This document shows, piece after piece, positions 1 through 64,000 of a DNA stretch of 64,000 nt. Under the pieces are notes generated by a model. The model did no database searches, was not told where the DNA came from, and worked only from the letters and a program-made list of their open reading frames with translations. Origin of the DNA: Bacteriovoracia bacterium (GTDB lineage: Bacteria > Bdellovibrionota > UBA1018 > CAIPTA01). Location of the stretch: contig JBFWVL010000005.1 of assembly GCA_050246755.1 (NCBI GenBank), forward strand, positions 193,076 to 257,075. The letters run 5' to 3'. The position numbers were made by a program, and so were the translations under genes. The stretch's first letter is position 1; the number at the start of each line of letters is the position of its first letter.

Positions 1-1387
1 AGGGTCGGATTTTCTTTCCATCGTCTACGAGACGTTCAGTTGCACGAACGAGTTTGTAATCCAACAGACCCTCAAAGAGGGAGCCAAGGTGATCCGGTGA
101 TAATCTTTTGTAGTCGATGAATTTTAGATCGCCACCTTCATCATAGGCACATGCTAGTTCTACAATTGCGGGATTCAGTGCAGAATCTGGAATCGTATGG
201 CGCTTGAAGTAGTCTTTTGAGCCAGACGAAAACACCTCAGACCCTAAAGTGAAGACGCCAATGGATTTGTCGCCCTTTTCAAGGAGCGCCATCAGTTCGG
301 AAATGTGTTGGTAGGATTTGTTTTGTGCCGACCACTTACGGCCAATCTCAAAATCCTTCTTTAGATCAAGTGCCAAACTTCTAAGCGAAGATGGGTAGAA
401 GTCTGAAAGATCGTTTACATCGAAGATTCCCTTCGCTTCAGCATTCAAAATGAACATCAATCGAAAGAGGTAGTACAGACTGTGCTGATAGATTTCGTTT
501 AAATTTTCGTCGGAGAGATCAGAATACTGCGTAGCGAATCCACGACAGATCGTCTGAGTAATTCGAAAGGCGCGGTGTCGAAGCTGGGTTTCAACTTCCT
601 TCGCATATTGTTCGCCTGATTTGTAGACGACATCCAAGAATGACTGACTGCTTGGGCCTTTTGAGAGGAATGCCTCTTTGCGGAAGAAGTTGAAGAAGTA
701 TTTGAATCGTTCGTCGTCGCGAGTTGCTAGAGCTTTTCGAATATTGATTTCAAAAAACGTCGAGAACTTTGACTCTGAATTTAGGGAATAGATGCGCCAA
801 TACTCGCCGTCAGTGAGTATGCCCCAAGTTTTTCCGGTGTCTTCCATGTACCGAATGATTTGATAGCTAGGGTTGCTGTTGGTTCTGCCTGTGCCGTCGA
901 GGTTAACGCCCATCGCTTTGGCGTCGGCGACAGCAAGAACGTGCTTGAAGTATGCGGCATCATTTTTCGCACTTTTGCCGTGAATGTAAGATTTGTCGTC
1001 TGCGAAAAGGGAGTAATCTGGAATCTGCGTCTTGCCGCGTTTCTTCATTCGGTCTTGAACTTCATAGGTCCAGCCGAGACGCTTGAATATCGGGCGAATC
1101 CACTTGTCTTCCAGTTGCGCCTCATCGAGGTCTTTGTATATGTCTTTGTACTCGTCCCAGGTTGAAAGCATCCATTCGTAGCATTCAGAGAACTCGGGCA
1201 GCGCCTCTGTCTCCCAATGCTCTAGGACGTAGGCGTCTTTCTTCTCTTCCGGAAGACGATGCAAAAGATAGTTTTCTGAGAACAGGCCATTGTTATTGAA
1301 ATAGAGTCCCGTGCCATCAGGTCGAACTTCTTGTTTCGCTGAAGCTAAGGTTTCCACGCTTTTGAATTTGCTCGAATATGCAGTCAT
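1..1387 (-). CDS. Type IIG (Eco57I-like) restriction-modification enzyme, N-terminal ~462 aa, runs off the window edge
   Basis: Not in the ORF track; translated manually from ATG at 1387, open to position 2: MTAYSSKF...PDYSLF...VADAK (PD-(D/E)xK), NPSYQIIRYM..TGKTWGILTDGEYWRIY, YYLFRLMFILNAEAKG, IDYKRLSPDHLGSLFEGLL. Confidence 0.85.
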   Translation of the reverse strand, partial: MTAYSSKFKSVETLASAKQEVRPDGTGLYFNNNGLFSENYLLHRLPEEKKDAYVLEHWETEALPEFSECYEWMLSTWDEYKDIYKDLDEAQLEDKWIRPIFKRLGWTYEVQDRMKKRGKTQIPDYSLFADDKSYIHGKSAKNDAAYFKHVLAVADAKAMGVNLDGTGRTNSNPSYQIIRYMEDTGKTWGILTDGEYWRIYSLNSESKFSTFFEINIRKALATRDDERFKYFFNFFRKEAFLSKGPSSQSFLDVVYKSGEQYAKEVETQLRHRAFRITQTICRGFATQYSDLSDENLNEIYQHSLYYLFRLMFILNAEAKGIFDVNDLSDFYPSSLRSLALDLKKDFEIGRKWSAQNKSYQHISELMALLEKGDKSIGVFTLGSEVFSSGSKDYFKRHTIPDSALNPAIVELACAYDEGGDLKFIDYKRLSPDHLGSLFEGLLDYKLVRATERLVDDGKKIRP

Positions 1388-1394
1388 GTTTGCC

Positions 1395-1676
1395 TCACGC
1401 TGCCGATTCGGCGGAATTGGAAAGCTTCGAGCTCTCGAAAGTTTTCTTCGCTTTGGAAATTGATTCGCCAGGGACTAAGGCGACCGATTTTGCACACTTC
1501 GCATGAGTGATTTCTTCGTTCATTGTGAATTGGACGAAGCGACCTTCGAGCGTTTTAAAGCGGGCGTGATCGGGAAAAACCGAGGCGTTGAAATAGAATT
1601 CGCATCCTTGGTTGTCGGTAATAACGCCTTCTTTGTCTCGGCGATCCCACCATAAAATCTTTCCTAGTTGCTTCAT
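1395..1676 (-). CDS. Cold-shock-domain (OB-fold) protein
   Basis: MKQLGKILWWDRRDKEGVI..EFYFNAS..LEGRFVQF follows the CSD strand pattern; GGAGG SD before ATG at 1676. Confidence 0.7.
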   Translation of the reverse strand: MKQLGKILWWDRRDKEGVITDNQGCEFYFNASVFPDHARFKTLEGRFVQFTMNEEITHAKCAKSVALVPGESISKAKKTFESSKLSNSAESAA

Positions 1677-1993
1677 CTGCCCTCCCTGGAACTTCAATTT
1701 GTGAAGCTCGATATGGAGACCTATCGGCAGATTGGAAAATCTCTTAACGGCTTGGAATGATTTGAATTTTCCGTGTCAAAGACCTCCCGCTGAACGGCCT
1801 GCTTCGGGAGATTTCTTCTTTTTATTCGTGTAGTTAGGACCGAAGAAACTGAGCGAATGAGTTTCGAATAGCGGCCATTGTCAGGCTTTTTGTCCAGCGC
1901 TAGATCGTCGGTACTGAAAAATTAATTACGGTAACGCGTAGTCATACACTGCAATCGCAAACTTCTACGAGCCGATCTAAGAGACGTCCTGTA

Positions 1994-2626
1994 TTAGAAT
2001 CCATCCTTTAGGAAAAACTCGACTCGGCTCTTTAGCTGAGTGTCCTTTCGGTACTCATCCAAGAAGCCGTACTTGTTCAGCAGCGGCCAAGCCAATTTCC
2101 AAGTTTCTTTTATGGTAGCCGGGTCTCTCCCGCGATTGCTCCGAGGAATCATGGTTTCCACGAAGAGGTAGCACACCGCGATTTTCAGAAATTGCTTTTC
2201 GTTCTTCGGAACGTCGTGCGAGCTCGAAATCTTACTTTTCAAGTGACGAAAAAAATCTTCAGCAGTCCATTTTTCAAAAGGACTCCGAGGCGGCTCGAAT
2301 TTTCGCGCAGGCGCTTCCCACTTTTTCTCAGGGACATACTTCGGGTCGCTCACTCCAATAAAGGAAATGATTTCCGGCCAAATTGCGTGATCGAGACGGG
2401 CTTGTTCGAACAGCCCACAGCCGCGTGTCTCGCTTTCAAATTCAGCCCATCGTTCCCTTATCAGCTTTTCGTCGTGCTTCCGGTCGCGGTCGCAAAGCGA
2501 CTGGGTTTTAAAGTAATTGAGGCGATGGACAAGGTTCTCTTTAAAGGACCGAGGCACGGCTAGCTTTTCGCAACTGGAGATCATGCGGTCGAACGCCTGA
2601 CTTGCGTGCATGAACTTGCGTACCAT
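1994..2626 (-). CDS. Hypothetical protein
   Basis: 210-aa ORF with GAGG upstream; no motif recognised. Confidence 0.6.
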   Translation of the reverse strand: MVRKFMHASQAFDRMISSCEKLAVPRSFKENLVHRLNYFKTQSLCDRDRKHDEKLIRERWAEFESETRGCGLFEQARLDHAIWPEIISFIGVSDPKYVPEKKWEAPARKFEPPRSPFEKWTAEDFFRHLKSKISSSHDVPKNEKQFLKIAVCYLFVETMIPRSNRGRDPATIKETWKLAWPLLNKYGFLDEYRKDTQLKSRVEFFLKDGF

Positions 2627-2791
2627 AGATGCCTCGGCGGGATTTTGGCGCCGCGCGCCAGAGCGTGACCAGTTTCCCGAATAGCGTGTAAGTTATGTGT
2701 AAGTCAACGAGCGCGAGGTCTAGCCGCGCCGCCTTGGCCTCAGAGCGGCTCATCTGGTAGAAGTGAGGCGTCATGAACACCGGAGATTGCC

Positions 2792-3751
2792 ATGTGTTAT
2801 TCAACGATGGTCGAGCGAGACATTCGAAAACTTGAACGCCAATACGGCGCAAAGATCGCTTACGATTCTTTTCGAGAAATCTATCAGATGCGCGGAATGA
2901 ATCGCGATCTGAGGATTCCTAAAGGCCTAGACGCTTTTTTTCAAAACATTGAATCGCCGGTCTCGGATGAAATTCGCAACCTCATCGTGGAGCACGAAAA
3001 ATATGTGGCCGAGAAGCGAAAATCAGAAATTGCAGCAACCGAAAAAGAAATTCAAGAGCTCGAATCCAAAATAAAAAAGAAACCCACCAAGACAGCCGAA
3101 AAAGACCTTGGTGTGAAAACGCGAAAACTAGAATCCTTATTAAAAAAGAACGCGGCATCCGAGTTGCCAAAAATCTCCAATAGCCTTCAGGGGACTTATC
3201 GAATTTATCCTTTCGACTTCGTGCCCGTAGTTCAACTCGAAAACGGAAAACGAATCGTTCGGCCCATGCGATACCGTGTTCTACCAAAATCGGGTGTTGA
3301 AATTCCAAGCAAGTACAATCTTTTTAACGCCAGAAGGGATTCGATTTTTCACGAAACGAAACCTGGGGAGCGCGACAAAATTTGGAAATCTATGATTGGA
3401 GAGACTCATGCTGTTTTCCCCTTCGTTCGATTCTACGAATGGGTTGAAGGAGAAAACGGAAAGAGCGTAGAAATTTTCTTTACTGCCAAGGGCTTTGATT
3501 CAATGTGGTCAGCAGCGCTCTTCGAGGAAACAAAGACTCCCTATGGTCTCGTGCGCTCCTTCGCAATGGTCACGGACGATCCTCCACCCGAAGTCAGGGC
3601 TGCCGGCCACGATCGTTGTCCGGTATTTCTTCAGCCCGACGCGGTTGACTTGTGGCTCGATCCCGATGGAAAGACTCTCAAGCAGTTGGAGGCGCTTCTC
3701 GATAAAAAACAGGATACCTACTTCAATCACGAAGTCGCGGTGGCTGCATGA
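2792..3751 (+). CDS. SOS response-associated peptidase (SRAP/YedK/HMCES family), long form with coiled-coil insert
   Basis: N-terminal MC (Cys2), FNARRD, FYEW and GHDRCP motifs. Confidence 0.9.
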   Translation: MCYSTMVERDIRKLERQYGAKIAYDSFREIYQMRGMNRDLRIPKGLDAFFQNIESPVSDEIRNLIVEHEKYVAEKRKSEIAATEKEIQELESKIKKKPTKTAEKDLGVKTRKLESLLKKNAASELPKISNSLQGTYRIYPFDFVPVVQLENGKRIVRPMRYRVLPKSGVEIPSKYNLFNARRDSIFHETKPGERDKIWKSMIGETHAVFPFVRFYEWVEGENGKSVEIFFTAKGFDSMWSAALFEETKTPYGLVRSFAMVTDDPPPEVRAAGHDRCPVFLQPDAVDLWLDPDGKTLKQLEALLDKKQDTYFNHEVAVAA

Positions 3752-4533
3752 AATATGCTGTGACTCAGGGGCAACGAGGAGAAGCCGAGCCTGGCCTTAC
3801 GGGCGCGTGCCCTAGCTGCGGCCACGCAATGATTGCGAAGTGCGGAGAATTGAAAATTTGGCATTGGGCTCATTCTGGAAAGCGCATCTGTGACCCTTGG
3901 TGGGAAAACGAAACGGAATGGCACCGAAAATGGAAAGCTCACTTTCCGAAAGATTGGCAGGAATTCGTTCAGCGTGCAGAAGATGGCGAAAAACACATTG
4001 CCGACGTAAAGACCGAACAAGGTTATGTAATTGAATTTCAACACTCTCACATAAAACCAGAAGAGCGACAGGCACGCGAAGACTTTTACAAAAAAATGCT
4101 TTGGATTGTCGATGGAACAAGGCGCGTGAGGGACAAAGATAAATTTCTCGACGGTTGTGAATTTGCCGGTCGGATCGACGGAAGAGATGACCTTCGCGCC
4201 TCGCCTGGTGGTGGCGCATTGCTAAGAGATTGGGGCGATAGGACTGTTCCCGTTCTTTTCGATTTTGGTGACGATCATTTATGGGGTCTGTTACCGAAAA
4301 CGCAAGAAGGCAGAGAGTATGGATTCAGGGTCGAACGTAACGCCGTTATTGAGGCTCTTCATCCGTCCGCTGAATCGAAATCCAGCTTTGACGGATTGTT
4401 AAGGGGCTTCATCGGAACAATCTCGGCGCATGAATGGCATCTTAAGCTGATGAGAGAGAGATCATTCCGCGATCCACTTCAGGGATTTCATCTTCCAAAC
4501 AACAGGTATTCTTCTCGTCGCCGATCATTTTAG
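3748..4533 (+). CDS. CoiA-like nuclease
   Basis: CPSC..KCG..HWAH..CD..ETEWH zinc motif, then HIADV..IEFQHS nuclease motif; ATGA overlap with SRAP. Confidence 0.85.
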   Translation: MKYAVTQGQRGEAEPGLTGACPSCGHAMIAKCGELKIWHWAHSGKRICDPWWENETEWHRKWKAHFPKDWQEFVQRAEDGEKHIADVKTEQGYVIEFQHSHIKPEERQAREDFYKKMLWIVDGTRRVRDKDKFLDGCEFAGRIDGRDDLRASPGGGALLRDWGDRTVPVLFDFGDDHLWGLLPKTQEGREYGFRVERNAVIEALHPSAESKSSFDGLLRGFIGTISAHEWHLKLMRERSFRDPLQGFHLPNNRYSSRRRSF

Positions 4534-4569
4534 ATTCATGTGAAAACGCCCATCCGTGGGCAGCCACTC

Positions 4570-4902
4570 TTACGAGTGGCGTTTAATCGCATAGGCGATC
4601 AATTGAATCGCTCCAACAACCAGAGCGACAATCCAAGTGCGTTTCATCCCGAGCACCATTCGGTAGTCCTTCATCTGAAGACGAAGATTCATTTCGATTG
4701 TTATGTAGTTTGAGTTTTGGTCCATGAACGATCTCCTTTTGCCCTGCAAGCCGGGAGGCCCTTTGAAGGAGATCGGCTCAGGGGCCAAACGCTCTTCAAG
4801 CGATTTTCGTTCGTCTGGATCAGGAAACCGATTTGCCTGATACGTCGTGATGATTTCGGTGCCGCGCGATTCGTTGAGGAATTTCAGTCTTGATGGCGTC
4901 AC
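4570..4902 (-). CDS. Small membrane protein (true start probably the internal MDQNSN)
   Basis: C-terminal hydrophobic helix; AGGAG precedes the internal ATG. Confidence 0.4.
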   Translation of the reverse strand: MTPSRLKFLNESRGTEIITTYQANRFPDPDERKSLEERLAPEPISFKGPPGLQGKRRSFMDQNSNYITIEMNLRLQMKDYRMVLGMKRTWIVALVVGAIQLIAYAIKRHS

Positions 4903-5138
4903 GCGGGAAAATTTGCTTTTTCAATTCTCCTTTGCCGTTTGTCGGTCGCTACGGGCGTCAGCTCTGATCCGCGCCTGCGCTCGGCTGCGCCATCCACTTC
5001 GTTCCTGTCACACCCGACGCCGCGAGTACGCTTACGTCGCGGGATCTGCCGCCCTTCGCTCCCTGGCTTGCACCATTGGGGCCTGATTCACTTTGTGAAG
5101 GCCCCAAATGGTTGGAGCCCAAACTAACGGAGAAAATT

Positions 5139-5387
5139 ATGAAAAACCAAATCAACACCAGCGTGAAACTGTCCCAAGACAAGAAGACCATCATCGTATC
5201 TAAAGGCGGCGTGCCCGCATTCATCAGCGTCAACCTCATCAAGCACATGCTTGATATTCCCTACACAAAGAAAGACGGAACGAAGGTGTCGGTAGAAGAG
5301 ATTCAAGCCATGAAGCAAATGGCCTCTAGCGCCTACGCAGAAGCCGTAGTGAGAAATTCCCAGGCTCTTGCAGCCGCTGGAGCGTAA
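5139..5387 (+). CDS. Small hypothetical protein
   Basis: GGAG SD, ATG at 5139, followed by a terminator. Confidence 0.7.
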   Translation: MKNQINTSVKLSQDKKTIIVSKGGVPAFISVNLIKHMLDIPYTKKDGTKVSVEEIQAMKQMASSAYAEAVVRNSQALAAAGA

Positions 5388-5399
5388 TGGCTCCTTCAG

Positions 5400-5433
5400 G
5401 CTCCGTAGGTCTCACGACCTGCGGAGCTTTTTT
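5400..5433 (+). terminator. Intrinsic terminator
   Basis: GCTCCGTAGGTC-TCAC-GACCTGCGGAGC then TTTTTT. Confidence 0.85.
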
Positions 5434-5713
5434 ATTTCATTAAAGGTCAAGGGCGCGTCCCTGCGCCCTTGTTTGAAGAATATTGGTCGAATCTGTCACG
5501 CCTTGCATTTTCGCCCGCTTTTTTCAGAGCCTCGCGCCAACTTCGTTGTCACTCCCATCTGAAACGGCCTTCGGCCTAAAAAGCGTTCGAGCAAGACGCG
5601 CCAGAATTCTCCTTATTTTTTCCCCCTCACCCCTACGGGGGCGAATGGTGCGGGGGAAAAAATGTTTTTTTAGGGAGCAATCCAGTTCCCGGAAACATCG
5701 AGGAGAACAGACC

Positions 5714-6241
5714 ATGAACACGATCAGAATTTACGTTGCTTGCCTTGCTTCCTATAATGCCGGAACTCTTTTCGGAAAATGGATTGATGCGAACCAATCC
5801 GCCGAAGAAATTCACGCCGATATTTCGGCGATGCTTCGGGGGTCGCCCGAAGCGGGAGCCGAAGAGTGGGCCGTCCACGATTACGAAGGCTTTGGGGAAA
5901 TTTCCTTAAGCGAATGGCCGGACATTTTCCGAGTCTCTACGCTTGCGAGACTACTCGAAGAGCACGGAGACGCATTTTCTCTTTGGTACACGAACCAGGA
6001 CGGTCAGAACGTGGACTTAGAAGAAGTAGAGGAAAAATTCTTGGAGCAATGGCAGGGCGCTCACGACTCGAAAGAGGCCTTTGCGGATTACTTGCTTGAT
6101 TCTACCGGGCAGCTTTCGGAGTTGCCGGAGTTCGCGCGCCGCTACTTCAATTTTGAATCCTACGCCCGCGATCTTGAATTGAGCGGCGATTACTCTTTTG
6201 TGCGTGCGAATGGGCAGGTTTACGCCTTTTCGAGCCACTAG
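5714..6241 (+). CDS. ardA: Antirestriction protein ArdA
   Basis: IYVACLASYNAGTLFGKWID, EEWAVHDYEGF, YFNFESYARDL; very acidic; GAGGAG SD before ATG at 5714. Confidence 0.93.
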   Translation: MNTIRIYVACLASYNAGTLFGKWIDANQSAEEIHADISAMLRGSPEAGAEEWAVHDYEGFGEISLSEWPDIFRVSTLARLLEEHGDAFSLWYTNQDGQNVDLEEVEEKFLEQWQGAHDSKEAFADYLLDSTGQLSELPEFARRYFNFESYARDLELSGDYSFVRANGQVYAFSSH

Positions 6242-6258
6242 ACAGCCAATTGCGGATT

Positions 6259-6302
6259 GCATGGAAAGTAACATTTTACTTCAGAAATGTTGCTTTTCAT
6301 GC
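6259..6302. promoter_or_regulatory. 18-bp inverted repeat, probable AbiEi operator
   Basis: GCATGGAAAGTAACATTT-N8-AAATGTTGCTTTTCATGC (16/18 paired) directly upstream of the antitoxin start. Confidence 0.75.
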
Positions 6303-6314
6303 GATACTCTCTTT

Positions 6315-6887
6315 ATGACAGGCAACCAAGCCGCGAGCCTTAAAAAGCTCGGGATATTCAATTTAAACCAGGCCAAACGGCTGGGCTTTGACCAGCCAAC
6401 CGTTTCACGCCTCGTCAAAGCAGGTGAACTTAACCGCGTCGGGCGCGGCCTCTATATGCACCCGAAAGCGCCCGTAGGCCGCGAATTCGGCTTTCAACTC
6501 GCGTGCGCCAAGTTCGGCCCCGAAGCCGCAGTCGGAGGGCTTTCGGCGCTCTTTTACTACAACCTAATTGAGCAGGTACCACAGCAGACGTGGGTTCTCG
6601 TTCCCCCAAGCACCGTTTCAAGGGAGCGGGGCTACCGCCTGATGAGAACAAAGACCGACCTAAACGCTTTTATTCTCTCCAAAGATAGCTACCGGATCGT
6701 CACCATTGAGCGCGCCATTGTCGAGGGCCTCAGATTTGCCACAAAGATCGGCGAACGAACCGCAATCGGAGCCGCCAAGCGCGCAATCTCCCAAAAACTT
6801 ACGACGATGCAAAAAATTGGAAAAGCAGCCAAGGACCTTGGACTAACGGCGGCTGTTGATAATTTTTTTGAGGCGATAGTCGCATGA
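6315..6887 (+). CDS. abiEi: Type IV toxin-antitoxin antitoxin AbiEi
   Basis: N-terminal wHTH (RLVKAGELNRVGRGLY), SALFYYNL, TIERAIVE; coupled to AbiEii. Confidence 0.85.
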   Translation: MTGNQAASLKKLGIFNLNQAKRLGFDQPTVSRLVKAGELNRVGRGLYMHPKAPVGREFGFQLACAKFGPEAAVGGLSALFYYNLIEQVPQQTWVLVPPSTVSRERGYRLMRTKTDLNAFILSKDSYRIVTIERAIVEGLRFATKIGERTAIGAAKRAISQKLTTMQKIGKAAKDLGLTAAVDNFFEAIVA

Positions 6888-7726
6888 GTATGAAATCGAA
6901 AGGCGACTCCATCCGGCAACGACTCGCAAACCTTAGCGCACAAAGGAAGGTGCAGTTTTCAAATCTCGAAACCGCATTTCTGCTCGAACGCTTGGTTGCC
7001 CGCATCGTCGCAACGCCGTCACTCCAGTCTGCAATTGTTTTTAAAGGTGGCTTCGTAAGCCTCACGGTTTATGACTCTCCTAGATACACAATTGATCTCG
7101 ATGCACTCCTCGTAAAGTCGAACCTCGAAAAAACTCTCACTGAAGTTAAGTCGGCGGCGGAGACTGACATTTCTGATGGCGTTTGGTTTCACTTTGAAAG
7201 TCAAATTGATCTCAAAACCCAAGGCGAATATGGCGGCGTCAGGCAGGTCTATCGCGCAGGACTTGGCGAAAAATTAAAGAATCTTTCCAAGGCTCAGGTT
7301 ATCAACTTCGATTTAGGAATTGGCGATCCCGTTACGCCGGGACCGCGCAAATTGAAAATCAAGTCGCTACTTTCTGATGAGGAATTGAGCTGGAGTGTCT
7401 ATCCAGTTGAGACAATCATTGCTGAGAAGATTCATGCTCTGATTGCAAACGGTGATTTCAATTCGCGCTCTAAAGATGTTTACGACCTGAGTATTTTTTT
7501 GGACGCCGCCGACCCGAAGATTTTGGCTGGCGCGATTCAAAAAACATTCAAATTTCGTGAGACACAAGTGCCAAAGTCCATTGCTGTAGACCTTCTTGCT
7601 TTGCGAACGGATCGCCTCGAAAAAGGCTGGAAGTCTGCGACAGCCTCGGTAGCCAATGCGCCAAGTTTCCTGGACGCCCTTCATTCTGTAATTTCAAAGA
7701 TTCGTCAGATAGAAGCTAAGTTTTAA
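6884..7726 (+). CDS. abiEii: Type IV toxin AbiEii nucleotidyltransferase
   Basis: FKGG, RYTIDLD, ETIIAEKIHA, SRSKDVYDL motifs. Confidence 0.92.
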   Translation: MSMKSKGDSIRQRLANLSAQRKVQFSNLETAFLLERLVARIVATPSLQSAIVFKGGFVSLTVYDSPRYTIDLDALLVKSNLEKTLTEVKSAAETDISDGVWFHFESQIDLKTQGEYGGVRQVYRAGLGEKLKNLSKAQVINFDLGIGDPVTPGPRKLKIKSLLSDEELSWSVYPVETIIAEKIHALIANGDFNSRSKDVYDLSIFLDAADPKILAGAIQKTFKFRETQVPKSIAVDLLALRTDRLEKGWKSATASVANAPSFLDALHSVISKIRQIEAKF

Positions 7727-7783
7727 GCTGCATTCGAATCGGCGAAACGCGCCACAGCTCTGCGCGTTCCGCCGCACTTTTCT

Positions 7784-8149
7784 TCACGCAACAGCAGCGA
7801 CTTGCATCTTGCTTTGCTCGGTCAAGAACTCCGCAAATTCAGCGGACATCATAAAACCCGTGAATTCATCTTTAGAGATTGCGCCACGAGCTGCGATGTA
7901 CTTTTGGCGCAGAATCTCCTTTCGATCTTCGTTCGTTAGGGAGTCTTCCTGTAGCGTTCTGATTTGCTCTTGCTGAATGAGTGCGAGGCCCGCTTGCAGC
8001 ACTTCGTCCAATTTAATTTTGCGTCCGGTCTCTTTGTCGTTAGCAGTTTTCAAAATTCCTTCTGCTAATTTTCTCGTTTCACTTGAGACACGAACGGAAC
8101 ACCAGAGTTTCACTTTTCGTTTTTCGGAATGTAACTTTTTGCTCGACAT
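7784..8149 (-). CDS. Hypothetical protein, possibly ribbon-helix-helix-like
   Basis: AAGGAG SD; SVRVSSETRK strand-helix start. Confidence 0.6.
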   Translation of the reverse strand: MSSKKLHSEKRKVKLWCSVRVSSETRKLAEGILKTANDKETGRKIKLDEVLQAGLALIQQEQIRTLQEDSLTNEDRKEILRQKYIAARGAISKDEFTGFMMSAEFAEFLTEQSKMQVAAVA

Positions 8150-8297
8150 AACTTGCTCCTTCGGTTTTTGCGTTTGTCCCGAAGTTCAGTGGCAAAGTTA
8201 ATACGGCTGTCTGTGCAAAACGCTGCTGGTTTTGGAACACCATAACCAGAGCTTGTTTGGTTCAAAGGAAGCCCCCGCACCGCCGTTTACCGATGTT

Positions 8298-8379
8298 GGC
8301 AGCCAAGCGAATTCTTGGAAGACAACTGGTAGCCAGAGCGGCAGCCACCATAGGTGACTGAGAGTGACTTAAAGTGACT
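8298..8379. repeat. Short direct repeats near the att site
   Basis: GG(C/T)AGCCA at 8298, 8328, 8340; GTGACT at 8354, 8364, 8374. Confidence 0.6.
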
Positions 8380-8470
8380 GATGAAAGACCCAGATCAATT
8401 ATAGGACCTGTAGGAGTCTTTAGTGTTTTCGTGATGTTGGAAAAGGCCTGGTCTTTTCTCAACTGAAGAA

Positions 8471-8547
<77 letters not shown>

Positions 8548-8691
8548 TCAATTTGTGTTCCGAATAGACCACGTTTCGTATCGTGAAGTCAACCGAGGAA
8601 ACGCCCCGAGATTTTCCCTTGAGGAAAGCCAATGTTGCGCCGCGTCTTTTGCTCTATTGCCCGAATAGAAAAATCCGCTTAAGGTGATCCC

Positions 8692-9201
<510 letters not shown>

Positions 9202-9203
9202 GC

Positions 9204-10826
9204 ATGCAGTCTCTTCCCGATATCCTGCGCGAAATGGCCTTCTTGGCCGAGCTAAAGGACGAGAATCCCTTCAAGGTGCGCGCGCTGGAAAATGCGGCCG
9301 CTGCGCTCGAGGAAAACGGGAATTCCATCGAAGCGCTGGTAAGCTCCGGCGAAATTAAGAAAATAAAGGGCGTAGGCAAGGGCACGCAGGCGATCGCGCA
9401 GGAATTCGTCTCGAGCGGGAAAGTGGCCGAGCACGAAGCGCTGAAGAAGGATTTTCCTTCCACGATTTTTGAGTTACGCCAAATTTCGGGACTTGGCCCT
9501 AAAAAAGTAAAAGTGCTTTTCCAGGAGCTCGGCACCGCCAGCCTTTCCGAATTGGAATATGCCTGCCAAGAGAATCGCCTGGTGGATCTCAAGGGCTTCG
9601 GCGAAAAGACCCAGCAAAATATTTTGAAGAGCATCGCGCGGCTGAAGAATTACCAGGGGAAGGTGATCCTGCCGGTGGCAATGCAGGAAGCCGAGCTCGT
9701 GCGGGAAATGCTCGGCGAGGTGGAGGGCGTTAAGCGGGTGGCCGAGACGGGGGAGCTGCGCCGGCATACCGAGGTGATGGGCTCGATCGATTATCTGCTC
9801 GAGGGAGATTCCGCGAAAATTTCCGCCGGCCTGAAGAAACTAGGCTGGAAATCGCCGGATGATGCCGGCTATTTTACGTCTACTTCCGAAAACGGAATTC
9901 TTTTGCGGGTTTGGATTTCTTCTCCTGCCGAGTTCGGCTCGAAGTGGCTCGAGACCACCGGCCCGACCGAGTTCGTGGAGAAAATGGGAAAACTGGTGCC
10001 CGCCTCCGAAGAAGAGTCTTTGTTTCGCTCGCGGAAAATGGAATTCGTTCCACCCGAATGCCGCGAGCTCGGCCTGCACCCGAAATCGCTGCTCGAGGCG
10101 GAAGAGATCAAGGGCGTATTTCACCTGCATACCAATTGGAGCGATGGCAAGAATACCCTCGACGAGATGGTGGCCGCCGCGGTGGATCTTGGGTACGAAT
10201 ATATCGGCGTATCCGAGCATTCTCAGACGGCGTTCTACGCCCATGGGCTGGACGAGAAGCGCGTACGCGCGCAGCGGGAGGCCATCGATACATTGCAGGA
10301 GGCCTATCCCCAGATCCGGATCTTCCAGGGAATCGAGAGCGATATTTTACCCGATGGTTCGCTGGATTTTCCCGATTCTTTCCTGAAGAAATTCGATTTC
10401 GTGATTGCCTCGGTGCACGGGCGCATGAAGATGACCCGCGAAGAGATGACCAAGAGGATTTGCCGGGCGCTCGAGCATCCGGCCACCACCTGGCTGGGGC
10501 ATTGGTCGGGGCGTTTGTTGCTGGGGCGGGATCCTTATGAGTTCGATATCGAGGCCGTGCTGAAAACGGCGGCGAAAGAGAGAAAATCGATCGAGCTGAA
10601 TTCGAATCCCTACCGGCTGGATATCGACTGGCGCCACCTGCCACGGGCCGTAGACCTCGGCGTGCCGATCGGGATTTTTCCCGATGCCCATAGTACCGGT
10701 GGCCTCGCCGACGTGAAATACGGGGTATGGATGGCGCGCAAAGCCGGGCTGAACCGTGAGAATATCGTGAACACGAAATCGCGCCGGGAGATGGAAGTTT
10801 GGCTGGAAGAAAGAAAGTTTCGCTAG
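9204..10826 (+). CDS. polX: PolX family protein with PHP domain (polymerase site degenerate)
   Basis: ENPFKVRA, HhH motifs (KGVGK, GLGPKK, GFGEKT), PHP motifs HLHTNWSDG, SEHS, GIESDI, DAH. Confidence 0.9.
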   Translation: MQSLPDILREMAFLAELKDENPFKVRALENAAAALEENGNSIEALVSSGEIKKIKGVGKGTQAIAQEFVSSGKVAEHEALKKDFPSTIFELRQISGLGPKKVKVLFQELGTASLSELEYACQENRLVDLKGFGEKTQQNILKSIARLKNYQGKVILPVAMQEAELVREMLGEVEGVKRVAETGELRRHTEVMGSIDYLLEGDSAKISAGLKKLGWKSPDDAGYFTSTSENGILLRVWISSPAEFGSKWLETTGPTEFVEKMGKLVPASEEESLFRSRKMEFVPPECRELGLHPKSLLEAEEIKGVFHLHTNWSDGKNTLDEMVAAAVDLGYEYIGVSEHSQTAFYAHGLDEKRVRAQREAIDTLQEAYPQIRIFQGIESDILPDGSLDFPDSFLKKFDFVIASVHGRMKMTREEMTKRICRALEHPATTWLGHWSGRLLLGRDPYEFDIEAVLKTAAKERKSIELNSNPYRLDIDWRHLPRAVDLGVPIGIFPDAHSTGGLADVKYGVWMARKAGLNRENIVNTKSRREMEVWLEERKFR

Positions 10827-11470
10827 TTGCGCGCGAGGTGAGGGTGCAGGCGATCGCCTCGGCCCTGAGCCGCGAATTTCCCGAGGCCAAGTGCGCCTTG
10901 AATTTCAGCACGCCCGAGCAGTTGCTTTTCGCCACGATTCTCTCCGCCCAGTGCACCGACGTGCGCGTGAATCTCGTGACCCCCGCCTTGTTCAAGAAAT
11001 TCCCGGGTTCCAAGCAAATGGCGAAAGCCAAGCTGGCGGAAGTGGAGGCCGTGATCAAATCAATTAACTTCTTCCGCAACAAGGCCAAGAGCCTCGTAAA
11101 TGCCTCGAAGCTCATCCAGGAGAAATATGGCGGGGAGCTTCCGCGCACGATGGACGAGCTCGTGGAGCTGCCGGGCGTGGGGCGAAAGACGGCCAACGTG
11201 GTGCTCGGGGACGCCTTCGATATCCAGGTGGGCGTGGTGGTGGACACGCACGTAAGGCGGCTCGCCAATCTGCTCGGCCTCACCGAGGAACAGGATCCCG
11301 TAAAGATCGAACAGGATTTGATTCAGATCGTGCCGCAGGCGCTCTGGACAAAATTTTCCCATTGGCTCATCCTGCATGGAAGAAGAACTTGTATCGCCCG
11401 CCGCCCCAAATGCGGGGAATGCGTGATTCGCGCGCATTGCGATTTTGGCCAGAAGGAGATGTTTTCGTGA
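10799..11470 (+). CDS. nth: Endonuclease III (start uncertain)
   Basis: LSAQCTD, LPGVGRKTANVV, VDTHV, C-X6-C-X2-C-X5-C FeS motif. Confidence 0.95.
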   Translation: MAGRKKVSLVAREVRVQAIASALSREFPEAKCALNFSTPEQLLFATILSAQCTDVRVNLVTPALFKKFPGSKQMAKAKLAEVEAVIKSINFFRNKAKSLVNASKLIQEKYGGELPRTMDELVELPGVGRKTANVVLGDAFDIQVGVVVDTHVRRLANLLGLTEEQDPVKIEQDLIQIVPQALWTKFSHWLILHGRRTCIARRPKCGECVIRAHCDFGQKEMFS

Positions 11471-12471
11471 GATTTTTTTTGCTGCTCTCGCTTCTCTGGC
11501 TGGCCACGCCCGCGTTGGCCGAACCGATGAACGTGATCGGCTGCGGGATTTTCGATTCTGCGGGAAAAGAGCAGAAGGCTTACCTCGGCTGGATATGCGC
11601 TTTTCTTCCCAATGGAAAAATGATGATCGGAGATGGCTTCACGCTCACCTTTTACGATAAGGACATGAACGTGATTTGGGCGCGGGATGGCCATACCCAC
11701 CATATGCTCACGTATTCTGCGGCCGACCAGACGGTGCTCGTGATATCGTCGCGCATTTTCGGTCCCCAGTCGCGCCTGCGCATCGACGTGCTGGAGGTTT
11801 TCGATATCGAGGGGAAGCAACTGAAGAAGTTTGAGTTCACCCGTGAGATGAGCCGGGCGTTTTTGCCGATGACGTACGATAATTTCGTGATGCCCACGGT
11901 GAAAATGGAGCTTACGCACGTGGGGTCTTTTTACCGTATCGGAAAGAACCGTTCGAAGAGCAAATTTTTCGCCGAAGGAAACTACCTCGTGAACGATAAT
12001 TTTGGGGCTCTGTATGTGTTTAACAAAGAGCTCACGAAAGTGATTCATACCTTTGAGACCAATGGCTGGAACCTCGGGATGTTCGGCGACGTGCAGGTGA
12101 CGCCTGCGGGCAATCTCTTGCTCTACAATAATGGGAATCCTCGTGACCCCGCCAGCCGCGCTTCGCTGGTGGAATTCGATCCGTTCACGAAGAGGGTGCT
12201 CTGGCGGTACCGGGGAGAGGCCCCCGATTTTTTGCGGGGGGCCTACGAGGGAAATGTGCAAATTCTTTCTAGCGGAAATATTCTTTTCAGCGAAGCCGTA
12301 TTTCAGGAGACGGTAGAGCCGCACGAGCTATGGCAGCGCTCTACCGAGATTACGCGTGCGGGCAAAAAAGTGTGGCAGATGAAGAAAGATCGCTACGAGA
12401 TTTATGGAATCCCCAACGTGGTGAAGCGCCTGGATCTATCGGCGTACCGCAAGGCTAAGGGCGCTTACTAG
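11467..12471 (+). CDS. Secreted beta-propeller protein, arylsulfotransferase-like
   Basis: GTG at 11467 gives a signal peptide (..PALA); GNLLLYNNG, GNVQILSSGNILF, EITRAGKKVW repeats. Confidence 0.55.
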   Translation: MRFFLLLSLLWLATPALAEPMNVIGCGIFDSAGKEQKAYLGWICAFLPNGKMMIGDGFTLTFYDKDMNVIWARDGHTHHMLTYSAADQTVLVISSRIFGPQSRLRIDVLEVFDIEGKQLKKFEFTREMSRAFLPMTYDNFVMPTVKMELTHVGSFYRIGKNRSKSKFFAEGNYLVNDNFGALYVFNKELTKVIHTFETNGWNLGMFGDVQVTPAGNLLLYNNGNPRDPASRASLVEFDPFTKRVLWRYRGEAPDFLRGAYEGNVQILSSGNILFSEAVFQETVEPHELWQRSTEITRAGKKVWQMKKDRYEIYGIPNVVKRLDLSAYRKAKGAY

Positions 12472-12902
12472 CGTAGAACTCCGGATCCGCTGCGGCGGTC
12501 TTCCCGCAGAATGGCCCGGTAGATATAGTCGAATTCGTCATGGGACTTACGGAGAATTTCCGAAGTTTTGTCCATGAAGGTGAACGTGGCTTCTAGCTCT
12601 TCCTGGGTAAGCTCTGTTATTTTTTTCTGGAGGGCAGTCTTTTCTTCCGGGGTGATGATTCCCGTTTTCCGTAGGTAAGCCCCTTTTCGCTGAAAGATTT
12701 TTTCCCGGATTACGGCGAGTTTTTTTGCCGTTTCTTGGTATAGCGCCTTCATGCTGCTTTTTTGCTCCGGCGATAGGCTATCGAGCTGGAGAATCATGTC
12801 TAGTTCCCGGATATTCGGATCTTGGGAAATATCCGGTGCGGGCGGCGAGGGTTGCTTGGTGCAGGCGAGAAGGAAAAATGCCAAGAGGAGAATTAGACGC
12901 AT
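12468..12902 (-). CDS. Helical lipoprotein
   Basis: MRLILLLAFFLLAC lipobox. Confidence 0.7.
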   Translation of the reverse strand: MRLILLLAFFLLACTKQPSPPAPDISQDPNIRELDMILQLDSLSPEQKSSMKALYQETAKKLAVIREKIFQRKGAYLRKTGIITPEEKTALQKKITELTQEELEATFTFMDKTSEILRKSHDEFDYIYRAILREDRRSGSGVLR

Positions 12903-13023
12903 GCGGCTAGAGTACTAAAATTCTCCTTAAATCCCAGGCCAAACCGCTCCTCGCCCGAAGTTTTCGCCTTGCCCGCCGCTTCATGGTAGAGAATTATTTA
13001 CGCTTTTAAACCGAGGTTTTCCT

Positions 13024-13749
13024 ATGCAACGTTCCTTTGAGCGCACCCCTAACGACCTTCGCCCCGTTACCTTTGAGGTAGACGTGAACCGCTATGCCGA
13101 GGGCAGCTGTCTCGTTTCCTTCGGTTATACCAAAGTGCTGTGCACCGCTTCGGTGGAACGTTCCGTGCCGCCGTTCCTAAAGGGCAAGGGCGAAGGCTGG
13201 GTAACGGCGGAGTATTCGATGCTTCCCCGGTCTACGCACACGCGCTCCAAACGGGAGCGGGACAAGGTGGGCGGACGTACCGCCGAGATCCAGCGTTTGA
13301 TCGGCCGCGCCCTGCGCGCCGCCGTGGATTTTAAAAAGCTCGGCGAGCAAAGCATCATGGTTGACTGCGATGTGATCCAGGCCGACGGAGGCACGCGCGT
13401 GGCCTCCATTTGCGGGGCCTACGTGGCGCTTGCGATTGCGATCGGGAAAATGAAGCGGGACGGGCTTTTGAAAGAGGATCCCCTGCTTTCGCCGGTGGCG
13501 GCCGTGAGCGTGGGTATGCATAACGGCATTCATCTCCTGGATTTGGATTACTCCGAAGATTCCACCTGCGAAGTAGACATGAACGTGGTGATGAACGCCG
13601 CGGGCGGGCTGGTGGAAGTGCAAGGCACCGGCGAGAAGAAAACCTTCGAGCGTAAAGACCTAGATGCATTGCTCGAAAGCGCTACTTTGGGAATTTCCAA
13701 GATCACGGCCCTGCAAAAATCGGCCGTAGAGCGTGGGCTGAAGGTTTAG
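13024..13749 (+). CDS. rph: Ribonuclease PH
   Basis: [31 protein letters not shown]. Confidence 0.97.
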
Positions 13750-14357
13750 CGATCTTTTTTTATCGTTTCGGGATGCACGCCCGCGGGAATCGGTAGAGGT
13801 GGAGCGGGCGCCGGCTCTGATTTTCGCTCTTCAAATGAAGTGCAGGTTTCCAAGTACTGTTTGATCAAATAGTTCGCGCAGGCCGTCTTGGCTTCCGAGG
13901 TGCCGAGGTCGGATTTCTTGATGGTGGCGAGGTCTATCTTGTCGAGATTTTTACCGTAGGTCTTATTTACGTTCGCCAGAATGCCCATCACGCGGGCTTT
14001 GGCTTGGTCGTATTTCTGTAGATCGTCGGCCCGTTCGTTAAAATCGGCCCCGAACATCGGAGATGGGCAACCTGCGCTCCCGGCGTAGTAGGTGGAGTGC
14101 TCGGTAGCGTCGATGGCGGAATATTGGTCTACGTGGATATTGGCGTCGCAGAGGTTTACTTCCAATTTTTCGCCTTTGCCGCCCATGGTCAAGAAGCGCA
14201 TCACGCAGCCCGATTTCGTGAGTTTTAAGAAATTCAGGAAGCTGTCGCTCACGCTAAGCGTGAAGTCGGCGTTATCTAGGCAAACTTCCCAATTGGGGGC
14301 AGCCCGGGCAGAAGCGGAAGAAAAGGCGAGGGCGAGGACTAAAACTGAGAGTTTCAT
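13746..14357 (-). CDS. Secreted Cys-containing hypothetical protein
   Basis: [19 protein letters not shown] signal peptide from ATG at 14357. Confidence 0.7.
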
Positions 14358-14406
14358 TTTACTAATACCTACGAACGTTTTATCTAAGAGTAGCAATCTT
14401 TGGCGT

Positions 14407-14484
14407 CGGGGTATAGCGCAGCCTGGCTAGCGCACCTGCTTTGGGAGCAGGGGGTCGACAGTTCGAATCTGTCTACCCCGACCA
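14407..14484 (+). tRNA. tRNA-Pro (TGG)
   Basis: CGGGGTATAGCGCAGCCTGGCTAGCGCACCTGCTTTGGGAGCAGG...GTTCGAATC...CCCCGACCA. Confidence 0.97.
14474..14484 (+). repeat. att core, tRNA side
   Basis: TACCCCGACCA. Confidence 0.85.
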
Positions 14485-14739
14485 ATTTTTTCGAAGGTTT
14501 CACGCAGAAATAGAAAATCGTTAGTCGTTCCAAGTTGTTGTTTTAACAAAGAGTCGAAAGTCCAAAATTCTGAATTGGCTTTCTTCGCCCGCAGATGTCT
14601 CTGTAGTTCCCTGACGAATCCCTGACCCCGCTGCCTCTCGCTTGGCAAATTTGCCTGACGTTCGGAAATCCGAGATCGCCCGGCAAATTTTCAGTCCGTT
14701 CATTTTTCAAAGCACAAACCATGAACAAGAGAGGTTTTT

Positions 14740-15315
14740 ATGACCAACTATGGAGTCATTCTTCGCAAGCTACGCTTGCTAAACAAACTACAACTTAGAG
14801 CCGCCGCCGCTCGCATAGGGCGAAGCGCGGGGTGGCTGAGCGAGATCGAAAACGGCAAAGGATCGTCGCGTCTCCACACGCAGGAGTTCGACCGCATCGT
14901 TGCCGCCTACGGCGGCGAGGCGTATCGCAAGCAGTTCGGCATTTGGGTCGCCAAAGGCCTTCACCTAAACACGCCCCCGGTGGATAAATCGCAAGAGGGC
15001 GCGGTCCTCAAGTATCTGCGGAAGAAAGCCGGACTGAGCCTCGAATCCGCAGCCAGGCAGACCGGGCTTTCTGTGCCCTATCTCTCCCGCCTCGAAAACG
15101 GAGAGAGGCGGCTAACCCCCGAGCTGCGGAACAGGCTGATGCAGCTTTACGGCTACAGCCCGCAGAGCTTCAAGAATTTCACCACGGAGGACAGGCGGGC
15201 GAAGAACATCCCGAGCCGCTACAAGCTCGCCGTGGTGCTCAAGCAGATGGATGAGGGCGGCATCGAGAAGCTGCTGGCCTTCGCGCTCTCTCTGACCGAT
15301 CAGGAGGCCGCATGA
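14740..15315 (+). CDS. Tandem XRE helix-turn-helix regulator
   Basis: Two HTH_3-like units (WLSEIENG and YLSRLENG). Confidence 0.85.
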   Translation: MTNYGVILRKLRLLNKLQLRAAAARIGRSAGWLSEIENGKGSSRLHTQEFDRIVAAYGGEAYRKQFGIWVAKGLHLNTPPVDKSQEGAVLKYLRKKAGLSLESAARQTGLSVPYLSRLENGERRLTPELRNRLMQLYGYSPQSFKNFTTEDRRAKNIPSRYKLAVVLKQMDEGGIEKLLAFALSLTDQEAA

Positions 15316-15521
15316 ACATAGTGAGCGGAATTTTTGTCGCACTCGCCGTAGTCTTTGGCGGCGGGTACGCTCTCGAAAAAGTCTATGCTACCCTGAGGCA
15401 GGTAACTGTGGAGCGTATTTATCGAGGCCAGCCTTCGTTGGAGCGGTTCACGAATCAGCTCACCTGTGCAAAAATTTCCAAGAGCGGCAATCTCCGCCCG
15501 CTCAAATGCAAACGTCATTAG
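15312..15521 (+). CDS. Small membrane-anchored protein
   Basis: ATGA overlap, GGAGG SD, N-terminal TM helix, two Cys. Confidence 0.65.
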   Translation: MNIVSGIFVALAVVFGGGYALEKVYATLRQVTVERIYRGQPSLERFTNQLTCAKISKSGNLRPLKCKRH

Positions 15522-15527
15522 CCTCTC

Positions 15528-15564
15528 AAGGCCGCCCCTAGATCATTAGGGGCGGCTTTTTTTT
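15528..15564 (+). terminator. Intrinsic terminator
   Basis: GCCGCCCCTA-GATCAT-TAGGGGCGGC then T8. Confidence 0.85.
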
Positions 15565-15711
15565 CTGGAGACTGAAGTCGACGGCGCCGTCCTTCCTGCT
15601 TCGCTTCATCGAAGCTGCCTAAAAGGGTCTTTCGCAGAATTTTGCGTTATGCCGCCCCGCAAGGCACTTGCGCTTCTGATAATCTCTCTGCTCAGGAGGA
15701 GGGTGAGCTTG

Positions 15712-16431
15712 ATGGATACCCCCATCGCAGAAGACCATGGGCTTGCGCTAAAAAAACTATCCGAAGCGGGCTTCGAGGGACAGTTTCGTTCGACCCAAGG
15801 AATGCTTCGAGGAGAGGCGCGCTCAGCGGAACTTGTGCTTCGGCTAACCTCGAATTTCCTAGAGTTTGGCTCCCGCACGATACATAAAATCATCGCGAAG
15901 ACAAAGCCCGCCTGCAAAGCAGGGTGCTTCTTTTGTTGTCATGTCCCAGTATCCGCATCGGCGATAGAAGCTCTGGCGGTCGCCCGTTTTCTCAAGGCGG
16001 TCTGCACGCAGCACGAGCTTTTCGCTGTTCGCAGTCAGGTCGAGAGCTATGTCGCGCGGACCAGGCTACTTTCAGCGGACCAGCATATCGCTGCCAGGCT
16101 CAGGTGTCCGCTGCTGACCGCTGACGGAACCTGCAGGGTTCATCCGGCCCGGCCGATGAGCTGTCGGTGGACATACGCATTCTCGGCAGCTCAATGCGAG
16201 GCCGCACTCGATGGCCAGGGTGAAGGGATCATCGACGCAGACATTCAGTCACTCCTTTGGGGGCGAGCTGTGGTTCAGGGGCTAACCTGTGCGTTGGATG
16301 AAGCAGGCCTCGATAGCAAGCGCTACGAGCTATGTTCGGCCGTCATCCGCGCCCTAGACACCGATAAGGCAGAAGAGAGGTACATACAAGGGAAACCCCT
16401 ATTCGAGGGATGTAAGACTCTTGAGAAGTGA
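15712..16431 (+). CDS. YkgJ-family (CxxxCxxCC) cysteine-cluster protein
   Basis: CKAGCFFCC, CPLL..CRVHPARPMSCR; AGGAGG SD (start 15703-15712). Confidence 0.8.
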   Translation: MDTPIAEDHGLALKKLSEAGFEGQFRSTQGMLRGEARSAELVLRLTSNFLEFGSRTIHKIIAKTKPACKAGCFFCCHVPVSASAIEALAVARFLKAVCTQHELFAVRSQVESYVARTRLLSADQHIAARLRCPLLTADGTCRVHPARPMSCRWTYAFSAAQCEAALDGQGEGIIDADIQSLLWGRAVVQGLTCALDEAGLDSKRYELCSAVIRALDTDKAEERYIQGKPLFEGCKTLEK

Positions 16432-16600
16432 TAGGCAGGCCGCAGCTGATTCCAATGGTGTTCTTCCTGGTAGCTTCTTAATGGCGAGCGATCGAGTGCT
16501 GCTCAAGAATTTTCGTGCCACCCTGCTCGCGCAAAAAAACGGCCAAGACATCCCAGTACAAAGCCGTGACCTCAACGCCGAATCATTAAGAATGGGAAAT

Positions 16601-17479
16601 CTATGCGCTTCCCACGCCCCCGAGAAAGGCAGAGGCTCGTTTTACAATCTCCGGAACTTTCTGTAGCTCCACCTCAAGATCACCCTCCGAAATTCCCAAT
16701 ACCTCCAGGGATGCTTGCGAATACTCGCTTAGCTCGGACGAGGGGCGTGTTCCGTCCGCCTGCTCAAGGCGCTCGGCCATTGCGGAAGCTAAGTTTAGCG
16801 CATGCGGCAACTTTTCCTGGGAGTCAGGCGCCGAGTAAGTGCGAACCGCGCGGACCATCTCTTCCGAAAACTTCCATCGATTCAAAAGATCGCCCCCCAC
16901 GGAACAGTGATCCGTTCCAAAAAGATTTTTCTCGTCTGCGCGAGAAAGATTCCAATCATGTGGATGAGTATCCTGAAATGCCTGAATGAGAACGATTCTT
17001 CCGACAAAATGAAGAAGCCCGGCAATGAAAAATTCCTCCGCGATTTCAGGAGGGCATTTTGAGGCCTTTGCGAGACCACGGGCGCAGGCGGCGGTGGTCA
17101 AAGAGTGTGACCATGCAGGAAAAATCAATTCCTTGAGTTTGTCTTTTCCGCCAATGGACCTCATTACGGCGACGCTCAGCGCGAGATTCTTGATCGTATT
17201 TAGCCCCAGGTAGACGACAGCTCGATTGAGGCTCGTCACCCGTTCCGCGAGGCTAAAATAGGCAGAATTTACGAGTTCCAAAACACGTCCAGTGAGAACA
17301 GGGTCTAAGCGAATGGCGCCAACGATTTCGCTAGGTGATGCATTCAACGATCCCGAGAGCTGGACAATTTTTGCGGTAGCAGGGGAAAAAGCCGGTAGAG
17401 ACTCGAAGTACTCTTTCAGCCTTTCCGATTGGTCGGAAAACGCGGGTCGCAAAAGGGAATCAAGTGAGTAATCGTCCAT
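16601..17479 (-). CDS. HDOD-domain protein
   Basis: LPAFS, DPVLTGRVLELVNSAYF, AVVYLG, GLLHFVG; AGGAGG SD before ATG at 17479. Confidence 0.9.
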   Translation of the reverse strand: MDDYSLDSLLRPAFSDQSERLKEYFESLPAFSPATAKIVQLSGSLNASPSEIVGAIRLDPVLTGRVLELVNSAYFSLAERVTSLNRAVVYLGLNTIKNLALSVAVMRSIGGKDKLKELIFPAWSHSLTTAACARGLAKASKCPPEIAEEFFIAGLLHFVGRIVLIQAFQDTHPHDWNLSRADEKNLFGTDHCSVGGDLLNRWKFSEEMVRAVRTYSAPDSQEKLPHALNLASAMAERLEQADGTRPSSELSEYSQASLEVLGISEGDLEVELQKVPEIVKRASAFLGGVGSA

Positions 17480-17511
17480 CGAAATTTTCCTCCTAAAAGC
17501 ACGCCATCTCT

Positions 17512-17922
17512 TCAACCGTCTTTAGGTGCGAAGAACGGTTTCGTGGAAGACATTCTTGCGAGCGAACCAACCAGTCGCTTCAGCTCGAAGGGTTTTCGGA
17601 AAACCAGGTACCGGGATAGATCGCTTACATCCGCTTCCCCCGTAAAAATCATGACGGGAATAGTTCTATATTCTGGATCAGCCTCTTTCCGCCTAAGAAA
17701 CTCCCTTCCATTCACGGGGGCCATAGAAAGGTCGGTGATTACCACATCAGGGCGAGGCATTCTTTGCAAAAGTTCCCAGCCGCTCTGGCCGTCGGTGGCC
17801 TCAAGTACAAGGTAGCCTTCGGGCTCTAGGGCTAAAGAGATCGCTTTGCGAAGGTCGTTATCGTCTTCAACTAGCAACACCACGGCCTGCACTTTTCGCC
17901 TCCATTGTCCATTCTCTCCCAT
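17512..17922 (-). CDS. Single-domain response regulator
   Basis: LVEDD, ITDLSM, KPF. Confidence 0.88.
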   Translation of the reverse strand: MGENGQWRRKVQAVVLLVEDDNDLRKAISLALEPEGYLVLEATDGQSGWELLQRMPRPDVVITDLSMAPVNGREFLRRKEADPEYRTIPVMIFTGEADVSDLSRYLVFRKPFELKRLVGSLARMSSTKPFFAPKDG

Positions 17923-18220
17923 TTCGCCACGGATCGGACAACCCGATTTGTCGAACTCAGGAATAGCGGCGCGTCGAGCGCCGCCATCAAATTCTATTAT
18001 TTGCGGCTCAGTCCCACAAAGATCTAAGCTGAAGCGCGCCTAAAAGTTGCCCGGATTTCTCCAGGCGGCGTCTCGTCTTTCCGTTTCCGGTATTCGGATG
18101 GACACGTTTTCGCGAATTTCAACACGCTAGCGAGTGGCGGGGCCGTGCATTTTCCGTGTAAAGGAAAATTTCCTGTGTGTTCCCGGGACAATAGCGTAGC
18201 CCTGTGATTAAAATAAACCA

Positions 18221-20917
18221 ATGGGAGGAAGGATTCTTCCCAAGAGGAGGCGCCGCGCAATGCGGGAAAAGTCAGGAAGACGCAAGCTCATCTACTTACA
18301 AATCATCAAAAATTCACTTGCATCTTCTATAAATATTTTTTCATATACTTTTTTAAAAAGATACCCCGCTCTTCGGATTGAGAGAAAAGCTAAAATTGGA
18401 TTTGGAATCTACCGGTCGGGTTCGTGCCACCTTCGTTCGATAGTTACACATCGAGGACCATTTCTCGGCCGCCTACTGGGTGGTTTGAGCCTAGCTTTAG
18501 TCGCAGTATTTTTGCCGACAGGTACAGCAATGGCTGTGACCGAAAGCGTCCGGAGTTCAGCCATCATCGTTAAAGCCGAAGCATGTCTAAATCGCGGCGA
18601 CTTTGTGAGCGCAGAGGGCCTGTTCCGCTCCGCACGCGAGCGGAAAGAGCTTCTTCGGGAGGCCACGATTGGCCTTGCTGCCGCCTTGGCCGGTCAGGGA
18701 AAGGTGAATCAAGGGATTGAGATACTGCGCGAAAATATTGCGAACTTTCCATCCGATGTACAGTCACACCTGAAGTTATCAGATCTATTTTTAGATTCTG
18801 GGCAGGCAGAGGCAGCTAAGAATGAGCTAGAAAAGGTGAAGTTTCTCCGGCCTGGCCATCCAGAATTGAGGGAGCGCGAAGGGCTCATAAGAGCGGCAAT
18901 GGGGAAAAAATCTGAGGCCATTTCAATATTGGAAAGCTTGCGCGAAAAGGAGTCTCTTTCGGAGACCTCGTTCACAAAGCTTGCAAAGCTGCAGCTAGAT
19001 CAAGGTAATAAGGCTGATGCATTGAGGGTGCTAGAAGATCGCGAGAGCCGATATGCGCCGTCGAAAGAGGCCTATCTACTTACGGCCGCTACTCTGAAAG
19101 CGCAGAAAAAATTTCCAAAAGCAGAAATCTATTACCGGCGTGCCGTTCAGCTCGAAAGTGATGATCCTGCGCTGTGGTTCTCCTATGGGGAGTTTTTGCT
19201 AGAGGCAGGGAGAGTGGAAGAGGGAAGGGAAACTCTGGAAAAAGGTTTGCGGCTAGATCCGAGCCCAGCCCATTTAACGAATGTTGCAAGCATTTTCGAA
19301 AGAACGGGGCTTCAGCAAGCGGCCGTGGATACTTACGCGCGTGTGTTGCAGCTTTCTCCAGGAAACGACAAGGCCATGTTCGGTATCGTGCGGATTGAGG
19401 AGAAGCGCGGGTATATTGATAGAGTCGGGAGCCACCTTCAGAACTGGAATGAAGAGTTTCCGAAAAAAGTTTGGGTAGCGCTTAGCTACAGTCGCCTCCT
19501 TTTGGCGGTTGGCCAGAAGACGAAGGCCCAGGAGATCGCGAAGAATGCCCTCGCGGTTTCACCGGACAACAGTGAGTTAGGTGAGTTCCTCGCTAGATTA
19601 AAGGGAGAACAGCCTATGAACTTACCGAGGGTCGAAATTGACTCTCCGAAGCCTGAAAGTATACGGAGGGAACCTGCAAAAGAAACTCGCAATACTTACA
19701 TCGTAGGCCCGGGCGAGGTACTGGGCGTGATTTCTTCCAAGGTATATGGAACCTCAAAACTTTGGAGGAAAATCTTTGATGCGAATCGGCGCCTGCTGAG
19801 TTCTCCAGACTCTGTAGAGCCGGGCATGAAGCTTAAGATTCCCGAAGTTCGAGGGAGAAACATCCTACTTCCTGATGAGTCGTCTATCCCCCGTGCTCGG
19901 AAGCATTTTGTAAAAAAAGGCGAAAGCCTGCGCTCAATAGCCAAGAAGGTTTACGGTTCTTCGGGGCACTGGAGGGTGATTTATAAAGCAAATCGACAAA
20001 GGCTCAAGAAGGCGAATAATCTCCATGCTGGCATTAAGCTACTGATTCCTCAGTTATCAAAGGAGAGCGAAGGCAAAGAGGCGGCTGGCCCCCAAGTTTC
20101 CGCCTTCACAGATCATGTCCGCATTTTTCAAGCTGCGCCAGAACGCGGTAAGCGCCAAGAGAGTATTCTGGTGAGTCCTGATTCGGTGAAGTTGCCGGAG
20201 GTCCCTACCTACCCAGAGCAGCAGCCCGTCTCGAACCAGGAACGGGAGGCTCGCGATGAAGTGTTTGAGACCAGCGCATACGGCGGAGCCCAGCTCTCCT
20301 CCTACTCGCTTTCTGGCGAAAACGGATACTTCGCAAAGCTTCCATTAACCGTTGGTTCGTTACTTGGTGCCAGGGTCGCGGTTAGGCCACGGAACTGGCC
20401 AAGAATAGGATTATCTGCAGAAAGAGTCGCGACCGATTTCCCGATCGTGCCAGGAGTGACCACGGCAGCCATATCACTTTCCGAGCTGAATATCTCCCTG
20501 GATGGAGAGTTCACCTCGGGTCAGTTTAGCTTTCGGCCGGGGTACCGTATCCACAAGAGAAAGCTTGGTGCGCCCTATAGACTAGTTCCCGGCTCCGAGC
20601 AGCACGGGCCATTTGTGCGAGTAATTTATATCCCACTGCAATCGGCCGAGTGGAATGCGTCGGTGTTTGCGGACTTGTTCTTTCCTATTTCTTACTCTGA
20701 AAATGACGTTAGCTCGGGAAGTTCAAAGCTCCGGTACGCCGTCGTTGTGGGAGGCTCGCTCTTTTGCCGCTTGAGCAAGAGCTTCGAACTTGGAACGTCG
20801 CCCAAATTTTCTTACTTTTATACCTCCTTTTCTGGCACGGGCTCGCGATCGGTTTCCAACGTTAAGGAGAGTTGGATATCCGTCTCGGTTCCATTGGAGG
20901 TTCGATATGCGTTCTAA
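18221..20917 (+). CDS. TPR + 2xLysM + C-terminal outer-membrane beta-barrel protein (true start uncertain, probably near 18440)
   Basis: Signal-like LGRLLGGLSLALVAVFLPTGTAMA, TPR repeats, LysM YIVGPGEVL..W..I..AN and HFVKKGESL..W..IY.AN, terminal VRYAF. Confidence 0.8.
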   Translation: MGGRILPKRRRRAMREKSGRRKLIYLQIIKNSLASSINIFSYTFLKRYPALRIERKAKIGFGIYRSGSCHLRSIVTHRGPFLGRLLGGLSLALVAVFLPTGTAMAVTESVRSSAIIVKAEACLNRGDFVSAEGLFRSARERKELLREATIGLAAALAGQGKVNQGIEILRENIANFPSDVQSHLKLSDLFLDSGQAEAAKNELEKVKFLRPGHPELREREGLIRAAMGKKSEAISILESLREKESLSETSFTKLAKLQLDQGNKADALRVLEDRESRYAPSKEAYLLTAATLKAQKKFPKAEIYYRRAVQLESDDPALWFSYGEFLLEAGRVEEGRETLEKGLRLDPSPAHLTNVASIFERTGLQQAAVDTYARVLQLSPGNDKAMFGIVRIEEKRGYIDRVGSHLQNWNEEFPKKVWVALSYSRLLLAVGQKTKAQEIAKNALAVSPDNSELGEFLARLKGEQPMNLPRVEIDSPKPESIRREPAKETRNTYIVGPGEVLGVISSKVYGTSKLWRKIFDANRRLLSSPDSVEPGMKLKIPEVRGRNILLPDESSIPRARKHFVKKGESLRSIAKKVYGSSGHWRVIYKANRQRLKKANNLHAGIKLLIPQLSKESEGKEAAGPQVSAFTDHVRIFQAAPERGKRQESILVSPDSVKLPEVPTYPEQQPVSNQEREARDEVFETSAYGGAQLSSYSLSGENGYFAKLPLTVGSLLGARVAVRPRNWPRIGLSAERVATDFPIVPGVTTAAISLSELNISLDGEFTSGQFSFRPGYRIHKRKLGAPYRLVPGSEQHGPFVRVIYIPLQSAEWNASVFADLFFPISYSENDVSSGSSKLRYAVVVGGSLFCRLSKSFELGTSPKFSYFYTSFSGTGSRSVSNVKESWISVSVPLEVRYAF

Positions 20918-23408
20918 GGGCTTCAAGACCGTACTTCGAATATTCTGGCGAACTGCACTCGTCTTGGCTCTGGTTTCTTGTGGTGGGTCTTCAGCGAATC
21001 TGCCGAATTCTACGAGCACGACCCCAGGATCGTCTTCCTCATGTGGGGAGACAGTAGTGGACTATGGTCAGAAGGGGGTGGCTGCCGCAACCGTTAGAGG
21101 TATCTATACCGATATCGCCATGGTTCCGGGAACTACCAAGACGGCCATGGCCTACTTCGATACGGCCGCTCTCGGAGTGAAGTTCACGTATTGGAATGGA
21201 TCGAGTTTTTCCACGGAGATGGTTTCCGCTGGGACAGCCACCTGGGTGCGCTTGGCATTTTTGTCGAATGGCAAGCCAGTGGTGTTTTGGTCTACTGGAA
21301 GCACTACAGTATTGGCTTCTTTTCGGTCGGCCGCTCCTGGGACAAGCGGAACTTGGAATACAGGTATCATTGATACTTTCACTGGAGGCCAAACGAGGGC
21401 GGTTTCCGTATCGGTGAGTCCGCTTGACGCGATCGCATTGATCTATATCAGCACTGCTGCCGCGACGGGGCGTCCACGCTTTCTCTATTGCGATGCGAAC
21501 TGCTCTTCCCCCAGTACTTTTCAGGCAATGTCGTCTACCGAAACCATTGAAGCGGCAAACGTTACTGCAAACGAAATGGCGACGGGTATTGGCTGGTGCA
21601 AGGCAAGTTCCTCTCTTTATTATCCTGCCGTGACGTATGGTCTTTCCACTGCCAGTGGAACTCGTTATGCAATTTGCCAGCAGGCTAGCCTCTCAAGTTG
21701 CCTCGCAGCAGCGAATTGGACCAAACAGACAATCCAGGCCACGGCGAGTCTTGTCGGATCTCGGCTTTACTTAGATCCCACTGTAACTGGAGACGTTCCA
21801 AAGGCCATGGTCAAGACCGCAGCCGGGCTGGTGCTTTACCAAATGGGTGCTTCGACCGCCTGCACGGCCGCGCCCGTGGCCTTCGGCGCAGGCTCCACGT
21901 TGGGGGATGCCAATACTGGAACCGCCTGGGCAAGTCTTCTCGCTGATTCTTCCGGAAAGTGGCATGTTGTCGCGAATCAAAGCACTACGAATGTTCGCTA
22001 CTACAATAGCCAAACCACTTCGATCACGGGTGCTTGGAATGCCGTAGGAACCGTTGTTACTAACACGCTCAACAGCGTGACTGCTTCGTCAGCCGGAGCC
22101 GCGATCTCTAATTCGGATGGTCGCCTTCACGCCGCATACGGAATTAACGCGGCTCCTTTCAATGTTCAGCTCAGTACCCTGGCGGATTATACTACTGCTT
22201 CGAGTAGTGCGACCTTTAGCACGCAAGCCCCGGATTCAACGGGAAACGTACTAATGACGGCGGCCCCGGTGCGAAACGTGGCAACGGCTATAACCTCAAC
22301 GGGCCGGGCGGCGGCAGCGTATGTTGATTTCTCTGCCGGCACAGTTACGGCAGGAAAACTCAAATATGCTATTCGCTCCGGAACTGATGCCACTTCTACC
22401 TGGACCAGCTTGACCGTACCAGGCCCAACAAATCCGCAGTTCCCATCAATTGCTTTCGACGGCGATAATCATCCTTGGATCGGCTTCTTTGATCAAACGA
22501 TAAATCGCTTTTATCTGGCCACGAACTCTAGCGTCGAGGGAACAGGGTCTTGGTCGATTTATACTTTTCCTGTAACGCCTAGTGGAACATATGCGTTGCC
22601 CGCCGCAAACGAAACCGCTGTCGCGATGTATAAGAGCGGCACCACCTATTATCCGGTGATGCTTGCCTTGGATGCGACCAATACGAATACAACTCCGGGG
22701 CTTAAATCAGCGATGTTTAATCCCTCTTCGTCTACTTGGTCAAATGTCAATGATGGTACGCCGGTGTATGCCTTTGGTGCCTCCGACGGGAATTCGCTCT
22801 CCGCAGATTTCGACTCTTCAGGCAATGTAGTGGCAGCGTACTGGGATATTACGACGACAAAGGTTCTCTACTTTCATTCCTCTAACGGCGGCCAAACCTG
22901 GACCTCCGGCTATGCTGTTACCTCCGCAGGCGACGGAGAGGGCGCCTCGGTTAGCCTTAGCGCTGCGACGGGCTATTCCGGCCTTTCTTATTTCGATAGA
23001 GCCAACAATCGAGTTTACTATGCCTATTGCAACAACTCACCGAGCACTTGCGCCTCCGGGGGGTGGGCTTCCACGAGGCTCGAATCTACAGCGGGTGTTA
23101 GTGGGCTTACCACTTCGACCGGCCAGGTGTTGGGAACTGGCGTAGGATTCGACTCAAGCGGCAATGCTTCGATTGCCTACGTTACTGGGCAGGCCGGACT
23201 TGGCAGCCTGAAGCTTTGCACGCAAAGTGGATCAAATTTCAGCTGCTCTACGGTTTCCGAGGGGGCCGGGGGAAATACAGTTGGCGCGGCAGCCGTAAAC
23301 TACGGAATCAGTGGTTGGAACGTCAGGATGACGAGAAATTCTTCTGGCGGGCTGGCAGCAAACTATATTGGGCCGGCAGGCTGGCTATACAACTATTCTT
23401 GCCAGTAA
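20907..23408 (+). CDS. Large Ser/Thr-rich repeat lipoprotein, probable double beta-propeller
   Basis: MRSKGFK..LALVSC lipobox; repeated A(A/M)AY.D and YYP motifs; Asp-box SSNGGQTW. Confidence 0.75.
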   Translation: MRSKGFKTVLRIFWRTALVLALVSCGGSSANLPNSTSTTPGSSSSCGETVVDYGQKGVAAATVRGIYTDIAMVPGTTKTAMAYFDTAALGVKFTYWNGSSFSTEMVSAGTATWVRLAFLSNGKPVVFWSTGSTTVLASFRSAAPGTSGTWNTGIIDTFTGGQTRAVSVSVSPLDAIALIYISTAAATGRPRFLYCDANCSSPSTFQAMSSTETIEAANVTANEMATGIGWCKASSSLYYPAVTYGLSTASGTRYAICQQASLSSCLAAANWTKQTIQATASLVGSRLYLDPTVTGDVPKAMVKTAAGLVLYQMGASTACTAAPVAFGAGSTLGDANTGTAWASLLADSSGKWHVVANQSTTNVRYYNSQTTSITGAWNAVGTVVTNTLNSVTASSAGAAISNSDGRLHAAYGINAAPFNVQLSTLADYTTASSSATFSTQAPDSTGNVLMTAAPVRNVATAITSTGRAAAAYVDFSAGTVTAGKLKYAIRSGTDATSTWTSLTVPGPTNPQFPSIAFDGDNHPWIGFFDQTINRFYLATNSSVEGTGSWSIYTFPVTPSGTYALPAANETAVAMYKSGTTYYPVMLALDATNTNTTPGLKSAMFNPSSSTWSNVNDGTPVYAFGASDGNSLSADFDSSGNVVAAYWDITTTKVLYFHSSNGGQTWTSGYAVTSAGDGEGASVSLSAATGYSGLSYFDRANNRVYYAYCNNSPSTCASGGWASTRLESTAGVSGLTTSTGQVLGTGVGFDSSGNASIAYVTGQAGLGSLKLCTQSGSNFSCSTVSEGAGGNTVGAAAVNYGISGWNVRMTRNSSGGLAANYIGPAGWLYNYSCQ

Positions 23409-23489
23409 AGCGAGTTAGTCGGTTGCCTGTGAAGAAATCAGCTAAAGCTGAGTGCTTTCGCTGCCGAAGCGTTTTCAGTGGAGCTTTGT

Positions 23490-24437
23490 ATGACGGATCA
23501 TACAACGAAAAATCGCCAGGGATGGGCACGAAGTGCCTTGATGGTGTTTTTCTGCGCTTTGATCGCCAGTGCGTGCGGCAAAGTTCTCCCTAAGAATGGC
23601 TTGCTCACCCCCCCAACGAGTACGTCTAACCCCACCTACTCCAATTACATTGTAGTCGGAAGCAGCACCAATCAATCTGTGGTGCTCCTCGATCCTGATG
23701 GAAGATTTGTTCGTGAGCTACTCGTCCTGGACGGAACTACAACGGACGCGCCCACTGGCATTGGGATCTTCGATGCTGACTACATTCTCGTGGCAGTAGA
23801 CGGGGTAGACCGTGTGGTTAAGGTTAATCTCAATTCTGGAAATGATAGCGCCCAGAATCTAATCCTCAACGCGAACTTGACGGGGACACTAGGCAACGTG
23901 ACCCGCTTAGTAAGCGGCGATATCTTGGTGGTAGAAACCAGCAACGTAGAGCGATTCACCGCCGCTGGCACTCGCGTGACGAGCGGAAGCTGGCCGAAGG
24001 CGCTTCAAACCACGATGAGCGGAATGGAAAAGCTGCCTGGGGGCGGGTTCGTGGCCTGCTCTACTGGTACGGACGTGATTCGGACCTATTCTGATGATGG
24101 CACCCAGACGGCCACGGCCTCCTCGGGCATTGGTGGAACTACCGACGTTCGGGATTGTGCCGCCGCCGCAGATGGGCGCGTTGCTGCCGCGTTCAATGGG
24201 ACGACCGACACAATTCGAATTTACACAAGTTCCACATTGGGCGCCGTATCCTGCAACTTTTCAGATACATCTTTGCTCGGCGATCCGCGTGCGATCGCTT
24301 TTAGGCCAAATGGAAACCTATTGGCTACCGACGGAACCGCCAATACGATCATTGAAATCGACTCGTCCTGTAATTTCGTGAGAGCCATGTCGTCTTCCGC
24401 CTTGGCTACCCCAGTGGCGATGCGGGTGGTTCAATGA
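23490..24437 (+). CDS. Beta-propeller (NHL-like) lipoprotein
   Basis: IASAC lipobox; PRAIAFRPNGNLLATD-type repeats. Confidence 0.75.
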   Translation: MTDHTTKNRQGWARSALMVFFCALIASACGKVLPKNGLLTPPTSTSNPTYSNYIVVGSSTNQSVVLLDPDGRFVRELLVLDGTTTDAPTGIGIFDADYILVAVDGVDRVVKVNLNSGNDSAQNLILNANLTGTLGNVTRLVSGDILVVETSNVERFTAAGTRVTSGSWPKALQTTMSGMEKLPGGGFVACSTGTDVIRTYSDDGTQTATASSGIGGTTDVRDCAAAADGRVAAAFNGTTDTIRIYTSSTLGAVSCNFSDTSLLGDPRAIAFRPNGNLLATDGTANTIIEIDSSCNFVRAMSSSALATPVAMRVVQ

Positions 24438-25033
24438 CGGGCATGCGATTTGTCATCACACTGCTTCTGTTACTCCCATTGATGGCGAACCATGCAGCCG
24501 CGAGAGAGCGCAGCCAATCTGGAAACATGGCAGTCCGAATTGGTGTGGGCGGAGGATACGAAGCGACAAATTTTACCAGGCCTGCAGGCGGAGATGCCGT
24601 GTTTTCCGGTTCAGGTTTATCTACCTGGTCTGAGATGAAAGCAAACACAAATGGGTACGGGTTAGGGCTAAAGTTCTCGGTTGACTCGATGAAGCTAGGA
24701 AACACTTCGAACTCGGATCTCGCGGCAGAAAACTTAAAAGGAATGTACTTTTCCTTGGTACCAAGGCTCTATGCCCTTGACTTATATTTTGGTCTAGGAC
24801 TGACCTATTCCTCCGTGGCATACATTCGAAACGTATCGTCAGTGGTCACGGAAGACTCCTATTCGGGCATCGGCGTTAGATTGGAACTAGGCTATGATTG
24901 GTATTTCGCGAGTCGAGCCTACCTGACCCCACTCTTGACCTACTCAGTTTCTAAAGTTCGCGCGGCATCAGCGACTGGATCATACTCATATATCCCGTTC
25001 AGTGCGGGATTGGGGCTGGCGATTGAGTTTTGA
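24434..25033 (+). CDS. Small outer-membrane beta-barrel protein
   Basis: Signal peptide, amphipathic strands, terminal GLAIEF. Confidence 0.75.
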   Translation: MTGMRFVITLLLLLPLMANHAAARERSQSGNMAVRIGVGGGYEATNFTRPAGGDAVFSGSGLSTWSEMKANTNGYGLGLKFSVDSMKLGNTSNSDLAAENLKGMYFSLVPRLYALDLYFGLGLTYSSVAYIRNVSSVVTEDSYSGIGVRLELGYDWYFASRAYLTPLLTYSVSKVRAASATGSYSYIPFSAGLGLAIEF

Positions 25034-25058
25034 AAGCGATTAATGCCGAAAGGATACA

Positions 25059-25391
25059 ATGAAACGGATTACCCTTAAGTTTAATGATCGGCAAGGAAAC
25101 GAGAGCTTTGCTCAGATACAAAAAATTGCGAGTGCTTGTTTCCTAGCGATTCTGCAACGAACGGACTCGATTGAACATAGCGAGAAGTTCGTTACCATCG
25201 AATTAGAGGGTACAGGAGAAGCGATAGAAGCAGCCAAACAGCGCTTGGTTCGCTTTCCTGCAATTTCAGTTAAGCGAGAAGGAGCATCTGCGATAGGAAG
25301 CGATTTGATACTGAAGCAGATTGAACATAGTCGCCCTTCCATGCACTTCGACGTTTTCGCTCGCTCGCGGCGATATCGGAAAATTCAGTAA
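25059..25391 (+). CDS. Hypothetical protein, possibly NIL/ACT-like fold
   Basis: AAGGA SD; IELEGTGEAIEAAKQRL. Confidence 0.5.
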   Translation: MKRITLKFNDRQGNESFAQIQKIASACFLAILQRTDSIEHSEKFVTIELEGTGEAIEAAKQRLVRFPAISVKREGASAIGSDLILKQIEHSRPSMHFDVFARSRRYRKIQ

Positions 25392-25553
25392 GCCGGCGGG
25401 TAGCGAAAGCACCAATGTCATCGTCGAAATGGGCGACATTTTCAAGCTGGTCAGGGGCGCTACCTGCGTTGAAGAAATTGCCCGAGTTTATCCGCTTCAG
25501 GGGCCGCAGCAGAATCTGTTTGCCTCGGGCTTTGCTTGTTGAAATAGCCACAA

Positions 25554-25931
25554 CTAGTGGCTATCGGTAGGTTTGAGGTACTCTGCTGTCTCGGTTGAGC
25601 GGGGTGAGGGCGTCACCCTCGGTCTCTGTGCTTTCGTCCGCATGGGCTTTGACTTTGGCATTAGCGCATCGGCGATGAGAAGCCTTTTTCCCTCGATTAC
25701 GAGAGCAATCAAGCGCCGTGTGCTCGCTCCATAAATGGCTTTCAGCTCCCAAAGTTTTTTGGTCGGCGGCGCGGCGATGCCGCGTTCGAAATTCGAGATG
25801 AACTGTGCGGAGGAATATCCTAGCCGTAGGCTGACCTCCCGTTGCGTAAGGTTCTTTTTTATCCGAAGTTCTTGTAGATAGGCTCCGAGCGCCGTGAATC
25901 TGCGAGCAATTAGGTACTCTCGTCCATGCAT
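25554..25931 (-). CDS. XRE-family regulator
   Basis: LTQREVSLRLGYSSAQFISNFERG. Confidence 0.85.
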   Translation of the reverse strand: MHGREYLIARRFTALGAYLQELRIKKNLTQREVSLRLGYSSAQFISNFERGIAAPPTKKLWELKAIYGASTRRLIALVIEGKRLLIADALMPKSKPMRTKAQRPRVTPSPRSTETAEYLKPTDSH

Positions 25932-26187
25932 GTAGAGTCTTCCTTTCTTTCGGATGTTTCCACGATCGATGTAGCGCTAGTTTCGAATGGATGCCAACTT
26001 GAAGCCGCTTTTACCATGGCGGTGCCAAATTTCTTTGTAGATCTTTACAACCTGAACTTCCATTCCTCCCCGAATCCCTCCGGGATTTCGCGCCACGCGC
26101 ACGGCTCTCCCCGCGCCCTCGGGTAACTTCGCCCTTGTCAATTTTCACTGATTGACGCCGTTTTCTCAAGAAATGTGGCCACGGCTA

Positions 26188-26241
26188 CGTCTACCGCAGT
26201 AGACGCAGCCGTTTTTTATCATTCGTAAACTGGAGTAGACG
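26188..26241. promoter_or_regulatory. Paired palindromic operators
   Basis: CGTCTAC-N4-GTAGACG (26188-26205) and CGTAAAC-N4-GTAGACG (26224-26241) just upstream of an XRE gene. Confidence 0.65.
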
Positions 26242-26258
26242 ATCCAGAGGCCGCCGAT

Positions 26259-26513
26259 TTGAGTCAACTATCGAAAAAGAAAGCACAGGCGCAGTATCAA
26301 CGCGCTTTCGGAAAACACCTCGCGCTGACGATTGAGCGCCGGGGCTATTCCTCGATCTACGACTTCTGGATTCGGAAGGCGGGCGACCACCTCTCGCGGG
26401 CCTCGATCAACTTTCTCGTTCTCGGCGAGAAAGACCCGAAGCTCTCGACCATCAGAATCCTCGCGCGCTTGCTGAACGTCGCCCCGAAAGACCTGCTCGA
26501 CTTCGAGAAGTAG
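26259..26513 (+). CDS. XRE-family regulator (C-protein-like)
   Basis: LSRASI..GEKDPKLSTIRILARLLNV..LLDF. Confidence 0.75.
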   Translation: MSQLSKKKAQAQYQRAFGKHLALTIERRGYSSIYDFWIRKAGDHLSRASINFLVLGEKDPKLSTIRILARLLNVAPKDLLDFEK

Positions 26514-26772
26514 GGCACGGCGGCGCGATCGGGACGGCAAGCGCGAAGCCCCTGCATACCACACGAGGCGTGCGCCTGCGCCTGGGCAGCTTCTTAAATC
26601 AGTGGGGGGAAGGGGCGCTTAACCATTTGCCTGCTGTCAACTCCGTGAACGAAATGAACCGGGAAAGTCTTCCAATAGATCCGCGTGGCCGGCGCGCCGG
26701 TCAGCGCCAGATTCTCTTTAAATGACTATATATTCTATAGTTGTGTGTCTTATGCAGCGATAACTCTTCCCG

Positions 26773-26870
26773 GTGGCCGGAATCCTGGCCGGGTAGATAA
26801 ACAAAAATCCTCTTTGTTTTCGGACTCGTTTCCAAAGCATCACCTGGGCCGTGGCCAGAAATCTGGCCAC
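26773..26870. promoter_or_regulatory. Two putative upstream activator sites
   Basis: GTGGCCG-GAATCC-TGGCCGG (26773-26792) and perfect palindrome GTGGCCAGA-AA-TCTGGCCAC (26851-26870). Confidence 0.7.
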
Positions 26871-26918
26871 TTCGCTACCAGTTCGCGGCCATTGCCCAAA
26901 ATAAAGGCAGCTCGAGGG

Positions 26919-26933
26919 TGGCACGCTCCTTGC
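26919..26933 (+). promoter_or_regulatory. Sigma54 -24/-12 promoter
   Basis: TGGCAC-GCTCC-TTGC, exact consensus, 33 bp before the activator start. Confidence 0.88.
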
Positions 26934-26966
26934 CCTTAGCAGCACACGCAAGAGAGGTAAGAGCCT

Positions 26967-28385
26967 GTGAAGTATAGGATTTTGCTAGTTGACGATAACA
27001 AGCTAGACATCGAGACGACGCTCGGAGAGTTCGCGGGTGAGGGCGATATGGAGTTCTCCACCGCGCAGACCGCCGAGCATGCGTTGACGCTCGTGAAGCA
27101 ATCCCCCGACGCCTTCGCCGTTGTCCTGCTCGACTACAATCTGGCGGGCACCACCGGCGACAAGGCAGCAAAAGACCTACTTGCCATCAACGCCCGGCTC
27201 AACATCGTGATTCTCTCGGGCGATAACACGCGCGCCGCCGCGATCAACACGCTCAAGGCCGGGGCGGTGGATTTCATCGACAAGACACTACCGCCGGAGG
27301 AGAAGATCGCGTCCGTCCGGGGCTACTGCCGCAAGTTCGACGAAGTGGCGCGCGTAGTGACTTTCGAGGCCGATGGGTCGGCCCGCGCCAAGATCATAGC
27401 CGACGCCGGGCTTATTATCGGCCGCTCGAAGGCCCTAGCCGAAGTGGCCCAACAAATCCTGCGGATCGGCGGCAGTAGCTCCACCGCGCTCGTGCGCGGG
27501 GAATCCGGTACGGGTAAGGAAGTCGTGGCGCGAGCCATACACGACCACTCCACGCGCAAGGGAAAGGCATTCGTGCCCATCAACTGCGGCGCGATCCCCG
27601 AGAACCTGATCGAAAGCGAGCTATTCGGCCACGAGAAAGGCACGTTTACCGGCGCTCTTACGAAAAAGGTCGGAAAATTCCAGCTCGCGCACGGAGGGAC
27701 CATCTTCCTCGATGAGATCGGGGAAATGCCGCTCAATATGCAGGTGCGCCTCCTGCGGGTTTTGCAAGAGGGAACGATCGACATGATCGGCGGCCGGATG
27801 CCGATGCCGGTTGACGTTCGCGTGATCGCGGCCACGAATCGAGATCTCGAAGAAGCCGTAAAAAAAGGCCAGTTCCGCGAAGACCTCTACTACCGCCTCA
27901 ACGTGATTCCGTTCTACGTGCCGCCGCTCCGAGAGCGCAAAGAAGACATTGAGCCGCTAATCTCTCATTTCGTGCGTAACCACCCAACGGGTTCCGGCAA
28001 AAAGTTCCTCTACAGCACACTAAGATACTTCCTTGATTATCCGTGGCGCGGGAACGTGCGCGAGCTGGAGAACACCATCGACCGCGTGCTTACCCTCACG
28101 CCGGATGAATACATTTCCCCTCGGCACCTGGAACCAAAGTTTTTCGGCAACGACGCCTCGGGCCTGGACTTCGATTGCGATTGGCAGACGTTTCTCGACC
28201 AGAAGAAAAAGCGCGAGGACGAGCTGGATCGGAAATTCATTTCCTACCATCTGACGAAGCACAAGTCGGTGCGCGATCTCGCCAAGTCGAAGCTCAAGAT
28301 GCCGAAATCCACTCTCCAGACTCGTATCAACGAGCTTGAAATCGACGCCGAGGAACTTACGAAGTCGGAGGAGGAATATGCTTAA
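26967..28385 (+). CDS. Sigma54-dependent response regulator (REC-AAA+-HTH, NtrC family)
   Basis: LVDD/LLDY receiver, GESGTGKE, GTFTGA, FLDEIGE, REDLYYRLNV, WRGNVREL, C-terminal HTH. Confidence 0.95.
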   Translation: MKYRILLVDDNKLDIETTLGEFAGEGDMEFSTAQTAEHALTLVKQSPDAFAVVLLDYNLAGTTGDKAAKDLLAINARLNIVILSGDNTRAAAINTLKAGAVDFIDKTLPPEEKIASVRGYCRKFDEVARVVTFEADGSARAKIIADAGLIIGRSKALAEVAQQILRIGGSSSTALVRGESGTGKEVVARAIHDHSTRKGKAFVPINCGAIPENLIESELFGHEKGTFTGALTKKVGKFQLAHGGTIFLDEIGEMPLNMQVRLLRVLQEGTIDMIGGRMPMPVDVRVIAATNRDLEEAVKKGQFREDLYYRLNVIPFYVPPLRERKEDIEPLISHFVRNHPTGSGKKFLYSTLRYFLDYPWRGNVRELENTIDRVLTLTPDEYISPRHLEPKFFGNDASGLDFDCDWQTFLDQKKKREDELDRKFISYHLTKHKSVRDLAKSKLKMPKSTLQTRINELEIDAEELTKSEEEYA

Positions 28386-29463
28386 GCAGGTTTCCGAATC
28401 CTTGGAGCGCGCGGTGTTGGGTTGGATCAACGTGGACCGCTACCTCCCGCTCCAGATCGACATTACCAACGCGTGCAATTTACGCTGTAAACATTGCTAC
28501 CACCCGCACCACAAAAACGCGGGAGCCCTTGAGCTAAGCGATTGGCTGGCGATCCTCGACCAATACGACGCCCTGACGAGAAAGCTCCGCTTCCGCCCGA
28601 ACGTAGTCATCTGCGGAGGCGAGCCGTTCTTGAGCCAGCACTTCGAGACAATCCTGCAAAACCTGCTCTCTCGTGAGAGGCCGTACCGCCTATCCGTGCT
28701 CACTAACGGCACGATCGTTGACCCGGCGAAGCTCGCGCTCCTCAAACAGTTCCCCGAGCTGAGCGTGCAGGTCAGCCTAGACGGCCCGAATGCCGAGGCT
28801 CACGATTCCGTGCGCGGGGCCGGCAACTTCGCGCGGGCGCTGAATGGGATTCGTATTTTCCGCGAGCGCGGAATCAGGGTTCACCTCTCTGCGGTTCTCT
28901 CGAAGCGCACCTCCCGCTCGATCGGGGAGTTCTTCGACCTCGCCCGAGAGCTCAACGTGACCGGTATGGGCTTCGCCCGCCTGATCGTGCAGGGATACGC
29001 GCAGAAGCTCGTTACCGAAAACGAAGACCGCCCGCTCTCGCCGCTGGAGTTGCGGGACGCCTACCGCGCCCTCATCATGGATGCCGCCCGCACCGGGATA
29101 AAGACGAGCACTAACTCGCCGCTGTTCCACCTCGTGCAGCCGGGCCTCGGGCGTAACGGCCGCTTTTGGGAAGGAATCGTGATCGACTACCGGGGAAACT
29201 ATCTTGCCAGTAGTCGCTCGCGCCTAATCCTGGGCCACGCCCTTACCGAAGGGATCGAAAATATTTTCCTGCGGCACCCGCTCTTGCAGCGCCTGCGTCG
29301 GCAGGATGTGAAAGTTTGCGGGGCTTGCCCGCACTACGCCGTGTGCGGCGGTGATCGGAATGCGGCTTACGCCGATTCCGGCGACTTCCTGGGGGCCGAT
29401 CCCGGTTGCTGGCTTTTGACGAAACAAAATCAAACAGCTGAGGAGAAAATATGCGCTTCCTGA
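28378..29463 (+). CDS. Radical SAM enzyme with partial SPASM domain
   Basis: CNLRCKHC, GGEP, TNG, VSLDG..HDSVRG, CGACPHYAVCGGD..DPGC; GGAGG SD before ATG at 28378. Confidence 0.92.
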   Translation: MLKQVSESLERAVLGWINVDRYLPLQIDITNACNLRCKHCYHPHHKNAGALELSDWLAILDQYDALTRKLRFRPNVVICGGEPFLSQHFETILQNLLSRERPYRLSVLTNGTIVDPAKLALLKQFPELSVQVSLDGPNAEAHDSVRGAGNFARALNGIRIFRERGIRVHLSAVLSKRTSRSIGEFFDLARELNVTGMGFARLIVQGYAQKLVTENEDRPLSPLELRDAYRALIMDAARTGIKTSTNSPLFHLVQPGLGRNGRFWEGIVIDYRGNYLASSRSRLILGHALTEGIENIFLRHPLLQRLRRQDVKVCGACPHYAVCGGDRNAAYADSGDFLGADPGCWLLTKQNQTAEEKICAS

Positions 29464-29789
29464 AAAAACTGACCCTGACCGTTCTTTCCGTCATGCCCAT
29501 CGCCTCGATTTCCACCGTGGCCTACTGCCAGCTCAACGAGCTGGTCGGTGAGGAACAGAACGATCTGCTGCGTGGGCAAATCTCTTCGGCTCACGCGCTC
29601 CTGATGGCTCCCGGTACGGTTTCGACGACTGAGGAAGAATCGAAGGTCTATCTTTCTCAGCAAACCGGCATCACCGACCCCAAGGAGCTTGAAGACGAGT
29701 TCCAGCGGCAACTGCGTGTGCTGGTGGAAAAGGGATTGGTAGAGAAGAACGAGAGGAACATCACTTCTAAAATTCCAAGCGAATGGTAG
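29451..29789 (+). CDS. Small secreted protein, candidate RiPP/signal precursor
   Basis: GAGGAG SD, Sec-type signal (..AYC/Q), overlaps the rSAM gene, C-terminus ITSKIPSEW. Confidence 0.7.
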   Translation: MRFLKKLTLTVLSVMPIASISTVAYCQLNELVGEEQNDLLRGQISSAHALLMAPGTVSTTEEESKVYLSQQTGITDPKELEDEFQRQLRVLVEKGLVEKNERNITSKIPSEW

Positions 29790-29794
29790 AGTGA

Positions 29795-31318
29795 ATGAGG
29801 CGCGTTTTCGTTCTCATCACTTTGGGTTTGGCGCTCGGAGGTTTTTGTATGCAGCAGCTCGAAGGACAGAAGAGAAGAATCCGCGTGGCGTTTGGAAGCC
29901 CCTGGAAGACGACTCATCCGGGACTCCAGCACACGCTCGTCGGCGATCTTGTCCTGAGCAACCAGTACGAGGCGCTGGTCGGCATGAATGAGTTCGGCGT
30001 CGCCGTACCTCTCGCCGCGAAGTCTTGGGACGCGAGCGAGGATTTCAAGACGTTCACCTTCCATATCGACACGAGTAAGACGTTCTCCGACGGTGAGCAC
30101 CTTTCCGCGCGGGACTTCAAGCGGTCTTGGGAAGATGCCTTGGCGCTGGAGCCGAAGTCGAGCAATAGCAGCCTCCTCGACATTATGTATAAGATTCGGG
30201 GCTTCTCGGATTTCCCGAAAACGAAAACCATTTCTGGCATCGAGGTCGTGGACGACTCTACGCTCCGCATACACTTCGACTCCGCGTTCCGCATGGCCCT
30301 GAGCCATTTCATGGGAAACCGTTTCGCCGTCTATAAGGAGAAGGATGGTAAGTTCCTCGGGACGGGAAAGTTCGTGATCGACGAGCGGGCCGAGAATGAT
30401 CTGCTGTTCGCGCCGAATCCCCGCGATCCCGACGCGAAAAATCTGCCTTCCATCGAGGTTTCAGTCGTGAGAACCGACGAGGCGACGGCGCGCCTGCTCG
30501 ATGGTACGATCGATGTTTTCGCCTACGGGCGGGGCTCTTCCGTTTCGCCTACGATCAAAGAGAGCGGAAAGCTCTCCGTGGTCGTTGGTCAGGATGCCCT
30601 GCACGAGACGACGATCCTGAACCTTAAACATGGAAGGTTCTTTCACAACCGCCAGTATCGCCTGGCGATGCAATACCTCATCCACAAGAAGTTTTCCGCG
30701 GAGCCGGCGCTGCTCGGAAACACGGATTACTCGTCAGTGGACGCGCAGGTGTTTCTGCCGCTCCAGCCGGGCCGGATTCCAGATCAAGACGTAGAAAAAA
30801 TCATCGACAGTGGCGAGCGTTTCGTGCTGGAAATGATCGCCGCGACCAAGAAGCACCCGCTGCTGGTCTACACTTCGGAAAGCGACGATTGGCTGCTCCC
30901 ATTTCTCCGCGAGATCGGCGTGGCCGTGTCGCCCGCCTCAAAGAAAATTTCGCCGCAAGAGCGGGTCAATGTCATCTACAAGTCACACGAGCCCGACATG
31001 ATCGTGACGGCGTTCGGCGTTGCAAGCGGCGATCCCGATGGGGTCTACCACCGTCTAGGAAAGTCAGGGGCGATTATGAGCCCCATGTGCTTTAGCGAGC
31101 GCGTTTCCGCGCTCTTGGAAGATGGGCGCAAGCTGGTCGCGCAAGATCAGCTCGATCCCTTCTACCAGGGGGTGAGCCGGGCGATCCTGGAGGAAGTTCC
31201 CTTCGTTCACTTGGGGTACAGCAAAGCCGTCGCCATCTACCGAAAGGATACGGTGGACTTCGACTCCAAGCTCCTGCGCCGAAACGAGGGGCATCTACAC
31301 GGATTCAGGTTGAGGTAA
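29795..31318 (+). CDS. Family 5 (OppA/DppA-like) solute-binding protein, no permease nearby
   Basis: YEALV..PLAAKSW..TFTFHI..FSDG..SARDFKRSW, GTGKF. Confidence 0.88.
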   Translation: MRRVFVLITLGLALGGFCMQQLEGQKRRIRVAFGSPWKTTHPGLQHTLVGDLVLSNQYEALVGMNEFGVAVPLAAKSWDASEDFKTFTFHIDTSKTFSDGEHLSARDFKRSWEDALALEPKSSNSSLLDIMYKIRGFSDFPKTKTISGIEVVDDSTLRIHFDSAFRMALSHFMGNRFAVYKEKDGKFLGTGKFVIDERAENDLLFAPNPRDPDAKNLPSIEVSVVRTDEATARLLDGTIDVFAYGRGSSVSPTIKESGKLSVVVGQDALHETTILNLKHGRFFHNRQYRLAMQYLIHKKFSAEPALLGNTDYSSVDAQVFLPLQPGRIPDQDVEKIIDSGERFVLEMIAATKKHPLLVYTSESDDWLLPFLREIGVAVSPASKKISPQERVNVIYKSHEPDMIVTAFGVASGDPDGVYHRLGKSGAIMSPMCFSERVSALLEDGRKLVAQDQLDPFYQGVSRAILEEVPFVHLGYSKAVAIYRKDTVDFDSKLLRRNEGHLHGFRLR

Positions 31319-33012
31319 TGGGGCCTATCACGCTCAATCATTGGTTTCAGCGGAATGCGAGCCGGCCCTTTGCTTTGCTGGCCGTCTTTATCGCGCTCGT
31401 TTGGCTGGTCCATCTTTGGGCCTTCAACAGTGAGATTTCTACCCAACAGAGAGAGGCCGCCCGCCAGCTTGCCAACCTCCTGAGCCTTTCTTCGAGCCAG
31501 AAGAACCGCGTGCTCACGGAATCTCTGCTGGACTCCAGCCACTTGAGCTTTGCGGCAGAGGCCGCAGCCATGTGCAACGGCGGCGTGGTCGTCGCGTCGT
31601 CGAACGCCGATAACAGTTTTTGCGGCCGGCCCGGTTCTTTCTTCTATCCCAAAATGTCCTTTCCAATTCCTGGGAGCGGTGGCGCTCAGCTCGTGACGAC
31701 TTATTCAAGGTTCGGGGAGCGCTCGAACATTTGGCGCTTTTTCCTGTTCGGCCTGGCTCTCACCTGGGGCTGCTACGTACTGCTATACAAGATCAGGGAA
31801 CGATTCTGGCGCGATATTTTCCTCCCGTTCCAGGCCGGTATGATGGATGACCAGCCGCTGCCGATCGTAGAATTTGAGCAGGTTCGCCAGAAACGTAAGC
31901 TCATCGTGCAGGCCAAAGAGCGCGAAGCCGTGCTCCAGGCCGTGCTGGAGCACAAAAGCAAGGTTGCCCACAATATCAAATCCCCGCTCCGCACCCTGCA
32001 ACTGCTTCTGCAATCGCTAAAAGGAAAAATTCCCGAGCGTGAGGAGCACCTGCTCGAAGGCGTGGCTGATTCCGTGAATGACATTCTTGGGGAGCAGCAG
32101 GCACCGTTTGCGAATGGTGGCGAAGTCTCCGATGCGCTCGCGGGGAATCCACAGCCCCAAGAGCCGGAGCTCGTGCTCGTGTCGGATTTTCTCGACGAGG
32201 TACTGGCGCAGAAGTCAGCCGAGTACGCGAGGCAGAAAGCCATTTCCCTCTCGGTGGATCAATCGGAGGTGCCCTTCGGCACGTTCGCCCGAGTGGTGAG
32301 GCACGAGTTCCTAGCGATCCTTTCCAACCTCGTGAACAACGGAGTTGAAGCCATTGGCCGCCGTGCGGGCCGCGTGGAGATCGTCGCCCGCGTGAAGGAT
32401 GGCGCGATCCAGATCCAGGTGCGCGACACCGGCCCCGGCGTTCCCGAGGATCGGCGGGAAAAAATCTTCGAGAAGGGGGTTTCCTTCAAGCAAGGCGGTA
32501 CGGGCTTCGGGCTCTTCCATGCCCGGCAATACCTGGCGCAGTGGCAAGGAACCATCCAATGCCTGCCGTCGCCGCAAGGCGCGATCTTCGAGATCGGGCT
32601 GCCGGAGGCCAAGGCCCCGCCCTGGTTCGCCGATCGCGTGGCGGCTCTCGCCAAGCGGAACGTCATCATACTGGACGACAACCGGCTGATCCATCGCGTT
32701 TGGAAAGAGCGGTTCCGCAATCTGCCAGGGATGGAGAGAGCGAGACTTCACTTTCTTTCGAGCGAGGAGGAGCTAGAAGCCTGCCTCGGCGAAATCGCGG
32801 CCGAGGTATCCGATACGATCATCCTCTGTGACTACGATTTGAACCTGGCGGGAAAGACGGGCCTCGACATTGTGCGCGCCTACGGCGTGGCCTCGCTCAC
32901 TACGATGGTCACGAACAACTTTCAGAGCGGCGCGCTCATCGCGGAGTGCCTGCGCGAGAAAATCCGCATCCTGCCCAAGCCTTGCATCCATAGCGTACCG
33001 ATCACCGCCTAG
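31318..33012 (+). CDS. Membrane sensor histidine kinase with C-terminal receiver domain
   Basis: Two TM helices, AHNIKSPL, NLVNNG, DTGPG, GTGFGL, then ILDD..CDYDL..PKP. Confidence 0.92.
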   Translation: MGPITLNHWFQRNASRPFALLAVFIALVWLVHLWAFNSEISTQQREAARQLANLLSLSSSQKNRVLTESLLDSSHLSFAAEAAAMCNGGVVVASSNADNSFCGRPGSFFYPKMSFPIPGSGGAQLVTTYSRFGERSNIWRFFLFGLALTWGCYVLLYKIRERFWRDIFLPFQAGMMDDQPLPIVEFEQVRQKRKLIVQAKEREAVLQAVLEHKSKVAHNIKSPLRTLQLLLQSLKGKIPEREEHLLEGVADSVNDILGEQQAPFANGGEVSDALAGNPQPQEPELVLVSDFLDEVLAQKSAEYARQKAISLSVDQSEVPFGTFARVVRHEFLAILSNLVNNGVEAIGRRAGRVEIVARVKDGAIQIQVRDTGPGVPEDRREKIFEKGVSFKQGGTGFGLFHARQYLAQWQGTIQCLPSPQGAIFEIGLPEAKAPPWFADRVAALAKRNVIILDDNRLIHRVWKERFRNLPGMERARLHFLSSEEELEACLGEIAAEVSDTIILCDYDLNLAGKTGLDIVRAYGVASLTTMVTNNFQSGALIAECLREKIRILPKPCIHSVPITA

Positions 33013-33830
33013 CTCGGATACTTCGCAATCTGATCGAGAAGCAAATTCTTTCCATCGACGCAGCGAAAACTGCACGCCAACCCGATTTTCAACCCCGCCT
33101 TACCGCTCAGCCGAGCGCCGGGAAGAACCGCCGGAGTGCCCATCACGAGCTTCATGGGAAAGGCGGTATAAAAGTGCTCGTTCTTCATAAGGCAGACGAC
33201 GACGGCCACGTTTGCGGAAGGGTTTGCCTGGCAGTAGACGCTGAACTTGGTGTCGTACTTCCGTTCGATCCACTCCTCAATTTGATCTGGTACAGAGGCA
33301 ACGGGTCCGTTCACGCGATTCGGCGTTACCGCGTCGAAGAGCAGGATAGGGTTACCGTTCGGATCGAGAATCGCTACGTCGGCATCCTTTGGCTGTTGGC
33401 CCTTCGTTCCTTGCCCCAGCGGATACTCGATTACGACCTTGTGCCCCGGCAGCCTGCTTAGGATACTCCGGGCCAGCAGCAGCTCGTTGAGCGTATCCCA
33501 AAACGAAGAGGAGCGCAGGTTGCAGAGCTTGTCGCCGAGTTTCCTTCGCTCGTCGGCCATCAAAGAAAACTCAGTGATGGCCGCCTCGATATTCAGGAGC
33601 GCGCCCTGTGGCGTGGCGGCGTTATTACCCTGCTGGGAAAGCCCCGCCTGCTCGGAAATCAGCAGCGCCGTAAAAAGGTCCGTAACCTCGTTATCGTTGA
33701 CCTCCGGGCCGTACGGATACTTCTTCTGCGCCTGGGCGGTGAACTTCGCGCGGTCAACGCACGAGGATAGCACGGGGTACTTGTCCAAGACCTTGAAGGC
33801 GTCGGCTATAGAGCCTGGAATAGCTGCCAT
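33009..33830 (-). CDS. Hypothetical protein, possible restriction-endonuclease-like fold
   Basis: Long ORF (ATG at 33830; track start 33917); FWDTLNELLLA..KDADVAI..LLFDAV. Confidence 0.55.
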   Translation of the reverse strand: MAAIPGSIADAFKVLDKYPVLSSCVDRAKFTAQAQKKYPYGPEVNDNEVTDLFTALLISEQAGLSQQGNNAATPQGALLNIEAAITEFSLMADERRKLGDKLCNLRSSSFWDTLNELLLARSILSRLPGHKVVIEYPLGQGTKGQQPKDADVAILDPNGNPILLFDAVTPNRVNGPVASVPDQIEEWIERKYDTKFSVYCQANPSANVAVVVCLMKNEHFYTAFPMKLVMGTPAVLPGARLSGKAGLKIGLACSFRCVDGKNLLLDQIAKYPS

Positions 33831-33968
33831 GGAGCCATTATTCCACGAGCCAGATAGTGGCTCCAGCCGCGTCGCCCCATGATGGGCGTATGAAACCAAA
33901 AGCGGCCGAGCTGCCATCTGCCCGCGCTTGGCGGCAGGAAAAGCCAGGTGCTTTCGCCCACTTTCCGT

Positions 33969-34045
33969 GTGGCCAAATCTCTGGCCGCATCCAATTCGGC
34001 GAAAATCAGCGGCTTACCTACGCTCGCGGCCATGAATCTGGCCAT
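33969..34045. promoter_or_regulatory. Two putative upstream activator sites
   Basis: GTGGCCA-AATCTC-TGGCCGC (33969-33988) and GCGGCCA-TGAATC-TGGCCAT (34026-34045), same motif as 26773/26851. Confidence 0.7.
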
Positions 34046-34117
34046 TTTCGATTTCACCCGCGCCATATAAATACGGTGAATTTATAAATTACGCGCACTT
34101 AGATTCCGCCGAGAGCC

Positions 34118-34132
34118 CGGCATGGTTTGTGT
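34118..34132 (+). promoter_or_regulatory. Possible variant sigma54 promoter
   Basis: CGGCAT-GGTTT-GTGT (GG-N10-GT instead of GC), 32 bp before ATG at 34165, preceded by an AT-rich tract. Confidence 0.45.
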
Positions 34133-34164
34133 CTATAGGACTCCCAAGAACGGAGGTTCCTAGT

Positions 34165-34473
34165 ATGTCGAACACGAAACAACAACGGAAAGAAAAGAAG
34201 TGGCGGCTCCCGCGCCGCGACTCCTGCCCGCTCTGCGGCTGCAAAGAGCTGCTGACGGAAGGGCCGGATCAGTTCTGCCTTTCCTGCCCTTGGGATACCT
34301 GCGCCGAGTACGTCGAACGCGGCCTGATGAACAATCTTTCTCTCGCCTACGCGGAGCATTTCGTGTGGGGCCGCGAGCCGCGCAAGCCGCAGCCCGAGGG
34401 CGAGCTGGCGAGCGTCTTCGTGGATCGTGCCGCCGGCCCCTTGCTCGCGGCGGAAGTCGGGAAGGTTGGTTGA
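34165..34473 (+). CDS. Zinc-ribbon protein
   Basis: GGAGG SD; CPLC..CLSC. Confidence 0.7.
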   Translation: MSNTKQQRKEKKWRLPRRDSCPLCGCKELLTEGPDQFCLSCPWDTCAEYVERGLMNNLSLAYAEHFVWGREPRKPQPEGELASVFVDRAAGPLLAAEVGKVG

Positions 34474-34475
34474 TT

Positions 34476-34619
34476 ATGAGGACCATTGGCAAGGCATGGG
34501 GCCGCATCGCGGCCTCGCGGGCGTATCGAAAACTTTTCGTCGCCGAGATCGACCCCAAGAGGGTCGAGCAAATGAAAGAAGAGATGATGCAGAAATTCCG
34601 CAGAATGGGGTTCTTTTGA
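34476..34619 (+). CDS. 47-aa basic protein
   Basis: MRTIGKAWGRIAASR..MGFF, starts 2 nt after the upstream stop. Confidence 0.5.
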   Translation: MRTIGKAWGRIAASRAYRKLFVAEIDPKRVEQMKEEMMQKFRRMGFF

Positions 34620-34651
34620 TCCGGGAAGAAGAAGTGGGAGGGCATTTGTTT

Positions 34652-34981
34652 ATGAGCTTCGCAAGGCAAGTGGACCATGTGGGCATGAGAAAGAAGCTGG
34701 CGACGATCGCCACGATCGGAGAATCGCAAATTTCGCGGGTCGAACGGGAGCGGCTGTTCGTGCATACGGCGCTTTCGTACCTGCCGACCAGGGCGCGCAC
34801 GATCCTGTTTCTGCGCTTCTGGCAGGACTCCTCGTTCTGCGAAATCGCCGACGCGCTCAATCTGCCGATGCGGCTCGTGCGTGTGCTGTTCTTTCTCTCC
34901 CTCACGTATCTGGAGCGCGAACTTCGGCCGTACATCATCGAGCCCGAAGATTTCATCCGGGGGTACATCAAAGTTAGCTGA
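34652..34981 (+). CDS. Sigma70 region 4-like HTH protein
   Basis: GGAGG SD; LSYLPTRARTILFLRFWQDSSFCEIADALNL. Confidence 0.75.
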   Translation: MSFARQVDHVGMRKKLATIATIGESQISRVERERLFVHTALSYLPTRARTILFLRFWQDSSFCEIADALNLPMRLVRVLFFLSLTYLERELRPYIIEPEDFIRGYIKVS

Positions 34982-35038
34982 GTTCTAGGCGGTGCGTTTT
35001 GGGAGGGTGGCGTTAGTCGTAAGTGTGTTTGGGGATTT

Positions 35039-35389
35039 ATGGAAAATCAGAAAGATCAAAAGCAGCAGAGCCCGAAGCTGGGCCTCTTCTGGATTGATAC
35101 GGTAACCGGGAAGAGGTACGCCGCTGGCGTTGGCTTCTTCCTGCCGGAGTACGGGGAATTTCGGCTGAAAATCGACGGACCTTGGAACGAGGGCCAGGTG
35201 TTCGTCAAGCCGGTGAACGGCCAGAACGATCGCGTGAACTACCGCGTGGAAGTCGTCATCAAGAGCGGTGGCCGGTTCTCGCACCGGAGCGAGATCGGAT
35301 CGGGATACATGGACAAGAACACGGGCGGTTTCATCTACATGGACCTCGGCCCGTTCAGCCGCTGCCTCGCGCTCGAAGTCGAAGGCTAG
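35039..35389 (+). CDS. Hypothetical beta-rich protein with internal duplication
   Basis: KRYAAGVGFF..FRLKID and RSEIGSGYM..IYMDL. Confidence 0.65.
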   Translation: MENQKDQKQQSPKLGLFWIDTVTGKRYAAGVGFFLPEYGEFRLKIDGPWNEGQVFVKPVNGQNDRVNYRVEVVIKSGGRFSHRSEIGSGYMDKNTGGFIYMDLGPFSRCLALEVEG

Positions 35390-35701
35390 CTGTCTAAGAC
35401 AATTTGGTTTGTGGCCATGACGTTGGCGTTTGCCGCCGTCATGGCGTTGGTGCCGGAAATTTCGTTCGCTGACTACTACGGAGGGGGCGACTTCCAAGCG
35501 AAGATCGGCAGCCTCACGAGCAACCTCGTGAACGTGCTGGCTCCCGCCGTGGCAATTTTGGGCCTGGTCTACGCGGCGATCCTCGCTGCAATGGGCGACG
35601 AGAGTAGCAAATCCAGGATGGTGCTTTGCATCGTCGCTAGCTGCGTCTCGTTTCTGGCGCCTCTATTCATCCGCTGGATTCAGTCTTTTATGGGCGGATA
35701 G
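35390..35701 (+). CDS. virB2: VirB2/TrbC-like pilin (proposed CTG start; track start 35411)
   Basis: Signal region ending PEISFA, two hydrophobic helices, position before virB3-virB4. Confidence 0.7.
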   Translation: MSKTIWFVAMTLAFAAVMALVPEISFADYYGGGDFQAKIGSLTSNLVNVLAPAVAILGLVYAAILAAMGDESSKSRMVLCIVASCVSFLAPLFIRWIQSFMGG

Positions 35702-36019
35702 ATGGAGCTGCAATCGTCTAGCGTGCAACGAAGGCTAGACGCGAAGCTGAAGATCGCGGGGCTGGAGGCCCCCGATCTTCTCTTCGTGATGATCTTCGCT
35801 GCGGTGATGGATCTCTTTTTCGGCCGCACGAGCCTCGCGCTTCCGCTCGTGATCGTGCTGCCGGCCGCTCTCCTCGGCGTTCTCTACGTGGGGAAGCGCG
35901 ATAAGCCCGAGGGGTTCCTGGTTCATTTAGCCCGTTTTTACCTGACGCCTGGATTTCTCAGCGCAGGGGAGGAGTCGAAACACGAAGAACAGATGAGAAA
36001 ACCCATTTTTGGTAAGTAA
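35702..36019 (+). CDS. virB3: VirB3-like membrane protein
   Basis: LDAKLKIAGLE..two TM..KPEGF; between pilin and VirB4. Confidence 0.7.
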   Translation: MELQSSSVQRRLDAKLKIAGLEAPDLLFVMIFAAVMDLFFGRTSLALPLVIVLPAALLGVLYVGKRDKPEGFLVHLARFYLTPGFLSAGEESKHEEQMRKPIFGK

Positions 36020-45866: not shown

Positions 45867-46109
45867 TTGCCAAAAAGTTCATTTGGTAATAGAGTAGAAA
45901 GCACAAGTCAGGCCCTCAAAAAGCCTGACACGCTCTTTGAAAATTTCAGATGGTTAAACACGCGTGAAGCAGCGGTGTACCTGGGCACAACTCCGAAACA
46001 GATTCGGAATTGGGTCTATCAAGGAAAAATCAAAAGCTACAAACTTCTCGGGCGTAGTCTCCGATTCAGGGTTCAAGACCTCGACTCCTTACTCAAAGGA
46101 GTTTGGTAA
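45867..46109 (+). CDS. Excisionase-type HTH protein
   Basis: WLNTREAAVYLG..IRNWVYQGKI..LRF..DLD; TAATG overlap with the integrase. Confidence 0.85.
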   Translation: MPKSSFGNRVESTSQALKKPDTLFENFRWLNTREAAVYLGTTPKQIRNWVYQGKIKSYKLLGRSLRFRVQDLDSLLKGVW

Positions 46110-47263
46110 TGGGAGTTACGTCATACCGAAAGGAAGTTTCCCCCGGCGTCTTCAAGACTTTTTATCGAGTCACCGCCGAGGGCGTAAATAAGTACACCAG
46201 AAAAAGAATCCAGAAGAGACGCATCGGGATTACCTCTAAACCGAAGGCTGACGGTATTTTCCGCGAGCTGTGGGTTCAATGCCGAGAGGAGCGGCCGGAC
46301 GGCCCCCGCATCGAAAGATGGGGTGAGCTGACGGACGCCTACCTCCGCTACGTCGAGAGCCAGGTGAGGAGCGAAACCAATAAAACGGGTTTCAGCCCCA
46401 AGACCCTGGAGAAGAAAAAAAGCCGCTTCGTCCATGTGAAGGAGTGGAACGATTCTCACCTCGACCTCATCACTCCGAAATGCGTGAAGGAAACGCTAGA
46501 CGCCCTCGAAATGCGCGGCCTCGCTGGCCGCGCGTTGACGAGCGAAATCCAAAAGGAAGTGCGTTGTGTTTTCGGTTACGCGGTGGATTGCGGGTATCTC
46601 AAGGTCAACCCGTTGGCCGAGATGACGAAGCGGGAGGTTCCGAAGAGAAAGAAAAAGGCGCTCAACCCCGAGGAGGTTAAAATCCTTCTCTCGGAAGCGC
46701 GCCAGCGGAACCACCCTTACTTTTTCATCTGGCTGTTCTCGATAGCCTTGGGATTGCGGCGGAGCGAGCTGGCGGGCCTCAAGTGGTCAGACATTGATTT
46801 CGATAATGGGCTGATTACTGTGCAGCGCCAGAACCTTCCAAAAGAAGGCATCGTAGACCGTCCGAAGGATAAGGAAGAGCGAACCGTCGCTATTCCTGCA
46901 TCCGTCGTCACGGCTCTCAAGGAATGCCGCCTCAGTTCGCAAAGCGAGTTCGTGGTGGACATTGACTGTAACCAGTGGAAAGGCGGCCACCAGGCCGCCG
47001 TGTTGCGGGAGTTCTGCCGAGAGATCGGCATTAAGGAAGTAACGCACCACCGGCTACGGGCGACCCATATAACGCTCGCGCTAATCAGCGGCATCCCCAT
47101 CGGGATCGTGAAAGAGAACGTGGGGCACGCCAAGCTGAGCACGACGGATGAATACTTCAGCTCGTCGGGTATCCAGATGCGCGGTCAAATGGATGGATTG
47201 AAAATCAACGTGCCTACGGGACAGGAGGCCGAAGTCGTGCCGCTCATGGGGGCGGCGCGATGA
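46109..47263 (+). CDS. Tyrosine recombinase/integrase
   Basis: GLRRSEL, K, HRLRAT, GHA, TDEY catalytic set. Confidence 0.95.
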   Translation: MGVTSYRKEVSPGVFKTFYRVTAEGVNKYTRKRIQKRRIGITSKPKADGIFRELWVQCREERPDGPRIERWGELTDAYLRYVESQVRSETNKTGFSPKTLEKKKSRFVHVKEWNDSHLDLITPKCVKETLDALEMRGLAGRALTSEIQKEVRCVFGYAVDCGYLKVNPLAEMTKREVPKRKKKALNPEEVKILLSEARQRNHPYFFIWLFSIALGLRRSELAGLKWSDIDFDNGLITVQRQNLPKEGIVDRPKDKEERTVAIPASVVTALKECRLSSQSEFVVDIDCNQWKGGHQAAVLREFCREIGIKEVTHHRLRATHITLALISGIPIGIVKENVGHAKLSTTDEYFSSSGIQMRGQMDGLKINVPTGQEAEVVPLMGAAR

Positions 47264-47319
47264 CCCCCTTCTCATCCCTGACAAAGCGTGATAACCCTTT
47301 GAAATTACTGGCCGGGAAT

Positions 47320-47330
47320 TACCCCGACCA
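47320..47330 (+). repeat. att core, integrase side
   Basis: TACCCCGACCA followed by a T-run, as at the tRNA-Pro 3' end. Confidence 0.85.
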
Positions 47331-47451
47331 TTTTTTGCCTGCCAAAACCTCACAGGTCTCATACTTCTTGGCTATTCTTTAAGCCCGTTTATCCGGCGGC
47401 AGGTAGCACAACGTAGGTCAAGCTTTCTGCCGCGAGTGTCGAAAAGTAGCC

Positions 47452-48420
47452 GTGCCCTACGGCTTTATTTTTACTCTTATTTTTTGGGTTTCGGCAGCCA
47501 TGCCGGCGCATGCTGCGCGTCCGGATCCGAGCGTTTTGCCGGTGGTGAAGGAGCGTCGTCCTAGCCGTGCCACCTGCGACCGCCGCATCCGTTACCTACG
47601 CAATGCCTACGATGCGAAATTATCTCCCGGCGAGGTATTGGATAAGGCCGCCGCCTCGGGAAAGAAAATCGTGGTCATCGGGGAGTCGCACTACGAGCGA
47701 GTGAACAAATTTTACCACTGGGCCTTTGGTGAAATGAAAAAAAAGAACCCGGCTTTGGATTGCATCCTTGTGGAACAGCCGCTGGCGAAATACCAGGCCG
47801 CGCTCGATGCGTGCCATGCCCGCCGTGGCTGCAAGCGCGCCAGCCTCCCAAGCTTTTCCGGTGTGGCCGCCGGGCTTGCGCTGGGGCTGAAAGTGAAGGC
47901 GATAGATGCCGAGACTAATTTCATGAATTTACCCAGCGATTTGCTGGCGGATTTAAATCGCCGCGATCGCTTCATGGCGAACGCTACCGAGGATTTATTC
48001 AAAAGCGGAGAATGCAAGTTTGCGCTCATGATAATCGGCGCAAACCACGCTCGTGGCTACGACCGGGAAACTTCCGTGGTGGCGGAGCTAAAAGCCAAAA
48101 ATTTTGATCCTTACAAAATCGAGCTGATCAGTCCCGGATTGAATAGAGACGGCTGCGCCGATTTCCGGTGGCGCTGGAAATCGATTGCGGGCAAAAAACT
48201 ATGCGCCGCGGAGATGCCGGTTCTCAAGGAAAATTTCGGCTTTCTCAACTCGAAGGATGGGGAGATCGTGCCTTCGGAATACGGGGATATTCCGGGGAAC
48301 GACGATACCCGGCGCAGCTACGGCTATTGGTCCGACTACGACGCCGTGATCGCTCTCGGCTGCAAAGATCCGGAAGCGTCTGCTTGCCCCCTGGAAATCT
48401 ATCCGGACTGCCGTCGTTAA
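47452..48420 (+). CDS. Secreted ChaN/EreA-superfamily-like protein
   Basis: Signal peptide; IGESH, LVEQP, RDRFMA, GANH. Confidence 0.55.
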   Translation: MPYGFIFTLIFWVSAAMPAHAARPDPSVLPVVKERRPSRATCDRRIRYLRNAYDAKLSPGEVLDKAAASGKKIVVIGESHYERVNKFYHWAFGEMKKKNPALDCILVEQPLAKYQAALDACHARRGCKRASLPSFSGVAAGLALGLKVKAIDAETNFMNLPSDLLADLNRRDRFMANATEDLFKSGECKFALMIIGANHARGYDRETSVVAELKAKNFDPYKIELISPGLNRDGCADFRWRWKSIAGKKLCAAEMPVLKENFGFLNSKDGEIVPSEYGDIPGNDDTRRSYGYWSDYDAVIALGCKDPEASACPLEIYPDCRR

Positions 48421-48569
48421 AAAAAGCCACACGTTTCCCGGCCGCAATTCCGACGATACGGTTTCCCTTCGCTAACAAATTCCTACTGGGCTTTTTGCCG
48501 CGCGCCCTTTCCCTTATCCTGAATTCATGAGCTCCCAACGGATTGGGAGAGAGTCCTCACGGAAGGGGA

Positions 48570-49964
48570 ATGCGGATGCGGCGCTGGTTGCCAATGGTTG
48601 GCTTGGTTCTGGTTTTAAGTGCGTGCGGAAGTGACGAAAATGAAAATGCCCAGGTGGCGGCCGGTGGCTGCGAGACCGATGGGGCCCGGCAGGTGCGGAG
48701 CGAAAGCGCCCTGGCCGCGGTTCCCGGGAATCGTTTCATCATAAAATTTTCCCAGAGAGCGGGCGCCCGCTCTCTGGGAACCCGCAGGCAGCGTACGCAG
48801 CGGATGATGTCTGGCTTGAGGCAGGGCGGCCGCGTGGAAGAGGTTGGCGAGGATCTTTCCGTTTTGATTCTTCCCGAAGCCACTACTAAAAGCGAGTTGG
48901 CAAAACAATTACCCGCGGAAGAAATCGAGTATATCGAGCCGGACGCGAAGGTCTTCGCTTCTTTCATCCCCGACGACCCAAAGCTTTCCAGCCAATGGGC
49001 TCACGCGATGATTGGTTCGTCGGCGGCCTGGGATATCAGCCGCGGAAGCGCGAGCGTGGTGGTGGCGGTGCTGGATTCCGGCGTGGATTATACTCATCCC
49101 GATCTCGCCGCGAATATGTGGAAGAATCCCGGTGAGATCGCCGGTAACGGCATCGACGACGATGGCGACGGCTTCGTAGACGACTTGTACGGCTGGAACT
49201 TCGTGAGTAATAATAATTCCCCCATGGCCGACGACGGCTCCTTTCACGGCACGCACGTGGCGGGAACCGTGGGAGCGGTGGGTGATAATGGGATCGGGAT
49301 ATCTGGCCATTCACCGAAGGTGAAGCTAATGGCCCTGAAGTTCTTAGGCAGTGAGGGCGCGGGATATACCTCCGACGCGATCAAGGGCGTGAACTACGCC
49401 GTCGATCATGGGGCGAAGATCATTAATAATAGCTGGGGCGGAAGCTCGAAGTCCCAGGCGCTTTCGGCGGCGATCGACCACGCGCGCGCGGCCGGAGTTC
49501 TCTTCGTGGTGGCGGCCGGTAACGAGGGCCAAAATAACGATAAAGTAGACGCTTATCCCACGAACTATCCCCAAGACAATCTCGTGCGGGTGGCGGCTAG
49601 CAATAGCTCCGATAAACTGGTGAGCTGGAGCAACTACGGCGCGAAGAAGGTGGATCTGGCGGCTCCGGGCGTGAACATCTATTCCACCAAAAATGGAAAT
49701 TCTTATCAAAATCTAAGCGGCACTTCGATGGCGACCCCGCTGGTCTCCGGGGTATTGGCAACCATGATCGCGGTGAGGCCAGATCTTTCTTACCAGCAGA
49801 TCAAGGGGGCCTTGCTTGAGACGGTGGACGTGAAATCCGCCTACCGTGGAAAGGTGGCTTGGAACGGAAGGGTGAATGCAGCCAAAGCTTTGGCCGAGGT
49901 AGTTAGGCTCGACGTGAACTGGACACCGCCGGATCCGCCGGTTGGGCCGGGCTGCACGGAATAA
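48570..49964 (+). CDS. Subtilisin-like S8 serine protease, lipoprotein
   Basis: LSAC lipobox; VLDSG, HGTHVAG, AAGN, GTSMATP. Confidence 0.95.
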   Translation: MRMRRWLPMVGLVLVLSACGSDENENAQVAAGGCETDGARQVRSESALAAVPGNRFIIKFSQRAGARSLGTRRQRTQRMMSGLRQGGRVEEVGEDLSVLILPEATTKSELAKQLPAEEIEYIEPDAKVFASFIPDDPKLSSQWAHAMIGSSAAWDISRGSASVVVAVLDSGVDYTHPDLAANMWKNPGEIAGNGIDDDGDGFVDDLYGWNFVSNNNSPMADDGSFHGTHVAGTVGAVGDNGIGISGHSPKVKLMALKFLGSEGAGYTSDAIKGVNYAVDHGAKIINNSWGGSSKSQALSAAIDHARAAGVLFVVAAGNEGQNNDKVDAYPTNYPQDNLVRVAASNSSDKLVSWSNYGAKKVDLAAPGVNIYSTKNGNSYQNLSGTSMATPLVSGVLATMIAVRPDLSYQQIKGALLETVDVKSAYRGKVAWNGRVNAAKALAEVVRLDVNWTPPDPPVGPGCTE

Positions 49965-50089
49965 GCCCGGCGTGCCATTTTTGACATTGGTGCGCCGCGC
50001 CTTTATGGTGATTTAATAAAATATACGTATATATATTTATAAGTAAGTAAAAATAGAGAATACTCCGATTTAGGCAGTGGAGCATTCCT

Positions 50090-51472
50090 ATGGCAGTTGA
50101 TCGAAAAAATCCGGCTGTTTTATTGGTGGACGCCGACGAGAGTTTTCTCCAAGAATGTAAGGCGGGGAATAAAAGCGCGGTGGACATCCGGATAGCTACC
50201 GAGAGGATAGCCGCGCAATTAAAACTAGCTAATAAAGACATTTTTTTTACCGCCGTATGCTTAAACGCCTCCGCGTGTGCGCCTTATGCACTCCCCTTAG
50301 TGCGCTTCACGAAAGCGCATCGCCCGGCCACGCCCATTTATCTTCTGAGCGATACGCCGGAAAACGCTCCGAAAGCGGAGATTTTGGATGAGTTGCGGAT
50401 CGAGGGCGTGATTGCAAAACCGATAAAGCCCAAGGATTTAATTAATTCCATTTTTCCCTACACGCTTTTCGAAATGGAAAAGCTGGTGAATCTGAGCAAG
50501 AAAGACCAATCGGCGGCAGACACGGCTTTGGCTGCCGAGGATAAGGAAATGCACGCGATTTCCGCCAAGGATTTCCTTTGCGGATCAAAATCTTTTTTCG
50601 ACGTCTACGTGCGTTTGGCCTCGGGAAAATACATCAAGCTTTTGAAGGCCGGAGATAAATTTGATCTGGAGCGAGTAAAATCTTATCTCGTTAAGGGAGT
50701 GACCCATTTTTATATGCGCAAAGAAGCGCAAGAGGTTTTCCTGCAGTACTGCGATAAGGTTACCGAAACCCTTCTTAAAGAAAAGTCGGTTCCGGTGGAG
50801 ATGAAAATCGACCAGGTTTTGAATTTCGGCAAAGAAACCATGGACTTCATGAAAGATAAGGGTTTTAACGAGGCCACGCTGCAAACGGCCATGCAATTCG
50901 TAAAGCATGCCCATTCTCTCACGCGAGATTTGGCGCCGAGCGTGCTCGATACTTACTTAGAAAAAGTAGCGCACGCTGCTCATGGATCGGGCACCTTGAT
51001 GGTGCTTTCGCTTTTCATGGAAACCCTTGGCTATAAGGACCGGAAAACAATTGAGGTGATCGCGCTGGGCGGCTTGTTTCACGATATCGGCCTAATGAAT
51101 ATGCCCGAAAAATTTCAGCATGAGAACGAAGACGAGCTCACCGAAGCGGAGCTTACTGAATTCCACAAACATCCGATTGTGGGAGAGGAGATGTTAAAGG
51201 GAATCCGCCGCCTGAATCCGCTCGTGCCGCAGGTAGTATTGCAGCATCATGAACGCCGAACACGCAACGGTTTTCCCTATAAGCTAGGAGCGGGAGCAAT
51301 CTCTCCCGTTTCCGAAATGATCGGAATTGCGGATACGTTTAACCAATTGATCCGGCGTTCGGCCACGCAAAAGCGGATTGATCCCATCGCGGAAATGGAA
51401 AATAAATACTTTAATTCCTTTTCTTTCCCCGTTATCGAGGCCTTTCAGAAAATATTTTGTAAGAAATTATAA
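50090..51472 (+). CDS. HD-GYP-type phosphodiesterase with degenerate receiver domain
   Basis: FHDIG, HP..G, QHHER..GFP, IADTF. Confidence 0.85.
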   Translation: MAVDRKNPAVLLVDADESFLQECKAGNKSAVDIRIATERIAAQLKLANKDIFFTAVCLNASACAPYALPLVRFTKAHRPATPIYLLSDTPENAPKAEILDELRIEGVIAKPIKPKDLINSIFPYTLFEMEKLVNLSKKDQSAADTALAAEDKEMHAISAKDFLCGSKSFFDVYVRLASGKYIKLLKAGDKFDLERVKSYLVKGVTHFYMRKEAQEVFLQYCDKVTETLLKEKSVPVEMKIDQVLNFGKETMDFMKDKGFNEATLQTAMQFVKHAHSLTRDLAPSVLDTYLEKVAHAAHGSGTLMVLSLFMETLGYKDRKTIEVIALGGLFHDIGLMNMPEKFQHENEDELTEAELTEFHKHPIVGEEMLKGIRRLNPLVPQVVLQHHERRTRNGFPYKLGAGAISPVSEMIGIADTFNQLIRRSATQKRIDPIAEMENKYFNSFSFPVIEAFQKIFCKKL

Positions 51473-51482
51473 ACGCAAAATG

Positions 51483-51517
51483 AAAACGCCGGGCCCCAGA
51501 GTGGGCCCGGCGTTTTT
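51483..51517. terminator. Bidirectional terminator
   Basis: AAAACGCCGGGCCC-loop-GGGCCCGGCGTTTT between convergent genes. Confidence 0.85.
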
Positions 51518-51526
51518 GTGGAGGGA

Positions 51527-54500
51527 TCAGTGCTGGTCGGTAGAAGGGTTATCTGCCACGGTCAGCTTTTTTCCGGGCTCATTGGGGCCGGCGGTCCGTT
51601 TGCGGCCCACGCCTTTCTTGAGCCAGATATGAATAACCGATAGCAGTTTGTCGGGATCTACGGGCTTGGTGATATAGTCCGAAGCGCCGGCTTCGAGCGC
51701 TTTATCGCGGTCACCCTTCATGGCTTTCGCCGTGAGCGAGATGATCGGCAGGCGCTTGAACTTATTGTTCTTGCGGATCTCGGAGGTGGCCGTAAGACCG
51801 TCCATTTCGGGCATCATGGTATCCATGAGCACGATGTCCACGTCGGCATTCTCTTCCAGCAGTTTGATCCCGGCCTTGCCGTTCTCCGCGTGGAGAACCT
51901 TGATGCCACGAGACTCGAGGATCGAGTTAATGGCGAAAATATTGCGGATATCGTCGTCCATCAGCAGGATTTTCTTGCCGGAGAAATCCACGCCCTCGGG
52001 CAGGGCAGGGATATCAGCATTGTTCTCGGTGGAGGCTACGGTTTCGGTGCTCTCGCCTCTCGAGGCCTCAGGCCCCATATAGTTCTGCGGCATGTAGAGG
52101 GTGAAGGTGGAACCCGCGCCCGGAACGCTCTCCACGCGAATCCAGCCACCGAGCAAGCGCGCGATTTCGCGGCTGATCGTGAGGCCGAGGCCCGTGCCGC
52201 CGTATTTGCGGCTGGTGGTGCCATCGGCCTGCTGGAAGGCTTCGAAGATGAGGTTCTGTTTTTCGGCCGGAATCCCGATGCCCGTATCCCGCACCGCGAA
52301 GGCGATAATGGGCTGGGCCGGATTGGCCGTAGCGGCGACGCCTAGTTCTTTGGCGTCCGGCATGGAGATGGTGAGGTCCACTTTGCCGGTTTCCGTGAAC
52401 TTGAACGCGTTCGAGAGCAGATTCTTCAGGATCTGATTCAAGCGGTTCGAATCCGTGAACATATCGGCCGGTAATCCAGGGCCCATCTTGATATCGAAAT
52501 CGAGCCCTTTCTGCGCAGCCATATGGCGGAAGGTTTGCTCCACGTACTCTTGGATTTCGGGAACGCGGATCTTCTTGGGGTAGATCGGCATTTTGCCGGC
52601 TTCCACTTTGGATAGATCGAGGATCTCGTTGATGAGGCCGAGGAGATCGTTTCCGGAATCAAATACGGTTTTCGCAAACCGCACTTGCTCGCCGGTGAGG
52701 TTCCCGCCTTTGTTCTCCGAGAGCATTTTCGAGAGGATCAAGAGAGAGTTCAGTGGCGTTCTTAATTCATGGCTCATATTCGCCAAGAATTCGCTCTTAT
52801 ACTTCGAAATGAGCTGGAGCTGTTCGGCCTTCTCTTCCACGGAGCGGGAAGCGAGTTCCACCTCCTGGTTCTTGATCTCGAGCAGCTTGGCTTTCTCGTT
52901 CAGTTCTCCGGCTTGCGCCTCGAGCTCGGCGTTGGAACGCTTCAGCTCCTGGAGCAGCTCTTCCGTTCTCATGGAAGAGGAGATCATGTTCAAGATTACA
53001 CCGATGGAGTCCATGAGCTGATCGAGGAAGCTCAGCTGGTTGGGGCTGAACTGCTTGAAGGAAGCGAGCTCGATCACGGCTTTGGTTTCACCCTCGAAGA
53101 GCACGGGCAGTACCACCACTTGCTTCGGCGGAGCCTCGCCCAAACCCGACTGGATCTGGATGAAGTTTTCCGGGATATCGGTGAGGAGAATGCGCTTCTT
53201 CTCGTAGGCGCACTGGCCGATGAGATTTTCCTTCAGCTTGTAGTGCGTCTGGAGGTTCTTGCGAACGGTGAAACCGTAGCTCGCGATCAGGTTCAGCATC
53301 GCGTCGCCTTTTTCGCTGTTCTCCATCATGAAGAACCCGCCATGGTGGGCATCAATGAGGGGAGTGAGTTCGCTCATGATCAGCTGAGCCACCGACACGA
53401 TATTCCGCTGGCCTTGCATCATCCCGGAGAACTTTGCGAGGTTGGTCTTCAGCCAGTCTTGCTCTTGGTTTTTATTCGTCGTGTCCTTCAGGTTGGAGAT
53501 CATCTGGTTGATGTTATCTTTCAACTGAAGTACTTCGCCCTGCGCTTCCACGTTGATCGAACGGGTAAGGTCACCCTTCGTTACGGCGGTGGATACGTCG
53601 GCGATGGCGCGCACCTGAGACGTCAGGTTACCGGCGAGCTGGTTCACGTTGTCGGTGAGCTCTCTCCAGGTACCGGCGGCGCCGGGTACTTTGGCCTGAC
53701 CACCAAGTTTTCCTTCGATTCCTACTTCCCTGGCTACCGTCGTTACTTGGTCGGCGAAGGTACGAAGCGTATCGGTCATGGAGTTAATCGTCTCGGCCAA
53801 GGCGGCCACTTCCCCTTTGGCTTCGAGTACGAATTTCTGGTTCAGGTCTCCGTTGGCTACGGCCGTAACTACTTTCACGATCCCGCGCACCTGCGTGGTG
53901 AGGTTGGAGGCCATGAAGTTTACGTTGTCGGTGAGATCCTTCCAGGTTCCGGCTACCCCGGGTACCCGGGCCTGGGCTCCGAGTTTTCCTTCGATACCTA
54001 CCTCGCGGGCAACCGTGGTTACCTGATCGGCGAAGATACGGAGCGTGTCGGTCATGGAGTTAATAGTTTCGGCGAGCGCCGCTACCTCTCCTTTGGCTTC
54101 GAGGGCGAACTTTTGGTTAAGGTCTCCGTTCGCTACGGCCGTTACTACTTTCACGATACCTCGCACTTGCTTGGTAAGGTTGGAGGCCATGAAGTTCACG
54201 TTATCGGTGAGATCCTTCCAGGTTCCGCTCACGCCTTTTACTTCGGCCTGGCCCCCGAGCTTTCCTTCAGTACCTACCTCTTTTGCTACCCTCGTTACCT
54301 CGGCGGCGAAGGAGTTGAGCTGGTCCACCATCGTATTGATGGTGTTTTTCAGTTCGGCGATTTCGCCCTTGGCATCTACCGTAATTTTTTGCGACAAGTC
54401 GCCCTTCGCTACGGCGGTCGTTACCTTCGCGATGTTACGCACTTGGTTGGTGAGGTTAGAGGCCAATTGGTTTACGTTATCGGTGAGATCCTTCCACGTA

Positions 54501-57148
54501 CCGCTCACGCCTTTTACTTCGGCCTGGCCCCCGAGTTTTCCTTCGGTACCTACTTCTTTTGCTACCCTCGTTACCTCGGCGGCGAAGGAGTTGAGCTGGT
54601 CCACCATCGTATTGATCGTAGATTTCAACTCTGCGATCTCGCCTTTGGCGTCTACCGTGATCTTCTGAGACAAGTCGCCTTTCGCTACGGCGGTCGTCAC
54701 CTTCGCGATGTTACGCACCTGAGTGGTTAAGTTGGCGGCGAGAACGTTCACGTTGTCGGTTAGATCTTTCCACGTACCGGATACGCCGCGTACGTCGGCC
54801 TGGCCTCCAAGTTTTCCTTCGGTACCTACCTCTTTTGCTACCCTGGTTACCTCGGCGGCAAAGGAGCGGAGTTGATCCACCATCACGTTAATCGTGGATT
54901 TTAATTCCAAGATCTCGCCCTTAGCTTCTACCGTAATCTTCTGCGATAAGTCTCCGTTCGCTACGGCCGTGGTTACGTTCGCAATGTTACGCACTTGGTT
55001 GGTCAAGTTGGAGGCGAGACCATTCACGTTGTCGGTGAGGTCTTTCCAGGTTCCGCTCACGCCTTTTACTTCGGCCTGGCCTCCGAGTTTTCCTTCGGTA
55101 CCTACCTCTTTTGCCACCCGGGTTACCTCAGCGGCGAAGGAGTTCAGCGTGTCCACCATCGTGTTGATCGTATTCTTGAGGGCGAGAATCTCGCCTTCGG
55201 CGTCTACCGTAATTTTCTGCGACAAGTCGCCTTTCGCTACGGCGGTGGTTACTTTGGCGATGTTACGCACTTGGTTGGTCAAGTTGGAGGCGAGACCATT
55301 CACGTTGTCGGTGAGGTCTTTCCAGGTTCCGCTCACGCCTTTTACGTCGGCCTGGCCCCCGAGTTTCCCTTCGGTACCTACCTCTTTTGCTACCCGGGTT
55401 ACCTCGGCAGCGAAACTTCTCAGCGTGTCCACCATCGTGTTGATCGTGTTTTTCAGCTCGTAGATCTCGCCTCGCGCATCTACGGTGATTTTCTGCGAAA
55501 GGTCTCCGTTAGCTACGGCGGTGGTTACCTTCGCGATGTTACGCACTTGGTTGGTCAAGTTGGATGCCAAGCCGTTTACGTTGTCGGTGAGGTCTTTCCA
55601 GGTTCCCGATACCCCTTTTACTTCGGCCTGACCCCCGAGCTTCCCTTCGTTACCTACCTCTTTTGCTACCCGGGTTACCTCGGCGGCGAAGGAGGAGAGC
55701 TGGTCCACCATTTTATTAATTACGTCTTTAATCTGAAGAAACTCACCTTTTACGTCTACGGTGATTTTTTGCGTTAAGTCTCCGTTCGCGATTGCCGAGG
55801 ACACCTTCGATACGTCGCGTAGCTGTACGGTGAGGTTGGAGGCCATCGTGTTCACGTTGTCGGTGAGGTCTTTCCAGGTTCCCGTCACACCTTTTACGTC
55901 GGCCTGGCCCCCGAGTTTGCCTTCGGTACCTACCTCTTTTGCTACCCTCGTTACCTCGGCGGCGAAAGATCGAAGCGTGTCCACCATCGTATTGATCGTG
56001 TTCTTGAGCTCGTATACCTCGCCCCTCGCATCTACGGTAATTTTCTGCGACAAGTCTCCGTTTGCTACGGCGGTGGTTACTTTGGCGATATTACGTACTT
56101 GGTTCGTTAAGTTGGCGGCGAGAACGTTCACGTTGTCGGTTAGATCTTTCCACGTACCGGATACGCCGCGTACGTCGGCCTGACCCCCAAGGCGACCTTC
56201 GTTACCTACCTCTTTTGCTACCCTCGTTACCTCGGAGGCGAAAGAGTTGAGCTGGTCCACCATCGTATTGATCGTGGATTTCAGCTCGAGAATCTCGCCC
56301 TTGGCGTCTACGGTAATTTTCTGACTCAAGTCGCCTTTTGCTACGGCCGTCGTTACTTTGGCGATGTTACGCACTTGGTTGGTCAAGTTGGAGGCGAGAC
56401 CATTCACGTTGTCGGTTAGATCTTTCCAGGTTCCCGATACCCCTTTTACCTCGGCCTGACCGCCGAGCTTTCCTTCGTTACCTACCTCTTTTGCTACCCT
56501 CGTTACCTCGGCGGCGAAGGAATTGAGCTGATCCACCATGGAATTTACCGTGGTACCGATCCGGAAGAATTCCCCCCTTACCGGGCGGCCTTCGATCTCG
56601 AGGGAGATTTTCTGACTCAAGTCGCCTTTAGCTACGGCCGTAATTACCCGCGCTACCTCATTCGTCGGAGCTACAAGGTCTCCGATCAGTTGGTTTACGG
56701 AGTTTACGGAAGAAGCCCAGGATCCTTTCGCGGGACCCACCGAGGCTCTCTCCGTCATCCTACCTTCCTGACCTACGATCTTACCTACGCGCACTAGTTC
56801 GTGGGCGGTATGTTCATTGAGGCCGATGATGTCGTTTAGCAATTCACCTGCGCGGCTGAGGATTCCGCCTTTTTCGTTGGAGAGACGAACCGAGAAGTCA
56901 CCGCTCTTAACGGCTTTTAAAACTTCCACGAGGCTGTCGATTTCGTCCTTAGAGGAGTCGGACAATAAATCCCATTCGGTGGAAGATCCACGAGTTTGGC
57001 GCATACTCTTCAACCCGTGCCCGTTTCCGTCTCGCATCGGGACGGTGATAGGGGTGTCTTTCAATACGGGCTTTGCGCCGGCGATGGCGGCTTTGCCGCG
57101 GCCATTTTTCTTTTCATTCTTTTTTAAGGACGGATTCATCGGTTCCAC
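51527..57148 (-). CDS. Poly-HAMP hybrid histidine kinase (HAMP array-GAF-HisKA-HATPase-REC; NIK1/OS-1-like)
   Basis: 11 copies of TW(K/R)(D/E)LTDNVN at a 92-aa period; [26 protein letters not shown], receiver. Confidence 0.95.
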
Positions 57149-57597
57149 GCAAATTCCCCCTCAGGAATTAAATTTTCATTCTTCAGTGATCGTAGATAGG
57201 ACGTAAGAATGCCTCGAGAATAAGGGAGAAAACCTAGGAGCTTGTGGCAAAAAATGCAACTGCGACAAAGTTGTCGTTCCCGCAGCGGATGAGATTATTT
57301 TTCGTCATAAAATTTATTTTCTCCCCGTAGAAGCGCAAAAACTTTAAGGACAAGGAAAAAAGGTGCGGCATTTTTCCCTGGCCGCGGTTTTTGCGCGGGC
57401 GGCGCTTTTGTTGGGGGCTTACGCCAGTTTTTGGATTTTTCGCGGGTGGCCGAAAGAGAAACGGGAAAGTTTCGCTTGTCTGAGTTCTTACCTAACCTTA
57501 TCAACAAATACAGGCCTTGGAATTTAGAGCCGTGGGGATTCCTACGCTCATTTTGAGAAAGCGACTAAACTTGAGCGCAAGTGTGCAAAATACGAGA

Positions 57598-64000: not shown

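What the first reader, a model, noticed from the sequence alone, without database searches (positions are those of the whole stretch)
26919..33012. Candidate radical-SAM peptide quorum-sensing circuit carried by an ICE in a diderm bacterium
Seen: five overlapping or abutting co-oriented genes behind an exact sigma54 promoter: REC-AAA+ activator, rSAM enzyme, 112-aa secreted protein ending SKIPSEW, family 5 binding protein with no ABC permease or ATPase, and a 2-TM kinase with a short periplasmic loop. Known: SPASM-type rSAMs crosslink ribosomal peptides (e.g. Lys-Trp in streptide); binding proteins can act as kinase co-receptors (LuxP-LuxQ, CBP-ChiS); ICEBs1 gates transfer with a peptide (RapI-PhrI). 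Inference: the cassette encodes synthase, signal, receptor, kinase and an autoregulated activator, i.e. a positive-feedback density sensor for element-bearing cells. I do not know of a described system with this architecture, but could not search.
Basis: partly seen in the sequence, partly recalled or inferred. Interest (0 to 1): 0.92.

Follow-up and report, generated by a model that had tools for sequence, protein, structure and literature searches.

The report
rSAM peptide sensor cassette on ICE
A conserved gene cassette in predatory-type bacteria pairs a radical-SAM enzyme and a small exported peptide with a binding protein, a kinase and a sigma-54 activator, and this circuit appears to switch on the DNA-transfer machinery of the mobile element that carries it.

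Summary

The core module rSAM, small signal-peptide protein, family-5 binding protein and kinase is strongly conserved in Bdellovibrionota. The binding protein follows the rSAM in 35 of 36 loci, and binding protein plus kinase in 29 of 29.

The small protein looks like a RiPP precursor. Its signal-peptide-like N-terminus is conserved, its tail varies, and 14 of 41 copies are only 49-75 aa. More distant relatives of the rSAM sit in clusters with PqqD and small peptides.

The sigma-54 activator is adjacent in 10 of 34 loci. That version goes with type IV secretion genes: 6 of 9 loci with the activator against 0 of 12 without.

In the window the same palindrome occurs in pairs upstream of the cassette promoter and upstream of a second sigma-54-like promoter that leads the T4SS operon. 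Other elements use a different palindrome at both places.

Most likely this is an autoregulated periplasmic peptide-sensing circuit that licenses conjugation. Modification, binding and density sensing are not shown. No paper found in six full-text searches describes it.

The parts
26775..26790 (+). Upstream palindrome-like site 1a (GGCC-N7-TGGCC type). Candidate binding site for the activator.
   Evidence: Centre lies about 138 nt before the -24 GG.
26853..26868 (+). Upstream palindrome 1b. Perfect TGGCCAGA..TCTGGCCA when extended to 26852-26869.
   Evidence: Centre lies about 60 nt before the -24 GG.
26919..26933 (+). Sigma-54 promoter P1, TGGCAC-N5-TTGC.
   Evidence: 1 match against 0.08 expected. 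An equivalent promoter precedes the RR gene in L032-L035.
26967..28385 (+). NtrC-type response regulator: REC, sigma-54 AAA+ domain with a GTFTGA loop, and a C-terminal HTH-like end.
   Evidence: Pfam, NCBIfam, translation.
28378..29463 (+). Radical SAM enzyme with a single C-terminal auxiliary-cluster motif (partial SPASM/twitch-like). An alternative TTG start lies at 28336.
   Evidence: Invariant residues: CX3CX2C, GGEP, CX2CX5C-GG-D and a distal Cys.
29451..29789 (+). 112-aa precursor-like small protein: conserved signal-peptide-like N-terminus, small alpha/beta domain and a disordered tail ending IPSEW.
29795..31318 (+). Orphan family-5 (OppA/DppA/NikA-type) solute-binding protein with an N-terminal hydrophobic segment.
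31318..33012 (+). Two-TM histidine kinase: periplasmic loop of about 97 aa, H-box AHNIKSPL, HATPase_c, and a C-terminal receiver-like extension.
33971..33986 (+). Palindrome 2a, the same motif as 1a and 1b.
34028..34043 (+). Palindrome 2b, the same motif.
34118..34132 (+). Sigma-54-like promoter P2 (GGCAT-N5-GTGT, non-canonical -12), 33 nt before the Zn-ribbon gene.
   Evidence: A promoter at the same position is seen in L005, L029 and L044 and in L056.
34165..34473 (+). Small Zn-ribbon (CxxC...CxxC) protein. First gene of the T4SS-leading operon; an RBS (GGAGG) lies at 34153.
   Evidence: Counterparts occupy the same place in L005, L029, L032, L034, L044 and L056.
34427..34981 (+). Protein with sigma-70 region 4 (start codon uncertain).
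35039..35389 (+). 116-aa conserved element protein with no family.
   Evidence: homologue in L034.
35411..38432 (+). VirB2-like pilin (Pfam), a gene in the VirB3 position (no Pfam match) and VirB4 ATPase (Pfam).
   Evidence: Homologues lie next to the cassette in L029, L032, L034, L044 and L056.
40960..44868 (+). CagX/VirB9-like, TrbI/VirB10-like, FtsK-type coupling ATPase and Replic_Relax protein.
46103..47263 (+). Tyrosine integrase. It is 61% identical to the integrase that lies on the other side of the cassette in L034.

Best explanation
This is a self-contained, autoregulated signalling cassette of a family of Bdellovibrionota conjugative elements.

Proposed mechanism:
1. The rSAM enzyme modifies the small protein in the cytoplasm. 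That protein's unusually conserved signal-peptide-like N-terminus serves both as the recognition/leader region and as the Sec export signal.
2. After export and signal-peptide cleavage, the mature product sits in the periplasm. It is about 25-35 aa in short forms and about 85 aa in the window.
3. The orphan OppA-like binding protein binds the product, probably through its variable Gly/Ser/Pro-rich tail.
4. The loaded binding protein acts on the periplasmic loop of the two-TM kinase.
5. The kinase phosphorylates the NtrC-type activator, possibly by a relay.
6. The activator binds paired palindromes and, with sigma-54, activates both its own operon (positive feedback) and the adjacent operon Zn-ribbon gene, sigma70-r4 gene, T4SS genes. 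This licenses conjugative transfer.

Shown here: gene content, conserved order, precursor-like anatomy, intact catalytic motifs, promoter and palindrome arrangement, and the link to T4SS genes.

Inferred only: the modification, the SBP-ligand and SBP-kinase contacts, the phosphotransfer route, activation of the two promoters, and whether the signal is shared between cells or stays private to the producing cell.
For: Synteny:
- The rSAM was found in 16 of 400 other genomes of the phylum, in none of the 7 genomes of its own family.
- Over the 60 orthologous loci examined, the SBP follows the rSAM in 35 of 36 with at least 900 nt downstream. SBP plus HK follow in 29 of 29 with at least 3200 nt downstream.

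Precursor-like small gene:
- 41 of 45 loci have a small ORF with the N-terminal pattern [KR][KR]..L..L[AS].LP[ILV][AS]S[VI][SA]FAA. Examples: L at -4 in 34 of 41, A at +7 in 36 of 41.
- The N-termini of the SBPs in the same loci have no consensus.
- Lengths run from 49 to 139 aa, and 14 of 41 are 75 aa or shorter. The tails vary.
- AF2 puts the last 6 residues of the window protein outside the small domain. Mean pLDDT is 68.5, about 80 for residues 60-90.

Enzyme:
- All cluster ligands are invariant in 14 of 14 sequences.
- The nearest solved structures are SkfB, anSME, PqqE and CteB.
- A clade at 27-32% identity is followed by a PqqD protein (PF05402, E 6e-7) and, in 2 loci, by a Cys-rich 52-54-aa peptide.

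Receptor:
- The SBP profile is nearest to OppA, DppE, MppA and NikA, and also matches the pheromone receptor PrgZ and MbnE.

Regulation:
- P1 is an exact TGGCAC-N5-TTGC.
- The same kind of promoter precedes the RR gene in L032-L035, 4 of 4 close relatives with upstream DNA.
- rpoN is present in the genome.
- The motif GGCC-N7-TGGCC has 11 matches at 7 sites against 0.79 expected. Four sites form two pairs, one before P1 and one before P2.
- L032, L034 and L035 use a different palindrome, GACC-N8-GGTC: three copies before the RR promoter in each locus; L032 also has an exact copy, and L034 a one-mismatch copy read by eye, before the Zn-ribbon gene. L035 ends before that gene. L032 has 4 sites against 0.16 expected.
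- A -24/-12-like element lies directly before the Zn-ribbon gene in the window, L005, L029 and L044 and in L056.

Link to the element:
- Among loci with long flanks, T4SS genes lie beside 4 of 7 cassettes that have the activator and 0 of 12 that lack it.
- The window and L032 also have both.

Precedent:
- Sec-signal RiPP precursors of 80-120 aa exist (bufferins, PMC11626156, passages read).
- A signal-peptide protein matured by rSAM enzymes acts in the periplasm (HxsA, PMC13128918, passages read).
Against: - There are no chemical, binding or expression data.
- Neither the enzyme nor the cassette contains an RRE/PqqD domain.
- No residue of the tail is universal. 7 of 41 tails have no aromatic or His residue in the last 16 positions (my reading of the list).
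- The long forms contain a folded-looking domain, so they may act as proteins rather than as peptide signals.
- Nothing explains passage across the outer membrane, so signalling between cells is doubtful.
- P2 has a non-canonical -12 element (TGT rather than TGC) in 4 of the 5 elements.
- No sigma-54 promoter was found before the RR gene in L005, L029 and L044 with the pattern used. No + strand match lay between the T4SS genes and the rSAM gene in L056 either.
- The window lacks the small His-Asp ORF that L005, L029, L044 and L056 carry between the RR and rSAM genes. If the kinase's C-terminal domain is a receiver, the relay in the window is incomplete.
- 24 of 34 loci have no adjacent activator.
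- Related loci are kin, so the counts overstate independence.
- The 41 of 45 count used a motif that fixes the Pro by construction.
Confidence: 0.45

Rival explanations
1. The binding protein and kinase sense an external ligand, such as a peptide or murein fragment from neighbouring or prey cells. The rSAM-modified small protein is a periplasmic accessory: an adaptor, inhibitor or tethered pseudo-ligand that sets the threshold. It is not the signal itself.
For: - The long forms have a predicted small alpha/beta domain, whose fold neighbours are winged-helix-like but not significant.
- The SBP's nearest solved relatives include binders of murein tripeptide and oligopeptides, MppA and DppE.
- The RR-less four-gene version sits in ordinary chromosomal contexts.
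- Small periplasmic modulators of kinases are a known kind (recalled, not from a call: CpxP, ExoR).
Against: - 14 of 41 small proteins are only a signal peptide plus about 25-35 residues, too short for a folded adaptor.
- A dedicated rSAM enzyme is unusual for a mere adaptor.
- The most conserved part is the N-terminus, which would be removed on export.
Confidence: 0.25
2. The rSAM and small protein make a periplasmic RiPP or protein with an effector role of its own, for example entry exclusion, anti-phage defence or metal binding. The SBP, kinase and activator merely regulate its production in response to the relevant stress.
For: - Precedents for periplasmic, Sec-dependent modified small proteins with effector roles: bufferins and HxsA.
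- NikA-type and metallophore-binding proteins are among the SBP's relatives.
Against: - The mature small proteins have no conserved Cys, His or HxS-type repeats.
- PADLOC gives only generic domain matches.
- HxsC scores 62.9 bits against a cut-off of 267.9.
- The activator's palindromes also precede the T4SS-leading operon, which fits transfer control better than a stress effector.
- SBP and kinase are retained in 29 of 29 loci, a tighter coupling than a regulator usually shows to its cargo.
Confidence: 0.15
3. The adjacency has no shared function. The small ORF is not the enzyme's substrate, and the rSAM acts on a small molecule or on another protein such as the SBP.
For: - The top NCBIfam hits by score include tetrapyrrole-modifying AhbD and NirJ, all far below their cut-offs.
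- There is no RRE.
Against: - The order rSAM, small ORF, SBP, HK holds at 37-78% rSAM identity across 60 loci.
- Genes overlap or abut.
- The small ORF occupies the slot directly after the enzyme, the slot the PqqD gene holds in the distant clade, where a small peptide gene follows it.
Confidence: 0.08

Closest known systems
Solute-binding-protein-dependent sensor kinases (LuxP-LuxQ, CBP-ChiS, TorT-TorS; recalled, not from a call)
   Same: A periplasmic binding protein with no ABC transporter of its own is encoded directly before a membrane kinase. The pairing holds in 29 of 29 loci.
   Different: Here the binding protein is OppA/NikA-like, and its presumed ligand is encoded in the same operon together with an rSAM enzyme. 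No contact between SBP and kinase has been shown.
Peptide-controlled conjugation (cCF10 with PrgZ/PrgX on pCF10; RapI-PhrI on ICEBs1; recalled; PrgZ appears as PDB 4faj)
   Same: A mobile element carries a peptide gene and a family-5 peptide-binding protein, and uses them to decide on expression of its transfer genes.
   Different: Those systems are in monoderms, import the peptide through Opp to a cytoplasmic receptor, and use unmodified peptides. Here the host is a diderm, sensing would be periplasmic through a kinase and a sigma-54 activator, and an rSAM enzyme is present.
Bufferins (MNIO-modified RiPPs with Sec signal peptides; PMC11626156, passages read)
   Same: The precursors carry a Sec signal peptide, are long (80-120 aa), appear partly folded, are modified in the cytoplasm and act in the periplasm without a dedicated exporter.
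   Different: The enzyme class differs (MNIO, not rSAM). Bufferins have Cys-derived thiooxazoles and a copper-binding role. Their operons have no SBP, kinase or activator.
HXS system (rSAM enzymes HxsB/HxsC maturing the signal-peptide protein HxsA; PMC13128918, passages read)
   Same: rSAM enzymes mature a signal-peptide-bearing protein that then acts in the periplasm of a diderm.
   Different: HxsA has HxS repeats and a peptidoglycan-binding domain and blocks phage DNA entry. The window rSAM is not an HxsC family member (62.9 against 267.9 bits). HXS has no signalling genes.
rSAM/SPASM RiPP maturases with a discrete PqqD partner (the 27-32% identity clade in L091-L132; SkfB, PqqE, CteB in the PDB)
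   Same: The rSAM core and the C-terminal CX2CX5C...C motif are shared, and a small gene lies directly downstream.
   Different: The cassette has no PqqD/RRE. The fourth Cys of the SPASM motif is an invariant Asp. The downstream small gene carries a signal peptide.
Streptococcal RaS-RiPPs such as streptide (recalled; review PMC13361665 seen only as a search listing)
   Same: An rSAM-modified ribosomal peptide is linked to a cell-signalling circuit.
   Different: There the quorum signal (SHP) and its Rgg receptor regulate the rSAM operon, and the RiPP is not the sensed signal. The host is a monoderm and an ABC exporter is used. The Lys-Trp motif is not conserved here.

Membership tests
Radical SAM superfamily | CX3CX2C cluster motif and SAM-binding GGE motif | tested here: met
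   Pfam PF04055, E 2.4e-23. C33, C37, C40 and GGEP are invariant in 14 of 14 sequences.
SPASM/twitch rSAM peptide maturases | C-terminal auxiliary Fe-S cluster Cys motif (the full SPASM motif has 7 Cys for two clusters) | tested here: inconclusive
   Only CX2CX5C plus one distal Cys are present and invariant. The usual fourth Cys is an invariant Asp, and there are no upstream Cys. This fits one auxiliary cluster. The SPASM consensus is recalled, not taken from a call.
SPASM/twitch rSAM peptide maturases | RiPP recognition element (PqqD-like), fused or encoded alongside | tested here: not met
   The enzyme has no PqqD domain. The small protein is unrelated to the PqqD proteins of the distant clade (hhalign probability 0.5%). 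No member matches PqqD at E up to 10.
SPASM/twitch rSAM peptide maturases | Adjacent precursor with a conserved leader and a variable core | tested here: met
   41 of 45 loci; conserved N-terminal ~24 residues, variable tails, lengths 49-139 aa. The motif search fixes the Pro by construction.
Named rSAM families in NCBIfam (TIGR04053, AhbD, NirJ, MftC, PqqE, HxsC, others) | Score above the curated cut-off | tested here: not met
   Best hit is TIGR04053 at 118.6 bits against a cut-off of 395. All 25 listed families are below their cut-offs.
NtrC-type sigma-54 enhancer-binding response regulators | REC domain, sigma-54 interaction AAA+ domain with a GAFTGA-type loop, and a cognate -24/-12 promoter in a host that has RpoN | tested here: met
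   PF00072 and PF00158, E 2.6e-71. A GTFTGA loop is visible in the translation. P1 is exact. rpoN lies at G000:C3. No NCBIfam equivalog reaches its cut-off.
Family-5 (cluster C) peptide/nickel/opine binding proteins | SBP_bac_5 domain | tested here: met
   PF00496, E 7.1e-34. The PDB profile search is led by OppA, DppE and MppA.
Family-5 ABC importer components | Adjacent ABC permease and ATPase genes | tested here: not met
   None among the window ORFs annotated from 14.7 to 51.5 kb. In 29 of 29 loci the next gene is the kinase.
SBP-dependent sensor kinases | Physical SBP-kinase complex and ligand-dependent signalling | not testable with these tools
   Only the conserved adjacency is shown.
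Integrative and conjugative elements | T4SS, coupling ATPase, relaxase-type protein and integrase in one block | tested here: met
   The same element genes flank the cassette in L029, L032, L034, L044 and L056.
Integrative and conjugative elements | Defined ends (att repeats or an empty site in a relative) | tested here: inconclusive
   No flanking direct repeat was found. Relatives in the genus are only 65-75% identical at the DNA level.
Peptide quorum-sensing circuits | The signal accumulates outside the cell and is sensed by other cells | not testable with these tools
   The only export route visible is Sec. No RNA run was listed and no culture data exist.
Known anti-phage defence systems (PADLOC 2.0) | Match of the cassette proteins to system-specific models | tested here: not met
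   Only generic sigma-54 AAA+ and rSAM-core (pVip) matches. The small protein, SBP and HK have none. The library dates from 2023.

The most novel reading that the evidence does not exclude
A family of conjugative elements in Bdellovibrionota would make its own ribosomal, radical-SAM-modified, Sec-exported peptide signal. It would read that signal in the periplasm through an orphan OppA-like protein, a kinase and a sigma-54 activator, and the activator would directly switch on the element's T4SS operon. That would be a RiPP-based autoinducer circuit governing conjugation in a diderm. The Sec signal peptide would double as the RiPP leader, and no dedicated exporter, protease or RRE would be needed.
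Probability: 0.25. Interest if true: 0.88.

Novelty: new variant of a known kind. Interest (0 to 1): 0.72.

Why it matters
Peptide signalling that controls horizontal gene transfer is well known in Gram-positive bacteria. In diderms, transfer is usually gated by small molecules such as acyl-homoserine lactones. (Both statements are from my own knowledge, not from a call.)

If this cassette works as proposed, it gives four things:
- An uncharacterised rSAM family, with at least 120 database proteins at E below 1e-102 and a defined candidate substrate.
- A case where a Sec signal peptide appears to be under extra sequence constraint, as expected of a RiPP leader.
- A new input route (modified peptide, then orphan OppA-like protein, then kinase) for sigma-54 regulation.
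- A directly testable model of how mobile elements in predatory bacteria decide when to build a T4SS.

The two promoters and their shared palindromes make the regulatory half testable with simple reporters.

Tried and rejected
- Complex prediction of the SBP (residues 26-507) with the small protein (27-112) scored 0.00 in both runs, verdict 'no answer'. It counts neither for nor against binding.
- Foldseek of the AF2 model against the PDB gave no match at E 0.001 or better. The best was E 0.036, with winged-helix-like domains.
- The ESM Atlas gave only winged-helix-like structural neighbours and no usable hit by features.
- hhalign of the small proteins against the PqqD proteins of the distant clade gave probability 0.5%, E 0.12.
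- Pfam at E up to 10 on 16 small proteins found no recurring family.
- Pfam found nothing for the 73-76-aa ORFs of L005, L029 and L044 at E up to 0.1. For the 72-aa ORF of L056 it found only Ral at E 0.12.
- A Lys-Trp (streptide-like) crosslink is rejected as a general feature. The Lys is replaced by His or Ser in 4 of the 5 homologues.
- Element borders could not be fixed. No att-like direct repeats were found. Relatives in the genus and family were too divergent.
- Sequencing runs: no RNA holder was listed.
- Laying contigs of 4 runs showed the same sequence with the same flanks in one other study. Many spurious joints fell in the conserved AAA+ region. It gave nothing on borders or transcripts.
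- I did not attempt the co-variation test between the tail and the SBP pocket. About 40 related sequences from kin would not separate co-variation from shared descent.
- Literature: searches returned no paper describing this gene combination. Most hits were seen only as listings. Supplementary files were not opened.

Full report
**Observation.** The window holds five co-oriented genes that overlap or abut:
- a REC plus sigma-54 AAA+ response regulator (26967-28385);
- a radical SAM enzyme (likely ATG at 28378, ending 29463);
- a 112-aa protein with an N-terminal hydrophobic signal-like segment, ending ...SKIPSEW (29451-29789);
- a family-5 solute-binding protein (29795-31318);
- a histidine kinase (31318-33012).

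Pfam confirms the domains and finds nothing for the small protein. No NCBIfam model reaches its cut-off for any of the five. The sequence TGGCAC-N5-TTGC lies at 26919-26933 and is the only exact match in the window, against 0.08 expected. The kinase has two TM segments around a loop of about 97 aa and a C-terminal receiver-like extension (not significant in Pfam). Downstream lie a VirB2-like pilin, VirB4, VirB9- and VirB10-like genes, an FtsK-type ATPase, a Replic_Relax protein and a tyrosine integrase. The gene called VirB3 here (35702-36019) has no Pfam match and is named from its position. The host genome has rpoN. The one named relative is a Bdellovibrionota bacterium.

**Conservation.** The small protein has only five homologues in the 5.8-billion-protein collection, all 112 aa long. 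The rSAM family is much larger: 610 proteins at E 1e-10 or better, named only generically and as Bdellovibrionota where a name exists. In 400 other genomes of the phylum the rSAM was found in 16, patchily, and in none of the 7 genomes of its own family. I fetched those loci and 80 metagenome loci. Forty of the metagenome loci carry an rSAM only 27-32% identical. I left them out of the tallies as a separate clade.

Over the remaining 60 loci:
- the SBP follows the rSAM in 35 of 36 loci with at least 900 nt downstream;
- SBP plus kinase follow in 29 of 29 with at least 3200 nt downstream;
- the sigma-54 activator is adjacent upstream in only 10 of 34 with enough upstream DNA.

The conserved core is therefore four genes, and the activator is an addition.

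**The small protein.** Every gap between the rSAM and SBP genes that is long enough holds a small ORF. A motif-guided extraction read from the stored loci finds it in 41 of 45 loci. By my reading of the ORF lists, L107 and L074 have a similar ORF that the filter missed, and L057 and L083 have no room for one.

Its most conserved part is the N-terminus: two basic residues, then L..L[AS].LP[ILV][AS]S[VI][SA]FAA. The SBP N-termini in the same loci show no consensus. Lengths run from 49 to 139 aa, and 14 of 41 are 75 aa or shorter, which is a signal peptide plus about 25-35 residues. The tails are variable, rich in Gly, Ser and Pro, and often but not always end near an aromatic residue.

AF2 with 16 sequences gives a modest model (pLDDT 68.5): a long helix, a small beta-alpha-alpha-beta-beta domain at 58-106 and a free tail. 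Its fold neighbours are winged-helix-like but not significant.

A conserved leader with a variable core is the anatomy of a RiPP precursor. Here the leader also looks like a Sec signal peptide. That is rare but has precedent in the bufferins and, for rSAM enzymes, in HxsA.

**The enzyme.** The three rSAM cluster cysteines, GGEP, and a C-terminal CX2CX5C-GG-D plus a distal Cys are invariant. This suggests one auxiliary cluster. The nearest solved structures are peptide- or protein-modifying enzymes: SkfB, anSME, PqqE and CteB. The distant clade at 27-32% identity sits in what look like RiPP clusters. A PqqD protein lies directly downstream (PF05402), and two loci also carry a Cys-rich 52-54-aa peptide. 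Squalene-hopene-cyclase-like, metallo-beta-lactamase-like and glycosyltransferase genes lie alongside. The cassette itself has no PqqD/RRE. No chemistry can be assigned.

**The receptor side.** The SBP profile is closest to oligopeptide, dipeptide and murein-peptide binders and to NikA. It also matches PrgZ and MbnE. It is never followed by transporter genes; the kinase always comes next. Known SBP-dependent kinases are an analogy I recall, not something tested here. The single complex prediction gave no verdict.

**Regulation and the link to the element.** In the window, the motif GGCC-N7-TGGCC occurs at 7 sites (11 strand matches against 0.79 expected). Four of the sites form two pairs:
- 26775 and 26853, upstream of P1;
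- 33971 and 34028, upstream of a second -24/-12-like element at 34118-34132.

That second element lies 33 nt before a small Zn-ribbon gene (ATG at 34165). The Zn-ribbon gene leads a sigma70-region-4 gene, a conserved 116-aa gene and then the pilin, VirB3-position and VirB4 genes.

In L032 and L034 the palindrome is different (GACC-N8-GGTC) but the layout is the same. Each has three copies before a sigma-54 promoter upstream of the RR gene. L032 also has an exact copy before the Zn-ribbon gene. L034 has a one-mismatch copy there, read by eye. L035 shows the three copies before the RR promoter but ends before the Zn-ribbon gene.

In L005, L029, L044 and L056 the cassette and the Zn-ribbon operon are divergent. 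In L029, L044 and L056 that operon runs on into T4SS genes. A TGGCA[CT]-N5-.TG[TC] element lies directly before the Zn-ribbon gene, with a palindrome about 100-150 nt upstream. The binding-site sequence changes between elements, yet it appears at both promoters within an element. That is the strongest evidence here that the activator controls both its own operon and the T4SS-leading operon.

Consistent with this, among loci with long flanks T4SS genes lie beside 4 of 7 cassettes that have the activator and 0 of 12 that lack it. The window and L032 add two more with both. In L034 the integrase, 61% identical to the window's, lies on the other side of the cassette. That is expected if the cassette is internal to a circularly permuted element. 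The exact borders in the window were not determined.

**Most likely mechanism** (confidence 0.45):
1. The rSAM modifies the small protein in the cytoplasm.
2. Sec exports it and signal peptidase removes the leader.
3. The periplasmic product is bound by the orphan SBP.
4. The SBP modulates the kinase.
5. The kinase, possibly through a relay, activates the NtrC-type regulator.
6. The regulator, with sigma-54, drives P1 (positive feedback) and P2 (T4SS).

Steps 1, 3, 4 and 5 are inferred. Step 2 rests on sequence features and on precedent. Step 6 rests on promoter and palindrome anatomy and its co-variation between elements. Whether the signal leaves the cell is open. The long mature forms (about 85 aa) and the lack of any outer-membrane route argue for a private or contact-limited loop rather than classical quorum sensing. 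Rivals are given in the Rival explanations section.

**Novelty.** Six full-text searches returned no paper describing an rSAM plus exported precursor plus orphan SBP plus kinase, with or without a sigma-54 activator, or sigma-54 control of a T4SS element of this kind. The parts are all known kinds; the combination and its wiring are new. I rate it a new variant of a known kind, with interest 0.72. The synteny and regulatory anatomy are solid and testable, but the central chemical and binding claims remain untested.

Noticed in passing
L005:5765-5995, L029:9048-9269 (-), L044:7801-8022, L056:6799-7017: In the four elements where the cassette and the Zn-ribbon operon are divergent, a 72-76-aa ORF sits between the RR and rSAM genes. 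It has an invariant His-Asp in an H-box-like context (..LKHDLRGL.GPL..). It may be a small histidine phosphotransfer protein serving the hybrid kinase. The window has no such ORF. It matches no Pfam family.
   Followed up: partly
L091-L132, e.g. L117:6953-10329 and L124:6956-11472: A distant rSAM clade (27-32% identical) lies in clusters with a PqqD protein, a 52-54-aa peptide ending in a Cys-rich motif (L117, L124), squalene-hopene-cyclase/prenyltransferase-like proteins, a large metallo-beta-lactamase-fold protein and a glycosyltransferase. This appears to be a RiPP cluster family; whether it has been described was not checked.
   Followed up: partly
L036:1958-3747 (genome G056); L035 contig end (G379): In L036 the small gene is cut short at 95 aa by an insertion carrying two long overlapping ORFs, which I take to be an IS without a family search. 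Only the last ~117 residues of the SBP remain. In L035 the same truncated small ORF lies about 120 nt before the contig end. This is a naturally disrupted copy of the cassette.
   Followed up: no
L076:7135-10044: This locus has two tandem SBP genes between the small gene and the kinase.
   Followed up: no
window 51527-57148 (-): A 1873-aa ORF holds 11 tandem copies of a 276-nt (92-aa) repeat at 53.5-56.7 kb. Its 3' part (from about 51.6 kb) has DNA matches in genus relatives.
   Followed up: no
G000:C6:51363-52759 and C6:164290-165012: There is a second copy of the integrase region (73% identical) and of the segment at 45.0-45.8 kb elsewhere in the same genome. A second related element may be present, but it has no second cassette: the own-genome rSAM search found only one orthologue.
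   Followed up: partly
window 21000-21881 versus 30549-32617 (run X8): In one activated-sludge run the listed contig pieces over the chromosomal flank differ at about 5-9% of positions. The listed pieces over the SBP and kinase genes are identical to the window. This is a weak hint that the element is shared between diverged hosts, but it could equally reflect a mix of strains.
   Followed up: no
window 33009-33917 (-): A 302-aa ORF on the opposite strand lies between the kinase and the second promoter. It has no Pfam or PADLOC match. Other elements carry different genes at this position (a 399-aa ORF in L032; 486- and 504-aa ORFs in L034), so it looks like a variable cargo slot.
   Followed up: partly
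window 31318-31800 (HK residues 1-160) and the L005 kinase: By my reading of the translations, the kinase's periplasmic loop has a pair of Cys residues in a conserved C.NG..V.SS...C context, in both the window and L005. This may be a disulfide in the sensor loop.
   Followed up: no

What the first reader, a model, noticed from the sequence alone, without database searches (positions are those of the whole stretch)
33969..34132. The same 20-bp palindrome pair precedes both the signalling cassette and the transfer operon
Seen: G(T/C)GGCC(A/G)-N6-TGGCC occurs twice (26773, 26851) upstream of the consensus sigma54 promoter and twice (33969, 34026) upstream of the long plus-strand run leading into virB2...int. 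The second pair is followed by an AT-rich tract and a variant -24/-12 element (CGGCAT-N5-GTGT) at nearly the same distance from the start codon (32 vs 33 bp). Known: enhancer-binding proteins use paired palindromic upstream sites with DNA bending. Inference: the element's activator drives both its own operon and conjugation/excision, directly linking the signal to transfer.
Basis: partly seen in the sequence, partly recalled or inferred. Interest (0 to 1): 0.85.

Follow-up and report, generated by a model that had tools for sequence, protein, structure and literature searches.

The report
Shared enhancer sites control ICE transfer
A mobile element integrated next to a tRNA gene carries the same pair of short palindromes in front of its own sensor/activator operon and in front of its conjugation genes, which suggests that one signal-controlled sigma-54 activator switches DNA transfer on.

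Summary
G(T/C)GGCC(A/G)-N6-TGGCC occurs at 26773, 26851, 33969 and 34026. The 3.55-Mb genome has 38 such sites. The only two pairs lying within 100 bp of each other are these (0.04 pairs expected).

Pair A lies 60 and 138 bp upstream of a consensus TGGCAC-N5-TTGC promoter for an NtrC-type activator operon. Pair B lies 84 and 141 bp upstream of CGGCAT-N5-GTGTC, which precedes the first gene of the type IV secretion run. All of this sits inside a ~33-kb integrative conjugative element at tRNA-Pro.

- All 7 related loci carry a -24/-12-type element 41-46 bp before the same first gene.
- A sister element in the same genome, and three metagenome relatives, have a canonical TGGCAY-N5-NTGCC there.
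- Those four relatives carry a different palindrome pair, GTTCGG-N4-CCGAAC, and a diverged activator (40% identity), while VirB4 stays 82% identical.
- rpoN is present.
- Confirmed E. coli sigma-54 promoters share the -12 deviation.

Binding, the transcription start and any coupling to excision are untested. An Xre-type regulator is the main rival. My literature searches found no sigma-54-controlled ICE transfer.

The parts
14474..14484 (.). Putative attL: TACCCCGACCA at the 3' end of tRNA-Pro (14407-14484), followed by a T run
   Evidence: The 11-mer occurs only twice in the window.
26259..26513 (+). 84-aa weak HTH_3 (Xre-type) ORF upstream of the activator operon. It is the rival candidate binder. 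A second HTH_3 gene lies at 25554-25931 on the minus strand.
   Evidence: PF01381, E 3e-4 and 6e-9
26773..26792 (.). Site A1, GTGGCCGGAATCCTGGCCGG. Its centre is 137.5 bp upstream of the -24 GG.
26851..26870 (.). Site A2, GTGGCCAGAAATCTGGCCAC, a perfect 7-bp-arm palindrome. Its centre is 59.5 bp upstream of the -24 GG.
26883..26892 (.). Extra half-site TCGCGGCCAT, identical to the left arm of site B2. Its hexamer lies 22 bp after the right hexamer of A2.
   Evidence: 10-mer shared between the two intergenic regions
26919..26933 (+). Consensus sigma-54 promoter TGGCAC-GCTCC-TTGC
   Evidence: The genome has 21 copies of TGGCAC-N5-TTGC.
26967..28385 (+). NtrC-type response-regulator enhancer-binding protein, 472 aa: receiver domain, AAA+ sigma-54 interaction domain, GTFTGA loop, predicted C-terminal helix-turn-helix
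28336..33012 (+). Rest of the cassette: radical SAM/SPASM-like enzyme (28336-29463), 112-aa ORF with a hydrophobic N-terminus that I read as a signal peptide (29451-29789), SBP_bac_5 binding protein (29795-31318), histidine kinase (31318-33012)
33009..33917 (-). 302-aa ORF of no known family, divergent from the transfer operon. It is absent from this position in the relatives.
33969..33988 (.). Site B1, GTGGCCAAATCTCTGGCCGC. Its centre is 140.5 bp upstream of the -24 GG.
34026..34045 (.). Site B2, GCGGCCATGAATCTGGCCAT. Its centre is 83.5 bp upstream of the -24 GG.
   Evidence: The right arm, and the same distance to the promoter, are seen in relative L022.
34058..34097 (.). AT-rich tract (up to 70% A+T) between B2 and the promoter. 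No IHF consensus was found in it.
34118..34133 (+). -24/-12-type element CGGCAT-GGTTT-GTGTC (GG-N10-GT). It is homologous to TGGCAT-TCTTC-ATGCC in the sister element. The start of transcription is predicted near 34144.
34165..34473 (+). First gene of the transfer run: 102-aa Cys-rich protein (CPxC...CxxCxWDTC), no Pfam or NCBIfam family
34427..34981 (+). Sigma-70 region-4-like protein, 184 aa
35039..45842 (+). Type IV secretion and DNA-processing genes: TrbC/VirB2 35411, VirB4 36009-38432, CagX/VirB9 40960, TrbI/VirB10 41760, FtsK-like coupling protein 42602, Replic_Relax 44113
45867..47263 (+). Excisionase-family gene (45867-46109) and tyrosine integrase (46103-47263)
47320..47330 (.). Putative attR: second copy of TACCCCGACCA, followed by a T run

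Best explanation
The four palindromes are upstream activating (enhancer) sites for the element's own NtrC-type response regulator (26967-28385). When phosphorylated by the cassette's histidine kinase, the activator would bind both pairs as dimers. It would then assemble into the active AAA+ ring and remodel sigma-54 RNA polymerase held at two promoters:
- The consensus promoter at 26919-26933, giving positive feedback on the sensor/activator operon.
- The -12-variant promoter at 34118-34133, which starts the transfer run with a small Cys-rich protein, a sigma-like protein and then the type IV secretion genes.

Shown: the sites, their rarity, the promoter elements, the gene content, and conservation of this layout in relatives. 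Inferred: who binds the sites, sigma-54 dependence of the second promoter, how far the transcript runs, and what the signal is.
For: 1. Rarity. There are 38 distinct sites in 3.55 Mb. The only two pairs within 100 bp are these, against 0.04 expected. The four best-scoring other genome hits checked all lie inside long open frames, 4 of 4.

2. Geometry typical of enhancer sites. Site centres lie 59.5/137.5 and 83.5/140.5 bp upstream of the -24 GG, and the pair spacings differ by 21 bp.

3. Promoter conservation. In 7 of 7 loci that encode the same first gene, a [TC]GGCA[CT]-N5-NTG[ACT]N element has its GG 41-46 bp before the ATG. In the genome such a pattern occurs once per about 22 kb of strand. 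Four of the 7 have canonical GG-N10-GC.

4. Module swap. The sister element on contig C6, and loci L023, L024 and L025, have two GTTCGG-N4-CCGAAC palindromes exactly 79 bp apart at the equivalent place, in 4 of 4. In the own genome these are the only 2 copies. Their activator is 40% identical to the window's and their kinase 25%, whereas VirB4 is 82% identical.

5. Recognition helix. It reads PKSTLQTRINEL in the window and AKATLHGR(I/M)K in C6 and L024.

6. A window-type relative. L022 shows ...CCATCTGGCCAC at the same distance from its promoter, 84.5 against 83.5 bp.

7. Cassette position. A kinase homologue ends just upstream of the palindromes in 5 of 5 non-window loci with upstream sequence. 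An activator gene is present in 3 of 3 loci that reach far enough.

8. Machinery. rpoN is present. The activator has a receiver domain, the Sigma54_activat domain (E 2.6e-71) and a GTFTGA loop. The AlphaFold model gives C-terminal helices at 406-431, 435-441 and 447-456 with block pLDDT of 71-86.

9. Precedent for the -12 deviation. Confirmed E. coli sigma-54 promoters lack the -12 C: pspA and pspG have TTGT, and hydN has GTGA (passages of Table 1, PMC4591121).
Against: - There are no binding or expression data. No raw RNA reads of this organism were on offer.
- The -12 C, one of five positions said to deviate rarely (PMC4591121), is T in the window and A in L022 and L026.
- The activator's C-terminal HTH scores below Pfam's cut-off (HTH_50, 16.1 bits against 27) and finds nothing significant in the PDB by sequence.
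- Only one window-type relative was retrievable, and its contig ends inside the palindrome.
- Sister-type elements have no palindrome in front of the activator operon, so autoregulation is not a family trait.
- The Xre-type gene upstream of the activator is swapped along with it, so covariation does not separate the two candidates.
- The position weight matrix was trained on the four sites, so their top rank is circular.
Confidence: 0.65

Rival explanations
1. The palindromes are operators of an element-encoded Xre-type repressor (26259-26513, or 25554-25931 on the minus strand). This repressor would keep both operons silent. The activator would act through other sites, or without binding DNA.
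For: Two HTH_3 genes lie directly upstream of the cassette. The sister type also has an HTH_3 gene before its activator. That gene is likewise replaced between the two element types: there is no tblastn match between them at 1e-5. It therefore co-varies with the palindromes just as the activator does. Xre dimers also bind short palindromes (general knowledge).
Against: The sites lie 60-140 bp upstream of the -24 element, not over the promoter, where a repressor of sigma-54 polymerase would be expected. The divergent region between the two HTH_3 genes (25932-26258), where such regulators usually act on themselves, has no YGGCCR site and holds a different repeat, GTAGACG. No other conserved upstream element is left over to serve as the activator's site.
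Confidence: 0.12
2. Pair B controls the divergent 302-aa gene (33009-33917, minus strand), instead of or as well as the transfer operon.
For: B1 lies 52 bp upstream of that gene's first possible start codon, in a shared 247-bp intergenic region.
Against: In 5 of 5 related loci with upstream sequence there is no divergent gene. The kinase gene ends there on the same strand, yet the sites and the promoter are present. No -24/-12-like or sigma-70-like element was found on the minus strand of that region.
Confidence: 0.06
3. The palindromes work as RNA hairpins, as terminators or insulators against read-through from upstream genes, and not as protein-binding DNA.
For: As RNA they fold at -8.5 to -15.8 kcal/mol. 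B2 and both sister-type palindromes are followed by short T runs. In the sister type the first palindrome directly follows the kinase stop codon.
Against: Only 1 of the 4 window sites has a T tail. The arms are held by sequence rather than by pairing: GTTCGG/CCGAAC is invariant in both sites of C6, L023, L024 and L025 while the central 4 bases vary, and the L026 variant GTTCAG...CCGAAC breaks pairing. The same sequence would not be needed at two unrelated 3' ends.
Confidence: 0.04
4. The sigma-70 region-4-like protein encoded as the second gene of the transfer run binds the palindromes, giving a feed-forward loop.
For: It has an HTH and is diverged between the two element types, at 41% identity.
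Against: The sigma-like protein of L022 is closer to the sister type (59.5% over 121 aa) than to the window's (41%), including the helix after the LP motif. Yet the palindrome arm in L022 is of the window type. This rests on one locus.
Confidence: 0.04

Closest known systems
NtrC (NR-I) acting on the glnAp2 enhancer in enteric bacteria
   Same: A response-regulator AAA+ activator, with paired dyad sites about 100-140 bp upstream of a GG-N10-GC promoter and activation by phosphorylation. The window protein's best NCBIfam hit is ntrC (E 1.5e-102), but at 343.8 bits it falls below the 558.6-bit cut-off. The closest solved chains are NtrC-family regulators 4l4u and 1ny5.
   Different: It is not an NtrC equivalog. 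The half-sites are GGCC cores 12 bp apart. The sites within a pair are 57-78 bp apart. The target is a conjugation operon on a mobile element.
PspF acting on the pspA and pspG promoters, and the hydN promoter, of E. coli
   Same: These are confirmed sigma-54 promoters whose -12 element lacks the C (TTGT in pspA and pspG, GTGA in hydN), as in the window (GTGT) and in L022 and L026 (TGAC) (PMC4591121, passages of Table 1).
   Different: The regulons are unrelated. PspF has no receiver domain (recalled).
XylR acting on the Pu promoter of the TOL plasmid
   Same: A sigma-54 promoter with upstream activator sites, carried on a conjugative element. I saw only the title of de Lorenzo et al. 1991 in a reference list; the rest is recalled.
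   Different: It controls catabolic genes, not transfer. XylR senses an effector directly rather than through a kinase. An IHF site is part of Pu, and none was found here.
LuxO in Vibrio quorum sensing
   Same: A phosphorelay feeds an NtrC-type sigma-54 activator that converts a cell-cell signal into gene expression (abstract of PMC4878744 in the listing). NCBIfam LuxO scores E 6e-82, below its cut-off.
   Different: LuxO drives small RNAs (recalled), not a transfer operon. No autoinducer synthase of the Vibrio kinds is present here.
Signal-controlled conjugation of other elements: RapI-PhrI of ICEBs1, pheromone plasmids of Enterococcus, TraR/AHL of Ti plasmids and ICEMlSymR7A
   Same: The element itself encodes the sensing module that licenses transfer. 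This is recalled. In the ICE review PMC5812530 I read only the passages returned by the term search.
   Different: None of these uses sigma-54 or an enhancer-binding protein. That review has no two-component hit, and its single rpoN hit is a reference title.

Membership tests
sigma-54 (-24/-12) promoter | GG at -24 within a TGGCA-like element | tested here: met
   TGGCAC at 26919 and CGGCAT at 34118. TGGCA[CT] is found in 6 of 6 relatives.
sigma-54 (-24/-12) promoter | TGC at -14 to -12, exactly 10 nt after the GG | tested here: inconclusive
   Met at 26930-26933 (TTGC). At 34130-34133 the T and G are present but the C is T. Among the 7 loci the -12 doublet is GC in 4, GA in 2 and GT in 1. Confirmed E. 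coli promoters with GT or GA exist.
sigma-54 (-24/-12) promoter | rpoN in the genome | tested here: met
   Sigma54_DBD at 215.5 bits in a 507-aa frame on contig C3
sigma-54 (-24/-12) promoter | Transcript start about 12 nt after the -12 element, with dependence on rpoN and an activator | not testable with these tools
   All 20 runs listed are kept as assembled contigs, which cannot show a start.
NtrC-type bacterial enhancer-binding protein | Receiver domain with the phospho-acceptor Asp | tested here: met
   Response_reg at residues 5-116. D9, D10 and D56 are invariant in 9 of 9 aligned sequences.
NtrC-type bacterial enhancer-binding protein | AAA+ sigma-54 interaction domain with a GAFTGA loop | tested here: met
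   PF00158, E 2.6e-71. The loop reads GTFTGA in the window and GSFTGA in the sister element.
NtrC-type bacterial enhancer-binding protein | C-terminal helix-turn-helix DNA-binding domain | tested here: inconclusive
   HTH_50 at 16.1 bits, below the 27-bit cut-off. There is no significant PDB sequence match. The AlphaFold model gives helices 406-431, 435-441 and 447-456 at block pLDDT 71-86. The region is conserved in 6 homologues at 63-92% identity.
Enhancer (upstream activating sequence) of a sigma-54 promoter | Two or more dyad-symmetric sites about 60-200 bp upstream of the -24 element | tested here: met
   Centres at 59.5/137.5 and 83.5/140.5 bp, and at 98.5/177.5 bp in the sister element (computed by hand from the coordinates).
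Enhancer (upstream activating sequence) of a sigma-54 promoter | Occupied by the cognate activator | not testable with these tools
   Inferred only, from position and from the joint swap of activator and palindrome.
Enhancer (upstream activating sequence) of a sigma-54 promoter | IHF site between enhancer and promoter (common, not obligatory) | tested here: not met
   No WATCAANNNNTTR match with at most 1 mismatch lies between B2 and the promoter or anywhere in region A; there is only an AT-rich tract. The consensus is recalled.
Integrative and conjugative element | Tyrosine integrase with excisionase, type IV secretion genes, coupling protein and relaxase | tested here: met
   Phage_integrase, TIGR01764 excisionase, TrbC, VirB4-like, CagX, TrbI, FtsK_SpoIIIE and Replic_Relax
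Integrative and conjugative element | Direct repeats at the ends, one of them in a tRNA gene | tested here: met
   TACCCCGACCA plus a T run at 14474 (3' end of tRNA-Pro) and at 47320. The repeat is short (11 bp), so the ends are provisional.

The most novel reading that the evidence does not exclude
A family of integrative conjugative elements in uncultured sludge and landfill bacteria decides when to transfer through a private peptide-pheromone circuit. A peptide modified by the cassette's maturase (radical SAM/SPASM in the window, YcaO-like in the sister element) would be exported and captured by the family-5 binding protein. It would then be sensed by the kinase and relayed to an NtrC-type activator that fires a sigma-54 promoter in front of the secretion genes. 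Co-resident sister elements keep their circuits orthogonal by exchanging the activator, the sensor and the enhancer palindromes as one module.
Probability: 0.2. Interest if true: 0.85.

Novelty: new variant of a known kind. Interest (0 to 1): 0.6.

Why it matters
Regulation of conjugation decides when genes spread. The well-studied ICE switches use repressors, RecA-dependent cleavage, acyl-homoserine-lactone regulators or Rap-Phr peptides (recalled).

Here a two-component sensor and a sigma-54 enhancer-binding protein appear to gate the type IV secretion operon. Sigma-54 promoters stay silent until an activator acts on them (abstract of PMC5095919, seen in the listing), which would suit costly transfer genes.

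The two sister elements in one genome have 82%-identical secretion proteins but different activators and different palindromes. That offers a natural test of how regulatory specificity is re-wired and how cross-talk is avoided.

Four literature searches found no sigma-54-controlled ICE transfer. Two broad sigma-54 regulon surveys contain no occurrence of 'conjug'. Supplementary files of these papers were not seen.

Tried and rejected
That was the obvious way to obtain more window-type loci.
- The genome-contig scan with the two-sequence alignment gave 1 locus from 47 pattern matches (L013; 37% identity to residues 30-75; E 3e-6). Its upstream sequence looks coding and shows no comparable layout. 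I dropped it from all counts.
- The class-wide search found strong matches only in the window's own genome. Four other genomes of 127 had weak matches (E 4e-5 to 6e-4), which I did not follow.
- The relatives' DNA search hit only the conserved AAA+ core of paralogous activators, apart from the sister element.
- No relative was found in viral contigs or plasmids.
- Read laying on four metagenome runs gave only short, mostly identical pieces. Examples: X8 record 25 covers 26500-27394 with 2 differences, both in coding sequence; X7 record 17 covers 26727-27076 with none; X8 record 32 covers 34095-34400 with none. No listed piece covered the B palindromes, and no informative variant was found in either regulatory region.
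- No IHF consensus was found in the relevant tracts.
- The simple scan found no sigma-70-type promoter in either regulatory region.
- A PDB sequence search with the activator's C-terminus was not significant.
- The 112-aa ORF shows no convincing likeness to the small ORFs at the equivalent place in the sister type, at 13-22% identity.
- The Barrios 1999 promoter compilation is not held, so the consensus I quote is recalled or taken from PMC4591121.
- Chance was rejected as an explanation on the counts. A dispersed repeat family (REP-like) was rejected because no further paired or intergenic copies exist in the genome.

Full report
1. THE OBSERVATION

- A1: GTGGCCGGAATCCTGGCCGG, 26773-26792.
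- A2: GTGGCCAGAAATCTGGCCAC, 26851-26870.
- B1: GTGGCCAAATCTCTGGCCGC, 33969-33988.
- B2: GCGGCCATGAATCTGGCCAT, 34026-34045.

In the whole 3.55-Mb assembly (10 contigs; the window is C5:193076-257075) there are 42 strand matches, which are 38 distinct sites. The degenerate pattern alone is therefore not unique. However, only two pairs lie within 100 bp of each other. Both are in this element, and 0.04 pairs are expected.

A weight matrix built from the four sites ranks them first by construction. The next hits score 19.4 or less, against 21.4-29.3 for the four sites. The four best of those other hits all lie inside long open frames. The fifth window match, at 59948, lies outside the element in a 132-aa frame and has a different spacer.

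Only A2 is a perfect palindrome. The common core is YGGCCR-N6-TGGCCR, and every site has at least one extended half GGCCAG(A/G). Region A also holds an extra half-site at 26883-26892, TCGCGGCCAT, identical to the left arm of B2.

Within-pair spacing is 78 and 57 bp, a difference of two helical turns. The distal sites sit at almost the same distance from the -24 GG, 137.5 and 140.5 bp.

2. THE SETTING

The sites lie inside an integrative conjugative element (ICE).
- tRNA-Pro ends at 14484 with TACCCCGACCA plus a T run. The same 11-mer plus a T run recurs at 47320, just after a tyrosine integrase (46103-47263) and an excisionase-family gene (45867-46109).
- Between 34165 and 47263 every gene is on the plus strand: a 102-aa Cys-rich protein, a sigma-70 region-4-like protein, TrbC/VirB2, a VirB4-like ATPase, CagX, TrbI, an FtsK-like coupling protein, a Replic_Relax protein, xis and int.
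- No convincing plus-strand terminator interrupts this run before 47448. Several gaps of 100-260 bp exist, so a single transcript is not shown.
- Upstream, the plus-strand operon 26967-33012 encodes a response-regulator enhancer-binding protein, a radical SAM/SPASM-like enzyme, a 112-aa ORF with a hydrophobic N-terminus that I read as a signal peptide, an SBP_bac_5 binding protein and a histidine kinase.
- A 302-aa ORF of no known family lies on the minus strand between the kinase and pair B.

3. THE PROMOTERS

- 26919-26933 is TGGCAC-GCTCC-TTGC, 33 nt before the GTG start.
- 34118-34133 is CGGCAT-GGTTT-GTGTC, 32 nt before the ATG, which is preceded by GGAGG. It has the GG, the 10-nt spacing and the T-G of the -12 element, but T in place of C.
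- A relaxed pattern of this kind occurs once per about 22 kb of strand in this genome. On its own, the match is weak evidence.
- rpoN is present.
- In E. coli, Bonocora et al. call the GG and the TGC the positions that rarely deviate (PMC4591121, passages). Their Table 1 nevertheless lists confirmed promoters without the C: pspA TTGGCACGCAAATTGTA, pspG TTGGCATGATTCTTGTA and hydN CTGGCATGATTTGTGAA. The deviation is therefore unusual but has precedent.

4. RELATIVES

A DNA search of relatives revealed a second, paralogous element on contig C6 of the same genome. Its order is: HTH_3 gene, activator, SBP_bac_5, YcaO-like protein, kinase, then the Cys-rich gene, the sigma-like gene and the same secretion genes in the same order.

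Between the kinase stop and the Cys-rich gene lie:
- GTTCGGATTTCCGAAC and GTTCGGATTCCCGAAC, 79 bp apart. These are the only two copies of GTTCGG-N4-CCGAAC in the genome.
- A canonical TGGCAT-TCTTC-ATGCC element. It aligns with the window's CGGCAT-GGTTT-GTGTC and shares the following TATAGGA.

The Cys-rich protein has 29 homologues in the large protein collection and no family name. An alignment of these retrieved five metagenome loci. Together with the two own-genome copies this gives 7 loci.
- All 7 have a [TC]GGCA[CT]-N5-NTG[ACT]N element whose GG lies 41-46 bp before the ATG. The -12 doublet is GC in 4, GA in 2 and GT in 1.
- L023, L024 and L025 repeat the C6 layout: two GTTCGG-N4-CCGAAC sites 79 bp apart, so 4 of 4 including C6. 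In the alignment, the palindromes and the promoter stand out as conserved islands.
- L026 has one variant palindrome (TTCAGAACTCCGAA) and one degenerate one.
- L022 is nearest to the window in the Cys-rich protein (85% over 52 aa), but its contig begins inside the upstream site. It shows ...CCATCTGGCCAC, the window-type right arm, 84.5 bp from its GG against 83.5 bp in the window.

5. WHO BINDS

The secretion module is conserved between the window and C6: VirB4 is 82% identical and the other proteins of the transfer run 48-82%. The sensory module is not: the activators are 40% identical, the kinases 25%, and the binding proteins show no match at 1e-5. The palindromes are unrelated. So the palindromes were exchanged together with the sensor/activator module in front of a conserved promoter and operon.

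Other points that bear on the binder:
- The activators of C6 and L024 (85% identical) share the putative recognition helix AKATLHGR and the same palindrome. The window has PKSTLQTRINEL. Six homologues keep that helix or a near variant.
- The window activator has the receiver aspartates, the Sigma54_activat domain and a GTFTGA loop.
- Its C-terminal HTH is below Pfam's threshold. It is, however, modelled as three helices with block pLDDT of 71-86.
- A kinase homologue ends just before the palindromes in 5 of 5 non-window loci. An activator gene is present in the 3 of 3 loci that reach far enough.

6. RIVALS

- Xre-type regulator. The Xre-type gene upstream of the activator is swapped as well, so covariation cannot exclude it. 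Against it: the sites lie far upstream of the promoters, and the divergent region between the two Xre-type genes lacks the motif and holds a different repeat.
- Sigma-like protein. It does not track the palindrome type in L022. This rests on one locus.
- RNA hairpin or terminator. Folding energies allow it. The pattern of conservation speaks against it: arms fixed by sequence, the centre variable, a pairing-breaking variant in L026, and only 1 of 4 window sites with a T tail.
- Control of the divergent 302-aa gene. This cannot explain the family-wide layout, because that gene is absent from this position in the relatives.

- Autoregulation is specific to the window type. The sister type has no palindrome before its activator, within 10 kb upstream in L024 and across the whole genome for C6.
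- Coupling to excision is only a same-strand inference. In the C6 element the xis/int homologues lie at C6:51364-52682, about 100 kb from the transfer genes.
- No IHF consensus was found; there is only an AT-rich tract, also present in L022.

8. NOVELTY

The parts are textbook: an NtrC-type activator, enhancer sites and a sigma-54 promoter. Their use to gate an ICE transfer operon was not found in four full-text searches, nor was the modular exchange of activator plus enhancer between sister elements. A term search of the ICE review PMC5812530 returned no two-component hit and only a reference title for rpoN (passages only). Two sigma-54 regulon surveys have no occurrence of 'conjug' (PMC3162934 and PMC12316311). 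Supplements were not seen.

I rate this a new variant of a known kind, with interest 0.6 and confidence 0.65 in the enhancer reading.

Noticed in passing
Own genome contig C6:145300-165100 (L011, L012): A second, paralogous transfer element in the same genome. It has the same secretion gene order (VirB4 82% identical) but a YcaO-like protein where the window has a radical SAM enzyme. It also has a different activator and a different palindrome pair. Its xis/int homologues lie about 100 kb away at C6:51364-52682, so the element is either very large or rearranged.
   Followed up: partly
window 28336-33012: The cassette combines a radical SAM/SPASM-type enzyme (its NCBIfam hits include peptide maturases and heme-pathway enzymes, all below their cut-offs), a 112-aa ORF with a hydrophobic N-terminus that I read as a signal peptide, a family-5 (peptide/nickel type) binding protein and a kinase. 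The sister element has a YcaO-like enzyme in the equivalent cassette. This hints at a modified-peptide signal. No precursor peptide was identified.
   Followed up: partly
window 34165-34473 and homologues P0001-P0029: The first gene of the transfer run encodes a small conserved Cys-rich protein (CPxC...CxxCxWDTCAEYVERG) with 29 homologues, all without a family name. It is followed by a sigma-70 region-4-like protein. The pair could form a second regulatory tier between the sigma-54 promoter and the secretion genes.
   Followed up: partly
window 26181-26241: A 14-bp-arm hairpin, ACGGCTACGTCTAC/GTAGACGCAGCCGT, followed by TTTTTT, and a second copy of the GTAGACG motif 36 bp further on. Both lie in the region between the two Xre-type genes. 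This could be a terminator or an operator.
   Followed up: no
window 14474-14484 and 47320-47330: An 11-bp direct repeat plus a T run, at the 3' end of tRNA-Pro and after the integrase. It gives provisional ends for an element of about 32.9 kb.
   Followed up: partly
window 51527-57148 (minus strand): A 1873-aa hybrid histidine kinase with about 12 HAMP domains, a GAF domain and a receiver domain, outside the element. A PAS/GAF hybrid kinase lies next to it at 57517-59769.
   Followed up: no
window 33600-35100 in public runs: The stretch, or parts of it, is held by runs labelled landfill, bioreactor sludge, wastewater and activated sludge metagenomes, from 12 studies among the 20 rows listed. 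Three rows are flagged as a possible source of the DNA. In the four runs that were laid, pieces with no differences were found.
   Followed up: partly
L011:15437-15456 and the aligned columns of L023-L026: Between the two sister-type palindromes lies a conserved block, GAACGA-N3-GCTAAC, present in 5 of 5 aligned loci. It contains a further CGAAC-like half-site.
   Followed up: no
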